A stretch of DNA of 64,000 bases from Gracilinanus agilis (Eukaryota), in the NCBI RefSeq assembly GCF_016433145.1, contig NC_058131.1:352830706-352894705 (forward strand), given 5' to 3'. Shown one piece after another: positions 1 through 64,000 of this stretch. Numbering within the stretch: the stretch's first letter is position 1; every line of letters begins with the position of its first letter. A model generated the notes under the pieces. The model did no database searches and was not told the DNA's origin. It saw only the letters and a program-made list of their open reading frames with translations. The translations under genes and the position numbers were made by a program.

Positions 1-768
1 CTTATTTTTTGCCAATTTGGCTAAGACCTTTTCCTGATACTTACCAGCATACCTCCAGCAAAGAGGGAAAATTTGGTGGAATTGGAGTGTAAGCAGATCT
101 GGTGCTCTCCAGGAGTGTGAGAAGTGAAAGTGAATCTGCCCTCTGAACCATATTGCCTAGAAAGAATAACCTGGGGGGAAGGGGAGAGAGGCCTTTGTGG
201 TTAACAGCTGATAGAAACTTGGCTTATAACTTCATAATATGCCAGAGTGTCACCCAGTTCTTGGAATCTTGCTAAGAGACTGTTATTCATAGCCCATCTC
301 ACAGGTGGGAAATGGAAAATGTGGACAAGGCAATTTGAGGTTTTTGATCCCTAGTGGGGCAGGTGAAGCAGGGGAGTCTTGGGCTCTATCCAAAATTGCC
401 AATTTCTCAAAGGGTTCAAATCATAGAATGCCTGAATTAGAGACCAAGGAGTCCACCCTTCCCATTTTACAGATGAGCAAACTTTAGTCCAGAAGGGAAG
501 TGACTTGCCCACAAGCTCATACATCAGAGCGGTCCTGCCCTGGTGAGGCTTTCAATCTAAATACGAAGGCGCGGCTCTACATACAGAACTGGGAAGGAGG
601 TGGTGACAGAACTCAAGAACTGATGAGGAGAGTGGTAGACAGGAACAGCTGGAAAGACCCCTCTAATGCACTTGTCTGTCCAGACTCACTCCGCAGGTTT
701 TACAAGCGGATACAGGGTGGGGCCACCCCTTCCCCGGCCCTACATTCCAGAGCCCCAGGGGCTCTCAC

Positions 769-869
769 CTTGTCATCCGGGTCTTTAACTTCCACGAACA
801 TGCCCAGGCCAGGGGTGGCGGGCTGGTACTCCTCCCGCTGCTTGTCATACAGCTGGGTCCGGTAGTTCC
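769..869 (-). CDS. TMED9: TMED9 exon 2 (101 nt)
   Basis: Acceptor ...ccgcgcag at 870; phase 1 matches exon 1; donor GTGAGA at 768. Confidence 0.96.
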
Positions 870-1245
870 CTGCGCGGAGAAAGGGGAAGAGGAGCTCTGC
901 TGGGGAAACGAGTAAACTGCTCCCGACCTGGGCGGGTCACCGCCCCCCAGCAGGGCCAGTCGCCCCTCTTGCTTGCCTCGCGGGGTCACGTGACCCCGGC
1001 TCAGTCCCAGGTATTATTCTCGCCCCCCACACCTCCGTACCTATAACCATAGTCTCGTCCGGGATCTCCTCAATGAAGCACTTCTTCTCCGTCTCTCCGA
1101 TGTGGAAGTAGAGAGCGGAGCTGCGGGTAGCCAACCCGAGCAGGAGCAAGAGAGGAAATAAGCGGACCGACCCGCGCCGGCTCCCGGCTCTTACCGCGAT
1201 CCAGACCCCGGCTCTGGCCCCGAGCGTGTTCCGCTCCGCCGCCAT
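769..1245 (-). CDS. TMED9: TMED9 (p24alpha2/gp25L2 cargo receptor), 5' part only (exons 1-2); the gene continues left of the window
   Basis: Spliced translation: signal peptide, then [26 protein letters not shown]|[54 protein letters not shown] and MFVEVK match TMED9 rather than TMED4. Confidence 0.96.
981..998. promoter_or_regulatory. Perfect 18-bp palindrome containing CLEAR/E-box GTCACGTGAC (TFEB/TFE3/USF type) in TMED9 intron 1
   Basis: CGGGGTCACGTGACCCCG is its own reverse complement; binding is inferred. Confidence 0.6.
1041..1245 (-). CDS. TMED9: TMED9 exon 1 coding part (205 nt)
   Basis: ATG at 1245-1243 (aagATGG context); 68 codons plus 1 nt; donor GTACGG at 1040. Confidence 0.95.
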
Positions 1246-1268
1246 CTTCTCCGACCAGCCGGCCGCTC

Positions 1269-1277
1269 TGCCACGTC
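1269..1277. promoter_or_regulatory. XBP1s/ATF6/CREB3-type UPRE-like motif
   Basis: TGCCACGTC (GACGTGGCA on the minus strand), about 25 nt upstream of the TMED9 ATG. Confidence 0.45.
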
Positions 1278-1330
1278 CTGTCCTTGCGTCGCCGCGCAGC
1301 CTTGTGGGACGTTGAGTCTCTCAGCTCAGA

Positions 1331-1349
1331 ACTACAACTCCCGAGAGGC
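1331..1349 (+). promoter_or_regulatory. ZNF143/THAP11 SBS motif
   Basis: ACTACAACTCCCGAGAGGC matches the ACTACAnnTCCC-RG-NGC promoter motif. Confidence 0.7.
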
Positions 1350-1528
1350 ATGGCGCTCGGGTTCTCCGGGCACCGCCCCCTTTAGGGCTCCATTTCCGGG
1401 GCTCTTCTAGGTTCTTTGCTCGCCTTAGACAATGTGAGGGTGGGAGGCTTCAACCTTTTGCCGGGAGTGGGACGCAGAACACGAAGTTCTAGATTAGATG
1501 TCTGGAACCTCAGGTTCTTACTCAGTTC

Positions 1529-1536
1529 TGACGTCA
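1529..1536. promoter_or_regulatory. Full CRE palindrome
   Basis: TGACGTCA about 285 nt upstream of the TMED9 ATG; the CpG is retained. Confidence 0.45.
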
Positions 1537-3416
1537 ACCTTTATTCTCAGTCCCTGCATCCTTTTTTTCAAAATGGAGACAATTATCCTTTACTACCTCC
1601 TAGGAGCTATTTGGGAGGTTTGTAATAGATATGCAAAAAAGATTTTCTTTCCTCTTAGCCTCGGTCAGACACATCTGCACTATTGAGTTCAATTTCACGA
1701 ACAAATTGCCATTAGTTCCAAGCTGGTAACAGGACTTGGTCCCTCTGAGGACCAGTTGATGGAAATGGAGATATTTAACATTGAGTGAAGTTGAAGGGAT
1801 GGGACAAACTACTATATGTGCTTTGAAGGATTTTATTTCACGTGGCTCCACAGGGATTAGGGATTAGTAATTAGACAGGCAGATTTTCATTCAATAAAAA
1901 AAGAAAATGTTTCTGACATACAGAAACTGTCCAAAAGTGGAATGGGTTGCTTCTAATGGTCTTCAAGCAGCCCATCATGTAGAGGGAACTGCTGCTTGGT
2001 TGTGGATTGAACAAATTTATTTATAGGTTGTGACTAAGTGACCTTTGAGGACCTTTCCAACCCTGGGAGTCTAACTTTCAGGCTTCAGATGACTTGAGAG
2101 GGCAAAGAAATGTGGGAATTCAAACACTGCTTATGGCTACTGGAATCACATACAAAGAAAAAGCATATAAAGCAGCTTTTAGGGACCCTGAAACCCAATG
2201 AAAGAACAGAGGAAAATGCCAAGGAATTGACTACTATTCTTTTGCAGTGTGGCCCCAGGGCCATCCACAACCTCAGAACTTTTACTTCCTCACCTGTGAA
2301 AGAATCACATCAAAATTTTTGTCAGGGTTTAATTTCATAGTGTTGAAATTACCCAGAGGATGGTCTATAACTTTATCTTGAGTTGCTTGAGGTACTGAAA
2401 GGGTAAATAACTTAAAGTGTTTATACAAATATTAAGGGGAAGATTCAGTAGAGGCCTTTTTTATTCCAAAGATTGCTCTCTATCCACTCAGCTATGCTGC
2501 CTCTAATCAAGAGGAAGTAATGAGCAAGCTGATGTGAATGTTTTGTAAAATAAAAAATGCTTTACAAATACACTAGTACTTCAGGTTGCTGGAACCTGTA
2601 GGAAACGAGCCATTTGGAAATTTTCTAAAATGCTAAATGACTTATTTTAAGTCATATTTGACTGAATACCAAAGATCTGATTTTCTTCAGTTTCCCACTC
2701 TGGACAATTGCACTAGAGACTAACAGATGTCGCAGAACAGTTGCTAACCTACATTGGTTAAGGGAATTTCTTCAGCAGATGTTTCCTATATTAACTAATA
2801 GTTCTGGACCAAACTATTAAGTTTTATTAAGTCTTCCTCCTCCAAAATCTTCAATGGCTCCCTTGCCTACTAAGTAAAGAACAAATATACTTGCCTGCCA
2901 TTTAAAATGTCCCACACCTCCAGTCCCTGCACTGTGTGCTACTTCACCTTTTCAGCACAATGCCACACTAACATCCCTCCATAAAACAGCTTTCAGCCAA
3001 ACAGGGCTGTTTTGTACCCTCAACTCACCAGAACAGTTCCCCATCCCTGAAATGTCACTTATGACCTTCTTCATCTGCTGGGATTTCTACCCATCTTCTA
3101 CAATCTAATTCAAATGTTATCTTTCCTTGCAGGAAACTTACTGTTATCCCCTATCAGGAATGACCTTCTCCTTTGAGCTATTTAAAGGTATGAATCTATA
3201 ACCCCAGTTGTGTGCATTCGTTTTCTCCCTAATACAAAATGAATTCCAAGAGGGAAAAGACTGACTTAATTTTATCTCCCCCCAAATCTAAGAACAATGT
3301 TCTACATTATAGGTAATAAATATTTGCACAATGAAAAGTGAAGATGGTGCCATAATACCAATATGACATAAGTGAAGAAAGGCCTTTTCAACAAGATCAT
3401 GAGTTTGGTTATTCAC

Positions 3417-3422
3417 TTTATT
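3417..3422 (-). terminator. Probable LMAN2 polyadenylation signal
   Basis: TTTATT on plus (AATAAA on minus), about 665 nt after the stop codon; the first canonical hexamer I found downstream. Confidence 0.5.
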
Positions 3423-4087
3423 ATGCAAAACTTCACAGTCCATTGCTTTCCAGAGCTGCAGCCTCACTCACGGCATTCTTTCATTTCACATCAAGTCCAG
3501 GCTGCAGCCCTGACCACCTTTCCTTGGCCCTGGGTCTGGTTCAGGAGGTAGATGGAAGGACACCCCAGAACCAGGAATACCTGCTAGCACTTTTGAGCCC
3601 TGCTGTTAATAGGCTGTAAAAGTGGAGACAAGTCACCAACATTAATGCCTCTTCCTAGAGAGCACACACTGCCCCAAAGCCCAAGCAGGGGACAAAAGCA
3701 GGGATAAGCACTCAATAAACAGCTTCCTTTCACTGTTGCTGGGCTCAGAGCTAGGATGGGGAGGACCTATCCATGGGGCAGGAGATAGCAACTAAGGCCC
3801 AGTCACAGACCAGATAAGCCAGGCTTTTCTCCTTCCCTTCTTTTCTCCACTCTCCAGGCTGAACTGACTCTAGGCCACAGTCCCCAAGTTCTCGTCACTT
3901 GCCCTAACTTGGGCTAGAAACAAAATGTACGAAAATACTTTAAAATTATTTCTTTCAAACAGGTTAAGAAATAAGGTTGTTTTTTTTTTTTTTGTACAAT
4001 CCCCAAGTAGAAAAGTTCACATTACTGCCTGAACCCCTGGGGCAGGCTCCCCTTCTCCCACATCCAATCCTCTTTCCCCACACCAAA

Positions 4088-4248
4088 TCAGTAGAAACGC
4101 TTGTTCCTCTCCTGTCGCTTCTGAAACACCACAGCTCCCACCACGGCACACACGATGATACCCAACAGGGCACAGAGCAGCAGCAGGAACACCTTCCACC
4201 CTGTCAGGGGACCACTTCGGAAGTTCCCTGTGGGGTCGTCCACATTGT
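4088..4248 (-). CDS. LMAN2: LMAN2 exon 8 coding part (161 nt including TGA)
   Basis: DNVDDPTGNFRSGPLTGWKVFLLLLCALLGIIVCAVVGAVVFQKRQERNKRFY*. Confidence 0.97.
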
Positions 4249-7200
4249 CTAAGAAAGCAGAGAAGAGACTAAGAACAGGATATTAGGAGAAGGTTATTCC
4301 CCTGGCCCTCTCCCAGATGCAGTGAATCCCTTGGAAAGCTGAGCCAAGCCAAACCACAGCTGAAGGCTAAGACTAGGCCTTCCAGGAGCGCAAGAGTAAC
4401 AAGGACTTTTTACTACTGTTTCCCTTCAGTGGCCATGGCATTTAAGTGGTCTTGATTATTATATCCTGGCTATATACAAATGGAGTACAAGCTTTGGAAG
4501 GTCCTACAAAGTAAGGAAGGTTTTAAGGATAGGCCCAGTGATATATTGTACCTGTCATTCAAAGAATGAACCTGTATAAATGTGGAGAGGTACATTACCA
4601 GAGAGCTGGCTGTGATGAGATGAATTTTTCTGACCAAAGCAACTCAATCCATTTACTAAAGCTGAGTGGAATGGGATGGGTAGGGGGAATTGAATTCTAT
4701 GTCAGTGAATATGGTCCTATTCCTTAAAGAATTCACAACAAAATCATAGACTTAGAGCTAGAAGGGACCTCAAAGGCTCTCTAGAGCAACACTTTCATTT
4801 TACAGATAATGAAACTGAGGCCCCCAGAGTGGTTCACCCAAATTCATACAAGTAGTCAGCAGCAAACACTGAGAACTGAACACAGATCCTTGTTCTCCAA
4901 ATGTCTAAGGGTTCTTTCTATCACTTCATGAGCTCTCTGTTAGAATCCACAGCATCACTATATCCAATTATATAGCCCCAGGCTCCCCACCTCACTGGTC
5001 ACAGTTCAAATTCTATTATTCTAGCCAAAGCCACAGCTTCTTGCTAAAGGTCCCAGAAGCATGCCAGGGTGTCCAAGGGTAGGTTGGAGATGCACCTTTG
5101 GGTGACTTGAGGAAGCTGACACTGGGCTCGATCTTGGTCCAGTCAATGTTATCCTCTTCTGGAGTGTGTTCCACCATCAACTGGAATAACTTCATTGAGA
5201 TGATGTCATGATTGTCTACAGAACAAGGGCATACAAGGAACTGAAGCTCTTTCCTGTAAATGTACCTACCCACCCATCTAACCGGATCACCAGAGAAAGA
5301 ACTGGAGGAAGCCCTGGAAAGCCTTTAGCTCTGCACTACTTTGTGCCTTAAACTCATCAGAATGTGCTCTGTGATCTTACTGCCATGACTTTAATAGTTC
5401 CCTATCCCTGAAATGAAATCCCATTCCCTTCTTCACCTAGTGGAATTTCTATCTTTCTTTGATAACTCAATTCAAATGTCATCTTTTTAAGTAGTCCTAC
5501 AGTCTAGCCATTGAAGCCCTTCATTCTTTCTCCAGGTAAAAGAATTCCTCCCCAAAGAAAAGCTCAGAATAATAGAATTTCAGTAGGAAAGGATCTTAGA
5601 GGTTATCTAGCATAAGCCTTACCTTCAAGCATGGACCCAGTTTATAGCATCTTTGATAACAGCCTATCTAGCTCTGCTCCAACTGAGTGAAAACTCACTA
5701 CCTTCCTAAAAAACTAAATTTTTTTTGACAGCTCTTCCTAATATAAAGTTCCTCCATCTACAAAGTTGCTATCTGCCTTCCCTATTACTCTCATTGTTGG
5801 CCCTACTTCTGCTAGTTTGTATATTTGGGAAAAATTCCATGTATTCCTTCATCCAAGTGACTGATAAAAATGTCCAAACAGAACAGAGGGGAAAGTAAAG
5901 GCCTGCAGCTGCCACTAGATGTCATTCTAAGTTGCCATCAGACCACTGCTCAGCACTCTGAGTCTGGTCTTTTGACCAGTATTGAATCCATCTCTCATCA
6001 AGCTCACAGTTTTCTAAATCTTGTTAACAGGGACATATTTATAGGAGGTACTCTCAAACACTCTGCTGACATAGAGGTATGCTAGATCTATAACATCTCC
6101 CTGGTCTACCTATTTGGTAACCCCAGCAAGCCTGAAAGTGGACTTATCTAGAATCCTAGAATCTTAGAATTCATTAAGTCCTAAGGCATCCCATTCCATT
6201 TCTGAAAGCTCTAATTGTCAGCAAGTTTTTCTTTACATCAAGTGCAAACTAATTTCTCTAACAATTTCTACCCACTGCTCCTAATTCTACTATCTGGAAC
6301 CAGGGAGAATCAAATTTAATTGAAGACAGAAGTCATGGCCTTATCTAAGTCTCCTCTCCTCCACATTTTCCTCTCCTTTAACTAATTCTTTTTTTTTTTA
6401 AACTCTTACCTTCTGTCTTTGATACTGAATTCCTGATCCAAGGCAGAAGAACAGTAACATTAGGTAATTGAGGTTAAGTGACTTGCCCAGGATCTCACTG
6501 GTTGGAACTATCTGAGGCCAAATTTGAACCCAGGACCTTGTGTCTCCAGGCTTGGCTCCCTATCCACAGAGTCACCTAACTCTGCCCCCCCTTTGCCCCT
6601 TTAATCCTAGATGCTTCCCACAATCTTGCAACCAATGCCCTTCTTAAAATATGGCACCCAGAACCAATCATAATGATCCAGATGTGGTCTGAGCAACTCA
6701 AGTCAGTAGTACTGTCACCTAGTATGTTCTAGACACCATGTTTATCTTGATTGAACCTAAGAAAGGAGTTAGAAAAACGGATGTCCTGCCCACACACACA
6801 CATTCACATGATACTGAAGTTGCCCCAACTTGTCCCATGCCTCATTGGAAGTGATTCTCACAAACACCTCAGTTTACTCACTCCCTAAGGTTCTCACCAG
6901 AAAGGTCACCCGTGCCAGCCGAGGCACCAAAGTAGTAGCCAGTGGGCAGCTGCACTCCAGAGATGTCGATACAGTTCTTCCATTCATTCTTATCTTCCAC
7001 ATCCGTCATCACCTGGGATGCAGAGATGAAAGATTAGGAGAAACCTGGCTGCCACCCCATCCCGGCCCTCCCTTAGCTTCCCAATAATAGCCCTGGGCTC
7101 AAGTCTGCAGTGCCCCGATCCTAAAAGGAAGTCCACAGGTATTCATGCTGCTCACTGTCAAGCGGCCTCGAGAGTAGCGCACAGCCAGGAAGGTATCATG

Positions 7201-10200
7201 ATTTTGGTTGCGGAAGTCAGCTGTGCAGCCTGCCAGTTCAGTCCATCTTCCATCCTTGCTGTGATCATATTTCAGGGAGCCATTATTCACCATCACTGAT
7301 ATATATGGGAATACACGCTACAGGAAGACACAGAGACATCTGTTATTCCAATGCCTGATCCACTGGTTCCCTACCCAAAAAAAGAAATAAAGAGTTTAGC
7401 CCAAATTCAAGGCAATAGCACGGGACAGTGAAAGGAGCCCTGGATTCAGTCAAAGAATAAGGATTTAAATAGCCACTCTAATACTTGGTACCAGTGGAAA
7501 CTCTGGGTAAGGCACTTCATCTCTTTGGGTCTCCATTTCCTCATCTTTAAAATATAAAGGGTTCCTGTCCCCTTCTGCACTCTATCTAGGAACTATAAGA
7601 GGTTGGACGAGATGGATTTCTAAGTCCTTTCTAATTTAAAATCCTGTGATCTAAAGGGAAACAATAATTCTATTCAGTGATTAGGCACAAATTCCAGACT
7701 GAATGATTCAGGGCCTGGCTCCCCCATAATATATTCCAATTTTATTCATTAATAACCAGGATCCCACCTCAGTAGATTCATCATTGGGGTAAGTGTCCAG
7801 GAAGATGGCCAATCCATGGAAGTTGTCTTTGCTTCCAAATACAGGACCTAGAGTAAGTAAAAAGGAGGGTTCCAGGCCCATAGTTTAAAAAGATTCCTTA
7901 TCCCCCAAGAACAGAGCAAAAAGTGATCTTATCATTTTATGTGCTTCCCAGGCAGCAGAGAGTATATACTCATCAGTCTCCAACAAACCCTTCCCCATGG
8001 AATATCACAAACATAATGATGTTGGCCCAGAATAGTACTGGCCTAACCTCTAGTGATGGGAATGATTGGACTGCTGTGAGCTTTGAGCTTATTCTTGGAG
8101 GGCCACCATTTCCAAGGGTTAAAGGTAAAGGAAGGACATGTTTGTCACAATGCCCAGTGCAGAGAGTCTGGCCATCTTAACCCACCTGGCATAAGGCGGT
8201 CCCTGGTGTACCACAGAGCAAAGCCATCTCCATGGAGGCTCTTCTTCCCAATGCCATGGACTTTAAAATGGACATGCATCTCCCAATCCTTGAGGAAGCA
8301 GGGCTGGTAGAGAACAGAGGCTGTTAGTGTTGGCCACAGTTCTATAAACCACTGGATTTTGTTTTATCTCTGTTAAAAAAAAAGCCAATTCCTAAGAGGT
8401 AAAGGCCAGTAAATTCAACTCTTTTTGATTTTTAATCCCCTTATCACTCCTGGAATAACTTTGTTATTCAGTGGATCTAGTCCTCATAATCCCAAAGATA
8501 CCTTTGTATATCTTGACATTTCTGAATCATAATGCCAAACCTAAATGGGCCTCACAGCAATTCTGCTCTATCCTCACAAAATATGATGGGTTACAGGGGC
8601 AGCTGCGTAGCTCAGTGGAGTAAGAGTCAGGCCTAGAGACAGGAGGTCCTAGGTTCAAACCCGGCCTCAGCCACTTCCCAGCTGTGTGACCCTGGGCAAG
8701 TCACTTGACCCCCATTGCCCACCCTTACCAATCTTCCACCTATGAGATAATACACCGAAGTACAAGGGTTTAAAAAAAAAATATCTAAAAAAAAAAAAAT
8801 ATGATGGGTTACAGACAGTCAGAGAGAAGGCTGGAGCATGATATTGTGCAAAGAGCACTAGAATGGGAGTCAGAAGACCTGACTATGACTCCCAGCCCTG
8901 TGAGTTACTGTTTATGTGGGCTCATGCCTGGACTTTCCCTCTATGGGTCTTGAGTTTTCTTAGCTATAAAATAATAAAGGAGCTTGGTGTCTCTACAAGT
9001 CTCTTCCAGCTCTAACTCCCATGGTTCTTTGACTTTATACAAGAAACATGACTTATGATCTAAGTTTCTTCATCTATTAAACAAAGGAATCACTTGGATC
9101 TTGGTCTCTGGGGTCCCTTCTTATTTTCATACCTATAATTCTCAGTGTCAACACTTGTATACCACCACCATAGGGATCAAGCTATGTTGCTCATGTGCCA
9201 GGGAACTCACAAGTCACAGTAGGAACTACCCTAAATGTATGCTTTATAAGGTCTTAGATGGAAAACATCCATGCTCCAGGAGGACTGCTCAGTTTATACA
9301 ACTGAAAAATAAAGCACACAGACACAGAAAGGAACTTGGAAATAGTAAAAGCGCTCTCTCTTTAGCTGTCAGGCAATTGCATACTGAAGCCAATGTGGAA
9401 ACACACAGATATGCTTACAACTGTAAACACACAGAGGAACAAACTAAGGCACAACTACAAAGTAAATAAAGTTATTTAGCAATTTAGGTGGGGAATGGCT
9501 AAACAAATGGTGGTATATAAATGCGATGGAATATTATTGTGCTATAAGCAGGATACAATGATCCATGGCAATTCTAAAGGACCCATGATAAAAAATATTC
9601 TCTACCTCCAGAGAGAACTGATGAACTGAGTGCAGACTGAAGCATATTTCCCCCCCTTTATTTCTCTTGCTTTTTTGTTCTTGTTGCAACAAAGCAAATA
9701 TGGAAATGTTTTGCATGATTTTGCATGTACAATTGATATCCTAATGATTGTCTTCTTAATGGGTGGGGAGGAGCTGGACAGAGAGAATTTAGCACTTGAA
9801 GTGTCAAAAATAAAGAAAAACAATTTTAATAATTGGTTTGCCAGTTAGAGCTAGCTCCAATTCCCTCCTGTATTTCCTCTACTCCTAGACTGAGTGCCAG
9901 ACAGATGTGAGGCACGGTGAGGCAAGGGCAGCCTGGACTTGGAACTTAAATTTCCAGAAGTTGGTTGTTTGAAAAATGGCTACAGAAAGTGTTTCCTGTT
10001 TTATTGTTTGTTTCTGATTACTCTGAGCTTCTATTTTAAAGAAAATTTTCTTTTATTTGGGATGGATGGGGGAATACTATGTTTTCCAAATGCTGGGCTA
10101 GGGATGAGTTATGTTGGTCTATAAAACTCTACTTATTTCTCAAAACCTAAACTTAAAAACAAAAAAGCCCCAAATGAATTCTTCTTCATCTTTCCTAAAT

Positions 10201-13200
10201 CCTGCTTCTTTCACTACCAGTTTTAACTCAGTACCAGCATGAAGGCTCAGGTAATCAGGTACTTTATTTACTGGTTCTCAGTACAGACTGAGGTAGGAAG
10301 CACTGGAACAGAACATACTACTAGATAAGCTCTGGGAGGAGAGAAAGGGTCATTGAGTCCTGGAGGAAGAAAGAAGTCTTTGGAATTTTCTTCAGAAGAG
10401 TAAGAACTTGAAGGACAAAGATGTTTTGGGGATAGAGAGTGGCATGGGAGGGCATGCTTAAGTCCCTGAAAACTGCCTCATGATGACCTCTGAAGCTTTT
10501 AGGCTTTTATTGATGGTAATTGCTAATGGTTCAGTGGATAGAGCATTGAGCCTGGGGTCAGGATGACCCGAGTTCAAATTCAGCCTCAGCCACTTAAAAA
10601 GCTGTATGATCCTGGGCAAGTTACTTAATATCTATTTACCTAACTCCACTAGAGAAGGAAATGTTAAACCTCTCCGGTATCTTTGACAAGAAAACTCCAT
10701 AATGTGGGTCATGAAGAGTCGGACATAATTGACTGAGTGACTGGTTGACTGAATAACAACAACACAAGAGGCATTCAAGTATTAAGAACAGAATGTGAAG
10801 AAAGAAAAAGCAAGTCTTAACAATGGACTAGGCTAGAATTACAGAGCTAGAGGGCACCTAAGAAATCACTCTCTTCACAGAGAAAAACAAACTGTGGCCC
10901 ATAAAGGACAAGTGACTTGGCCAAGAACATACAGCTAATTAGTGTCAGGGCCGAGCTCCAGAGGCTTTGATTGCCTACACAATGCCTTTTCTATTATATA
11001 GTGCTGCCTCTCATGCATGAGGTAATTGGGTAAAGAAAAGTCAGACATGATGAGAAGGTTAGTTGATCAAAACAAACTATGAATTGCTTGTCACAAGACA
11101 TTAAAAAAGTCAAGAATAAAGAAAGAAAAGTAAAAAATAAACTGAATTTCTTTCATGGGGAAAGGAGAAGATGGAAAAGGTGAAAGGAGGCCAGAAGCAG
11201 AGAGGCAGCTAGTTAACTCAGCTAATAGAGAACCAAGTCTGGAAATGGTAAGTCCTGGGTTCAAATCTGGCCTCAGATATTTCCTAGCTGTGTGATTCTA
11301 GGCAAGTCAACTTAATCCCCATTTACTGCTCTTCTATCTGAGAACCAATACTTCTTATCAATTCTTTTTTTAAAAACCCTTTCCTTCTGTCTCAGAAAGG
11401 CAGAAGAGTAGTAAGGACAAGGAAATGGGGTTAATTGACTTGCCCAGGGTTACCAGGGTTATAAAGCTAAGAAGGGTCACTTAGTATCAATTCTAAGACA
11501 GAAGGTAAGAGTTTTAAAAAAAAAAAAAAAGGTGAATGGGAAGGGAGAACTGGAAGGAAGTATCTAAGGAAACAATCAACTATAGACTTCATCATATATA
11601 GACCAAATATGTAGTATAACACTCACTGTAAAAACAGCATGGGGGACAGCTGGGTAGCTCAGTGGATTGAGAGCCAGACCTAGAGACAGGAGGTCCTGGG
11701 TTCAAATCAGGCCTCTGACACTTCCTAGCTGTGTGACCTTGGGCAAGTTACTTGACCCCCATTGCCTTGGCTTTACCACTCTTCTGTCTTGGAACCAATA
11801 CATAGTATCGATTCTAAGATGGAAAGTAAGGGTTAAAAAACAAACAAACAGCATGATGTGGAATAGGGTGAGGAAAAGAACATGTATCCTCCATATGAAT
11901 ATTCCACAAGGGATGTGTCTCACCCCTCTACTCTTCCTCTACCTTTGCCCATCATCATCATCACTAGCAGGTTCAAAAATCTAGCCCTTATTTCTCAATT
12001 AAACTCCATTCCTACATCATCAAACCCATACTGGCCAGATCTATCTAGATGTACTATAGGCACCTCAGATTCCCACTCTACTAAAAAGGAAGCACCACCT
12101 ATCTTGACAGTCATGCTCACTTCTCTACTATCCTGTACCTAAAGCCATAGTACTAATTCATGTTGCTTCTACACTTGTGGTATCCATTCCTCTGCCTTAC
12201 ACTGACAAGGTCATCACTTCCAAATCAGGTACTCAAAACCTTTTGCCTGGATTACTACAACAGATTCCTAATGAGTTTCTTTGCCTATAGTTTCTTCTTT
12301 TTTCAAACCATCCCTCCATATAGCTACCAAACTGATATTCCTAAAGCACATGTCACTTCTTTGTTCAAAAAGCTTCATTAGTGATTCTAGGATAAAATAC
12401 AAATGCCTTTGATATTTTAGAGCCTTCATATTCTGGCCCTAAACTAACATTTTACACAGATATATCATCCCACCTTCCCATACCTATAAAATCTATATTA
12501 TAGCCACAATGGCCTCCCTGCTGCTTGCCATAGATGATATGTCATCTCCTTCCTCCATTCCTTTGCACAGGCTAGTTGCTATTCTTGGAATGCTCTCCCT
12601 TCTCAATTCCATCTCTCAGAATTCTCAGGTCCCTTCCTGAATGAGTTCAGGTGTTACTTCCAAAACATCACCTTTCCTTTTCTTATTAGTGTTCTCCCCA
12701 TTACTTCCCAATTTTCTTAGTATGTATTTTGTATTTATCTGCATAAATGTTGTTTTTCCCATAGATGGTAAGAAGGAATTATTTTATTTTTATCTTCACC
12801 ATATTCCTAATACCTGCCGTGTAGTAGGTGCTTGATACATTTGAGTCTCTAGGTGAGGAAAGAGGTTCCCTCCTTAAGTAACACCATCTCTGAAGTAGAA
12901 AGTGTGGGAAACAAACTGGATCAAAGGGAGATGACCTTAAGCAAGCCGCTTAGCCTTCTACTCTGCAGTGAAATTAGACTGGCTGATCTATCTAAAACTC
13001 CTTTACAGTTCTGATATTCTATAATCTAACTTTTTTTGTGACTACATAAAAGCTTCATGCAGGGAAACTATTATAAATGTTCTCCAGAGGAAACTTGGAT
13101 GTGAAAAGGATGAATAAATAGTGACTGAGGGCATGGGGAGATAGTGACTGCAGGGCAGGTATGGTTGTTTGAACTCAGTGGAGAAAAGATAGAAGATAAA

Positions 13201-14314
13201 GCAAAGGGAGGAAACTGGGCAGGTAGCCAAAGTTCCAGTATGGAGATCAAAGGCTTAGAAAGAATCATCTCCTCTCTAAGTGGGGCCTCAGTCCAATGCT
13301 GTTAGCCCACAAAGTTCTCATTTCCCTCTAGTTTCCTCAAAGCTGCACTCATGAGTGTTCATTTTGAGGCATCCTGAGAAGGAAACCTTCAGAAATATGA
13401 CCACATGGAATCAAGATGTGATATCAGTATTATAAAAGTATAGCCAGCCAGGTCTTCATTATCACAAACTAATTTATTCCCACATTTGGCTCCCTGTTCT
13501 TAAGCAACGCCACCCTAACAAGCCTTCACCCATTTTCCTGAGTCTTCCTAAGGAATTTCAAACTCTGTACAAACTCCCCCTAATTGGAGAACTCTTTTGT
13601 GAGCGACGCCCCTTTGGCGATCCAGAAAAGGGGAAATGGAAGAGAATACACTCCCTAAATCCACAGAATTTGCCCAAAAGAAAAAAACACTTGCTCCCTG
13701 TCCATAAGCAGGTGCTGAAAATTACCTGGTGGTTCCAGATAGACCCCTCTTTGCTAGGTTCATCGGGAGTCAGGCGGATGTACTGGCTGGTAAGCATGGT
13801 GCTGCCTTGGAAATCCCAGAGGGGCATGGAGCTGGATCCAACCCCTACGAAATCAACAGAGAGTGGGCTGAGATACCAATTCAGGGGAATCCGAGAGTGG
13901 GGAAGGAAGGAGTGACGGAGAAAAGTCCTAGAGAGGAGCCAGGCCAGGAAAGGGCAGTCCATGGGAACTTTTTCAGCAATACGGGGCCCCAGTCTCATCC
14001 CCCTCCAACACGCCCCAGAGGCCGATCCCGCAGCCCTAGGGTGCTCGGCCTCCCCGCCTCGAGTCACGCCCCCGTACCCTCCCCCTTCGCTCACCCTGGT
14101 AGGGTTTAATCAGCGAATGCTCGCGCTTCAGGTGCTCATTGTTGCCGTTGGTGATGTCAGAGGCCGCGGGTTGGGGAGCGGGTGAGAGAAGTAAGAGCAG
14201 AATCAACAGGAGGACTGAGGGGAAAGGGCTCAAGCTCCCCGCCATCCGCGAGCTCTGGCATCCCCAACGCCAGCCCCAAACTGTACAGAGCCTGGCTGCT
14301 GCTCCAGCCGCCAT
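4088..14314 (-). CDS. LMAN2: LMAN2 (VIP36, L-type lectin cargo receptor), complete 8-exon gene, 1095 nt CDS, 364 aa
   Basis: All eight exons join in phase via GT-AG. Shows signal peptide, EHLKREHSLIKPY, HGDG, DTYPND, GYYFGASAGTGDL, TM helix and C-terminal KRFY. Confidence 0.98.
5096..5215 (-). CDS. LMAN2: LMAN2 exon 7 (120 nt)
   Basis: DNHDIISMKLFQLMVEHTPEEDNIDWTKIEPSVSFLKSPK; ctgtag acceptor, GTGCAT donor. Confidence 0.97.
6389..6590 (-). mobile_element. SINE1_Mdo-type SINE
   Basis: Poly-T, then the reverse SINE1 body (ggttaagtgacttgcccagg...atttgaacccagg). Confidence 0.8.
6898..7012 (-). CDS. LMAN2: LMAN2 exon 6 (115 nt)
   Basis: VMTDVEDKNEWKNCIDISGVQLPTGYYFGASAGTGDLS; GTGAGA donor. Confidence 0.97.
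7156..7317 (-). CDS. LMAN2: LMAN2 exon 5 (162 nt)
   Basis: RVFPYISVMVNNGSLKYDHSKDGRWTELAGCTADFRNQNHDTFLAVRYSRGRLT; GTGAGC donor. Confidence 0.97.
7768..7847 (-). CDS. LMAN2: LMAN2 exon 4 (80 nt)
   Basis: GPVFGSKDNFHGLAIFLDTYPNDESTE; ctctag acceptor, GTGGGA donor. Confidence 0.97.
8186..8303 (-). CDS. LMAN2: LMAN2 exon 3 (118 nt)
   Basis: PCFLKDWEMHVHFKVHGIGKKSLHGDGFALWYTRDRLMP; accag acceptor, GTGGGT donor. Confidence 0.97.
8596..8795 (+). mobile_element. SINE1-type SINE with a variant 3' end and an 18-bp TSD
   Basis: TSD AAAATATGATGGGTTACA at 8578-8595 and 8796-8813; tRNA-like A and B boxes. Confidence 0.92.
9490..9830 (+). mobile_element. L1 3'-end fragment
   Basis: gaatggctaaacaaatggtggtatataaatgcgatggaatattattgtgc resembles the L1 ORF2 C-terminus (WLNKLWY..MEYYCA). 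Confidence 0.75.
10520..10763 (+). mobile_element. MAR1 (CORE-SINE with RTE-derived tail)
   Basis: tRNA head, core, gagaaggaaatg...ctccggtatctttgacaagaaaac, (CAA)n end. Confidence 0.8.
11202..11530 (+). mobile_element. SINE1 interrupted by an antisense SINE1 fragment (11366-11484)
   Basis: Inner TSD TATCAATTCT at 11356-11365 and 11485-11494; the outer element resumes to poly-A. Confidence 0.8.
11642..11845 (+). mobile_element. SINE1_Mdo-type SINE
   Basis: Full body, flanked by AAACAGCATG duplicates. Confidence 0.9.
12420..12850 (+). mobile_element. L2 3' end
   Basis: Pyrimidine-rich body ending gtagtaggtgcttgatacatttg. Confidence 0.65.
13726..13844 (-). CDS. LMAN2: LMAN2 exon 2 (119 nt)
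   Basis: tcgtag acceptor; GVGSSSMPLWDFQGSTMLTSQYIRLTPDEPSKEGSIWNHQ; donor GTAATT. Confidence 0.97.
14095..14314 (-). CDS. LMAN2: LMAN2 exon 1 coding part (220 nt)
   Basis: aggATGG start; MAAGAAAR...DITNGNNEHLKREHSLIKPYQ G; donor GTGAGC at 14094. Confidence 0.93.
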
Positions 14315-14332
14315 CCTCCTCGCCTCGCCCCA

Positions 14333-14391
14333 ACTTCCGTCTGCTTTACTTCCGCCTTCCGGGAGCATTCTCAAATGACTTCCGACCGGAA
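14333..14391. promoter_or_regulatory. Cluster of five ETS/GABP cores upstream of the LMAN2 ATG
   Basis: ACTTCCG at 14333, 14348 and 14378; CTTCCGG at 14356; CCGGAA at 14386. Confidence 0.65.
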
Positions 14392-14567
14392 ACAAAAGGA
14401 AAGAGGTGTTGGTGGAAAATAGAATAGACGGGATCCGCAGCTACAGGCCAATAATCTGGCCGGCTGAATTTCTTTGTATCTAGTTTCCTTCTGTTCCCAA
14501 AGAAGTCTAGAAATCTGGCCTTCCAGGCTTTTTGAGTGGGGTTGGGGGAGGAACCTCTACAAGCCTT

Positions 14568-14576
14568 AGCCAATCA
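14568..14576 (+). promoter_or_regulatory. NF-Y CCAAT box
   Basis: AGCCAATCA; a second CCAAT lies at 14448-14452. Confidence 0.45.
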
Positions 14577-14920
14577 TGGATGAGCACGTTTGGGGCTGAA
14601 TTCAATAAAGAAGCAGGAGTATCTACAGAATCCCTGGTGCCTTAGGTTCCGGACTACACAGGACTTTCGCTCCCAGACAGAGCGCTGAGTGGGGCATTTT
14701 GGATCTTGTAGCCCGAGTGAACGGCGTTCTCCAGGGGAGTAGCAAGAGGAAGACGATATCATCCCCTCCAATTGACTTAAGGCTCCGACGAGCCTCAATC
14801 TGCCCTTTCGGTTTCGAGTGCTAAATAGGGCCGCTTCTCTGAGTTGGGTAGCATTGGGAAGTAGTCAATCAAACGAAGTCCACGGCTTTAGTCCCACCTC
14901 CGGGCTCCAGCCCCGCCCCG

Positions 14921-15120
14921 GCCCAACCTCTATGCTTCAGGTCCGCCCCTATCTTCACCTCGGTGTTTTGGCTCCCTTGGCCCCTCCTCTATTCCCACCC
15001 CCGTACTTTGGTTTCCTTAGCACCGCCTCTAGCTCCACCTCCGTGCCTTGGTTCTCTCAGCCCAGCTTCTAGCTCCACCCCTGTGCTGTAGCTCCCTTAG
15101 CTCCGCCCCAGCTCCAACCC
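14921..15120. repeat. Degenerate 40-bp minisatellite (4 clear units plus 1 partial) rich in GC-box-like motifs
   Basis: Gap-free period of 40 at 14961, 15001, 15041 and 15081; approximate consensus ccgtgctttggttcccttagctccgcccctagctccaccy. Confidence 0.8.
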
Positions 15121-15494
15121 CGCCCTGACCCCGCCTTCCCTGCGCTTTAGCCCCGCCCTGTCCCCGCCCCATAGCCTTCCTCCAGCTCCACCTCCTCCAA
15201 TTCCACAATCATCAGCTCCGCCCTAGCCCCCTCCCCTACGTCATTCCCAAACTCATCCCTCACCCTCCTACTCAGTGACCCCCTAATGAACCTTTGGGTA
15301 TGCCACTATTCAATTTCTCACAGTCCACTCGGTACCTCCAACATCCCTTGATCATTCCCGCATTTAGTAGTTGCTTTTGCCGGTTCCTTAATGCAGTATG
15401 TTTGTGGAAGCTGGGCTAATGACTGGCAAAGAGAAGGCAGAAAAGCGAATTAGTGCATTAAAAATTTTTGTAGAGCCAAGGAAAGAGAAGGAAA

Positions 15495-16170
15495 GTGGGT
15501 GCCCACATAAGCTGGAGAATGTCTGAACAAATGTATGCGAATGTAATGGAATATATTGCATTGTAGGTCAATCAATAAACATTTATTAAGTACCTACTGT
15601 GTACCGTTCCAGACATTATATTAAGACCTGGGGATACAAAAAGAGGCAAAGTACAATGTCTTCTCTCAAGTTGTTCATAATCTAATAGAAGAGAAAACAG
15701 GCAAATGATTATGTGCAGTCAAGAGGACTGAAGAGAAAAGAGAGAAGGTGGACAACAATATCAAAAGCTGCAGAGAGGTGGAATGGAATGAGGATTGAGA
15801 TGATGAATATGAAGAATTCAGAGAAACTTGAATAGATTTGTATAAGCTAATAAAAAACTGAATAGAAGCAGTAGAATTTGCATGATAATCATAATAGTGT
15901 TAAGGAAAGCAACTTTTGAAAGACTTCAGACTTTCAAAGAAAGATCAGAGTGATCAATGTAGTGACTAATCGTGGCTTTCAAGGACAGAAAGAATTGCTT
16001 CTCAGCAGAGAGGTGATAGACTATAGGGTCAGACTGAGGCATACATTTTCAGAAATAGCCAACAGGTTGGTTTTGTTTAACAGTAATTCTTTGTTATAAA
16101 GGAGGCTGGGGGTGGGGTACAGTAAGTTATTGGGAAGTGACAGTGATGTTGAAAAGGGCATCCACAAAAT
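15495..16170 (+). mobile_element. Old L1 3' fragment with an antisense L2 tail inserted
   Basis: aatgtaatggaatatattgc (L1) followed by caatcaataaacatttattaagtacctactgtg (reverse L2 end). Confidence 0.6.
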
Positions 16171-16889
16171 ATTTTTAAAGGAGGAATGAGGCTGCTTAGT
16201 GGGTCCAATACAATATAAATGATAAAAATTAGGATCTTATTGTGTGAGCATCATGCTGGGTGATGGAGAAGATTTAAAACTTAAAGACCCAAGCCCTATT
16301 GTCAAGGAGCTTATATTGTTTACAGCTTACAATTTGTAGTAGTGTATGAGGGTATAAGATCACAACACAGATGCTTATAATATTCAATGTATCATGATAA
16401 TTTAATAATAGCTATCAAAACACTTTATAAATATGATTGCATTAGAGCCTCTCAATACCCAAGCAGACAGAGGTTAAATGACTTGCCTAGAGTCATACAG
16501 GTAATAAATGTCTGAGGCTGGATTTGAACTGGACTGCAGTTCCAGCCTCTATCCACTTCACCACCTAGCTACCTCTTCATTGCATTAGAGAATTATCAAA
16601 CAAAATAGTTGATGTAGCCTTCAAGAGAAGGTCATTACTGACTGGGAGAATCAGGGAAGGCTGCTTGAATTAGGAGATAGCATTTGAATTCAACCTTAAA
16701 GGATAAGTAAGAATTCAATAGATAAAGAACAGGAGAAAGGACCTTTCAGATATAATGAACAATTTCAGCAAAGACATAAAAATATGAGAGATTAAGGTAT
16801 ATTCAGAGGCAAAGGATTATCTAGTTTCGCTAAAATATGGAATGCATACAGTAGAGAAATATAAAATGGGTTAGAAAGGTGAAGTAAGG

Positions 16890-17055
16890 GAAGCTAGGTA
16901 GCACAGTGGAAAGAGCAACAGGCCTGGAGTTGGGAGGATCTGGGGTTAAATCTGGCCTCAAATATTTCCCAGATGTGGGACCCTGGGCAAGTCATTTAGC
17001 CCAAATTACTTAGCCCTTAGTTTTCTTCTGCATTGGACTTAGTATCATTTTACAA
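16890..17055 (+). mobile_element. SINE1-type SINE running into the gap
   Basis: gctaggtagcacagtgg...ccctgggcaagtcattt. Confidence 0.7.
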
Positions 17056-17288
17056 NNNNNNNNNNNNNNNNNNNNNNNNNNNNNNNNNNNNNNNNNNNNN
17101 NNNNNNNNNNNNNNNNNNNNNNNNNNNNNNNNNNNNNNNNNNNNNNNNNNNNNNNNNNNNNNNNNNNNNNNNNNNNNNNNNNNNNNNNNNNNNNNNNNNN
17201 NNNNNNNNNNNNNNNNNNNNNNNNNNNNNNNNNNNNNNNNNNNNNNNNNNNNNNNNNNNNNNNNNNNNNNNNNNNNNNNNNNNNNNNN
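17056..17288. other. Assembly gap (233 N)
   Basis: Run of N. Confidence 1.
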
Positions 17289-19051
17289 TACAGTGATCCT
17301 TAAATACCAATGAGAATAATTTGAAACAACTCAGTAAATCACTGAAGATTTTTTTATACTAAGGAGTAACAAGATCAAAACTATACCTAAGAAAGGTTAT
17401 TTTGTAAGTATTATGAAATCTATATTTGGAGGCATGGAAGAGCGTGAAGAGGGGCAGGCCTAGAAGGAAACTATTACATTAGTTTTAAGTGAATAGAAAT
17501 GAGGGTTCATACCAGGATCCTGGCATCTGGATCAGAGGAAGGAGACAGATTTAAAAGAGGTTGCAGAGTAAAACCAATAGGACTTGGTAACTGATTGCAT
17601 GCATAAAAAATGAATTGGGGAAAGTAAAAGATAACCACAGGTTATGAATAGGGGAGATTGGGTAAGTGGTGGTACCACAGACAAATAGAAAAGTCAGAAG
17701 GAGGAGCAAGTTTGGAGGGATAGAAAAGGTGGTCTGTTTTGAACTATAGGTGGCATGTCCAAGTTCAGCTGTCCTGAAGGCAGTGGAGACTAACTAAGAA
17801 CTTAACAGAAGACTGGAAATGAGTATTTAGCAATCACTGGCATGGAGGTCATGGGTTATAATGCTGTGGGTGGGAGTGAAATTTCTGAGGAAGGGAATGT
17901 AAAGTCAGTGAGTCAGCCCACAAGCATTTTTTAAATCCCCAAGTAACTGCGCTAACCACTGGGGATAGGGAAGAGAAGAGGACCAAGGACAGATCCTTGT
18001 GGAACATACACTTTGAGGGATAAGGAAAAAAATGATGAGTGAGGCAAGAGAAACTGAAGACTTCTTTAGAGAAATAGAACTGGGTAAGTGTGGTGAAGTC
18101 AGAGGAAAGCATATTCAGAAGGTCTCGAGATGGTCCACAGTGTCAGAAACTGCAGAAAGTTCCAAGAAGAAGAGAAAACAAAAAAATTTAAGGCATCTGA
18201 TTTAGCCATTGGGAAGTTATTTATGACTTTCTAGAGAGCTGTTTTGGGAGAGCTGGAAAAGATGGCAAAAAACTGACAGAGTGAGTCAGGAGGAAGTAGA
18301 GAGACATTGTGTGTGAAAGACTTTTTTGTCAGCTAGTTTGCGGGTAAAGGGGAAGAGAAAGAGGATGGGGTAGAATGATGGATGATGGATGGTTTAGAAT
18401 GGTTAGTGGAAGGCATTGTTGGACTTGGAGGACCTAAGCATGTTTACCTGAAGGTAGATAAGAATGAGTTGGTGGTGAGAGCTTAAATATGCATAAGAGA
18501 AATGGGTTGACTTCTACAGTGAGATCCCAAAGGGGATCAGGGTCCCAGGGAGAGGGACTGTCCCCAGGAAACTCTAATGTCTCTTCTCTGGTGCTTTGCT
18601 GGGAGGATGAACAAAAGAGTGATAGCATGGAGAAGGCTTGAGGATCGAATGTAGGAAGTTGAGGGAATTAATTTGGCAGATCTCAGCCTTCTCAGTGAAG
18701 CAGAATCCTAGGTTATTTGCTTCAGATATGGGGGTTGTGGGTATAGTTGGTGAGGCAGGAAGGAAAGAGAGATTTGGGATAGCTCTTGTGGGGAATGAGA
18801 TAAAGGAGCTGATTTTAAAAGGTTGGGGGAAGTGGTTGGGTAAAAGCCCTATGGCCAAATAACTTAATGAATAAGGAGCTGACCCTGGCCTACCTCTGAC
18901 ATATCCTGGCTTTATGACTCTGGGCAAGTTACTTAACCTCACTTCTGCTCTAGGCAACTCTCTAAGGTTAGAGGTGACAGAAAAAAGGTGCTGCCTTGCC
19001 TTATTAGTAAAAGTTTCCTCCTCTGGGAATTCCTCATTTCAATGATATAAC

Positions 19052-19290
19052 GTGTTGTTGTGCAGTCATGCCCAATTCTCCATCACCCCATTTGGGTTTT
19101 TCTTGGCAAAGATACTGGAGTGGTTTGCCCTTTCCTTGTCCGACTCACTTTACAGATAAGAAAACTGAGGCAAGCAGGGTTATGTGATCTGCCCAGGGTT
19201 GTATGACTAGGAAGTGTCTGAGGCCAGATCTGAATTCGGTCTTCCTGACTCCAGGTCTGATGATCTGTCCACTTCACCACCTAGCTGCCC
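19052..19290 (-). mobile_element. MAR1
   Basis: ttggcaaagatactggagtggtttgcc...aaactgaggc...ccacctagctgcccc. Confidence 0.87.
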
Positions 19291-20192
19291 CAATCCTCCC
19301 AGGCTAGAGGAGAAGACAGGCTCAGCTATTTTGAGGGCCTTGCAGCAGCATTCTCCTAATGGCATAGATTTTCCAGTAATGGAGGAAAAAGGCTACTTTG
19401 TTTGCCAAGGCTATGGAAGGGGCCAGAGGAAAAGGAAATAGCAAGTCTACTCAGGGCCAGGTGACTCCCCTGCTGGCTGGCTATCTCCCATAGACTCCTG
19501 GCAGGTTTTGGTCCCCCTTGGAAAGGCAGGAGGCCTGGGGACTGAGAAGAATGTTGTTTTCTGGCTGTGATACGGGTCAAAGGCCAGGAAGCTTCTGTGC
19601 AGGGAAAGGAGAGGCTAGGAGCTGAGAACCTGGTCCAGGCTTCCTGGATTGGGCAGTTTTATCCTCTGGAACAAAATGTCCATTTGTGTTATAAGTTTTT
19701 TTCTCGGAGTGCAAATGTGTATATGTCTGCATGGCACCATGTGCCACTGTTTGTGTGTGCATGTGCCCAAGTATGCATGGACTACAGTGGAGAGAGTCTT
19801 AGAACATCTGGGTTCAAATTCCAGATTATTCCGTCACTTCCTAAGTGACTTTGAAGGAGTCCCTTGACCTGTGTGGGCCTCTGTTTCATTAGAATCTGAG
19901 AGGGTTGGGCTGGGCACCCTTTAAGAACCCATGAAGTATCCAAGAAACTCTGTGTGTCTGTCCCCGCCTGGGATGTGTATGCTTGTGTGTACACATACGC
20001 ATCCATCCAGAGGGGCTCCCGAAGGCGGATGTGTGCATTTAGGAGCTGGGGAAGGTCACTGGGTGTGGGAAGGGCAGGGAGTTTTCCCTGCCTCTGGTAA
20101 GGATTGGGTTTAGTAGAAGTTGCTAAATGTGTCCGTGTGTGGGAAGGGGGAGTAGGGCTTGACTGAGTGTGTGCCCATGAACACAGAAGGGG

Positions 20193-20333
20193 NNNNNNNN
20201 NNNNNNNNNNNNNNNNNNNNNNNNNNNNNNNNNNNNNNNNNNNNNNNNNNNNNNNNNNNNNNNNNNNNNNNNNNNNNNNNNNNNNNNNNNNNNNNNNNNN
20301 NNNNNNNNNNNNNNNNNNNNNNNNNNNNNNNNN
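20193..20333. other. Assembly gap (141 N) in the RGS14 promoter region
   Basis: Run of N. Confidence 1.
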
Positions 20334-20419
20334 TCTTCAGAGCCTACTTCTTTCTGTGGTTTTCGTCTCCATAGATACACTTCCTGTGGCAAAGAAAAGA
20401 GGTAGTGAGCGCTGTGTTT

Positions 20420-20600
20420 CAGGATGTGAGGGATTCGGAACAGAGCCGCCCCGTGCCTGCCGTGCTCCCCCTTTTGGCTGTGCCAGCTACCCCTCCCGGG
20501 ACCCATGGTCTCTGCCCTCCTCGACGGGGCCCTGTGACAAGAGGGATGCCAGGAAAAGCCAAGCACCTGGGCGTCCCCAACGGGCGCATGGTGAGTGACC
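20420..20600. promoter_or_regulatory. Small CpG-enriched RGS14 5' UTR/promoter segment
   Basis: Local CpG cluster before the ATG; upstream sequence is hidden by the N gap. Confidence 0.55.
20546..20590 (+). CDS. RGS14: RGS14 exon 1 coding part (45 nt)
   Basis: [15 protein letters not shown]; donor GTGAGT. Confidence 0.95.
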
Positions 20601-23404
20601 ACATGGCCTCTGGGGCCAGCAGCCTGTGGGAGGGAAGGTCTGAGACACACCCAGGGAGGGACTGGGTGCCTGGGACAAGAGGACCAAGCGGAGCTTCTTG
20701 GCCCAGGGATTTAGGAACAGCAAAAACAGTGCAAGACTTCTGTTTAGGGTTTGAGAAGCTAACAGGAGGCAGTGGCTGACAAGGAGGTTGGCATCCCTGC
20801 CCAGAGAGCCCAGAACAACTCCTTCCGTATTGGCTGGCACAGTCCAGTATCTCTGTTTAACCCTGGAGCCATCTACCTTGACTGCCTGGGGATCTGGGGA
20901 AGACAGCCACCGCCATTCTCTCCCTCCTTCTCCTCAGCGGGCACCCTGGGTGGGGGGAGGCACAGGGCTTTACCTCCTTCCCATCCCTTTTGTAGGAGTG
21001 CCCCTCAGTATTATCATCATAGGTCAGGGCACCATCCAGGATGCTTCCCCGTCCCCTGAGCATCCCTTAAAGTGTTACCTTGTTAACCTAACAACCCTGC
21101 TGTACCCTCACCTCAAATGCCACCCTTCCTAAATGCCCAAGATGCCATCTTGTTGGTCTGCTACCTGCTGTTCATTCCTCTCCTCCCCCTTTGTTATCAG
21201 GAGCTGCCTGCCTGGCAGCCATGCGCACCAGGAGCCCCGGTGCCCCCCACCCACTTCACCATAGCACCAGGAAGGCACCTCCTCCCTCTCCTCTCTCTGG
21301 GCTCCTAGAAGAAAGGCAAGGAAGGGCCCAGGAGAGATGAGAGGTCTGAGAACCCTAACAGCTCACTCTCTTGAACTAACTGCTTTCCTTCCCAGGAAAG
21401 TGGAATACACAACACCTCTCTTGGGTCCAGTATACTCCACTGAGTGACTTATGTCTCTGTCCTGCTCCCCTGAGCCTCCAAGGCTGGGCTGGGCTGGGAT
21501 AAATTCATAAAAATGTGCTGTCTGCTTAGCATGGGATTGTGTGAAGTTTTGTATGTATATCCCCAGCACCAAAGGCAGTCCCTCAAATGTAGGAGGAGCT
21601 TAAAACATGGCTTATTAGATTGGATTTTATTGGATTGAATCGATGAACAATAGGTTCAGAGGCAAGAGACGGATTTAAATCTGTGTCTGCTACTTACTTT
21701 GTGACCTTGGACAAGTCATCTAAATATTTGAGGGCCTTGGTTTCTTCCTTTGTAGAATGGGAGCATTAGACCCAATGATCTAAGCACAGAGTTGAGTCCC
21801 TGCCCTGCTAATTGTTCCCTGTGTGACCTTAAACTAATCATTCCCCTCAGCTTCGTTGTTGCTGTTTGGTTGTTTTTCAGTCATGTCTGATTCTCTGCGA
21901 TCTCTTTTGGGTCTTGGTAAAAATACTGGAATAGTTTGCCATTTCCTTCTTCAGCTCATTTTACAGATGAGGAAACTGAGGCAAATAGGGTCAAATGATT
22001 TGCCCAGGGTCAGTCACAAAGCCAGTAACTGTCTGAGGTCAGATTTGATCAGAGGAAGATGGATCTTTCTGACTCTGGGTCCAGCACTTTATCTACTGAG
22101 CCACCTAGCTGCAACTTATTCATCTGTAAAATATGGAAATTTGGGAGCAGAGATGAACAATGATAGCTGCAGATGTTTATATAGGACTATGAGGTTTGCA
22201 AAGCTCTTTACACAGGTTAACTCACCTGGTTTCCTTCAGGTGATCTCTAAACTTCCTTCTAGCTCCAGTTGCCATGATTTTACAAACTCAGGGCTACCAA
22301 GACAGAAAAGAATCCTAGAATCTGGAGTCAGAGGGTCTGATTTCATCTGTGATACTTAACTGTGTGACCTCGGTCAAGTTATTTAGTTTCTCCAGGTTTC
22401 AATTTGTAAAAATGAGAGGGCTGGACTAGATGGATTCTCAGGTCCCTTCCAAATCTATAACCATAATTCTTTAAGGACAGCACCTGAGGGATGGGTTGGT
22501 AGGTCATCAGGAGGAAAAAGAGGAGAGTATTTGTATAAGTCTAGGGCAGCCAAGCTAGAGGACCAGAGAGGAGGCAGAAGGGGGTGCTGCCTGGGGTAGG
22601 GTAGAGGGTTGGTACAACTTCTTTTTCTATTCGTAGCTTCACCAGGAGGTGGGTCATAGACACGATGTCCCATTAGCAGGAACATTTCACCATGGCCAGG
22701 TGCCTATTCTTGCATGCTGCCTTCAGCTATCCTCTCTCCTCAATCTGGCCTCATCTCGCTCCAGGCCTCAATTTCTCCATCTGCCAAATGGAGATCAGCA
22801 GGAACAGACAGGACCTGGGAGGTCTGCTCCAACAGAGCCCTGAAGTGATTGGCTTGGGACTAGAACTGGCCTCCTAAGCCACTTTCTTAGCCTCTGTCCT
22901 TTTTACCCCTTAGGGAAGGAAGGCATCTTCTCAGATCTCAGCTTACTCAGTCACTGTTCTTCACACCCCCTATTCCCATACCACCTTTCACCTTGATCCT
23001 ATTGTTTGGTCCCTAACTCAGCCCTGACCAGAAGACATCTTAGCTCCAGAGAGCCTATGGAGAATTATATAGAAGGAAGCAGCTGTGTGTCCCCCCTACT
23101 TCCAGCCCCTTAGAAAGAGAACAGCTTAGTAAGCCCTGTACTGACCCCATCCCTGTGGTTCCAAATCCTTTCTGAGGAGCTACAAGCTTGACTCTAACCT
23201 CTCATCCCTATTGATCTCTCCAAATTCTCTTGATGTGTCCCTTCCTCTTCTAGGTTAGGTGCGGGGAAAACCCTTTGTGTTAGATGTTGTGGGATGGCTC
23301 CCTGAGTGACATGTTTCGGGGGCGGGGAGTGGGGAGGGAGAGATGGAATTGACATGGAGAGTGCTGGAACTATAACCCCAAAAGCTAACTTTATCCTTCC
23401 CCTA

Positions 23405-23435
<31 letters not shown>

Positions 23436-26400
23436 CTTCTTCTTTTTTTTTTTTTTTTTTTAATTTTAAACCCTTAACTTCTGTGTATTGACTTATAGGT
23501 GGAAGAGTGGTAAGGATAGGCAATGGGGGTCAAGTGACTTGCCCAGGGTCACACAGCTGGGAAGTGTCTGAGGCCGGATTTGAACCTAGGACCTCCCGTC
23601 TCTAGGCCTGGCTCTCAATACACTGAGCTACCCAGCTGGCCCCTTTTCCCCTGACTCCTAATCAAATTTGAAGTTCACTAATGAAGCCAACCCCTTTCCC
23701 CACTTCCCAAACAACCATCCAACACTCAGAAGAAGAGAGAACACTCTGGGTTCAGAGAGATTTGTTCCTGCAGAATGTCAGCACCTGGTATAACAGTAGG
23801 GGATGGGAGCTGGCAGCTGGGGCAGTGCCTGGCACATCCAGGCAAGCAGGATGAGCCAAGGAAGCCGCCAAGGACTCCTGTAGCCCACCCGTTGCTTGGG
23901 GGCTTAGGGAAAGAAGAGAGAAGGCTTAAAACCATCCTTGTCCTTGGGAAGGCTATATATATATGCATGGAAATGTTCAAGAACCAAAGGGAAACAGTTT
24001 GTTACTAAAGACTTGGTCAAGATAAAGATTAGAGCTAAAGAATGTCAGAACTGGAAGAGAGGGGCTTTAGAACCCTTAGTGTCCAGGAGTGTGAGGGAGC
24101 CAGTTCTTGAGGCTGGAGAGAGCTAGTTGTTAAATTTTTAGTGAGAACCTTTACATCTCCAAAATTGGCAAGCCCCAAAATCCAGACTTGATTTATGGTT
24201 TTGTTGATTGTCTGGACTTAAGAAAGGGATAGAAACAATGATAATAATGAAAATTAAAAGAAGGCAGCTAGGTGGCTCAGTGGATTGAGAGCCAGGCCCA
24301 GAGATGGGAGGTCCTGGGTTCAAATCTGGCCTCAGACACTTCCTAGCTGTATGACCCTGGGCAAGTCACTTAACCCCCATTGTCTAGCCCTTACTACTCT
24401 TCTGCCTTAGAACCGACACAGTATTGATTCTGAGACAGAAGGTAAGAGTTTTAAATAAAATAATAATAATAAAATAATGGAAATTAAACTTAAAAATGTG
24501 TGCCCATCCCCAGCTCTCACAATAGTTATTAAATATTTACCAGAACACTCCACATGGCCAGCCCCTTTATTTTATAGACGAAGAAAGAGTCCCAAAAGGG
24601 AGCCAGTAGTTTGCCCAAAGCCATACAGTTAGGAAGAGGCATTGCCTTGGACTCCAACACTGCCTCTCCTATGAAGTGCTATGTATGGAAGAGCAGAGGC
24701 CAGAAAATGAGCTTCCTCTGGTCCTACCTCTTTTCTTTTGTTCTTCTACTTTTGGGTGACCCATAGGCAAGTCACTTAACTGCTTTATGCCTCAGTTTCC
24801 TCATCTGTAATAGATGATTTCAAAGGTCCCTTCCAGCTCTAAATCTATGATCTCTGTTCCTGGCCCTCTCTCTGCTGCTCTCATACCCTCCTTCTGTCCT
24901 TGCCTGAGCCCTTGTCTCTGCCCCAGGCCCAGCCCCTGCCCCTAGGCCCTGTGTCTCCCACTGCTCCTGGCTTTCACCTTCAGATGTGAAGGGGAAAGGA
25001 TGTTAAGTCCCCTCCCCAATAGAGTAAGGGTGGGGTGAGGTACTGGCCTTCAAGGCTCATCAGGGAGTCAACTTGGTCCTTAGTTTTAGGGGTCAAGCAA
25101 TCAGGCCATTTGAGCAAACAGGAGCTCCAGTAGAAGGAAACTAATCTTCCACTAAAGAAAATTAAGCAATGGGTGTTAAGCCTCCTCCAGGGTCCTTTAG
25201 TTTGGGGGAAGGATTAGAGAAGGAACTGGGGACCCAGAAGGTGTGAAGGTAGCCCTCAGAGAGGGGTGGGGTGACTTCTTGACATGGGTGGGGCCCTCCT
25301 CTACTTCAGAGTATCCTCTTACAAAGTGAGGAAGACCTCTTTTAACAATTCTCTCTCTGGGCAGCTGGGTGGTTTAGCCTTAGGAGATGGGAGGTCCTAG
25401 GTTCAAATCTGTCCTCAGATACTTCCTACCTCTGTGACCCTGGACAAGTCACTTACCCCCAAAAGTCCAGCTCTTACTGTTGTTTTGCCTTGGTATAGAT
25501 GCTAAGACAGAAGGTAAGGGTTAAAAAAAATTCTCCAACGCAGTTACCCCTTCCTATATACATATACTTTGGAACTCCCTGCCTGGGTTCTGGGTAGCTC
25601 TGGTTAACCCCTTTGAAGCCACAGTTCCTCAAAACCACCGTGTAGCCCCAGCTCAAAGGGAAGCTACCTTATCACAAGAAGTCTCTCTACCCCAAAACAA
25701 CCCTGCCAAAATGGGCCCCACTTCCTTTCCTGTCCCCACTGTGCCATACTTTATGCCTTGTATAGACCACACAGTTCTCACAAGCTGTACACACCTTGAG
25801 GACGCTGCATGCGTGGCCCGTGCCCTCTGGGCATCTACGTGCTACACAAGGAGGGGATGCTGCCTAACACGTCCTGCACCCAGAGAGTGCCCAGCACAGA
25901 CAGACGTACTCTACACCTCTCTGCACAGCACAACCCACACACAATGCACTAAACACCTTAAACACGAGGCACGACCCACATATACCTCATCCTCCATGAC
26001 TGCTGCTCACCCCGGTTATACTCTCTCAGCAACTGTGTAATCTGGATAATCTGTGTACAATACACCACTCTCAAAAGTTGTACATGTTGGGGCAGCTGGG
26101 TGGTTCAGAGGATTGAGAGCTAGGCCCAGAGATGGGAGGTCCTGGGTTCAAATGTGGCCTCAGGTACTTCCTAGCTGTATGACCCTGGGCAAGTCACTTA
26201 CCCCATTGTCTAACCCTTTCCACTCTTCTATTTTCTTGGAACAAATGCACAGTAGTGATTCCAAGATGGAAGGTGAGGGTTTAAAAAAAAAAGAGTCATA
26301 CATGTCATATACAATGCCCCTCTACCCCAAGCTCCACTGTTTATACTCTATGTCTTATATACATTGATGTCAAGATCAATCACTGCGTCCTGGGCCGTCC

Positions 26401-29400
26401 CAGGCCTGCCTTTCATCTTTCCACTAGACTTTGATGAATCTGGAAGAGAGAGTGAGGCTGATGACTTTGCCCAACTCTGCCTCACTGAAATCCAATTCAT
26501 AATAAGTCAAGCTATCACCGGTGATGTCATTGGCCCTCTTCAAAAACAAAGGATGAAAAATAACATACATTAGAGCAATTTGACAGCGCAGTGGATAGAG
26601 CATTAGTCCTGTAGTCAGAGGGACCTTCCAAAGGACCACCTAATAGTCCAGGGATGAACTCCACACATTCCACCCATTCTTGGTGACTTATTCTGCACCT
26701 GCCATCCACGAATTTTACTAAATCTTTCTTGAACTTATCTCTTTTTTTCTTGCTGTATCATATTGGTGTGATAATAAGTTGAATGAGTTTACTGCCAGGT
26801 AAACCAGAGCAGACTTTTATTTTTCACTCAGGTTTCAGGGGGTAAGTGGGAGGAGTACAGGCAGGACACCCTAGTGACTTGGATTTGCTCTAAGCAGTTT
26901 GTAATCTTTCACCTTTGACACAGAGTCAATGTGGTCTGGAAGAAGGATCTCTAGATTTGGAATCAGAGGACTGAGGTTTGTGTCCTCGTTCTGTCACTTA
27001 CATTTATTGGGCAACATTGGGCAACTTGGGCTGTAGCTAGATGTCTCAGTGAATTGAGAGTCAGGCCTAGAAACGGGAGGTCCTGGATTTAAATCTGGCC
27101 TCAGACACTTCCTAGCTGTGTGACCCTGGGCAAGTCACTTGACCCCCATTGCCTAGCCCTTCCCACTCTTCTGCCTTGGAACCAATATACAGTATTGATT
27201 CCAAGATGGAAGGTAAAGGTTTTATAAACAAAAACAAAACATTGGGCAACTAACTTCTTTTCTCTGGGTCTCCTTTTCTTTATTAGTAAAATGACCATCA
27301 CTTGACCCTACCATCCTTTCCAGCTATTTTCCCATGTGCCCTCTCTCTTTCACAAACTCCTAAAAAAGCTGCTTCTAATATTTTTCCAATTCCTCTTTCA
27401 TCACTGACTTCTTGATCCTTTGCAATCTCTCTTCTAACCTCATTACTTAACTGAAAGTATTCTCTCCAAAGTTATTAAAGTTAAAATTCACTGACCCTTT
27501 CTCAATCCTCCTCTTTCTTGATCTTTGTAGTGTTTGAAACTGTTGATTCTCATTTCCTGGAAACACTCTCCTCTCTGGGTTTTTATGACCTTACTCCCTC
27601 TTTCCTGGTTCTCTTCCTCCCTGTCTAACTGCTCTTAGACCCTGTGCAAGATCATCATCAATGTCCTGACTCCTAACTGTGGGTGTACCCCAAGGTTCTG
27701 TCCACATACTTCTTCTTTCTATACTTTCTTATAGAACCACCTCATCAGCTCTCATTAAAAGGCATTTAGGTGCAGTATGTAGAGCACTAGGCCTGAGTTC
27801 CAATCTGATCTCAGATATTTACTAGCTGTGTGACCTTGGGCAAGTCACTCATCTCTACTGGCTTCAGTTTCCTCAGTTGTAAAGTGGAAGTAATCCCATT
27901 GGACATCACAAATTGATATCTATGGTAGACATTTCAAACTTGACATGTCCCAAACAGAACTTGTTATCTTTCCCTCCAATCCTATCCGTCTATCTGTATA
28001 CTTTCCTATTTCTATGGAATGTACCATTATCCTTATAGTAACTATCCAAGACTGCAACCTTGGCATTATCTTCCACTCCTCCCTTTCCTTTCTCCACATA
28101 TCCAGTCATTTGCCAAGTCTTGTTGATTCTAACTTTCCAACATCTCTTCCAGCTCTCTTCCCCTCTCTACTTCCATGGTCACCTACCTAGGTCATGCCTT
28201 TATCACCTCTAGTCTGCAAACCTGAAATAACTTCTTATTGGGCCTCCCCGGCTCAAGCTTTTTACCTCTCCAATCCATCCTCCCAAGGGAAGTCAAAATG
28301 ACATTCCCCAAACATAGGTCTGACCACATCACTCTCCTTGCTCAGTTAGTTCCAGTGGCTTCCTGTTGTCTGTAGTATCAGATGTAAACTTCTCTATTTT
28401 TCATTTAGACATCTCCATTTACCTCCTCTCCTTCCAGGTTTATTACACGTTACTCTCCTTTACACGTTCTTTGGGCCTATCCTCACCTTTCACTTAACAA
28501 ATTCCATCTCCCTTCTTCTATGCCTTGGTCCTGGCTGTCCCCCATTTTTTCCTCCTTTTTTCTTTTCTAAACCCTCACCTTCTGTCTTGGAATTTTTACA
28601 AGTATCATTTCCAAGGTGGAAGGTAAGAACTAGGCAGTGGAAGTTAAGTGACCTGCCCAGGTTCAGACAGCTAGGAAGTGTCTGAGGCCAGATTTGAACC
28701 CAGGACCTCCCAACTCCAGACCCAGCTCTCTAGCCACTGTGCTACTTACCTGATCTCCAGAAACATTTCCTAATCCCTCTTAATTCTAGTGTCTTCCCTT
28801 TGTTGATCACTTCCAATTTATCCATTATGTAGCTTGTTTGTACATAGTTTTTTGCATGTCACCTCTCCCAGTAGAATGTGAGCTTTTTGAGAGAAGGGAC
28901 TGTGTTTTGCCTTTCTTTGGGTCCCCAGTGTTTAGCACAGTGCCCAGCATATAGTGGGTGTTCCATAAAAACCATCGCCTAACTGCTTCAATAATGCTTA
29001 TTAATCAATTGCTGCTTAAAATGCAGAGATTAGACAAGATGATCTTATGTTAGGTTCTTTCTAACACTGACATTCTGTGATTTCCTTCATGATTTTCTAG
29101 ATCTTCTCTGGCCCTCCCAGCATCCATCTTTCCAAAGTGAAGAGACTTTATCTCTTCAGGTCATCCTCACACAACCATGAATGTCAGTGGCATCTAAAAC
29201 CAAACTTATTACTTAAGAAACAGTTTCCTAGAGATAGTCACAGACTCAGTGACAGGCTCACAGACACAGGCTCAAGGTGATGGTCCTGGCATCAGGCCCT
29301 GGTCCACAGAAACAGCCCCACAATCAAAGTTCTCCAGTGACCAACACCCGCATCATTTAGGGGTGAGGCTGTGATTCCTTCAGAGTTCAGGGTCACTACT

Positions 29401-32400
29401 TCTTTTTCTAAGCACATCAGAGCTTCCCTGTGTGTCCCAACTATCAGTGACATTTATCCCTAACTAGATGCTAAAACTCCAAGGATGCTGAAAGGGTCAC
29501 AAGGTCATAGAATTGAAACTGGAGAAGATGCTGAAAATCATCTATCCCAACTGGCTCACTTTATAAAATGAGGAAACTGAAGCACAGAGATCAAATGGGT
29601 TGTCTAAGATTCCATGGATAGTAAATAACAGAGCTGAGATTAGAACCAGGCCCTCTGACTCTTTCCATTGCCTCAACCACATAAGGTAGAATGATGCCAA
29701 GATAGAACGGGCACTGGCATTTTCCTGGGTCAGACAACAAGGGAGTCTATGAGCATCACTAGGGAGATATGCTGCATATGGAAGTGAGGTGAGGATGGGG
29801 GAGGAGAGTCCTGGGGCCACAAACTTCCAACCCCAATGACTCCAATTCTTCCTTCCCCTTTCTCTTCATACACATTTCTCCTCCCACTGGGCAAGGCAGA
29901 GTGAGGTCCCTTCAGCCCTCACTTCCCCTGCAACAGGAAGGCCTTAGGAGGCAGCCCCTGAGCTTTAGGAAACATAGGGCCAGATATACTGTTGGGAAGG
30001 CATCTCTAAGGGAAGATGCCTCTGGAAGTTTAAAGTCAGTGAAACGCTGGACTTGAAAATTCATGATGTGGGGGCGGCTGGGTAGCTCAGTGGATTGAGA
30101 GCCAGACCTAGAGACCGGAGGTCCTAGGTTCAAACCTGATCTCAGACACTTCCCAGCTGTGTGTCCCTGGGCAAGTCACTTGACCCCCATTGCCTAGCCC
30201 TTACCACTCTTCTGCCTTGGAGCCAATACACAGTATTGATTCCAAGACGGAAGGTAAGGGTTTAAAAAAAAATTCATGATGTTCTTTCTACCATCTTTGT
30301 GCCCATTCCTCCTTCCTACCAACCTGCCTTACTATCTTCCACTTTCCTTATCTATACCTTATTCCAATTTTCATCCAATTCAATTTGACAAATATTTATT
30401 ACCTTCCATGTAAAAGTCACTATAGTGAAGGAAGGTGGCATAGTGGATAGAGTACCAGGGCTGGAGGCAGGAAGATCTGAGTTCAAATCCGATCTCAAAC
30501 ACTTATCTTATCTGTATGATCCTGGGCAAGTCACTTAACCAGTTTGCCTCAGTTTCCTCATCTGTAAAATGAGCTTGGGAAGAGATGACAAACCACTCTA
30601 GCATCTTTGCCAAGAAAACCCCAAATGAGATCATGAGTCAAAAATGACTGAAACGACTGAACAACAACTCCCTCCTACCCACCTGCATTACTACCTTCTA
30701 CTCTCCTTATCTCTACCTTATTCCACTTTTCATCCAATTTAATTTGACAAACATTAATTACCTGCTATGTATATGTTACTAGGGTAGCAGTACTCTCTAT
30801 CCTTGTGTCTATCCTCATTCCCAGCCTTTCCCAGCCCACCTTCGTGTTTACCCCCAACCCTGTCCTTCATCTCCATACTCATTCTCAACCTTCTCCATCT
30901 CTATACTTATCCCTAATCCATTTCCCCTAACATTATCATCTTTGTACCCATCTCCAATCCATCCCTATCCCTTTCTCTAATCTAGTCCCAGTCCTATCAA
31001 TTTGGAAGTCTTTAAATTTCAGCTGTGAAGTGCATTGGGCTAGGCACTGTGCATGGGAGGAGGGGAAAGACTGTCATTGATCTCATAGAGCATTCAGTCC
31101 AGGAGGGGATGAGAAGAAGAGGGGCACATACAAAAATAACTGAGAATATTAGGCTGCATCTTTGTGCTCTCTGAGAACTCCTGACAGTCCGTACTTTAGG
31201 CCTTGAGAGGAGGGAGAGGACACAACTTGGCCTGGCTAAGTAGCCTAGAAAGGCTTTGTGAAGAAGGCAGGCAGATCCGGTGCCTAGAAGCATTTGGTTA
31301 GGGAGGAGGAAGGATATTCTGGGTCAGGAGAAGAGGACAGAGAAGTAGACAGTGAGTCATGTAGTTTGGTGGGATTTGCATAATGGAAAAGTGAGAGGAG
31401 GACCAAAGGGAGGTTGCAGGACTGATTATGGAGGGTCTTGAACGCCAGTGCTGCTAAGTAATGTAGACTTATTCTTTGGGCCACAGGAAGTTAGTAAAGG
31501 ATTTTAAACAGGGGTATGACATTAATGTCACGCTTTAGAGTCATGCTTTAGAAAGATAAGGCTGGCAGCATACATATAGATTGGACAGGGGAGACTAGAA
31601 ACAGAAAACCCAGGAGGTTTGGGCAATTAGTCGTGGATGGCAGGAAGCCATGGGGGATCTAAACAATAGATTTGAGAAACTGTTCAAAAGGAGAATCCTT
31701 AAGTCTTTGCTCCTGAGTTTGGGGGGGGGGTTTAGAGGGAAAGGGAAGATCCCAAAGCTACTTCTAGATTTTGACCCTGGATAACTAAGAAGATTATGTC
31801 ATGAACAGAAATTAGGGGACCAGGAATTGGGGAGAATGATGGAGGGGAAATGTGGCATAATAAATAGAAACAGCCTTGGAATCAGGAAGACCCAAGTTCA
31901 ATCCTACCCCTGCCCCTTCTTGTCTATAGGATCTCTGACAAGATACTTAACCTCTCAGTGCCCCAAGCCAGCAAGGTAGTGCAGTGGTTAGGGTAGCAGG
32001 CCGGGAGTCAGGAAGACCTGAGTTGAAATCCCAGCCTCAGATGCTTGTTAGCTGTGTGACCCTGGGCAAGCCACAGAACCTGTGTCTACCTCAGTTTCCT
32101 GAGGGTAACTGGGAGCAATAAGAACATCTACCCCACACAGTTATTGTGAGGATAAACTTAGATCAGATTTGTTAAGTATAGTATCTGGAATATAGTAGGT
32201 TCTAGATGAATGTTTATTTCCTTCGCTTTCCCCAAGCTACTACTTTCTAAGTCCATGCTTCCTACCAGATGCTAGTCTGCATTGGTAGAGGGAGGTTCCT
32301 CATCTAGGTTTTCTATAACAATGTAATCACAGCCTGTGATTTAAAAAATGAAAATTAAACCAACAAAAAACCTGCCCCAAGATGCTTTAATGTTTACGAA

Positions 32401-35400
32401 GCACTTTCCTCACGACTACCCTGGGAGATGAGTGCTTCCTGCCATATCCTCCTAAATATCATTTAAGAGCGCTTTTATTACCATTTGACAAAGTAAACTG
32501 AGGCTTAGAAGGTTATATGAGGAGCAGCTAGGTGCTTCCGTGGATGGACCCAGGTCTGAAGTTGAGAGGTCCCAGGTTCAAATCTGGCTTCAAACACTTC
32601 ATAGCTGTGTGACCCTGGGCAAGTCACTTAACCCCAATTGCCTGACCCTTTTCTGCCTTGGAACTGATATGAGCAATGCTAATTGAGTCTTGTCCAAAGA
32701 ACTGATTAACACTAACTCCATGGCAAGGAAACAAGCTTCATTATGAGAGAAGATAGTAATAGTGTGCCTTTGACATAACCTTCTGAGCCTCAGCTTTCTC
32801 CTTCACTAAATGATAATAAAAATACTCTTAAATGATATTTAGGAGATGTGGCGCTTATCTCCCAGGGTAGTTATAAGGAAAGTACTTTGTAAACATTAAA
32901 GCAACTTGGGGCAGCTAAATGGCTCAGCAGACAGAGAGCCAGGCCTGGAGTTGGAAGTCCTGGGTTCAAATCTGCTCTCATAAACTTCTTGGCTGTGTGA
33001 CTTTGGGCAAGTCACTTAACCCTAATTACCTAGAATTGATTTTAAGACAGAAGGTAAGAATTTAAAAGAAGAAGAAGAAGGTTATGTGGCTTGCTTAGGG
33101 TCACAAGGCTTTAGTAAGGGTCAGACCTGAGATTCTCTGCTTCCCATCAAGTACTCTTTTGTTCATACCAACATGGTTACAGACATGTTAGGCTGAATGT
33201 GCTGGAGTTGGGGGACATCCATTCAGGTGGAGAGATCTAGTTGGAAGTTGGAATTTTGGGACTGGAGTTCAGTAGAAGAGTTGGAGTTAGAGCAAAAGAT
33301 CTGCATATGGAGATTTTGGACAATTGATGTCCAAAAGTCAGAGGAAAGGAGAGATGGCAGAAAGTCAGAGGAGAACCCACACTTAGAGCTCAGGAAGAAT
33401 GGAAGCCAGTGAATGAGACACTAGAATGGTCAGAGAGATAGGAGAAGAGCCAAAATAATTGTAATGCTGGGACTCCCAAACCTTTGGCAGAAAGGAGCTA
33501 CTTCTATTAAACAAAAGTCTTGAATCTTGTGAGCAGAGTGGGGACAGAAGAGGTTAATGGGAGGCAACAATAGTCAGATTTGGGATTAAGGGAGGGCCGG
33601 AACAAGAGATAATTGCTATTGGATTTTGGACTTTTCTAATAGGATGTAGATGTGGCTGAGAAAAGTCACTATGGATGGGAATGCTATCCTGAAATCCACC
33701 TAGTTTGGCTCCCATTCAAGAATTTGGACACTGGACAGCTGGACGGCTCAGTGGCCAGGAAGTCAGGCTAAGAGATGAGAAGTCCTTGGGTCCTGGGCAA
33801 GTCATTTAACCCCAGTTGCCTAGCTCTTACCACTCTTCTGCCTTGGAACTGATAATTTGTACCAGTTCTAAGACAGAATTTAAGGGTTAAAAAAAAAAAA
33901 AGATTTGTGGGACTCCCAGAACTCAAATGTGGCCAGAGACAGGATAAAATTCTATGTGTGGAATGAATATCAACGCCAGATATTACATACAGGACAAGGA
34001 AGTCAAGCAAGTTCCATATTAATTTCTGTCTCTCCCCATCCCATTCCCACTTCTTCCTTCACAAACCAGGCACTCAGTGGTTTTGTACCTTGGGTATACT
34101 GTCTAACTTGAGGTTCTGGAAGTGGGGGCAAGATCGACCCATCTCCTCTAGCCTGGGCCATTCTCTAGCCTCTTCCTTCTTCTCTCTTGCAGGTCCTGGC
34201 TGTCTCTGATGGAGGTGAGTGGGGGGAAGGGGCCTAGCCTGGATCCTGGCTAAAGGATTAAGAGAAGTGCCTCAGATTTCATGTTCGGGTGAGGGAGGAA
34301 AGAAAAGCCTACCTTGTGTATGGCTCTCCTTCAAGAACACTGAGTGTATTTATGTATAGAATTAGGGGCATGGCTGAAGGGGAAATTAAAGGTCTGACAG
34401 TGGGTGGGGAATAATAAATGTTTATTGAATGAACGAATACATATATGATGAGGGGGCTTCCTGTTCTCTTCTCCCTTTTTCCCACTTCCTCCCAGAGCTG
34501 AGCAGTGTGGTGGGACCAGAGGGAGCTGGGGAGGGCCGGGGAAGCACCCTCAGTGTCCACAGCCTGCCCAGTGGCCCCAGCAGTCCCTTCACCCCAGAGG
34601 AGCAGCCTGTAGCCAGCTGGGCACTGTCTTTTGAGAGGCTGCTTCAGGATCCACTGGGTCTTGCCTACTTCACGGTGAGTGTGGGAACTGAGACAAGCAA
34701 GGAGGGGTGTTTGGCAATGCTGGCTGATTCTCTATCACTGTTTACCTCTCTGTTTCTTTGTCTTGGACCCTATCTCTGTTCCTAGGAGTTCTTGAAGAAG
34801 GAATTCAGTGCAGAAAATTTGTCTTTCTGGAAAGCTTGTGAGCAATTCCAGCAGATCCCTGCCAGTGACACACAACAGGTTGGAAGCTGGGGGGGCCTTG
34901 TGGGATAGGAGTGATGAGCATGGAGGAAGAAGGGCAGAGTGAAGGATGGGGGTGGGGAGGGGAGGATGGAGATGCAAGGCTGAGAGGTTGCTCCTGGTAA
35001 CAGCTCTGACACCTCCACTCTCCCCCCTCTCCAGTTGGCTCGGGAAGCTCGATGCATCTATGAGGAGTTCTTGTCTAGTCAGGCTCTGAGCCCTGTAAAC
35101 ATTGATCGGCAGGCCTGGCTTGGGGAGGAGGTGCTGGCCACCCCCAACCCTGACATGTTCCGGGTCCAGCAGCTACAGGTATGGCCCTAAGGAGAGACCT
35201 GGGTATGGGGAAGGCTGATGGCCGTCTCCCCTTCCTCTTTTTCTTCCATCTTCCCTCACTTCCTTTTCCCTAATCAACTTTGTGATCCTGAGCAAGAAAG
35301 CTCTCTTTTGGGGGATTTTTGTTTCCCTTTTTGTAACATGAAGGGTTGGACTAGAGCAGGGGTTCTTTTTTTTTTTTTAACCCTTACCTTCTACCTTAAA

Positions 35401-36216
35401 ATTGATGCTAAGTTTTGCCAAGACAGAAGAGAGGTAAAGACTATGAAATTGGGGTTAAATGACTTGCCCAGGATCACACAGCTCAGAAGTATCTGAAATC
35501 AAACTTGAACCTAAGTTCTCCCAACTCCAGGCTTGGTGCTCTCTCCACTGAGCTACCTAGCCTCCCCAAGTTCTTCACTTTTTCTGTGCCTTGGTGAAAC
35601 CTATGGATCTCTTAGAATAATGTTTTTAAATAAAGGAAATGCCAAATTTCGTTTAGAGGTTAATGAAAATGAAGTTGCAATTTTTTTTCCTCATCCAATT
35701 TTATTGACCTCTGGAGATCTATTCATAGACTTTGTGGGGGTCCATAAACCCGAGATTAAGAACCCCTGGACAAGATGATCCCAGAGCTGGTCACCATTAC
35801 AGGAACCTAGCTCTTCCCCAAGAGTCCTAGGGCTCCCTTGGTCTCTTGGGAGTCTGTGGGCTCCCAGGTTTGAGAATCTCTGTACTAGAGGATCTCTGAG
35901 TGCCTTCTGGCTTTGAATCCTGTGCTCCTATCCTCCCCCTCATCCCCACCCTTCCCACTGCTTCTCTTTGTTCTTTCCTTCCTCCCCTCAGATCTTCAAC
36001 CTGATGAAGTTTGACAGCTATGCCCGCTTCGTCAAGTCCCCCATGTACCGGGAGTGTCTCCTGGCAGAAGCAGAAGGGAGGCCCCTTTGTGAGCCAGGCA
36101 CCTCAGACCCTGGCAGCCCCAATACCACATCCCGGAAGGTGCCTGTATGGGGAGGGAAGGTCTGGGTGATGGGAATGAATTCCCATTGCCATCCAAGTAT
36201 GCCCAAAATCTGAGCC

Positions 36217-36277
<61 letters not shown>

Positions 36278-39200
36278 CGCCCCTCTCTCTTTCTTTCTCT
36301 CTCCAGGTAACTTATTTCCTTCCCTAAGGCACTAAAGTGCCCCAATCTGCCAACCTCAGCCCAGAGTATTAGGGTGGGCCAGCCAGAAAAATGAGGGCTG
36401 GACCCTGCCTAGTCCCCCTAACCCTTTGGGCAGGAGTTGGGGAGTCGGGAATGGGTCAGAGGGGAAAGGGTCCTGAATTCTGGGGCTCTCTTGGCTCTCC
36501 CTCAGAAGCCTAAGCTGAAGCCTGGGAAGTCGCTGCCATTGGGAGTGGAGGAACTGGGCCAACTGCCAAACACTGAGGCTCTAGGAGGCCGGGGACCCAG
36601 AAAGTCCTTCCGAAGGGGTGAGCAAAGGAATACCTGGGTGGGTGGGACAGTGGAGGGTGGGGACAGGAAGGTGGTGATGTAGTTTTAAAGGTCTCTTCTA
36701 GCTCCAACATTATTTTCTTGTGCTAGACTTGGAGTCAGGAAGACGTAAAGGTTCAAATTCATCCTCAGGCATTTCCTAGCTCTGTGACCCTGATCCAGTC
36801 ACTTAATCTCTGTTGCTTCAGTTTCCTCATCTGCAAAATGGGGATAATAATAGCACCTAACTCCCAGGGTTGTTGTGAGGATCAAATGAGCTAATATTTG
36901 CACACAGTGCTTTGGAACCTTCGGGTACTTTAGAAATGCTAGCTACTGCGACTTCTACTTCCTCCACAGACAGATCTTTGCCTTGCTGTGATGGTTCTGG
37001 GAACTGCTATTATCCATCTGTGATCCTAGCCAAAGTGGTCCTCAGAGGACAAACATAGGCCTCTTCCCAGCTGGCTCTCAAAGCAGTGTAGGACCTGCCA
37101 GAACCCTGGACCATCTTTACCCTCTGCTGAGTCATCATAGGGCTATAGTACAGGCTGTTAGCTAGATTCCACACCCAGTGCTCACAGGGATCTGTGAGCC
37201 TATCCACTGGAGACAATTCCCTCCAAAGATACAGATAGCAGTCCCTCCACTCTTGTCCATCCTGACGTACTCTTGTCCCAGTTCTCCCACAAGTTCAGTT
37301 TAGAGTGACCACCCAATAGTCTGGAGAAATCAAGGAAGGTCTCCAGCTGGCTAGAATCCAGGTGTTAAATAGCCTCTCAGAACCTTTTCCCCTCTCAGTA
37401 CTAACAGACCTCCTGTTGGCTCTTACATTCTTTCAAAGTCACTTCCGTAGGATTTCAAGGTTTGGTTCTAAGACATGGAGATGTTTCTGTGTATATGGGT
37501 GCGTGTGTGTAGGAATGTGGCTATGTATGCTCGTGTGTGTATATATGTGTGTGTGTTGAATAATCCTGATCTGTCTCTGCATCTTGACCTTTCTGTCTGA
37601 GCAGAACTGGAAAGGCAGCTATAGGGGGTTGTTCCTTGTGAGGGAGTAGCTTGGGAAGGGGGTCTTGGGGGCGAGTGAGGTGAGAGTACCACATCTTTCT
37701 TCCCTTCAGAGCTAGGTGCCACCAATGGGAACCCAGCCCTTCGCCGAGAGTCCCAGGGCTCCCTCAACTCTTCTGCCAGCCTTGACCTCGGTTTCCTTGC
37801 ATTTGTCAGTAGCAAATCGGAGGTGAGGGTCTCTCTCTTCTTCCCACTCCCCTCCACTGCCTAGGGCCTGCAGCTTTCACCTCCAAATTCCCTGCCCTGG
37901 CCCTAGTCACTCATAAGCCCCATCCCTTTCCCCAATGATTTCTCCTCTCCCTTCCCCTAAGGCAGTGATGGGCAACCTTTAGAGTTTGGTGTGTCAATTC
38001 ACCAAAAAACCGAGCATAACTCGGGTGGTGAGTCACTTAGAGAAAAAACCCATAATTTTGTGATATTTATAGTTTAAATAACAAAAATGTATAATTGTAA
38101 CATATAAGTGTATTTAATAAACAAAAATAGGTAAATTAACATAGATAGAATTGTCATCTATAGTGCACAGAGTATCTACACTACACTACAGCAAATGTTT
38201 CATCCTCGGCACGCGGCCCCATACTTCTCTGTATGCAGCTGTGTGTCATAGGTTTGCCATCACCGCCTTAGGTAAACAGATCTTCTCCTCACTCTATGGC
38301 ATATTCCCATCCTCTTTCCCCACACTCACAGTGTATCTATGTACATGTCCATGTGCATGGGTATGCATTCATCATCTACTCAGACTCAGAGTCACCGAAA
38401 GAGCCTGGGGGGCACCGAGGGTGAAGGTGAGAACCGGGTTGGACGTTACTGCTGCGTGTATCTGCCAGATGGCACGGCATCCTTGGCACTGGTCCGCCCT
38501 GGCTTAACCATCCGCTCTATGCTGGCTAGCATCTGTGAGAAGCGAGGCCTGTCCCTGCCTGATATCAAGGTTTACCTGGTGGGCAACGAACAGGTAAGAG
38601 CTGAGCCTTAAATATCAACCGAACATTTACCCCCAAACCCAATCCTAACACTAAGCCTGACTTTTCCCCTAAGCCCCTATCCTTGCCCCGGATCCTATCT
38701 GTGGGAGAGATCAAAGAGCCCTAGCCTGAAAGTCAGCCTACTCAGAGTCCCAGATCAGCCACTTTCTTACTGTGTGGGACTCTGGGCACATTCCTTTTTC
38801 TCCCTGGGCCTCCGTTTCCTCATTTATAAAACGGAAAACTGGGCAAAATGATAAGGGGGTCTTCCAGCTCCACCATTCTATGAGCATAGGAGTCAATAAT
38901 TGGCAGAGTTGGGATTCAGGCTGAGTCCCCCTATTTCTAAGAGCACACCACTGTGCTCTGCCTTCTAGGAGTTTATAATCTATCCTAGGTCACCAGCAGG
39001 GCAATGACAGAATTAATAGCTGACTGTACCAAGCCAATTAGGCTGAGTGCCACGTGGGTGGTGGGAAGATGAGTGGGGGCACCAGGTGATCGAAGGGCCA
39101 AAGGAGGGACCATGGGTAAGGAGGAGAAGGGCTTGTGGAGGATCCCCAAGACTTCAGTGGAAATAAGGCTAACCTTTGTTCTTGTCTCTCGCTCCATTCC

Positions 39201-40151
39201 AACCCTTGTTCCTAATATTAATCACTCACAACTCATCTCGGGGCTCAGAGCCCCTAGACTGCCACTCCTGGAAGGTGTCAGAAGGCACACAAGATCAGAC
39301 CCTGACATCAGCATTTTATGTTTTCCTAAACCCTTTGGCCTTTAGCGGTTATGCCTGTAATTGGGGGGGGGGTGTTTGGGGGGGGTTGGGGGATGGAGGA
39401 GGGCTCTTCTTTGGGTTCCCCAGGGCCTAGGTAGGAGGCCTTCAGTGCCATTACTGAACCCCTGGGTCTGCATCCACAGAAGGCCTTGGTCCTGGATCAG
39501 GACTGCACAGTGTTGGCTGACCAGGAGGTGAAGCTGGAGAACAGGATCAGCTTTGAGTGAGTGCTTTTCCCTTTTTCCATGCAGGTGATGCCCAAGAACT
39601 TCTATCTCTTTCCTTTGTCCTCCCAGACAAGACCCACTCTGGAGATAATAGATCTTTGGGGTTTGAGGGGGCAGGGGGAAGGCGAGGTTTATATATGTGG
39701 ATGGGGGTGGGAGGAGAAAGAGAGGAGAGAGGGAGAGGAAGAGATGGAGAGACAGAGAGACTGAGGGAGGTAGGAAGAAGCAGAGAGACAATAGAAAGAG
39801 ACAGAGAGACCCTTTCCCATCCTTCCAAAGACAGAATTCAAGGCCTGGCTCTGCTCCTGACTTGCTGCATGACCTGGAACAAGTCACCTACCCTTCCTGG
39901 GTCTGTTTCCTCCTTTGTCAAAGGAGGACTTGGGGAGAGAAGGCCTCTGAGGTCCCTCCTTTCCGGCTGTGACATTCTGTGCTCTAGGCTGGAGATCACT
40001 GCTCTGGGCAAAGTGGTGAGGATCACAAGCAAATCATCCAAGCGCCTGAGAGAAGCCCTGCTACCTATCCTGGGCAAGCACGGCCTGAGCCTGCAGCAGA
40101 TATCAGTACATCTGGTGAGGCCATTCCCCACCCTGAACAGTCCACACTTTG

Positions 40152-40206
<55 letters not shown>

Positions 40207-40705
40207 GTGTTTGCATTGGCTCAGCCCTCACCCGAAGCATTGCACCTGCCCTTCCCATCTGCCCTCGAAGCAGGGAGGGATGAGTAAGGACCGACCAGGG
40301 CTTCAGGGTGGGGGGCAGGTGTGCTAGGGGCAGGGACAGCCTGAGACAGAGGAGGTAGGTGGGATACTATGGAAGGAAATCTGGAAAGAAGAGTAAGGAG
40401 GTTCCATTCAATTAAATAAGCATTTAGTTATTTAGTGCCTTCTCTGTGCCTGGCACTAGGAATAAAGAGACAAAAAAATCCCCAACAGTCCTTGCCCTTA
40501 AGGACCCTATATTATTATAAAGGGAGTGGGGCATGCACCTTGGTGCTGAGTTTCATGAGGACCAAAGGTACATAAAGTGAATGCAAAGCAGACAGGCAGT
40601 GTGATATCCCCATATGACCTGAATACAAGCCCCAGCTCTGACAAATTGGCTGTGTAACCCTAGACAAATCGCTTAAACTCTCAGGAAACTTTTAGACTCT
40701 AAATG

Positions 40706-40759
<54 letters not shown>

Positions 40760-42179
40760 CAGTTTCAGATCTGTACTGGCAGAGGGAATTCCCTCTAGAG
40801 ATCAGGGCAGGGAGGGGGGAACGAGCATTTATTAAGCACCCACTATGTGCCAGGCACTGTGCTAAGCGCTTTATAAACATTATCTCATTTGATCCTCACA
40901 ACAACCCCTGTATGGTTGGTGATTAAATCACAGGTCTGGATCCAATAAAGCAATTGCTGGCAAGGGGTGGGGTGGGGAGAATACTAGCACCCATGGGGAT
41001 TCAAATAGACCCCCTGTAGGAGGTGGCACTTGAGCTGAGCCCCAAAGGGAGCTGTGATCTCTCCCAACCCCCTGACCCTGTGCCCCTCCAGTCAGGTGAG
41101 AAGCGGACCCTAGATCTGGAGAAGCTTGTGAGCTCTGTATCCGCCCAGAGACTCGTCTTGGACACTCTTCCAGGTACAGGGGCCCACAGGCTCTGCGCCA
41201 CCAAGGTTCTGCTACTTAGATAATCTGTCCAAGCCCTGTGCTGGTTACAGAGGGAATATCGAAGAAATGGGAGACACCAGAAGGGCATTAATAGAACTCA
41301 GTTGAAATCTATTCTATTCAACAACAATAAAAAAAATCACATTATGAAAACATCATTCAAGGCCTTGTTACAGTGCCAGTCATATAGAGTCAGTGCCAAG
41401 TAAGGAATACTGAAGGGAAAATAATGTCTTCACCAGGAGAGGCAGATTGGAATAATGGGAAGAACTCTAGACTTGGAGTTAGGTTTAAGCTTTGGCTTTG
41501 ACATTTAATCACTATATAATGAATGGTCAACAAACCACACTTCATCTTACATCTTACTCTGCCCATTTCCTTATCTGTAAAATGAGAAGCTTGGACTAGA
41601 TAACCATTAAGTTCTATCTAACACTAAACTTTGATATCCCTGTGAACTAAAGTAGTTAAGGAAGGTCACATGGAAGAGGAAGGCTTTGAAGCATGGGAAG
41701 AAGATGTTGAGGTTGGGGAGAAAGGGCATGCTAAGCAAAGGGGAAAGACTGCAAGGGTAGGAGGGCTTTGAATGCCAGGTTATAAAACTGGACTTTATAG
41801 AAAATAATAGAAAAAATTAATCCTTACCTTCCCATCTTAGAATCAATTCTGTGTATTGGTTCTAAGGCAGAAGAGCAATAAGGGCTAGGCAATGAGGGTT
41901 AAGTGACTTGCCCAGGGTCACACAACTGGGAAGGATCTGAGGTCAGATTTGAACCCAGGACCTCCTGTCTCCAGGCCTGACTCTCAATCCACTGAGCCAC
42001 CCAGCCACCCCAAAAATAGGTGTCAAAGGATCTTAGAACCAGCATGCATCTAAGTCTAACTTTTACCTGATCAGGAATCTTCTCTGCAACATTCTAAAGA
42101 AATCTATCCATGCTTGGCTTAAAGACCTTCAGCCATGGTGAACTCATATTCTTCTGGCTTTTCTGATAGAAAAGAACTC

Positions 42180-42224
<45 letters not shown>

Positions 42225-45200
42225 AGTAGTAGTACTTCATCCAATTTTTCAGTTATGTCTTGGCAAAAGATACTGGCTTGCCATTTCCTTCTCCAGCTCA
42301 TATTATAGATGAAGAAACTGAGGCAACTGGGGTTAACTGACTTGCCCAGGGTCACACAGCTAGGAAGTGTCTGAGGCCAGATTTGAACTCAAGAAGATGA
42401 GTCTTCCTGACTCCAGGTCTGGCACTTTATCCACTGTACTTACTACCTAGCTGCCCTAGCTACTCTACATCTAGTTATGAGAAAGTTATCCCTTTTATTC
42501 AGTTAAAATCTGTCTCTCCAACTTCTTCCCGTTGCTTCTTTTCCAATGAAAGCAACTCTTAAGACCCCTTTCCCCATGACATCTCCTCAAACACTTAAAG
42601 ATAGTGACGGTGTCACCACTAGGTCTTCTATTCTTGAGGCTCAGCAGCCTCCATCCTTTCATCTGATCCTCCTACAGCAGGATCTCGAGGTCTCTCGTTC
42701 ACCTAAGAGTCATCATGATAGAGGCAGTGGTGGCAGTCATGATGCAGAGCCCGTTCACAGAGGAGAATGAGAAGGCCATTGGGCCAGCAGGACTGAGCTC
42801 TGGAGAATGCCCACAGCTAGAAGCCAGTAAGGAATTTCAGTATCATGGAAGTCAAAGGAATTGAGTTTCTAGCAGGTCGGATTGGTCCATACTGTCAGCT
42901 TCTTTCCACAAGGAAATAAAAGATTGAGAAAAGGTTAATGAGTTTGGCAAGACTTCAAAAAGAGGCTTCAGTGGAGCTGTGGGAATGGAGGCCAGTTTAG
43001 AAATGCTTAAGGAGGGAGCAGGTCAGTCAGGCATCAGTTTGTCAATAAATATTAAGCACCTACTGTGTGCCAGGCACTGTGATAAAGAGCCAGTGGAAGT
43101 CGTGGTTGTAGACTTTCCCATTTGAGACATTTCACAATGAAAAGAAGAAGGGGGGGGGCAGAGATGGTAGCTATAGAAGAGGTGAGCAGGGTCAAAGGGA
43201 GATTTTTGTAGACTGAGGGAATGAACATAGTGGAAGAGATGGAAGAGATAGGAGAAGAAAAGAAGGGGTAAGGGGGAGAGTGAGGCCTCGGAAGATAAGA
43301 GGAGATTAACCTTGGAGAGGAGATAGAGGACATCTTTTCCTTTAAGAATGGAGGGAAGGATGAAAAGAAGGATAGAGAGAATCATATGGAGGTAAAGAAG
43401 CAGAGGTGAGGGAATGAATGTAAGCTAGAAATGTTCCCCATCCCAAACACACATGCACACATGCACACTCCACCCCATGTTCTAATAGCACCAATTTCCC
43501 TACACCTTTACAATTTCCCAAGCACTTTTCTCACAATAGCCCCATCAGGTCTTGTTCAAAGTTATCTTTAACCTCATTTTACCCAGATGGAAGCTGATTA
43601 AGAGATTAAGTAAATCATTCAGTGTCAGACAGTTAGTAAATATAAGAATCAAAATTCAGGCCCATTCTTCAAGACTCCAAGCTCTTTCTTTTGTTTGTAT
43701 TTTTTAAAATTAAATTATTTGTATTTTTGTATTGTATTTGCATATCTTTTGTTTTTAACATTGCATAAACGTTTCCCAGTACCCTCCACTTCCCTTCTAG
43801 TGAGCCAACTCATGTCAGAAAGAATATATAATTTTTATTTTTATTTTATTTTTCCTTGATTATACATAAAGAGTTTCCAACATTTTCAAAAGAATTTTGA
43901 GTCTCGAATTCTTTGCCTCCTTCCCTCTACCCCCTAAGTACATAGATTTTATATGTGCAGTCATATAAAACGTTTTTCCATATTCATCCTTTCGTGAAAG
44001 GAAACGGGCAAAAAAAAATAAGAAAGAAAATGAAAAAAGTTTGCTTTGGTCTGGATTCAGACTCCATCATTTCCTTCTTTGGAAGCAGGTGGTATTGTTA
44101 ACAAAATTTTTATTTTATTTTTTGCATGATTACACAATTCATATTGTCTCCCTCCTTTCTTCCCTCCCCCAACCCGGAGCTGACAAGCAATTTCACTGAG
44201 TTATACATGTATTATCAATAACTCAAAACCTATTTCCATATTATTCATTTTTGTAATAATTGTTTAAAACCAAAACCCCAAATCACATACCCATATAAAC
44301 AAGTGATAAATATGTTTTTCATCTGGATTTCTACTCCCACAGTTCTTTCCCTTGATGCGCATAAGTCTCATAATTGTCCCAGATCATCACATTGCTTTTA
44401 GTAGCAAAGTCAATTACATTTGATTGTCCCACAATGTTTCAGTTATTGTATATAATGTTCTCCTGGTTCTACTTATCAGAAAGAATATTTTTTAAAGAAA
44501 AAGAAGGGGAAAAAACAGAAAAACCAATCATGCATTTAAAAAATCTGAAAATATGTGTAATGCTCCCAGATCTCCCATCTCCAGAAAGAAGTGGGGATAG
44601 AATATCTTCTCCCAGCTCCTCCTTGGGGCCATCCTTTTCTTTGTAATTTTGCAGCCCTCATTAAAAAAATTTTTTTGAGGTGTAGTTGTTCTTTCCATTT
44701 ATATTGTTGGAGTTACTGTGTATCTTGTTTTGTGGGCTCTGCTTACCTCTCTCTGCATCAGTTTATGTCCATCTGTTCAAGCTTCTCTGTATTCATTGCA
44801 TTCATCATTTCTTACAGCATAGACCTATCCCATTACTTCCATCCACCCTACCTCATTTAGCCATTCCCTGATTGATGTGCATCTGCCTCATTTCTAGTTC
44901 TTTGCCATCACAAAACATGCTGCTAGAAATATTTTGGTGTACTCTGTTCAGGGACTTTTTCTCCATGTCCTTGTGATTCCGAGCTCTTTCTCTGGTGTCA
45001 GGTTGACTCTTATAGCAGCCCTTACCTCTGTGGCCTTTCTCTGGCACTCAGGGACAACTCTACTCACTTGGTCCATAATCAGGTGTGGCCTCCCATCTCC
45101 TCTACTGCTGTCTTCAACTGTTACCTATTAAATCTTTTATCATTGTTTAACTGGTAGCTGTTAAACCTTGTATTGTTGTTTAGCATTTTAGTATTTGATA

Positions 45201-47212
45201 TGTAATATTCTGTCTTCTCTGTTAGACTCCTTAAGGGCAAGGATTTTGTCTTGTTCATTTTTGTATCTCTCACAGTATAGACTGATACAGGACCCTGAAT
45301 ACAGTGGGTGATCCTTAAATTAAATCTGATTCCTGAATCCCCATTATTCATTGTATACCTGCCCTGTGCAAGGTCCTGTGCTGGAAGCCAGGCAAAGTAA
45401 TAAGAGCTAGCATTTAGATAGTACTTTAAGATTTGCAAAATACATGATCTGATTTTATCCATACCACAATCTTAAAGAGGTAGTTGTTTTAATATCCTCA
45501 TTTTACAAAAGAGAAAAGTGAGACAAACAGAGGTTACAAGTGATTTAACTAAGGTTATAAGTTATCTGAGGCTAGATTTGAGCTTAAGTCTACTTCACTC
45601 CTTTATCTATTGTGCCACCTAGCTGGATTTGGTTTGGTAGATTCTAAAAGAGGGCTAAAAGATTCTAAAAGAGGACACTGGATTTAGAGTCAAAAGACCT
45701 GGATTTGCATTCTCNNNNNNNNNNNNNNNNNNNNNNNNNNNNNNNNNNNNNNNNNNNNNNNNNNNNNNNNNNNNNNNNNNNNNNNNNNNNNNNNNNNNNN
45801 NNNNNNNNNNNNNNNNNNNNNNNNNNNNNNNNNNNNNNNNNNNCATTGGGCCTCAGTTTCCACATCTGTAAAATGCAAGCATTGAACTAGATGTTTTGAA
45901 GATTTCTTTTTGCTCTAGATCTTACATGTAGGTAAAGTAAGAGGCAGTGTAGTGGATAGAAAAATAGCCTTAGAGTTGGGGAAAATCTGAGTTCAAATCT
46001 TGCCTCTGAGACATACTGGCTGTGTGCTCCTGGGCATTTAAATCACTTTAGTTCTCAGTATCCCTGGAAATTCTCCCTATAACATAAATTGCAGAATAGG
46101 TACCATTTGTCCTAGTAGGTAGTGTTTCCCCACTGTGAATTCCCTTCATGAATGAAACCCTAATTTTAGTTCAAAAAAATGTTAAAGGGGTGGGGAAGAA
46201 AAAAATAGTAGTCAAGGTCTTCTGCTCTATGGTTGGGGCACAAGAGGTTGGGATTTGGGGAGAGGATGGTGTGGTGTATAAAGATACTTCCTTCGAGCTG
46301 AGCTCCAAAGCGCCTTCCTCTTCTCTTTGTGTTGCCACCAGAATTGGGAGGAATACTAGTATCACCCCTGATTCACTCTTTTGGGGTTCATGGGGAGGTG
46401 GGACTGGGCAGGGGGAGAGTATGGGAGATCCAAACAAACCTCCTTGTCTATTGCAGGTGTGAAGATCCTAAAAACTGAGTCCACCTCCTCTAGTCAGAGT
46501 CAGGTAAGATTGGGGAAGGCCTGTTTCTTCTCACCTAAGAAGTTGCCCCCTTCCCAGATGGTTCTAACACAGTGGTCCTTGCAGGGTGGCCCCCTCCAGA
46601 CTGAGGGAAAAACATCACAGCCTCCTTCCCTGCTCACCAACTCGCTGGCCGAGGGGCCCAGGAGCACTGGGAAGCGTCACACGTGCGACATTGAAGGTGC
46701 CAGGCCATCCTTGCTTCTGGGGGTAGTTGGGGGCAGGGAAGGGGCTTCTGGGGCCTATCTGAGAGGGAGGTGGACACTGTGGAGTAAAGTTTGGGAGGGG
46801 GGTGCTAGGACTAGAGGTGGCAGAGGAGAGAACACCCAAGAGCAATAGGAGCTGAGTTGAGCTGAGCTATGAGCTCATCTGGTAAGGAGTGAGCCAGGGA
46901 TGAGGAAGAGGAGGGAGACAGCTAGGCACAGTGAGAGGCTGAGGGAGAAGAAGAATCCCTCTTCCTTTGGGCACACCAGGTTTGGTGGAGCTGCTCAACA
47001 GAGTCCAGAGCAGCAGAGCCGATGACCAACGAGGACTGCTCCGCAAAGAGGACCTGGTGCTCCCTGACTTCCTGCAGCTGCCAGCCCGAGAGCCAAGCCT
47101 GTCCGAGGAACAACCCCATTCCCAGGCTCCACAGAGCCACCCGCCACAGACTGAGCCCCCTGCTCCTGCCCAGGGGGACCCAGCAGACTCCTCGGCCTCC
47201 CATGCCCTCTGA
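20546..47212 (+). CDS. RGS14: RGS14 (RGS domain, tandem Ras-binding domains, GoLoco/GPR motif), complete 15-exon gene, 1737 nt CDS, 578 aa (577 with the distal NAGNAG acceptor)
   Basis: Fifteen exons join in phase with GT-AG ends. Shows [18 protein letters not shown] box, [10 protein letters not shown] (RBD1) and [24 protein letters not shown] (GoLoco). Confidence 0.97.
21855..22113 (-). mobile_element. MAR1
   Basis: gttgttgctg tail; cagctcattttacagatgaggaaactgaggc. Confidence 0.85.
23407..23644 (-). mobile_element. SINE1 with (TTC)n plus poly-T tail
   Basis: Near-consensus reverse body; flanks ttcccctaact / ttcccctgact. Confidence 0.88.
24262..24465 (+). mobile_element. SINE1_Mdo-type SINE
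   Basis: ggcagctaggtggctcagtggattgagagccagg...gaaggtaagagtttt. Confidence 0.9.
25358..25530 (+). mobile_element. SINE1_Mdo-type SINE (internal deletion)
   Basis: gggcagctgggtgg...agacagaaggtaagggttaaaa. Confidence 0.8.
26089..26290 (+). mobile_element. SINE1_Mdo-type SINE
   Basis: Full body with poly-A. Confidence 0.88.
27027..27235 (+). mobile_element. SINE1_Mdo-type SINE
   Basis: Full body, flanked by AACATTGGGCAACT duplicates. Confidence 0.88.
27300..28970 (+). mobile_element. L2 (3' ORF2 to tail) with nested SINEs
   Basis: L2 ORF2-like pyrimidine-rich text ending tttagcacagtgcccagcatatagtgggtg. Confidence 0.65.
28557..28750 (-). mobile_element. SINE1_Mdo-type SINE inserted in an L2
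   Basis: Reverse body (aaccctcaccttctgtcttgg...ccagctctctagccactg). Confidence 0.8.
30070..30268 (+). mobile_element. Young SINE1_Mdo with a 14-bp TSD
   Basis: TSD AAAATTCATGATGT at 30056-30069 and 30269-30282; CpGs retained. Confidence 0.93.
30423..30667 (+). mobile_element. MAR1 flanked by a 114-bp direct repeat
   Basis: Full MAR1 ending ctgaacaacaa; flanks described in findings. Confidence 0.88.
32520..32670 (+). mobile_element. SINE1-type SINE, 3' truncated
   Basis: gcagctaggtg...ctgccttggaac. Confidence 0.75.
32908..33080 (+). mobile_element. SINE1-type SINE with a (GAA)n tail
   Basis: ggggcagctaaatggctcag...aagacagaaggtaag. Confidence 0.75.
33730..33901 (+). mobile_element. SINE1-type SINE (internal deletion) just upstream of RGS14 exon 2
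   Basis: ggacagctggacggctcagtgg...taagggttaaaaaaaaaaa. Confidence 0.8.
34193..34214 (+). CDS. RGS14: RGS14 exon 2, 22-nt microexon
   Basis: Long pyrimidine tract plus ttgcag; VLAVSDG+G; donor GTGAGT. Confidence 0.93.
34496..34674 (+). CDS. RGS14: RGS14 exon 3 (179 nt)
   Basis: [10 protein letters not shown]...[22 protein letters not shown]; donor GTGAGT. Confidence 0.97.
34786..34878 (+). CDS. RGS14: RGS14 exon 4 (93 nt)
   Basis: [31 protein letters not shown]; donor GTTGGA. Confidence 0.96.
35035..35178 (+). CDS. RGS14: RGS14 exon 5 (144 nt)
   Basis: [48 protein letters not shown]; donor GTATGG. Confidence 0.96.
35357..35768. mobile_element. hAT/Charlie-type MITE interrupted by a minus-strand SINE1 (35366-35566)
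   Basis: Ends CAGGGGTTCTT...GATTAAGAACCCCTG; 8-bp flanks GACTAGAG / GACAAGAT. Confidence 0.7.
35992..36138 (+). CDS. RGS14: RGS14 exon 6 (147 nt)
   Basis: [49 protein letters not shown]; donor GTGCCT. Confidence 0.95.
36219..36273. repeat. (TC)n microsatellite, RGS14 intron 6
   Basis: Uninterrupted CT run. Confidence 0.97.
36506..36617 (+). CDS. RGS14: RGS14 exon 7 (112 nt)
   Basis: [37 protein letters not shown]; donor GTGAGC. Confidence 0.96.
37710..37822 (+). CDS. RGS14: RGS14 exon 8 (113 nt)
   Basis: [38 protein letters not shown]; donor GTGAGG. Confidence 0.96.
37963..38265. mobile_element. Non-autonomous hAT element (CAGTGATGG-end family, hAT1/OposCharlie-like), 303 bp
   Basis: TIRs CAGTGATGGGCAACCT / AGGTTTGCCATCACCG; imperfect TSD cctaagg / ccttagg; AT-rich interior. 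Confidence 0.8.
38390..38593 (+). CDS. RGS14: RGS14 exon 9 (204 nt; an alternative in-frame acceptor would start at 38384)
   Basis: SHRKSLGG...[50 protein letters not shown]; donor GTAAGA. Confidence 0.93.
39480..39556 (+). CDS. RGS14: RGS14 exon 10 (77 nt; 74 nt with the distal NAGNAG acceptor)
   Basis: cacag|AAG|GCC; [25 protein letters not shown]; donor GTGAGT. Confidence 0.94.
39988..40114 (+). CDS. RGS14: RGS14 exon 11 (127 nt)
   Basis: [42 protein letters not shown]; donor GTGAGG. Confidence 0.94.
40154..40204. repeat. (CA)n microsatellite, RGS14 intron 11
   Basis: Uninterrupted CA run about 40 nt after the exon 11 donor. Confidence 0.97.
40709..40755. repeat. (CA)n microsatellite, RGS14 intron 11
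   Basis: Uninterrupted CA run. Confidence 0.97.
41092..41173 (+). CDS. RGS14: RGS14 exon 12 (82 nt)
   Basis: [27 protein letters not shown]; donor GTACAG. Confidence 0.94.
41815..42012 (-). mobile_element. SINE1_Mdo-type SINE
   Basis: Near-consensus reverse body. Confidence 0.88.
42180..42456 (-). mobile_element. MAR1 with an expanded (TTG)n tail
   Basis: (TTG)n at 42180-42223, followed by the reverse MAR1 body. Confidence 0.88.
43690..45010 (-). mobile_element. Stacked L1 3'-UTR fragments in RGS14 intron 12
   Basis: T-rich antisense L1 3' motifs (tataatgttctcctggttct..., ttctttgccatcacaaa). Confidence 0.65.
45715..45843. other. Assembly gap (129 N) in RGS14 intron 12
   Basis: Run of N. 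Confidence 1.
46457..46503 (+). CDS. RGS14: RGS14 exon 13 (47 nt)
   Basis: ttgcag acceptor; [16 protein letters not shown]; donor GTAAGA. Confidence 0.9.
46585..46696 (+). CDS. RGS14: RGS14 exon 14 (112 nt)
   Basis: GGPLQTEGK...[11 protein letters not shown]; donor GTGCCA. Confidence 0.92.
46980..47212 (+). CDS. RGS14: RGS14 exon 15 coding part (233 nt including TGA): GoLoco motif plus C-terminal tail
   Basis: [35 protein letters not shown]...DSSASHAL*. Confidence 0.95.
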
Positions 47213-47964
47213 CCCCCGGCCAGCCTTCCCTCCCCTTCCCCAGGCAGGGCCTGGGCTGCTTCTTTCCACCTTTGCTACTGCATGGGGCCAGGCCCAGGGC
47301 TGTGCATGCCATTGTGGGCACGCTGTCTGGGGCACAGCATGAGCTCCTGCATCTATGTGCGCATGCATCCCATGTGTGTGTGATGCCCCATCTTCACCAA
47401 CCTCCTGGGGTTAAGACAAGCCAGACTAGAACCAGGGAGGCCATCAGAGCCCCCCTACTTCATCACCCATTTGCACATCTCCCCTCCCTTCCAGGGCATC
47501 CTTCTGGCTTTGCACAGGTACTTGCCGAAAACTGGAATTAGAATAGCCATCTAGTTATTTGAGTGGGAGGAAAGGTCCATGGGGAGGTACAGGAAGTTGT
47601 GCAGGCTCCATTCAGTGCCCTCCACCCCCACCATCTCTCTCCTTCCCAGCAGGCTGGCCTGGAGGAGTGGGTTGCCAACACGGACTTGCCCCTCAACCCA
47701 GGGGGCTTTGAGGGGCTGGGGTGGAAGGCCACCACCCTACTTATATATACTGTAAATATGTAGTTTGTGGATGCTTTCGGGCAGGTAGGTGTGGACCTAG
47801 ATGTAAAATATTGTTATTATAATAATTATTATTCTTCTGCCATGGTGTGTGGTATTGTGTTTGTGACAAAGGACATCCATCCTTGCTGAACAGTGAACAC
47901 CTATGTGATGGAGGGGAGAAAAGCTCTAAAAACACGCTTTTAGGATGATGGTGCAGAGCCCCAT

Positions 47965-48220
47965 GGGCAGCTAGGTAGTACAGTGGGTAAAGTGCTTGGC
48001 CCAGGGTCAGAAAGACTCATCTTCCCAAGTTCAAATCTGGCCTCAGACACTTACAAGTTGTGTGATCCTGGGCAAATCACTTAACTCTGGTTGCCTCAGT
48101 TTCCTCATTTGTCAAAGGAGCTGGAGAAGCAAATGGCAAACCTCTCCAGTATCTCTGCCAAGAAAACCCCAAATGGAGTCATGACGAGTCACAGACACAA
48201 CTTTACAGCAACAACAACGG
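47965..48220 (+). mobile_element. MAR1 just downstream of RGS14
   Basis: gggcagctaggt...ctctgccaagaaaaccccaaatggagtc...caacaacaac. Confidence 0.87.
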
Positions 48221-48499
48221 TGGCAGCAGAGCCTTAGAACAATTTCCATGTCAGAAATGCAGCCTGGGCTGTCTTTGAAAGGCTGTATCAAGCCCTTATA
48301 CAACCCTGACCAGAAAACTGACTCTCCACCCTTCACCCTGCCCCTTCTCACTAGTGTTATGATAATATAGATATCTGTGGGTTAATTAAGAAATCTCACT
48401 TTCCTTCTAACACTAGGGAAGGTACTAGATGCCAGATACATTATCTCCAGCTGTCACCCTGCCCCTGGAATCATGCCCATGTAGCCATGTCCCTTTCTG

Positions 48500-48620
48500 A
48501 AACTCTTACCTTCTGTCTTATAAGTCTTGATACTAAGGCAGAAGGGCAGGCGGGGATAGGCAGTTGGGGTTAAGTGACTTGCCCAGGGTCACATAGCTAG
48601 GAAGGGTGTGAGTCAGATTT
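48500..48620 (-). mobile_element. SINE1-type SINE, 5' truncated
   Basis: aactcttaccttctgtc...gacttgcccagggtcacatagctagg. Confidence 0.75.
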
Positions 48621-49119
48621 GGATTTTTTGTTTTTAGCCATGTCCTTTCAGAGAGCTGAAGCTTACCTGGATTTGATCCTAGCTGCACAAACAAACCCCT
48701 AAAGACAAGATTAGAGCCAGCTTCATTGTTCCCTGGCAACTAGTCACTCTACTTCTTTCTTAAAGGCCTTCACCCATCACACTATTATAATAGGGGCAAC
48801 ATGGTACTTGCACGTATTTCACCTCGTTCCAAGGCATCTTTCAAGATCTAATGCTCACCCCTCAGGCCTCTCCAAAGCTTCATTATTCAGCAGCAGAGCA
48901 CGCCACTAAACTTCCATGACCCCCCATTCCCATCTACCTCCAAGCTTAGAGCCCTGGCATCAGAACCAGGACATGGCACTGCCAGAGAGCTGGGATGTGA
49001 CTAACATTCCCATGGAGGGCGGGTTCTGACAGCTCAGAGTACAGCAACTGGCAAATTCTCTTTGTTGGGTGTCCCCAAGGAACTGGAATTTTGACACTGA
49101 TTTGACTATGATGCTCTGC

Positions 49120-49122
<3 letters not shown>

Positions 49123-49158
<36 letters not shown>
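49123..49158. repeat. (TG)n microsatellite
   Basis: Uninterrupted TG run. Confidence 0.95.
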
Positions 49159-49160
<2 letters not shown>

Positions 49161-49657
49161 CATGTCCCTCGTATGTATGACTAGTTCCTTCATTCATTGA
49201 CTATTAAGCACTTGCTGTAAGTATTGAAGGGAGCAAGGGAGATAGGATGAGCTGAAATACAAAGTGATACAGACAACATGGGAGATTGGAAGTTCACTAG
49301 CAGGAGAGATCATTTCTAACAAGGATGCCCAAAGGAAGGCTTCCTTGAGGAGGTGGCAAATCTGTGACTTAATGGATGAGGAGAATATAGACTGATGGAG
49401 AAGGGAGGAGGTTATTACTGGTGGGAAGAGTAGCACAAACACAGGCAGAGTAGTGGGAGGCAGAGAAACATCCTAGAAAGAGAACTGGATTTGGAGCCAC
49501 AAGATCTGGGTTCAAATTCTGACTGTTGATACCTATATGACTTTGGATAAGTCTTTTGCTCTCTCTGGGCTTCAGTTTTCTTAACCGTAAAAATGAGGAT
49601 GGATCATTGGGGTTATTATCCAGTCATTTATAACTCTGCTGACCCATTTGGGGTTTT

Positions 49658-49868
49658 TCTTTCTTTTTTTTTTTTTTTTAAACCCTTACCTTACATCTTG
49701 GAATCGATACTGTGTATTGATTCTAAGGCAGAAGAGTGGTAAGGGTTAGGCAATGGGGGTTAAGTGACTTGCCCAGGGTCAGCCAGCTAGGAAGTGTCTG
49801 AGGCCAGATTTGACCCTAGGACCTTCTGTTTCTGGGCCTGGCTTTTAATCCACTGAGCCACCCACCTA
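49658..49868 (-). mobile_element. SINE1 inserted into a minus-strand MAR1
   Basis: Duplicated CCCATTTGGGGTTTTT flanks; the MAR1 resumes after the insert. Confidence 0.85.
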
Positions 49869-51269
49869 CCCATTTGGGGTTTTTCTTGACAGAGATAACT
49901 GGTTTACCATTTCATTCTCTAGATCATCTTATAGATGAGAAAACTGAGGCCAATGGAGTTAAGTGACTTGCTCAGGTTGATATAACTACTAAATATCTGA
50001 AGCCAGATTGGAACTCAGGAAATTGAAATCTTCCTGGCTTCAGGTCAGGCACTCTATCCACTGCCCCACCTAGCTAAACTAAGTAATTTCTAAAATGCCT
50101 TCCAGCCCTAAATCCCATGATTATTCATGTAACTCTTTCTTAGAGTAGTACTCTTATAACATGTAACTCTTCCTTTAGCCTTTGGAAGGGAGAGAGAGAC
50201 CTTGCTCTGTTTGGAGGGGTCCCAATTTGCTGATAGTGGAGAGACACACTAGGGTGCCAGGCAGTGGTGCACGTCCCCAAGCTGACCAATCCCACAGCCC
50301 CAGGCTCTGGGTTTCCAGAGATATCTCTCCTCTCTTTTTTCTCCCCTGCCTCCCACCCCCACCCCCAAGGACACTGTGGCCAAGAAAAGGTAGCCAGTCC
50401 TAGGAAGTGGCCCATAGCTCTCCAGGAGGGGTGAGGAGTCAGAAAGCCAGAGAAGCAGGACCCCTATCTCCTCTCTCCTGCCAGTACCCTCTTTGTCATA
50501 ACTCTAACCTTATCTCCCAACTTTGTTCATTGCAGAACCTCCAAGTGAGGACTTTCCCCTTCTAGAGCCCAGCTTGAGAGTCTTGCTTCTCTCTACCACC
50601 CAGACAGAGGAGGTTAGCAAAGAGTGTTCTGCTTTAGTATTAGAGGACTTCAGAGTTAGAAAGAGGCCCCAGAAGTCATCTGGTCCAACTGTGCCAACAC
50701 AGGAAATGACTCTGTGTCATCCCTTACTAATGATCATGCAGCTCTGCTTGAAGACCTCTTGTGCTGGGGACAGCTCTAATACCCCCTTAACATTAAATCT
50801 AACTGTCTCTTTTCAACTTCCACTCACTACTTCTGATTTGTTCCCTTTGGGGCCAAAAAGAACAGATCTAGGCACTCTTGCATATGTCAGGCCTTCAAAT
50901 ATTTGAAGACAGCTATGGTAGCCCACTACTTTCAAATATTTGAAGGGCAAAGACACTCACTAGCTGTGTGACCCTGGGCAAGTCAATTAACTCTGCTTAC
51001 TTTGGTTTCCTTATCTATAAAACGAACTGGTGAAGAAAATGGCAAATGATTGCAGTATACTTACTAAGAAAATGAAGAGTTGAACACAACTGAACAAAAA
51101 CTTCTCATTTATCTTGTGATTCATTGATTTTTGTTTTATAACTCTGTGCCATTCTGTTATAGCTACTTTTGGGGGACTTGAAGAAGAAGTAAATTGGCCA
51201 ATGATGTTATAAGTAATTGACTTTTATAAATTCCAATTTCTTTTATTTATCCACTTATTTTTAACATTA

Positions 51270-51467
51270 TTTTTTAAACCCTTACCTTTCATCTTAGAAT
51301 CAATATTAAGTACTGGTTCCAAGGTAGAAGAATGGTAAAGACTAGGCAATGGGGGTTAAGTGACTTGCCTAAAGTCACACAGCTAGGAAGTGGGTAAGGC
51401 CACATTTGAACCCAGGACCTCCTGTCTAAGCCTGACTCTCCATCCACTGAGCCACCTAGCTGCCCCC
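51270..51467 (-). mobile_element. SINE1_Mdo-type SINE
   Basis: Full reverse body; TATTTTTAACATT duplicated at the flanks. Confidence 0.87.
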
Positions 51468-51811
51468 TATTTTTAACATTCTTTTAAAATCTTTTTAACT
51501 TCCAAATTCTCTCCCTCCCTTACCGAATGAAAAGGCAAGCAATATGATAGCAATTGTACATGTGAAAGTCAAGCAAAACATATTTCCATATTAGCCCTGT
51601 TGCAAATCGAGGAAGAAAAAGCCAGAAATATAAAGAAAGTGAAAAAGTATGCTTCAAACTGCCCTTAGAATTGGAGAGCATTTTGCTTCATGAGTCCTTT
51701 GTAATTGCTTAAGATCATTGTCTCGATCAGAATAGCCAAATCTTTCACAGGTGATCATGGTTACAATATTGCTGTTATTGCGTACAAAGTTATCCCGGTT
51801 CTGTTCTCTTC

Positions 51812-52418
51812 TGTTAAAGGGATTTTCTTAATCTCTCCCTCGGTCTCCTTAAGAGGCTAGAGAGCAGGATTTCTAAGTAGATCAGAACTGACAGGAGTCA
51901 GTGAGCCGCTGAAGATTCCATTACCAGGGAGACCAGGACTGAGGGGAGGAAGTAGCCTGCCCTCTGAGAGGAAGTTAGGGGGGACAGTTGGTCAGTGAAG
52001 AGATAAAGGAAGCAGCTGCTGGTAGTTGGAGGTCTTTTTCCTCTGGGATCTCTAGAGAGCAGGAGGTCTGTCTCTGAGGCAAGGATCTGCTGGCAGTTGG
52101 CTACTGACAGACGCATTGCTCTAGAAAACTGGTTGAAGGAGTGAGTGAGTGGTGGCTGTTTATTATTTTAGGGAGTTAGGTAGTTAGTGAATAATTCATA
52201 GATAGAGTAGGTTAAGATAGACCTAGTGTGCCAGGCAGAAGAACCTGTCCTGAGAAGACAGAGATAGTTTTAGGAAATTTTAGGTAGTTATTAGGTATTT
52301 AGGTATATTTATAGGGTATAAGATTAATAATCTCGTTCCTCTTTTCTTTCTATCTGTACTTCTTTCTTAAATTAAACAAAATTTCTGTTATGTCAAACTC
52401 CTTAATTTAACCCTTACA
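51812..52418 (+). mobile_element. Probable solo LTR (about 607 bp) inserted in an L1 3' UTR
   Basis: TGTTAAAGGG...CCCTTACA termini; ATTAAA near the 3' end; L1 sequence on both sides; no clear TSD. Confidence 0.55.
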
Positions 52419-52694
52419 ATATATACTTTGTATCAGTTGATATAATGTATATCTTCTTACCAAGTTTTTAAAAAAAAAAACACCCTGCTTGACATTTCTT
52501 ATTGCCCAGAGATATTCCATCACAATCATATACCACCACTTTTTCAGCCATCTCCTCTATTTCTAATTCTTAGACACCACAAAAAGAGCTGCTATAAATA
52601 TTTGTGTACATATAGATCCCTCTCCCCTTTCTTTACTCTCTTTGGGATACAGACCTAATAGTGGTATTGCTATGTCAAAGGATATGTATAAGAA

Positions 52695-52870
52695 ATAGCT
52701 GGGTGGCACATGGATAGAGGACCAGGCCTAAAGACAAGAGATCCTGGGTTCAAATCCAGACTCAAACATTTCTTAGCTATGTAACCCTGGGCAAGTCACT
52801 TAATCCCAATTGCCTAGTTCTTGCTCTTCTGTCTGTTTTAGAGTTGCTACTAAGACAGGCTGTAAAAGTT
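52695..52870 (+). mobile_element. SINE1-type SINE inside an L1
   Basis: tagctgggtggcac...ctaagacaggc; flanked by aaggatatgta duplicates. Confidence 0.75.
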
Positions 52871-55374
52871 TATTTTTTTAAAGGATATGTACAGTCTTAT
52901 AGCCCTTTGGGCATAGTTCCAAATGGTTAGACCAATTCATAACTACCAATAGTGCATTAGTGTCCCAATTTTTCTGTTATTTTCCTTTTCTATCATGTTA
53001 GCCAATCTGATAAGTGTGAGGTGATATCTCAGAGTTGTTGTAATTTTCATTTCTCTAATAAATACTGATTTAGAGCAGTTTTTCATGTGCCTTTTTTGTA
53101 TTTTAAATATCTTTTGAAATATATTTATTTTTAGCATTCTTTTAAGAGAATTTTGAGTTCCAAATTCTCCTCTTCCTCCCAACTCTCCCCTACCTACTGA
53201 GAAGTCAAGCTATATGATATCAATTATAAATGTGAAATAATGTAAAACATATTTCTATATTAGACATAAACAAAAGGTGAGAAAAATAAAGAAAATTATA
53301 TTTCAATTTGTACTTATAGTTCATCAGTTCTCTCTCTTAAGGTAGATAGTATTTTTTTTATCATGAGTCCTTTGGAATTATCTTGGATCATTGTATTGAT
53401 CAGAGTAACTAAGTCTTTCATAGCTGATCATCATCCCAATATTATTGTTACTGTGTATAATGACCTCCTGGTTCTTCTCATTTCACTTTATATCTGTTCA
53501 AATAGATCTTCCCATGTTTTTCTGAAACCATCCCCTTGTCATTTCTTATAGCACTATAGTACTCCATCACAATCATATGCCACAACCCAAATGATGGATA
53601 TCCCTTCAGTTTCCAGTTCTTTGCCATCACAGAAAGAGCTATCATAAATATTTTTAAATTGTCAGTCCTTTCTCTTTTTTTCTTTTATCTCTTTGGGGCA
53701 TAGACCTACAAGTGATGTTGCTGGGTCCAAGGCTATACACAATGTTATAGCTTTTTGAGTCTACTTCCAAATTGTTCTACAGAATGATTGTAATCTACCA
53801 ACAGTTCATTGGTATACCTATTCATTTTTCATCCTCTACAGTATTTATTATTTCTGATAGGTGTCACACTCATATTCTGAGTGAGACAACTCAGAGTAGT
53901 TTGTTATGTCTCTAAGCAATAGTGATTTAGAACATTTTTTCACATGACTATAGATAGCTTTAATTCTTCTTATGAAAACTGCCTGCTCATATCCTTTGAT
54001 CATTTATCAATTGGTGAATGGCTCTTGTTTTTATGTATCACTCAGGTCCCTATTTATTTGAGAAATGAGGCCTTTATCAGAGATACTTGCAATAAAAATT
54101 TTTATATTGCTTCATTGTCTATGGTGGTTTTTTACAGCAAAACAAAGTTTTCCTAATTATCACTTTTAATTAGGTATACTTTTGCTTTAGTTTTGTTTGA
54201 GATCATGACTGCCTTTTTTACTTCAGCTGAAACATAATAAATTTTGTTCCAGCTCCTTATTTTAAATCTGTGTTTGTGTCTTTCTGTTTCAAGTGTCTCT
54301 TGTAAACAACATATTGTTGCATTCTATGTTCTAATCCATTCTGCTATATACTTCTGTTTTATGGGTGAGCTCATCCCATTCACATTCCCAGATATGAAAG
54401 TTGTGGACTTCCCTCTATCCTATTTTATTTTGTTTATTCTTCTTTTAACCCTATTCCTCCTCAAAATTCTGGTGTTTCTGACCACTGCCTCCTTTAATCC
54501 ACCTTCCATCATTCTCCCTTATTTCTCCTATCTCCTTTCCCTCATATTTCTCTGTTGGGAAAGAGTCATTTCTATATCCAACTGAGTATGTATATAAATG
54601 CTTCCTTCTTTGAACAAATTCCAATTCTGATGAGAATGAGGTTCAAGCATTGCCTGCTACCCTGTTCCATTTTCTCTTCCTTGTACGTCTCTTTTATGTG
54701 AGAAAAATTTCCCCATCTATCTCTACCTTCTCTCTTCTCCCAATGCATCCCTCTTTCTCACATTCTTTTTTTTTAGATCATTCCAATATAATTGACTCAC
54801 AGCCATGCCTTCTAACTGCCCTAATAATGATAAAGTTCCTAAGGGTTACATGTACCATCTTTCCATACAGAAATGTAAAGAGTCCTTATGATTTCTCTTT
54901 CATGTTTATGTTTTTATGCTTCTCTTGAGTCCTGTGTTTAAAAGTCCAATTTTTTATTCAGCCCTGGTCTTTTCATCAGAAATGCCTGAAAGTCCTCCAT
55001 TTTATTGTATATCAATTTTTCCCCTGAAGGATTTTACTCATTGTCTCTTGGTTGTATTCCTAGCTCCATTGTCTAAACCCTCTACTCCTTTAACATAGAA
55101 GCTGCTAAATCTTGTATGATCCTGACTGTGGCTCCATAATATTTAAATTTTTCTTTCTTACTGCTTGAAGTATTTTCTCCTGAACTTGGGAACTCTGAAA
55201 TTTGGTCATAATATTACTGAGAGTTTTCATTTTAGAACCTTAGGAGAATATTTCAATTTCTATTTTATCCTCTGGACCCAAGATATCAGAACAGTTTTCC
55301 TTCATAATTTCATGAAATATAATGTCTAGCCTCTTTTTTGATGATGGATCTCATCTAGTCCAATAATTCTTAAA

Positions 55375-55556
55375 AAAAAACTCTTACCTTCTTTCTTAAT
55401 ATCAATTATAATATAGGAGAGTGGCAAGTGCTAGGTAATTGGGATTATGTGACTTGCTCAGGTCACATAGTTAAGAAGTGTTTGAGGTCAGATTTGAATC
55501 CAGGTCTTCTCAACTCAAATATTGATGCTCTATCTACTATGCTACCTAGCTTCCCC
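55375..55556 (-). mobile_element. SINE1-type SINE inside an L1
   Basis: Reverse body; tagtccaat duplicated at the flanks. Confidence 0.72.
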
Positions 55557-55914
55557 TAGTCCAATGATTCTGAAATTACCTTTCATCAATCTATTTTCCA
55601 GGTCAGGTTTTTTTTTCTGATGAGATACTTCATGTTTTCTTTTTTTTTTTTTAATTTTGACTTTGTTTTATTGTTTCTTGATGTCTCATATAGGCATTAG
55701 CTTCCACTTGCCCAATTCCAATTTTTAAGAAATTGGTTGCTTTGGTAAGTTTTTGTACCTTTTTCCCATTTGGTCAATTTTGCCTTTTAAGAAATTATTT
55801 TGATTAGTGAAATTTTTTATTTCTTATACCATTTGACCAATTCTGTTTTTTAAGATGTTATTTTCTTCAATAATTTCTATGCCTCTTTTACCAAGTGGTT
55901 AATTGACTTTTCTT

Positions 55915-56120
55915 TCTTTCATTTTTAAATCCTTACCTTCTGTTTTAGAATTGATATTGAGTATCGATTTTAAGGCAGAAGAGCAGTAAGGGCTAGGCAA
56001 TTGGGGTTAAGTAACTTGGCCAGTCTCACACAGTTAGGAAGTATCTACGGTCACAGTTGAACCAAGACCTCTGGTCTCTAGGCCTGGTTCTCTGATCCAT
56101 TGAACTAGCTAACTGTCCCT
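55915..56120 (-). mobile_element. SINE1-type SINE
   Basis: Reverse body. Confidence 0.8.
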
Positions 56121-56650
56121 CTACCTAGACTTTTGCTGAACTTTTTGAGAACTGACTTCCAAAAATCTAAGATGCAGATTAGACTCTGCCTGACTGTTTC
56201 CTCCTCATTCATTAAAAATTCCAAAATGGCACAGTTATTTCTTTCAAGTTTCCCATTGTTTGTGATTCAGCAATCGGTTTCTTTTTACTAGTCACAATCA
56301 GACCCTGAATAGTGGTTCTACTTGTAGCTTCCTTTATCTATAGAGAAATGAAGTGATCATCAAGGCAGCAAAAATTTATTAGTTGCTCTGTTTTTATGAA
56401 GCACAGAGAGAGAAAGATAAATGCAGGCAGAGACAGAGAAACAGATATGCTCCTATGTAAAGAATGTTAGATCTGGAGTTAGACAGTCTGAATTTGAATG
56501 CAGGTTCTATTATTTCCATATTTATATGTCCTGGGGCAAAGCATTTAACCTTTGGGGAGTCTCATTTTTTTCATCTGTAGACTGACAAGGTTTAGACTTG
56601 ATTATCCCTTTTGGCTCTACTTGTATAGGTAATAATCATAGCTAATGAAT

Positions 56651-56912
56651 GGATAGCTAGGTGGCACAGCAGATGGAGTTTGAGACCTGGAGTCAGGAAG
56701 ACTGCTCTTCCTAGGTTCAAATTTGACCTCAGACACTTCCTAGCTGTGTACCCTGGGCAAGTCACTTAATCCTTTTTTGTTCTCAGTTTCCACATCTATA
56801 AGAAGTGTGAGAAAAGGAAATGGCAAGCCACTCCAGTATCTTTGCCAAGAAAACCCCAAATGGGGTCACATAGAGTTGGATGTGACCAAAATTACTGAAC
56901 AATGGCAACAAC
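56651..56912 (+). mobile_element. MAR1
   Basis: ggaaatggcaagccactccagtatctttgccaagaaaaccccaaatggggtc. Confidence 0.87.
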
Positions 56913-56972
56913 AATGTTCTTGGGTGACAGACATACTGTGTTTTAACAGATCCATCCTTAAAAAGGGTTTTG

Positions 56973-57176
56973 GGTGAAGCTGGGTGGCTCAGTGGATTAA
57001 GAGCCAGGCCTAGAGACGGGAGGTCCTAGGTTCCAGTCTGGCCTCAGACACTTTCTAGCTTTGTGACCCTGGACAAGTCACTTCACCCCCATTGCCTAGC
57101 CCTTACCACTCTTCTGCCTTGAAACTAATATACAATATTGATTCTAAAATGGAAGATAAGGGTTTAAAAAAAAAAA
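56973..57176 (+). mobile_element. Young SINE1_Mdo
   Basis: Near-consensus body; AAAAGGGTTTTG / AAAAGGTTTTG flanks. Confidence 0.9.
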
Positions 57177-58557
57177 GGTTTTGCATTGTTCTAAAACCTA
57201 ACAGAATTTGTACTCCCCTACTGGACTCCAGTGAAAATAAAGGGCTGCCTCCATGCTATGATCAAGGCATGTTATTGTTGTTATTTAGTAAAGGAATACT
57301 TTGAGCTATTATTAGTCTAGACTGGAGGTATGATGATCATTTGGATGAATCTATTATACATTAATTAAAATATTTGCTTTAGATTATTGAATAAATTTCA
57401 GCAAGTATTATTATGGTATACCTTTTCCTAACCCATGTGTTCTTTTTTAAATGAAGTAGTTTTAAAAATGAAATATTTATATTTATTTTCTTTCTCTTCC
57501 ATCATCTCCCCTATGCTCCCCAATCTACCCACCCCATTAGAAAAACAAAGCACTTGTAACAAATATATCTAGTAATGAAGCCTAACTTATCAAGAGTTTC
57601 AAGGACGTTGTGAAAATAAAACTGATTTGAAGTCTTAAATATAGTGGGAACAGCTATTTGACTTGTGGTATGAATTCTCTTATGATTATCAGATCATGCC
57701 TTCATTTCATTAGTCTTTCAGTTTTAATGTTAAAATATTTGTGGCTGAGATCATAGATTAGTAGATGAAAATCTGCTTATGGCCAAACTAGGAAATATTT
57801 GCCTGGTAGCCATTATATAGATCTTCCTGACTTCAGGCCTAGTATCCACTGTGCTATCTTGTATGACTCAGGTCATTGCTGCTAGGATAGTTGCAAAATC
57901 CCACGTGGACTTAATTCCAGACACCCGAACTTCCAATAGCTCTTTCTCCTGATATTTTGAAACTTCCAAGGTCAGGGTCTTCAATTTCCCTTACCTAAAA
58001 CAAAAGAACAAGAGCCAAATTCACATATTGTCCTCAGGTGAGGTTGAGTGGGTGGGTTAGGCAGAAACTTCTCCCCTTACAGCACTGTCTGACAAACTTG
58101 CCCAGAAGTCAAAACCAGAGGAAGCAGACCAAGCTGACTAATGCATTCCAGCTACACAACCACAGTCAGCCAAAGAGGTACCATGTAGCTGGTTGTAGAA
58201 CATCTATGCATGCTACAAATTTCTCCAGCAAACTTTTATTACATGTCAGCACAACATTCCCCAAAGTAAACTACCCAACCTCTACCATGGGAAGAATTGT
58301 ATCAGTAGCACTTTCTGCATATCATGAGGGATGGGCTTAGTAGCCAATCTCCTGTTCCATTCAGAAGATTTCCAATTTTATATAAATGAAGACTTGTCTA
58401 TTTTATCTTTTATGATCATCTCTGTCCCTTGTTTAGTTAAGACTTCTTCCTCTAGCTAGAGTTGTGAAAGGTACTTCCTTCCATTCTCTAATTATATTCA
58501 TGATATGACCTTTTATTTGGGAGGGGTCATGTTTTTATTGTGGTGCATGATATAAAA

Positions 58558-58761
58558 CCATGTTGGCGAACCTAAGGCACATGTGCCAGGGGAGGCTGTT
58601 CCCTTCCCCCTCTATCATGCCTGAGGACATTTTTCTCATTGTCACCCCTCTGCCCAGTCACCCAAAAGGAGTGCTTCCTCCCTCCCCTGTTTGTGGCAGC
58701 TCACATGAGCCGTGAAGGTTGTGCTTTGGGCACTCAGGCTTTAAAAGGTTCTCCATCACTG
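58558..58761. mobile_element. Non-autonomous hAT element (CAGTGATGG-end family), 204 bp
   Basis: TIRs CCATGTTGGCGAACCT / AGGTTCTCCATCACTG; 8-bp flanks ATATAAAA / GTATAAGA. Confidence 0.72.
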
Positions 58762-59461
58762 GTATAAGATATTGGTCTCAACCTAATTTCTATCAAATTA
58801 CTTTCCAATTTTGTTTTTTTCCACATAGGGAGTCCTTATCATATGAAATAATATACTTAGGTTTTTAAATATTCTATCAATGATTTAATATTGAACTAAA
58901 ACTTGACTAAACTTGCTTAGTAACTATTTACACTTAAGTTAATTTCAATGCATAAAACCCCTACATATTTTCAGTCACTCCTTCTGGCCTTCTTCTTTGT
59001 GCATTTATTCTCACTCACTCACTTTTCTTTTCCTTTTTTTTTTTTTTAGACAAACAGGGTTAAATGACTTGCTCAGAGCCACACAACTATTAAGTGTTTG
59101 AGGCCAGATTTGAATTCTAGAAGACTATGGTAGCTGTCACTCAAGTTAACTTTTCACTTTAAATGGTAATGGTTTATACTTATTTCAATCTTCTAGTTCT
59201 ATTTTTTCTTCTTCATAAAAAAAAGGATTTTCAGATTTCTTTATGGATCTCACATCTATTGGTCAACTGGAAATATAAACTATACAATGATGAATCACAA
59301 TTCATTGACATTAAGTTGTTTCCAGGTCTTCAATTATACATCATACTATTATGAAAACCTTTGTACAATTTAAATGCTTAGATTGAGCTGAAAGCCCTTT
59401 TTTCTTTATTTTTAAAAATATTTTCAGGGTACAGTTCCAACAATGGAATTATGCAGGGGGA

Positions 59462-59665
59462 GGGAGCAGTGAGGTGGCTCAGTGAATTGAGAGCCAGGCC
59501 TAGTGACAGGAGGTCCTGGGTTCAAAACTGACCTTACATACTTCCTAGCTGTGTGACCCTTGGCAAGTCACTTAACCTCTATTGCCTAGTCCTTCCCTCT
59601 CTTCTGCCTTGGAACCAATACTTGGTATTGATTCTAAGACAGAAGGTAAAGCTTTAAAAAGAAAA
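59462..59665 (+). mobile_element. SINE1_Mdo-type SINE
   Basis: Full body. Confidence 0.87.
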
Positions 59666-60270
59666 GAATTATTGGGCTAAAACCTATGATTATTTTTCCA
59701 ACATTTAGTCTGAATTGCCAGATTGCGTGCTCCAGAGAATCTATATGTTTCGATCAGTAACAGAGGAATGTACCTGTTCTACTACAACCTCACCAGCATT
59801 GAATTATGTGGCAAATGCAAATATTTAAGTCCTGCTGGGAAGAGTGAGGTATTGAGCCTTCCGAGTTGTTTGCCATTTCCCATAGGTGGATAGCTCTCAC
59901 AACTGCTACCACCCACCTGAGACCCCATAGCAACCATGGAATCTAAATAGGAGCACTTAGTCCTGGACTAACCTTTCCAGGGCTTCATTTAGCCATGACT
60001 TGGGTTCAGAGGTAGGATGGGTGTTTTAATAGAAAGGACACTTGATTTTGGTTTAGGAGAGTCTGAGTTTGAGGCTTACCTCTTGATACTAGCTATATAA
60101 TTATGGGCAACTTTTAAATCATTCTTTTAGATCTGGAAGGGACCTTATAAGCATTTACTTCAATCCTTTCTTATTAACATGTGAAGGAGCTAAGGCCCAA
60201 AGGTCATTTTGTTGTTACTCACTTGTTTTTCAGTTGTGTCTGACTCTTCATGACCCTTTTGGGTTTTTCT

Positions 60271-60332
60271 TGGCAAAGATACTGGAGTGGTTTGCCATTC
60301 ATTTTTGGCAAACCACTCCAGTATCTTTGCCA
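60271..60332. repeat. Perfect 27-bp inverted repeat with an 8-nt loop, derived from a MAR1 tail
   Basis: TGGCAAAGATACTGGAGTGGTTTGCCA ttcatttt TGGCAAACCACTCCAGTATCTTTGCCA. Confidence 0.95.
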
Positions 60333-60570
60333 GGAAATCTGCTTAAATGCTTGTTGATTGATCATACAGCCATAAATATCAGTCATTTCTGATAAGGTTA
60401 GTAGCCACTAGAAACCCCTCTTTGGGCAGCTAGAGGTTCAGTGGCTAAAGTGCCAGATCTAGATATAGGAAGTCCTGGGTTTATATCTGACCTCTGACAC
60501 TTTTTAGCTGTGTGACCCAGGGCAAGTCACTTAACCCCCATTGCTTAGCCCTTTCCACTTTTCTGCCTTG

Positions 60571-61418
60571 TGTAATGATTACATTTTAATGGTTTGGCTA
60601 AAATATATGAAGATTATAAATAATAGTGGTGTTTGCCAATTCAAAGTATTATTGCTCAAAGTCGAAATGACTTTAAGAGCTTTTATTTACAAAAGAGATG
60701 GAAAGAGTGAAAGTAGAGAAATATAAAAGGGTAGAAAAGACATTAGCCTATCTAACTAAATATTGCCCTGGTACTCGACTCAGCAGGATTTGTTGACCTT
60801 CAACAAGAATTAAACTCTCTCCAGAAGACAGGAAGGTAAAGCCAGCTATCTACTCACCCAACTTCCCTCCAAGAGGCAGGTCAAGACAATGACTTGAGCT
60901 GAAGGTGATTCTTGAGGCCAACTTTCTTCCTTGAGCCCACCTTCTTCTTGAAGCTGACTTTCCTCTTGAAGTTCAACTCCTTCTTGAAGCTGACTTCCTT
61001 CCTGGAGTCGACTTCCTTCCCTAGCCCCAGAAATTTAGGGCCTTTTATGGTGGGTCTTGTCTCTTCCCCCTTTCACAAGGGCCAATCACAGCTTCCAAAT
61101 TATCTAGCACTGCTCAGGGGGCAGTGTCTGTGGGATCTACTACTCATCAAAAGGGTTCACAGATTCCCAACTGTTTGAGTTTCTGAGGGTGTGAATTCTC
61201 TAAGTGGTTTTCAAGCTCCTCCACCTAGTTCAAGCTTTTGTTGATTCAATCAAAAGGTGGACAAAGGAGAGTTAATCTTGTCTTCACAATTTAATGAGGT
61301 ACTAAGTAGGGGTACTTGAGTTATTGTTAACCAAAGTGTTAGCTCCAACTGGATAAAGAGAATAAAGGATTCCCTTTCACAAGTGTAAACTCAAGAGAAC
61401 AAAGAATTCCCTTTTACA
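60571..61418 (-). mobile_element. Solo ERV LTR (848 bp, ERV1-like 4-bp TSD)
   Basis: TGTAA...TTACA termini; TSD CTTG at 60567-60570 and 61419-61422; minus-strand AATAAA near 60685. Confidence 0.8.
60909..61016. repeat. Six 18-bp tandem units inside the LTR
   Basis: Approximate consensus TTCTTGAAGCTGACTTYC with an exact period of 18. Confidence 0.88.
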
Positions 61419-63534
61419 CTTGGAACCAATGCTTAATATTGATTCTAAGAGAGAAAGTAAAGTGTTTTTTTTTAATGACTTACCCAAGTTCACACAGCTA
61501 GTAAGCATCTGGGGCCAGTTTGAAATCAAGTCTTCTTGTGACTCCAGGCCCAGCACTCTATCCACTGAGCCATTTAGCTGCCTCCTTGTCTTCATTGTTC
61601 ATTGTAGGCATATAGCATCAAGTAATTCTGTCCACTCATTAGGAATGATTTATAGAATTGTGCCAGAATTGAACTCTGGGTTACAATTATTATTTTCATT
61701 GGACCCTAATCTCAAGAAATCCTAATATGTGTTTTCTCCCTGGTCTTCTATTTTCCTTTCATCTTTTTGAACCTTCTGTCCTGCTCTCTCTGTCTTTTGC
61801 ACACTCTAGGCCAGAGATAGCAAAACTTTTAGAGAGGGAGTGCCCAAACTGTACCCTCACACCACATGTGAGCCTCCCTACCCCCACTCCCCACCCTACC
61901 TCAGACAGGGGAGGGAGGAAGTGCTCCCACTGGGCTGCTGCTTAGAGGGGTGGGTCATGTGAAGAATGTTTTCAGGCATGGTGGAGAGGGGGAGGAGAGA
62001 AGTCCCCTCTGGCACATTCTGACAAATGTACCATAGGTTCACCAACATGGCCCCAGACAGTTTTTATACCTGCCTTCTATTGCCCTTATGGAGCTATGGA
62101 TACAAGACTCTCTAGTCCCCATGCTGACCAACAGATTGTAGGATAATAGCTTTAGTTCTAGAAGGCTCAATCTTAGTGGTCATCTAGTTCAATGAACTCA
62201 TTTTACAGATGATAAAACTGAGGCCAAGAGAGGTTAACTGATTTTCCCAAGGTCACGCAGACTCAAATACTGGCCACCATCTTGCCCCTGACTCATCACA
62301 CTGACTCCCTGGATCTGTCCTGTAATGCCTCTGCTCAAACGAGAAGAACCACCTTTTTGCCCTAACCTAGGAGGTTGGGAGTGAAGCAGAGAGTCCTTCC
62401 TCATCTTTTCAAAGCTGTTTCTTATTGTTCCTCTTAGTTCCCACCTCTGAAGATACTGCTAAAGCTGGCTGGGTGACTTTCTCTGTTTACACCCATCACA
62501 TCCGCATTAACCATTGGAAGGGATTCAGACCTTGCTGAAAACATCAGTTTCTAGGGCATAGATTTCCCTCTCAGAACCAATCTAGGGGACTTTGAGGCTT
62601 TTCCCTTTACTATTTTCTAAACCTTACACCCATCTCTGACCCTTGACTTGAGGGACCCAATGCTTTTGACCTTCATCAGACCCGAGCCTTCTTGGCACCT
62701 TGGATGACCCAGGTCTGAGTCTGTGTGTTCAATCTGTCTCTTAGCCAGCTCCATCTTGGAGGGAAGAGGCCTCCAAAGCATTTTTTGACCTTGTAGGATT
62801 CAGGGATCTGCCACCTTTCTGCCATGCAGAATGGCCTGCCCCCTTCCTCTGCTGCAGCTGCTGTAAGTGGATGCCAGACTCTCTCTTGGACTCCTTTTCC
62901 TTACCACATGCAAGCTATCTGACGTGCAAGGGAGGCTATTTATTTACAAGGGTAAAAATAATATTGGTTCAAAAATAGAACATGATGGAAAGGTACTTAA
63001 AGCATATTGCAGTAGGGAAAACAAAGCAGACATGACCTTGAACCACAGTTTTGTCACTTTCTATCTGTGATGATGGGTAAGTCTATTTCTTTTTCTGTGC
63101 CTCAGTTTCCTCTTCAGTAAAATGAGGGGTTTGGACTAAATGATCAGTAAGGGTCCTTCCAGCTCTGACAAGTCTATGAATCATGAATCCAAAAGTGGGT
63201 TTAAACATTTTTTACTCAGGCTAAGTGGGTGGTTCTCCTAGAGAAGCATAGATTTAAATCTGGAGGGAGGCCTAATAGTTACTTAGACTGATACCCCCAT
63301 TTTACAAATGAGATAATTGAGGACCAGAGTGATCATAGGTTCATCATAAGATTTAGGGCTAGATGTGACCTTAGAGGACATCTAGTTTAACCCCCTCATT
63401 TTATAGACAGAGAAACTGAGGCTCAGAGAAATCAAGTGACTTATAATATGTCATATAATAAGGAACAGAGTCAGGATTTCAATTCAAGCTCAGTGCTCTT
63501 TTTTTTTTTTTTTTTTTTTGATCCTGTAATATCT

Positions 63535-63680
63535 CTAAGATAGAAGGGCAAGTGCTAGGGAAATGGAGTAAAGTGACTTGTCCAGGGTCACACAGTTAAA
63601 ACATGTCTGAGGCCAGATTCGAACCCAGGTCCTCCCACATCTAGGCCTGATACTCTGTCCACTGAGCCACCTAACTGCCT
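63535..63680 (-). mobile_element. SINE1-type SINE (partial)
   Basis: Reverse body ending gagccacctaactgcc. Confidence 0.78.
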
Positions 63681-64000
63681 TAAGCTCAGAACTCTTTCTA
63701 CTTTCTTTTTTTAATTTCACACACACACAACAAGTGACAGAACTGAGATTTGAATCCAAGTCTATGGACTTCAAATCTAATGATACTTCTACTGCTCCAG
63801 TATTTCCCTCAGATTGTCCTGTTTGAGTAAGTGCCCACCTAGCATCATTTCCATACTGACTTGAAATCCATGTCCTGTATCCATCTATCTTATTGCTTCT
63901 CAAACAGAATGCCGACCTTGGCCTTGGAATATCCCAAGCTGACTTGGGCTTTGTTCACTGAGGCCAAGCTCCTTTCCCAGTTTAGAATGACAAACTCCCT

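What the first reader, a model, noticed from the sequence alone, without database searches (positions are those of the whole stretch)
47082..47212. Marsupial RGS14 has the long C-terminal tail but ends SHAL, not the PDZ ligand DSAL
Seen: exon 15 reads well past the GoLoco motif and ends ...[12 protein letters not shown]. Established (recalled): human RGS14 ends ...NSTTDSAL, a class I PDZ ligand (S/T at -2) that binds NHERF1 and regulates NPT2A/SLC34A1 phosphate transport, while rodent RGS14 lacks this tail. The two termini align without gaps (DSSASHAL vs NSTTDSAL), but His sits at the critical -2 position. Inference: the extended tail predates the marsupial-placental split, rodents lost it, and the S(-2) ligand was gained in eutherians or lost in opossums. 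Opossum kidney (OK) cells are the classic PTH/NPT2A model, so their endogenous RGS14 may not bind NHERF1 canonically.
Basis: partly seen in the sequence, partly recalled or inferred. Interest (0 to 1): 0.7.

Follow-up and report, generated by a model that had tools for sequence, protein, structure and literature searches.

The report
Opossum RGS14 tail ends SHAL
The last exon of this marsupial's RGS14 gene encodes the same long tail as placental mammals but ends Ser-His-Ala-Leu, so it lacks the docking motif that ties human RGS14 to the kidney scaffold NHERF1; many placentals lack the exact human motif too, so this is a modest comparative point.

Summary
Window 46980-47212 (+) is the last coding exon of an RGS14 orthologue. 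It carries the GoLoco motif and a 42-residue tail ending ...[12 protein letters not shown], with His codon CAT at 47201-47203 and stop TGA at 47210-47212.

The tail is homologous to the eutherian tail:
- Tail-only alignment against shuffles gives z 5-6.
- The alignment is gapless to the same stop, and GCC CTC TGA is identical to pig.

So the long tail predates the marsupial-placental split, contrary to papers that call it human/primate-specific.

The human end NSTTDSAL is confirmed. It is a rare state: of 120 eutherian clusters, 63 end HSAL and 20 end DSAL (catarrhines, sheep, chinchilla). In 23, spread over at least six lineages, position -2 is Pro, Leu or Ala.

SHAL differs from the eutherian consensus HSAL by swapped His and Ser codons (TCC-CAT against CAC-TCA).

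Whether eutherians gained the -2 Ser or opossums lost it stays open.

The OK-cell implication is weak, because the field treats OK cells as not expressing RGS14.

Verdict: a real but ordinary comparative finding, of low to moderate interest.

The parts
20546..47212 (+). RGS14 orthologue, coding span from the first matched exon to the stop
   Evidence: tblastn of pig RGS14 (P0109) gives 11 colinear segments covering residues 1-563. Pfam finds RGS, RBD and GoLoco on single exons.
46582..46696 (+). Penultimate coding exon. Its end is exact; its start is only the start of the tblastn match. It ends ...KRHTCDIE plus the first base of the Gly codon.
   Evidence: match 46582-46698; donor GT at 46697-46698.
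46697..46979 (+). Last intron, GT...AG, 283 bases
46980..47212 (+). Last coding exon up to and including the stop codon
46985..47041 (+). GoLoco (GPR) motif
   Evidence: Pfam PF02188, residues 2-20 of the exon peptide, 32.8 bits against a cutoff of 25.1.
47084..47209 (+). Post-GoLoco tail of 42 residues, [42 protein letters not shown]. It is about 10 residues longer than the eutherian tail.
   Evidence: Tail-only local alignment to pig, cat and horse tails: z 5.2-6.3, with 0 of 2000 shuffles reaching the score. DNA alignment to pig.
47198..47209 (+). Terminal tetrapeptide S-H-A-L (TCC CAT GCC CTC). The His codon is at 47201-47203, position -2.
   Evidence: Pig has CAC TCA GCC CTC at the same place.
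47210..47212 (+). Stop codon TGA, at the same aligned position as in pig
   Evidence: The last 54 coding bases are 36/54 identical to pig; the 54 bases after the stop are 23/54 identical.

Best explanation
This is the genuine C-terminus of the RGS14 orthologue of a didelphid marsupial. The post-GoLoco tail is the same ancestral therian tail that human RGS14 carries, and it ends at the same stop codon.

Its last four residues are Ser-His-Ala-Leu. The conserved Ala(-1) and Leu(0) are kept. His occupies -2, where a class I PDZ ligand needs Ser or Thr. Ser occupies -3, where human RGS14 needs Asp to bind NHERF1.

The difference from the eutherian consensus Ala-His-Ser-Ala-Leu is a swap of the adjacent His and Ser codons. 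One-codon gains or losses on either side of the His are at least as good an explanation as five substitutions within six bases.

Inferred, not shown: this RGS14 does not dock on NHERF1 PDZ2 in the canonical way, and so would not clamp the NHERF1-NPT2A complex as human RGS14 does.

The end of the tail is evolutionarily labile across mammals, so the marsupial state is one of many non-DSAL states.
For: - Sequence and splice sites.
- Orthology: colinear match to pig RGS14 over 11 segments and Pfam RGS, RBD and GoLoco.
- Tail homology: z 5.2-6.3 against shuffles for pig, cat and horse tails, aligned through the very last residue. DNA is gapless to the same TGA, with GAC TCC ... GCC ... GCC CTC TGA shared; identity is 36/54 before the stop and 23/54 after it.
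- Codon swap: window TCC CAT against pig CAC TCA.
- Eutherian variability: last four residues in 120 clusters are HSAL 63, DSAL 20, HPAL 10, HSGL 5, RLAL 5, HLAL 3, ESAL 3, QSAL 3, HSAF 2, HAAL 2, and RSAL, RPAL and HPAV once each (species).
- Requirement for the ligand: rat Rgs14 without the tail does not bind NHERF1, and D563N, D563A and D563E abolish binding or function (PMC9035407).
- Class I rule, Ser or Thr at -2: stated in PMC9035407 and established PDZ knowledge.
Against:
- The 31-mer holders with a high share all belong to one study, probably the assembly's own source.
- No binding data exist for SHAL, or for the common eutherian HSAL.
- D563G still binds NHERF1, so the -3 rule is not simple.
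- No other marsupial or monotreme sequence was reached, so SHAL may be peculiar to this species or family.
- No AATAAA or ATTAAA lies within 1.29 kb after the stop, so the 3' end of the transcript is undefined.
Confidence: 0.75

Rival explanations
1. SHAL is still a working NHERF1 (or other PDZ) ligand. Binding would rest on Leu(0), Ala(-1) and upstream tail residues, with His at -2 tolerated, so opossum RGS14 would regulate NPT2A as the human protein does.
For: - Ala(-1) and Leu(0) are the best-kept tail positions: among the 120 eutherian clusters 115 keep Ala(-1) and 117 keep Leu(0), and the window has both.
- D563G keeps binding, which shows tolerance at -3.
- The NHERF1 field describes non-canonical contributions outside the four-residue core (titles and abstracts of PMC7866199 and PMC12133299).
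Against: - The class I rule requires a hydroxyl side chain at -2 (PMC9035407).
- Conservative changes at -3 (D563N, D563E) already abolish binding.
- Eutherian lineages replace the -2 residue freely (Pro, Leu, Ala), which argues for weak constraint rather than a kept interaction.
Confidence: 0.15
2. The CAT codon, or the SH order, is an assembly or consensus error or a private allele. On this reading the species really has HSAL or a similar end.
For: No independent read support was obtained. The high-share holders are from one study.
Against: The difference from pig is a clean in-frame swap of two whole codons with perfectly matching flanks. That is not the single-base or homopolymer type of error that assemblies make. 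The frame and the stop are intact.
Confidence: 0.05
3. The main transcript uses another 3' end, through an alternative last exon or a splice inside the tail, so SHAL is not the C-terminus of the major protein.
For: No RNA evidence was obtained. No canonical polyadenylation signal lies within 1.29 kb of the stop.
Against: The open frame runs exactly to the stop shared with eutherians, and coding-level conservation drops after it. All 120 annotated eutherian proteins end in the homologous tail.
Confidence: 0.05

Closest known systems
Human RGS14 C-terminal class I PDZ ligand (-DSAL), which binds NHERF1 PDZ2 and blocks PTH and FGF23 regulation of NPT2A (Friedman et al. 2022, PMC9035407)
   Same: The gene is orthologous, the last exon is the same, and the post-GoLoco tail is homologous and ends at the same stop. 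Ala(-1) and Leu(0) are identical. The D-S-[ST]-x block lies four residues upstream of the terminal tetrapeptide.
   Different: His replaces Ser at -2 and Ser replaces Asp at -3. The tail is about 10 residues longer. No binding or transport data exist.
Common eutherian RGS14 terminus ...SDSTAHSAL (pig, horse, cat, whales, bats, New World monkeys)
   Same: DSSASHAL matches DSTAHSAL at 5 of 8 positions plus one Ser/Thr pair. The length from PPQTE to the end is the same (18 residues), and the final GCC CTC TGA is the same.
   Different: The His and Ser codons are in the opposite order (TCC CAT against CAC TCA). This moves the hydroxyl residue from -2 to -3.
Rat and mouse Rgs14, truncated by a TAG at the codon that is Gln546 in primates (PMC9035407)
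   Same: Both lack a class I ligand, and both species' kidney models respond to PTH.
   Different: Muroids lose the whole tail through a premature stop. The marsupial keeps the full tail and changes only the terminal motif.
Eutherian lineages with non-Ser at -2: HPAL (lemurs, galago, loris, squirrels, porcupine), HLAL or RLAL (sifaka, colugos, bears), HAAL (mustelids)
   Same: The tail is full length, Ala-Leu is kept, and the class I consensus is broken at -2.
   Different: These are single-residue replacements of Ser with the His still at -3. The marsupial has the His itself at -2.

Membership tests
RGS14 orthologue (R12 subfamily of RGS proteins) | RGS domain, tandem Raf-like Ras-binding domains and a C-terminal GoLoco motif, in that order, in a protein of about 560 residues | tested here: met
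   Eleven colinear tblastn segments to pig RGS14 residues 1-563. Pfam RBD 63.8 bits and GoLoco 32.8 bits. The RGS fragment scores 20.8 bits, below the cutoff because only the domain's end lies in that exon.
RGS14 orthologue (R12 subfamily of RGS proteins) | Not RGS12: no post-GoLoco DLTLVGEGDISSPNSTLL-type extension, and the closest relatives are RGS14 | tested here: met
   The best hits of the exon peptide are RGS14 tails. RGS12-type hits with the long extension score lower.
RGS14 orthologue (R12 subfamily of RGS proteins) | Conserved neighbourhood (LMAN2 upstream head-to-head, SLC34A1 downstream in human) | tested here: inconclusive
   ORF 14036-14395 (-) resembles an LMAN2 first exon from memory only, with no Pfam hit. 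No SLC34A1 exon was recognised among ORFs of 70 or more residues in 49000-64000.
Class I PDZ-binding C-terminus (X-S/T-X-hydrophobic) | Hydrophobic residue at position 0 | tested here: met
   Leu, codon CTC at 47207-47209.
Class I PDZ-binding C-terminus (X-S/T-X-hydrophobic) | Ser or Thr at position -2 | tested here: not met
   His, codon CAT at 47201-47203.
NHERF1 PDZ2 ligand of the human RGS14 type (D-S-A-L) | Asp at -3 (D563N, D563A and D563E lose binding or function in PMC9035407) | tested here: not met
   Ser at -3, codon TCC at 47198-47200.
NHERF1 PDZ2 ligand of the human RGS14 type (D-S-A-L) | [quoted passage not shown] | not testable with these tools
   Needs peptide binding, co-immunoprecipitation and uptake assays.

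The most novel reading that the evidence does not exclude
His followed by x-Leu, with no Ser between them, is the ancestral amniote and therian ending. It is kept in this marsupial (S-H-A-L) and echoed in birds (D-H-K-L and D-H-E-L-R). The eutherian class I ligand would then have arisen by a one-codon Ser gain after the His (H-S-A-L), and was sharpened to D-S-A-L independently in catarrhines, sheep and chinchilla. On this reading, RGS14 docking on NHERF1 is a placental innovation laid over an old tail. Fish and shark RGS14 carry an unrelated, older class I end (R-E-T-x-V and R-T-V-L) that amniotes lost.
Probability: 0.3. Interest if true: 0.5.

Novelty: new member of a known kind. Interest (0 to 1): 0.3.

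Why it matters
[quoted passage not shown] This window, with the 120 eutherian and about 120 bird tails gathered here, shows otherwise:
- The extension is old, and the short muroid form is the exception.
- Only the exact DSAL end is rare.
- The critical -2 and -3 positions drift widely among mammals.

This affects which animals and cell lines can model the human RGS14-NHERF1-NPT2A brake on PTH and FGF23 action. An opossum RGS14 would probably not supply that brake even if it were expressed. Most laboratory and farm mammals carry HSAL, whose binding to NHERF1 has never been tested.

It is a useful correction, not a surprise to the wider field.

Tried and rejected
- **Exon peptide word search.** The 76-residue exon peptide returned only eutherian fragments (59% identity or less), with no marsupial. 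The tool's length window excludes full-length orthologues.
- **Eutherian query.** Sheep RGS14 (P0008) with the C-terminal region returned only eutherians among the 120 listed. Any marsupials or monotremes rank below the cut.
- **Bird query.** Flamingo RGS14 (P0005) with the C-terminal region was a gamble that marsupials would follow the birds. All 120 listed were birds. These are useful as an outgroup only.
- **Representative search.** It was the only route from a single exon to full-length relatives.
- **Read laying.** I sent those places to no tool afterwards, and all later work stayed at or below 48500 or at or above 49000.
- **OK-cell RNA-seq supplements (PMC7662153).** No mention of RGS14, SLC34A1 or SLC9A3R1 in the held files.
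- **Paper search for RGS14 with Monodelphis.** Nothing relevant.
Primers quoted made me suspect one Thr too many. I rejected this: P0170 and the primers spell N-S-T-T-D-S-A-L.
- **Bird-marsupial tail homology.** Only weak (z 1.7 and 2.4, p 0.07 and 0.03; passerine z -0.6), so I do not use birds as a firm outgroup.
- **Metagenome or bacterial-genome scans for marsupial DNA.** Not run. The chance of hitting a single-copy host locus is negligible, and a conserved pattern would also pull human contamination.
Full report
**What is there**

On the + strand an acceptor AG at 46978-46979 opens an exon at 46980. The previous exon ends ...ACG TGC GAC ATT GAA G at 46696, with donor GT at 46697-46698. The split codon G+GT gives Gly, so the junction reads ...TCDIEG|[11 protein letters not shown]..., the start of a GoLoco motif.

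From 46982 the frame reads [76 protein letters not shown] and stops at TGA 47210-47212. The final codons are GAC TCC TCG GCC TCC CAT GCC CTC TGA, and the His codon is at 47201-47203.

**Which gene**

tblastn of pig RGS14 (P0109) against the window gives eleven colinear segments on the + strand. They run from 20546 to 47197 and cover residues 1-563. Pfam finds an RBD (63.8 bits), GoLoco (32.8 bits) and the end of an RGS domain on single exons.

The exon peptide's best relatives in 1.8 billion representatives are RGS14 tails. RGS12-type proteins, which have a long post-GoLoco extension, score lower.

Identity of the exon peptide is 59-70% to eutherian sequences and 53-58% to bird sequences. Eutherians share 79-100% with the sheep query over this region. 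This places the animal outside Eutheria but on the mammalian side. I did not test that.

**Is the tail homologous to the human one?**

I compared only the residues after FLQLP, so that the GoLoco motif could not carry the score. Local alignment against 2000 shuffles gave these results:

| Tail compared | z | Shuffles reaching the score |
|---|---|---|
| Pig | 5.2 | 0 of 2000 |
| Cat | 6.3 | 0 of 2000 |
| Horse | 5.5 | 0 of 2000 |
| Gorilla | 3.5 | p 0.004 |

Each alignment runs through the very last residue. The shared frame is PPQTE followed by 18 residues in both.

At DNA level, against the pig locus L001, the alignment is gapless over the last 57 bases up to the same TGA. GAC TCC, GCC and GCC CTC TGA are shared. 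Identity is 36/54 before the stop and 23/54 just after it. The marsupial tail has about 10 extra residues further upstream.

So the long tail existed in the therian ancestor. Birds also carry a tail of 38-45 residues, but its similarity to the marsupial tail is weak (z 1.7 and 2.4).

**How special is SHAL?**

The last four residues of the 120 eutherian clusters returned are as follows:

| Ending | Clusters | Lineages |
|---|---|---|
| HSAL | 63 | most orders, including New World monkeys |
| DSAL | 20 | catarrhines, Ovis, chinchilla |
| HPAL | 10 | lemurs, loris, galago, marmot, squirrel, porcupine |
| HSGL | 5 | seals, sea lions, walrus |
| RLAL | 5 | bears, panda |
| HLAL | 3 | sifaka, two colugos |
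| ESAL | 3 | pangolins |
| QSAL | 3 | naked mole-rat |
| HSAF | 2 | degu |
| HAAL | 2 | mustelids |
| RSAL, RPAL, HPAV | 1 each | Artibeus bat, mouse lemur, guinea pig |

Ser at -2 is therefore replaced in at least six lineages, and Asp at -3 is a minority state. This list is biased towards proteins that have the tail, because the query region included it. It holds no Afrotheria, Xenarthra, lagomorphs, shrews or muroids. It does show that non-muroid rodents keep the tail, so 'rodents lost it' is too broad.

**The His/Ser swap**

The window has TCC CAT (Ser-His) where pig has CAC TCA (His-Ser). These are the same two codons, with synonymous third bases, in opposite order, between identical flanks.

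An ungapped alignment needs five substitutions in six bases, in a stretch whose neighbours are identical. A model with one Ser codon gained or lost on each side of the His needs two indels and one substitution.

This leaves three histories open:
- ancestral A-H-A-L, with independent Ser gains in the two lineages;
- ancestral A-S-H-S-A-L, with independent losses;
- multiple substitutions.

Bird ends (D-H-E-L-R in most orders, D-H-K-L in passerines) hint at an old His-x-Leu, but the homology is not secure. Only more marsupials, monotremes and reptiles can decide, and I could not reach them.

**Mechanism**

Shown in the literature:
- The human DSAL end binds NHERF1 PDZ2.
- Rat Rgs14, which lacks the tail, does not bind.
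- D563N, D563A and D563E lose binding or function, while D563G keeps it.
- Class I ligands need Ser or Thr at -2 (PMC9035407).

Inferred: with His at -2 and Ser at -3, the marsupial end fails two of the three sequence requirements. It should therefore not dock canonically on NHERF1, and the protein would not clamp NHERF1-NPT2A against PTH and FGF23. This fits the hormone sensitivity of opossum kidney cells, but it does not explain it. [quoted passage not shown] The anti-RGS14 reagents listed are commercial rabbit antibodies, and the passages I read do not say how the null status of OK cells was established.

**What could not be done**

- As a result there is no read or RNA check of the CAT codon, the stop or the splice junction, and no view of the two related organisms.
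- Those organisms' runs hold 17-18% of the sampled words of 46700-47500. Several runs are guessed to be RNA, including two from 2017.
- Three protein word searches and the representative search produced no marsupial or monotreme orthologue.
That query would have been the direct way to those orthologues.

**Verdict**

The finding is real and correctly read at sequence level. Its interpretation is partly right:
- The tail is ancient.
- The canonical ligand is absent here.
- The direction of change is open.
- The marsupial state is one of many non-DSAL states.
- The OK-cell consequence is doubtful.

The main value is a correction to the statement that the RGS14 extension is human- or primate-specific.

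Noticed in passing
Proteins P0066, P0069, P0039, P0054, P0052, P0028: RGS14 or RGS14-like proteins of early-branching teleosts (Brienomyrus, Engraulis, Conger, Synaphobranchus, Aldrovandia) end ...RETAV, RETVV or RETMV. Whale shark ends ...PRTVL. These are class I PDZ-type termini (Thr at -2, Val or Leu at 0), yet papers call the RGS14 PDZ ligand human- or primate-specific. A C-terminal PDZ ligand may be an old RGS14 feature that amniotes lost.
   Followed up: partly
Proteins P0005 and P0209-P0326: Bird RGS14 carries a post-GoLoco tail of 38-45 residues. It ends VDHELR in most orders and S[FL]DHKL in passerines. A His lies two or three residues from the end, as in the marsupial.
   Followed up: partly
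eutherian clusters P0073-P0191: Strepsirrhine primates (Eulemur, Prolemur, Microcebus, Propithecus, Nycticebus, Otolemur) have Pro or Leu at -2, and New World monkeys have HSAL. [quoted passage not shown] Ovis has DSAL through a four-residue deletion relative to cattle and goat (SASDSAL against SASDSTVHSAL).
   Followed up: partly
Window 46700-47500, runs X12-X17 and X19-X20: Runs guessed to be RNA from two related organisms hold 17-18% of the sampled 31-mers of the last-exon stretch. Two of them date from 2017. If any is an opossum kidney cell library, it would bear on the claim that OK cells lack RGS14. They were never laid.
   Followed up: no
Window 14036-14395 (-) and 937-1245 (-): The ORF at 14036-14395 has a signal-peptide-like start followed by ...DITNGNNEHLKREHSLIKPYQG. 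From memory this resembles the LMAN2 (VIP36) first exon, lying head-to-head with RGS14 as in human. The ORF at 937-1245 starts a p24/GOLD family protein (Pfam EMP24_GP25L, 17.7 bits, below the cutoff).
   Followed up: partly
Window 47213-48500: No AATAAA or ATTAAA lies within 1.29 kb downstream of the RGS14 stop, so the polyadenylation site is undefined in the part I could examine.
   Followed up: partly
Window 45715-45843: An assembly gap (run of N) lies in the intron between the exon at 41095-41175 and the penultimate exon. Pig residues 448-461 have no match in the window.
   Followed up: no
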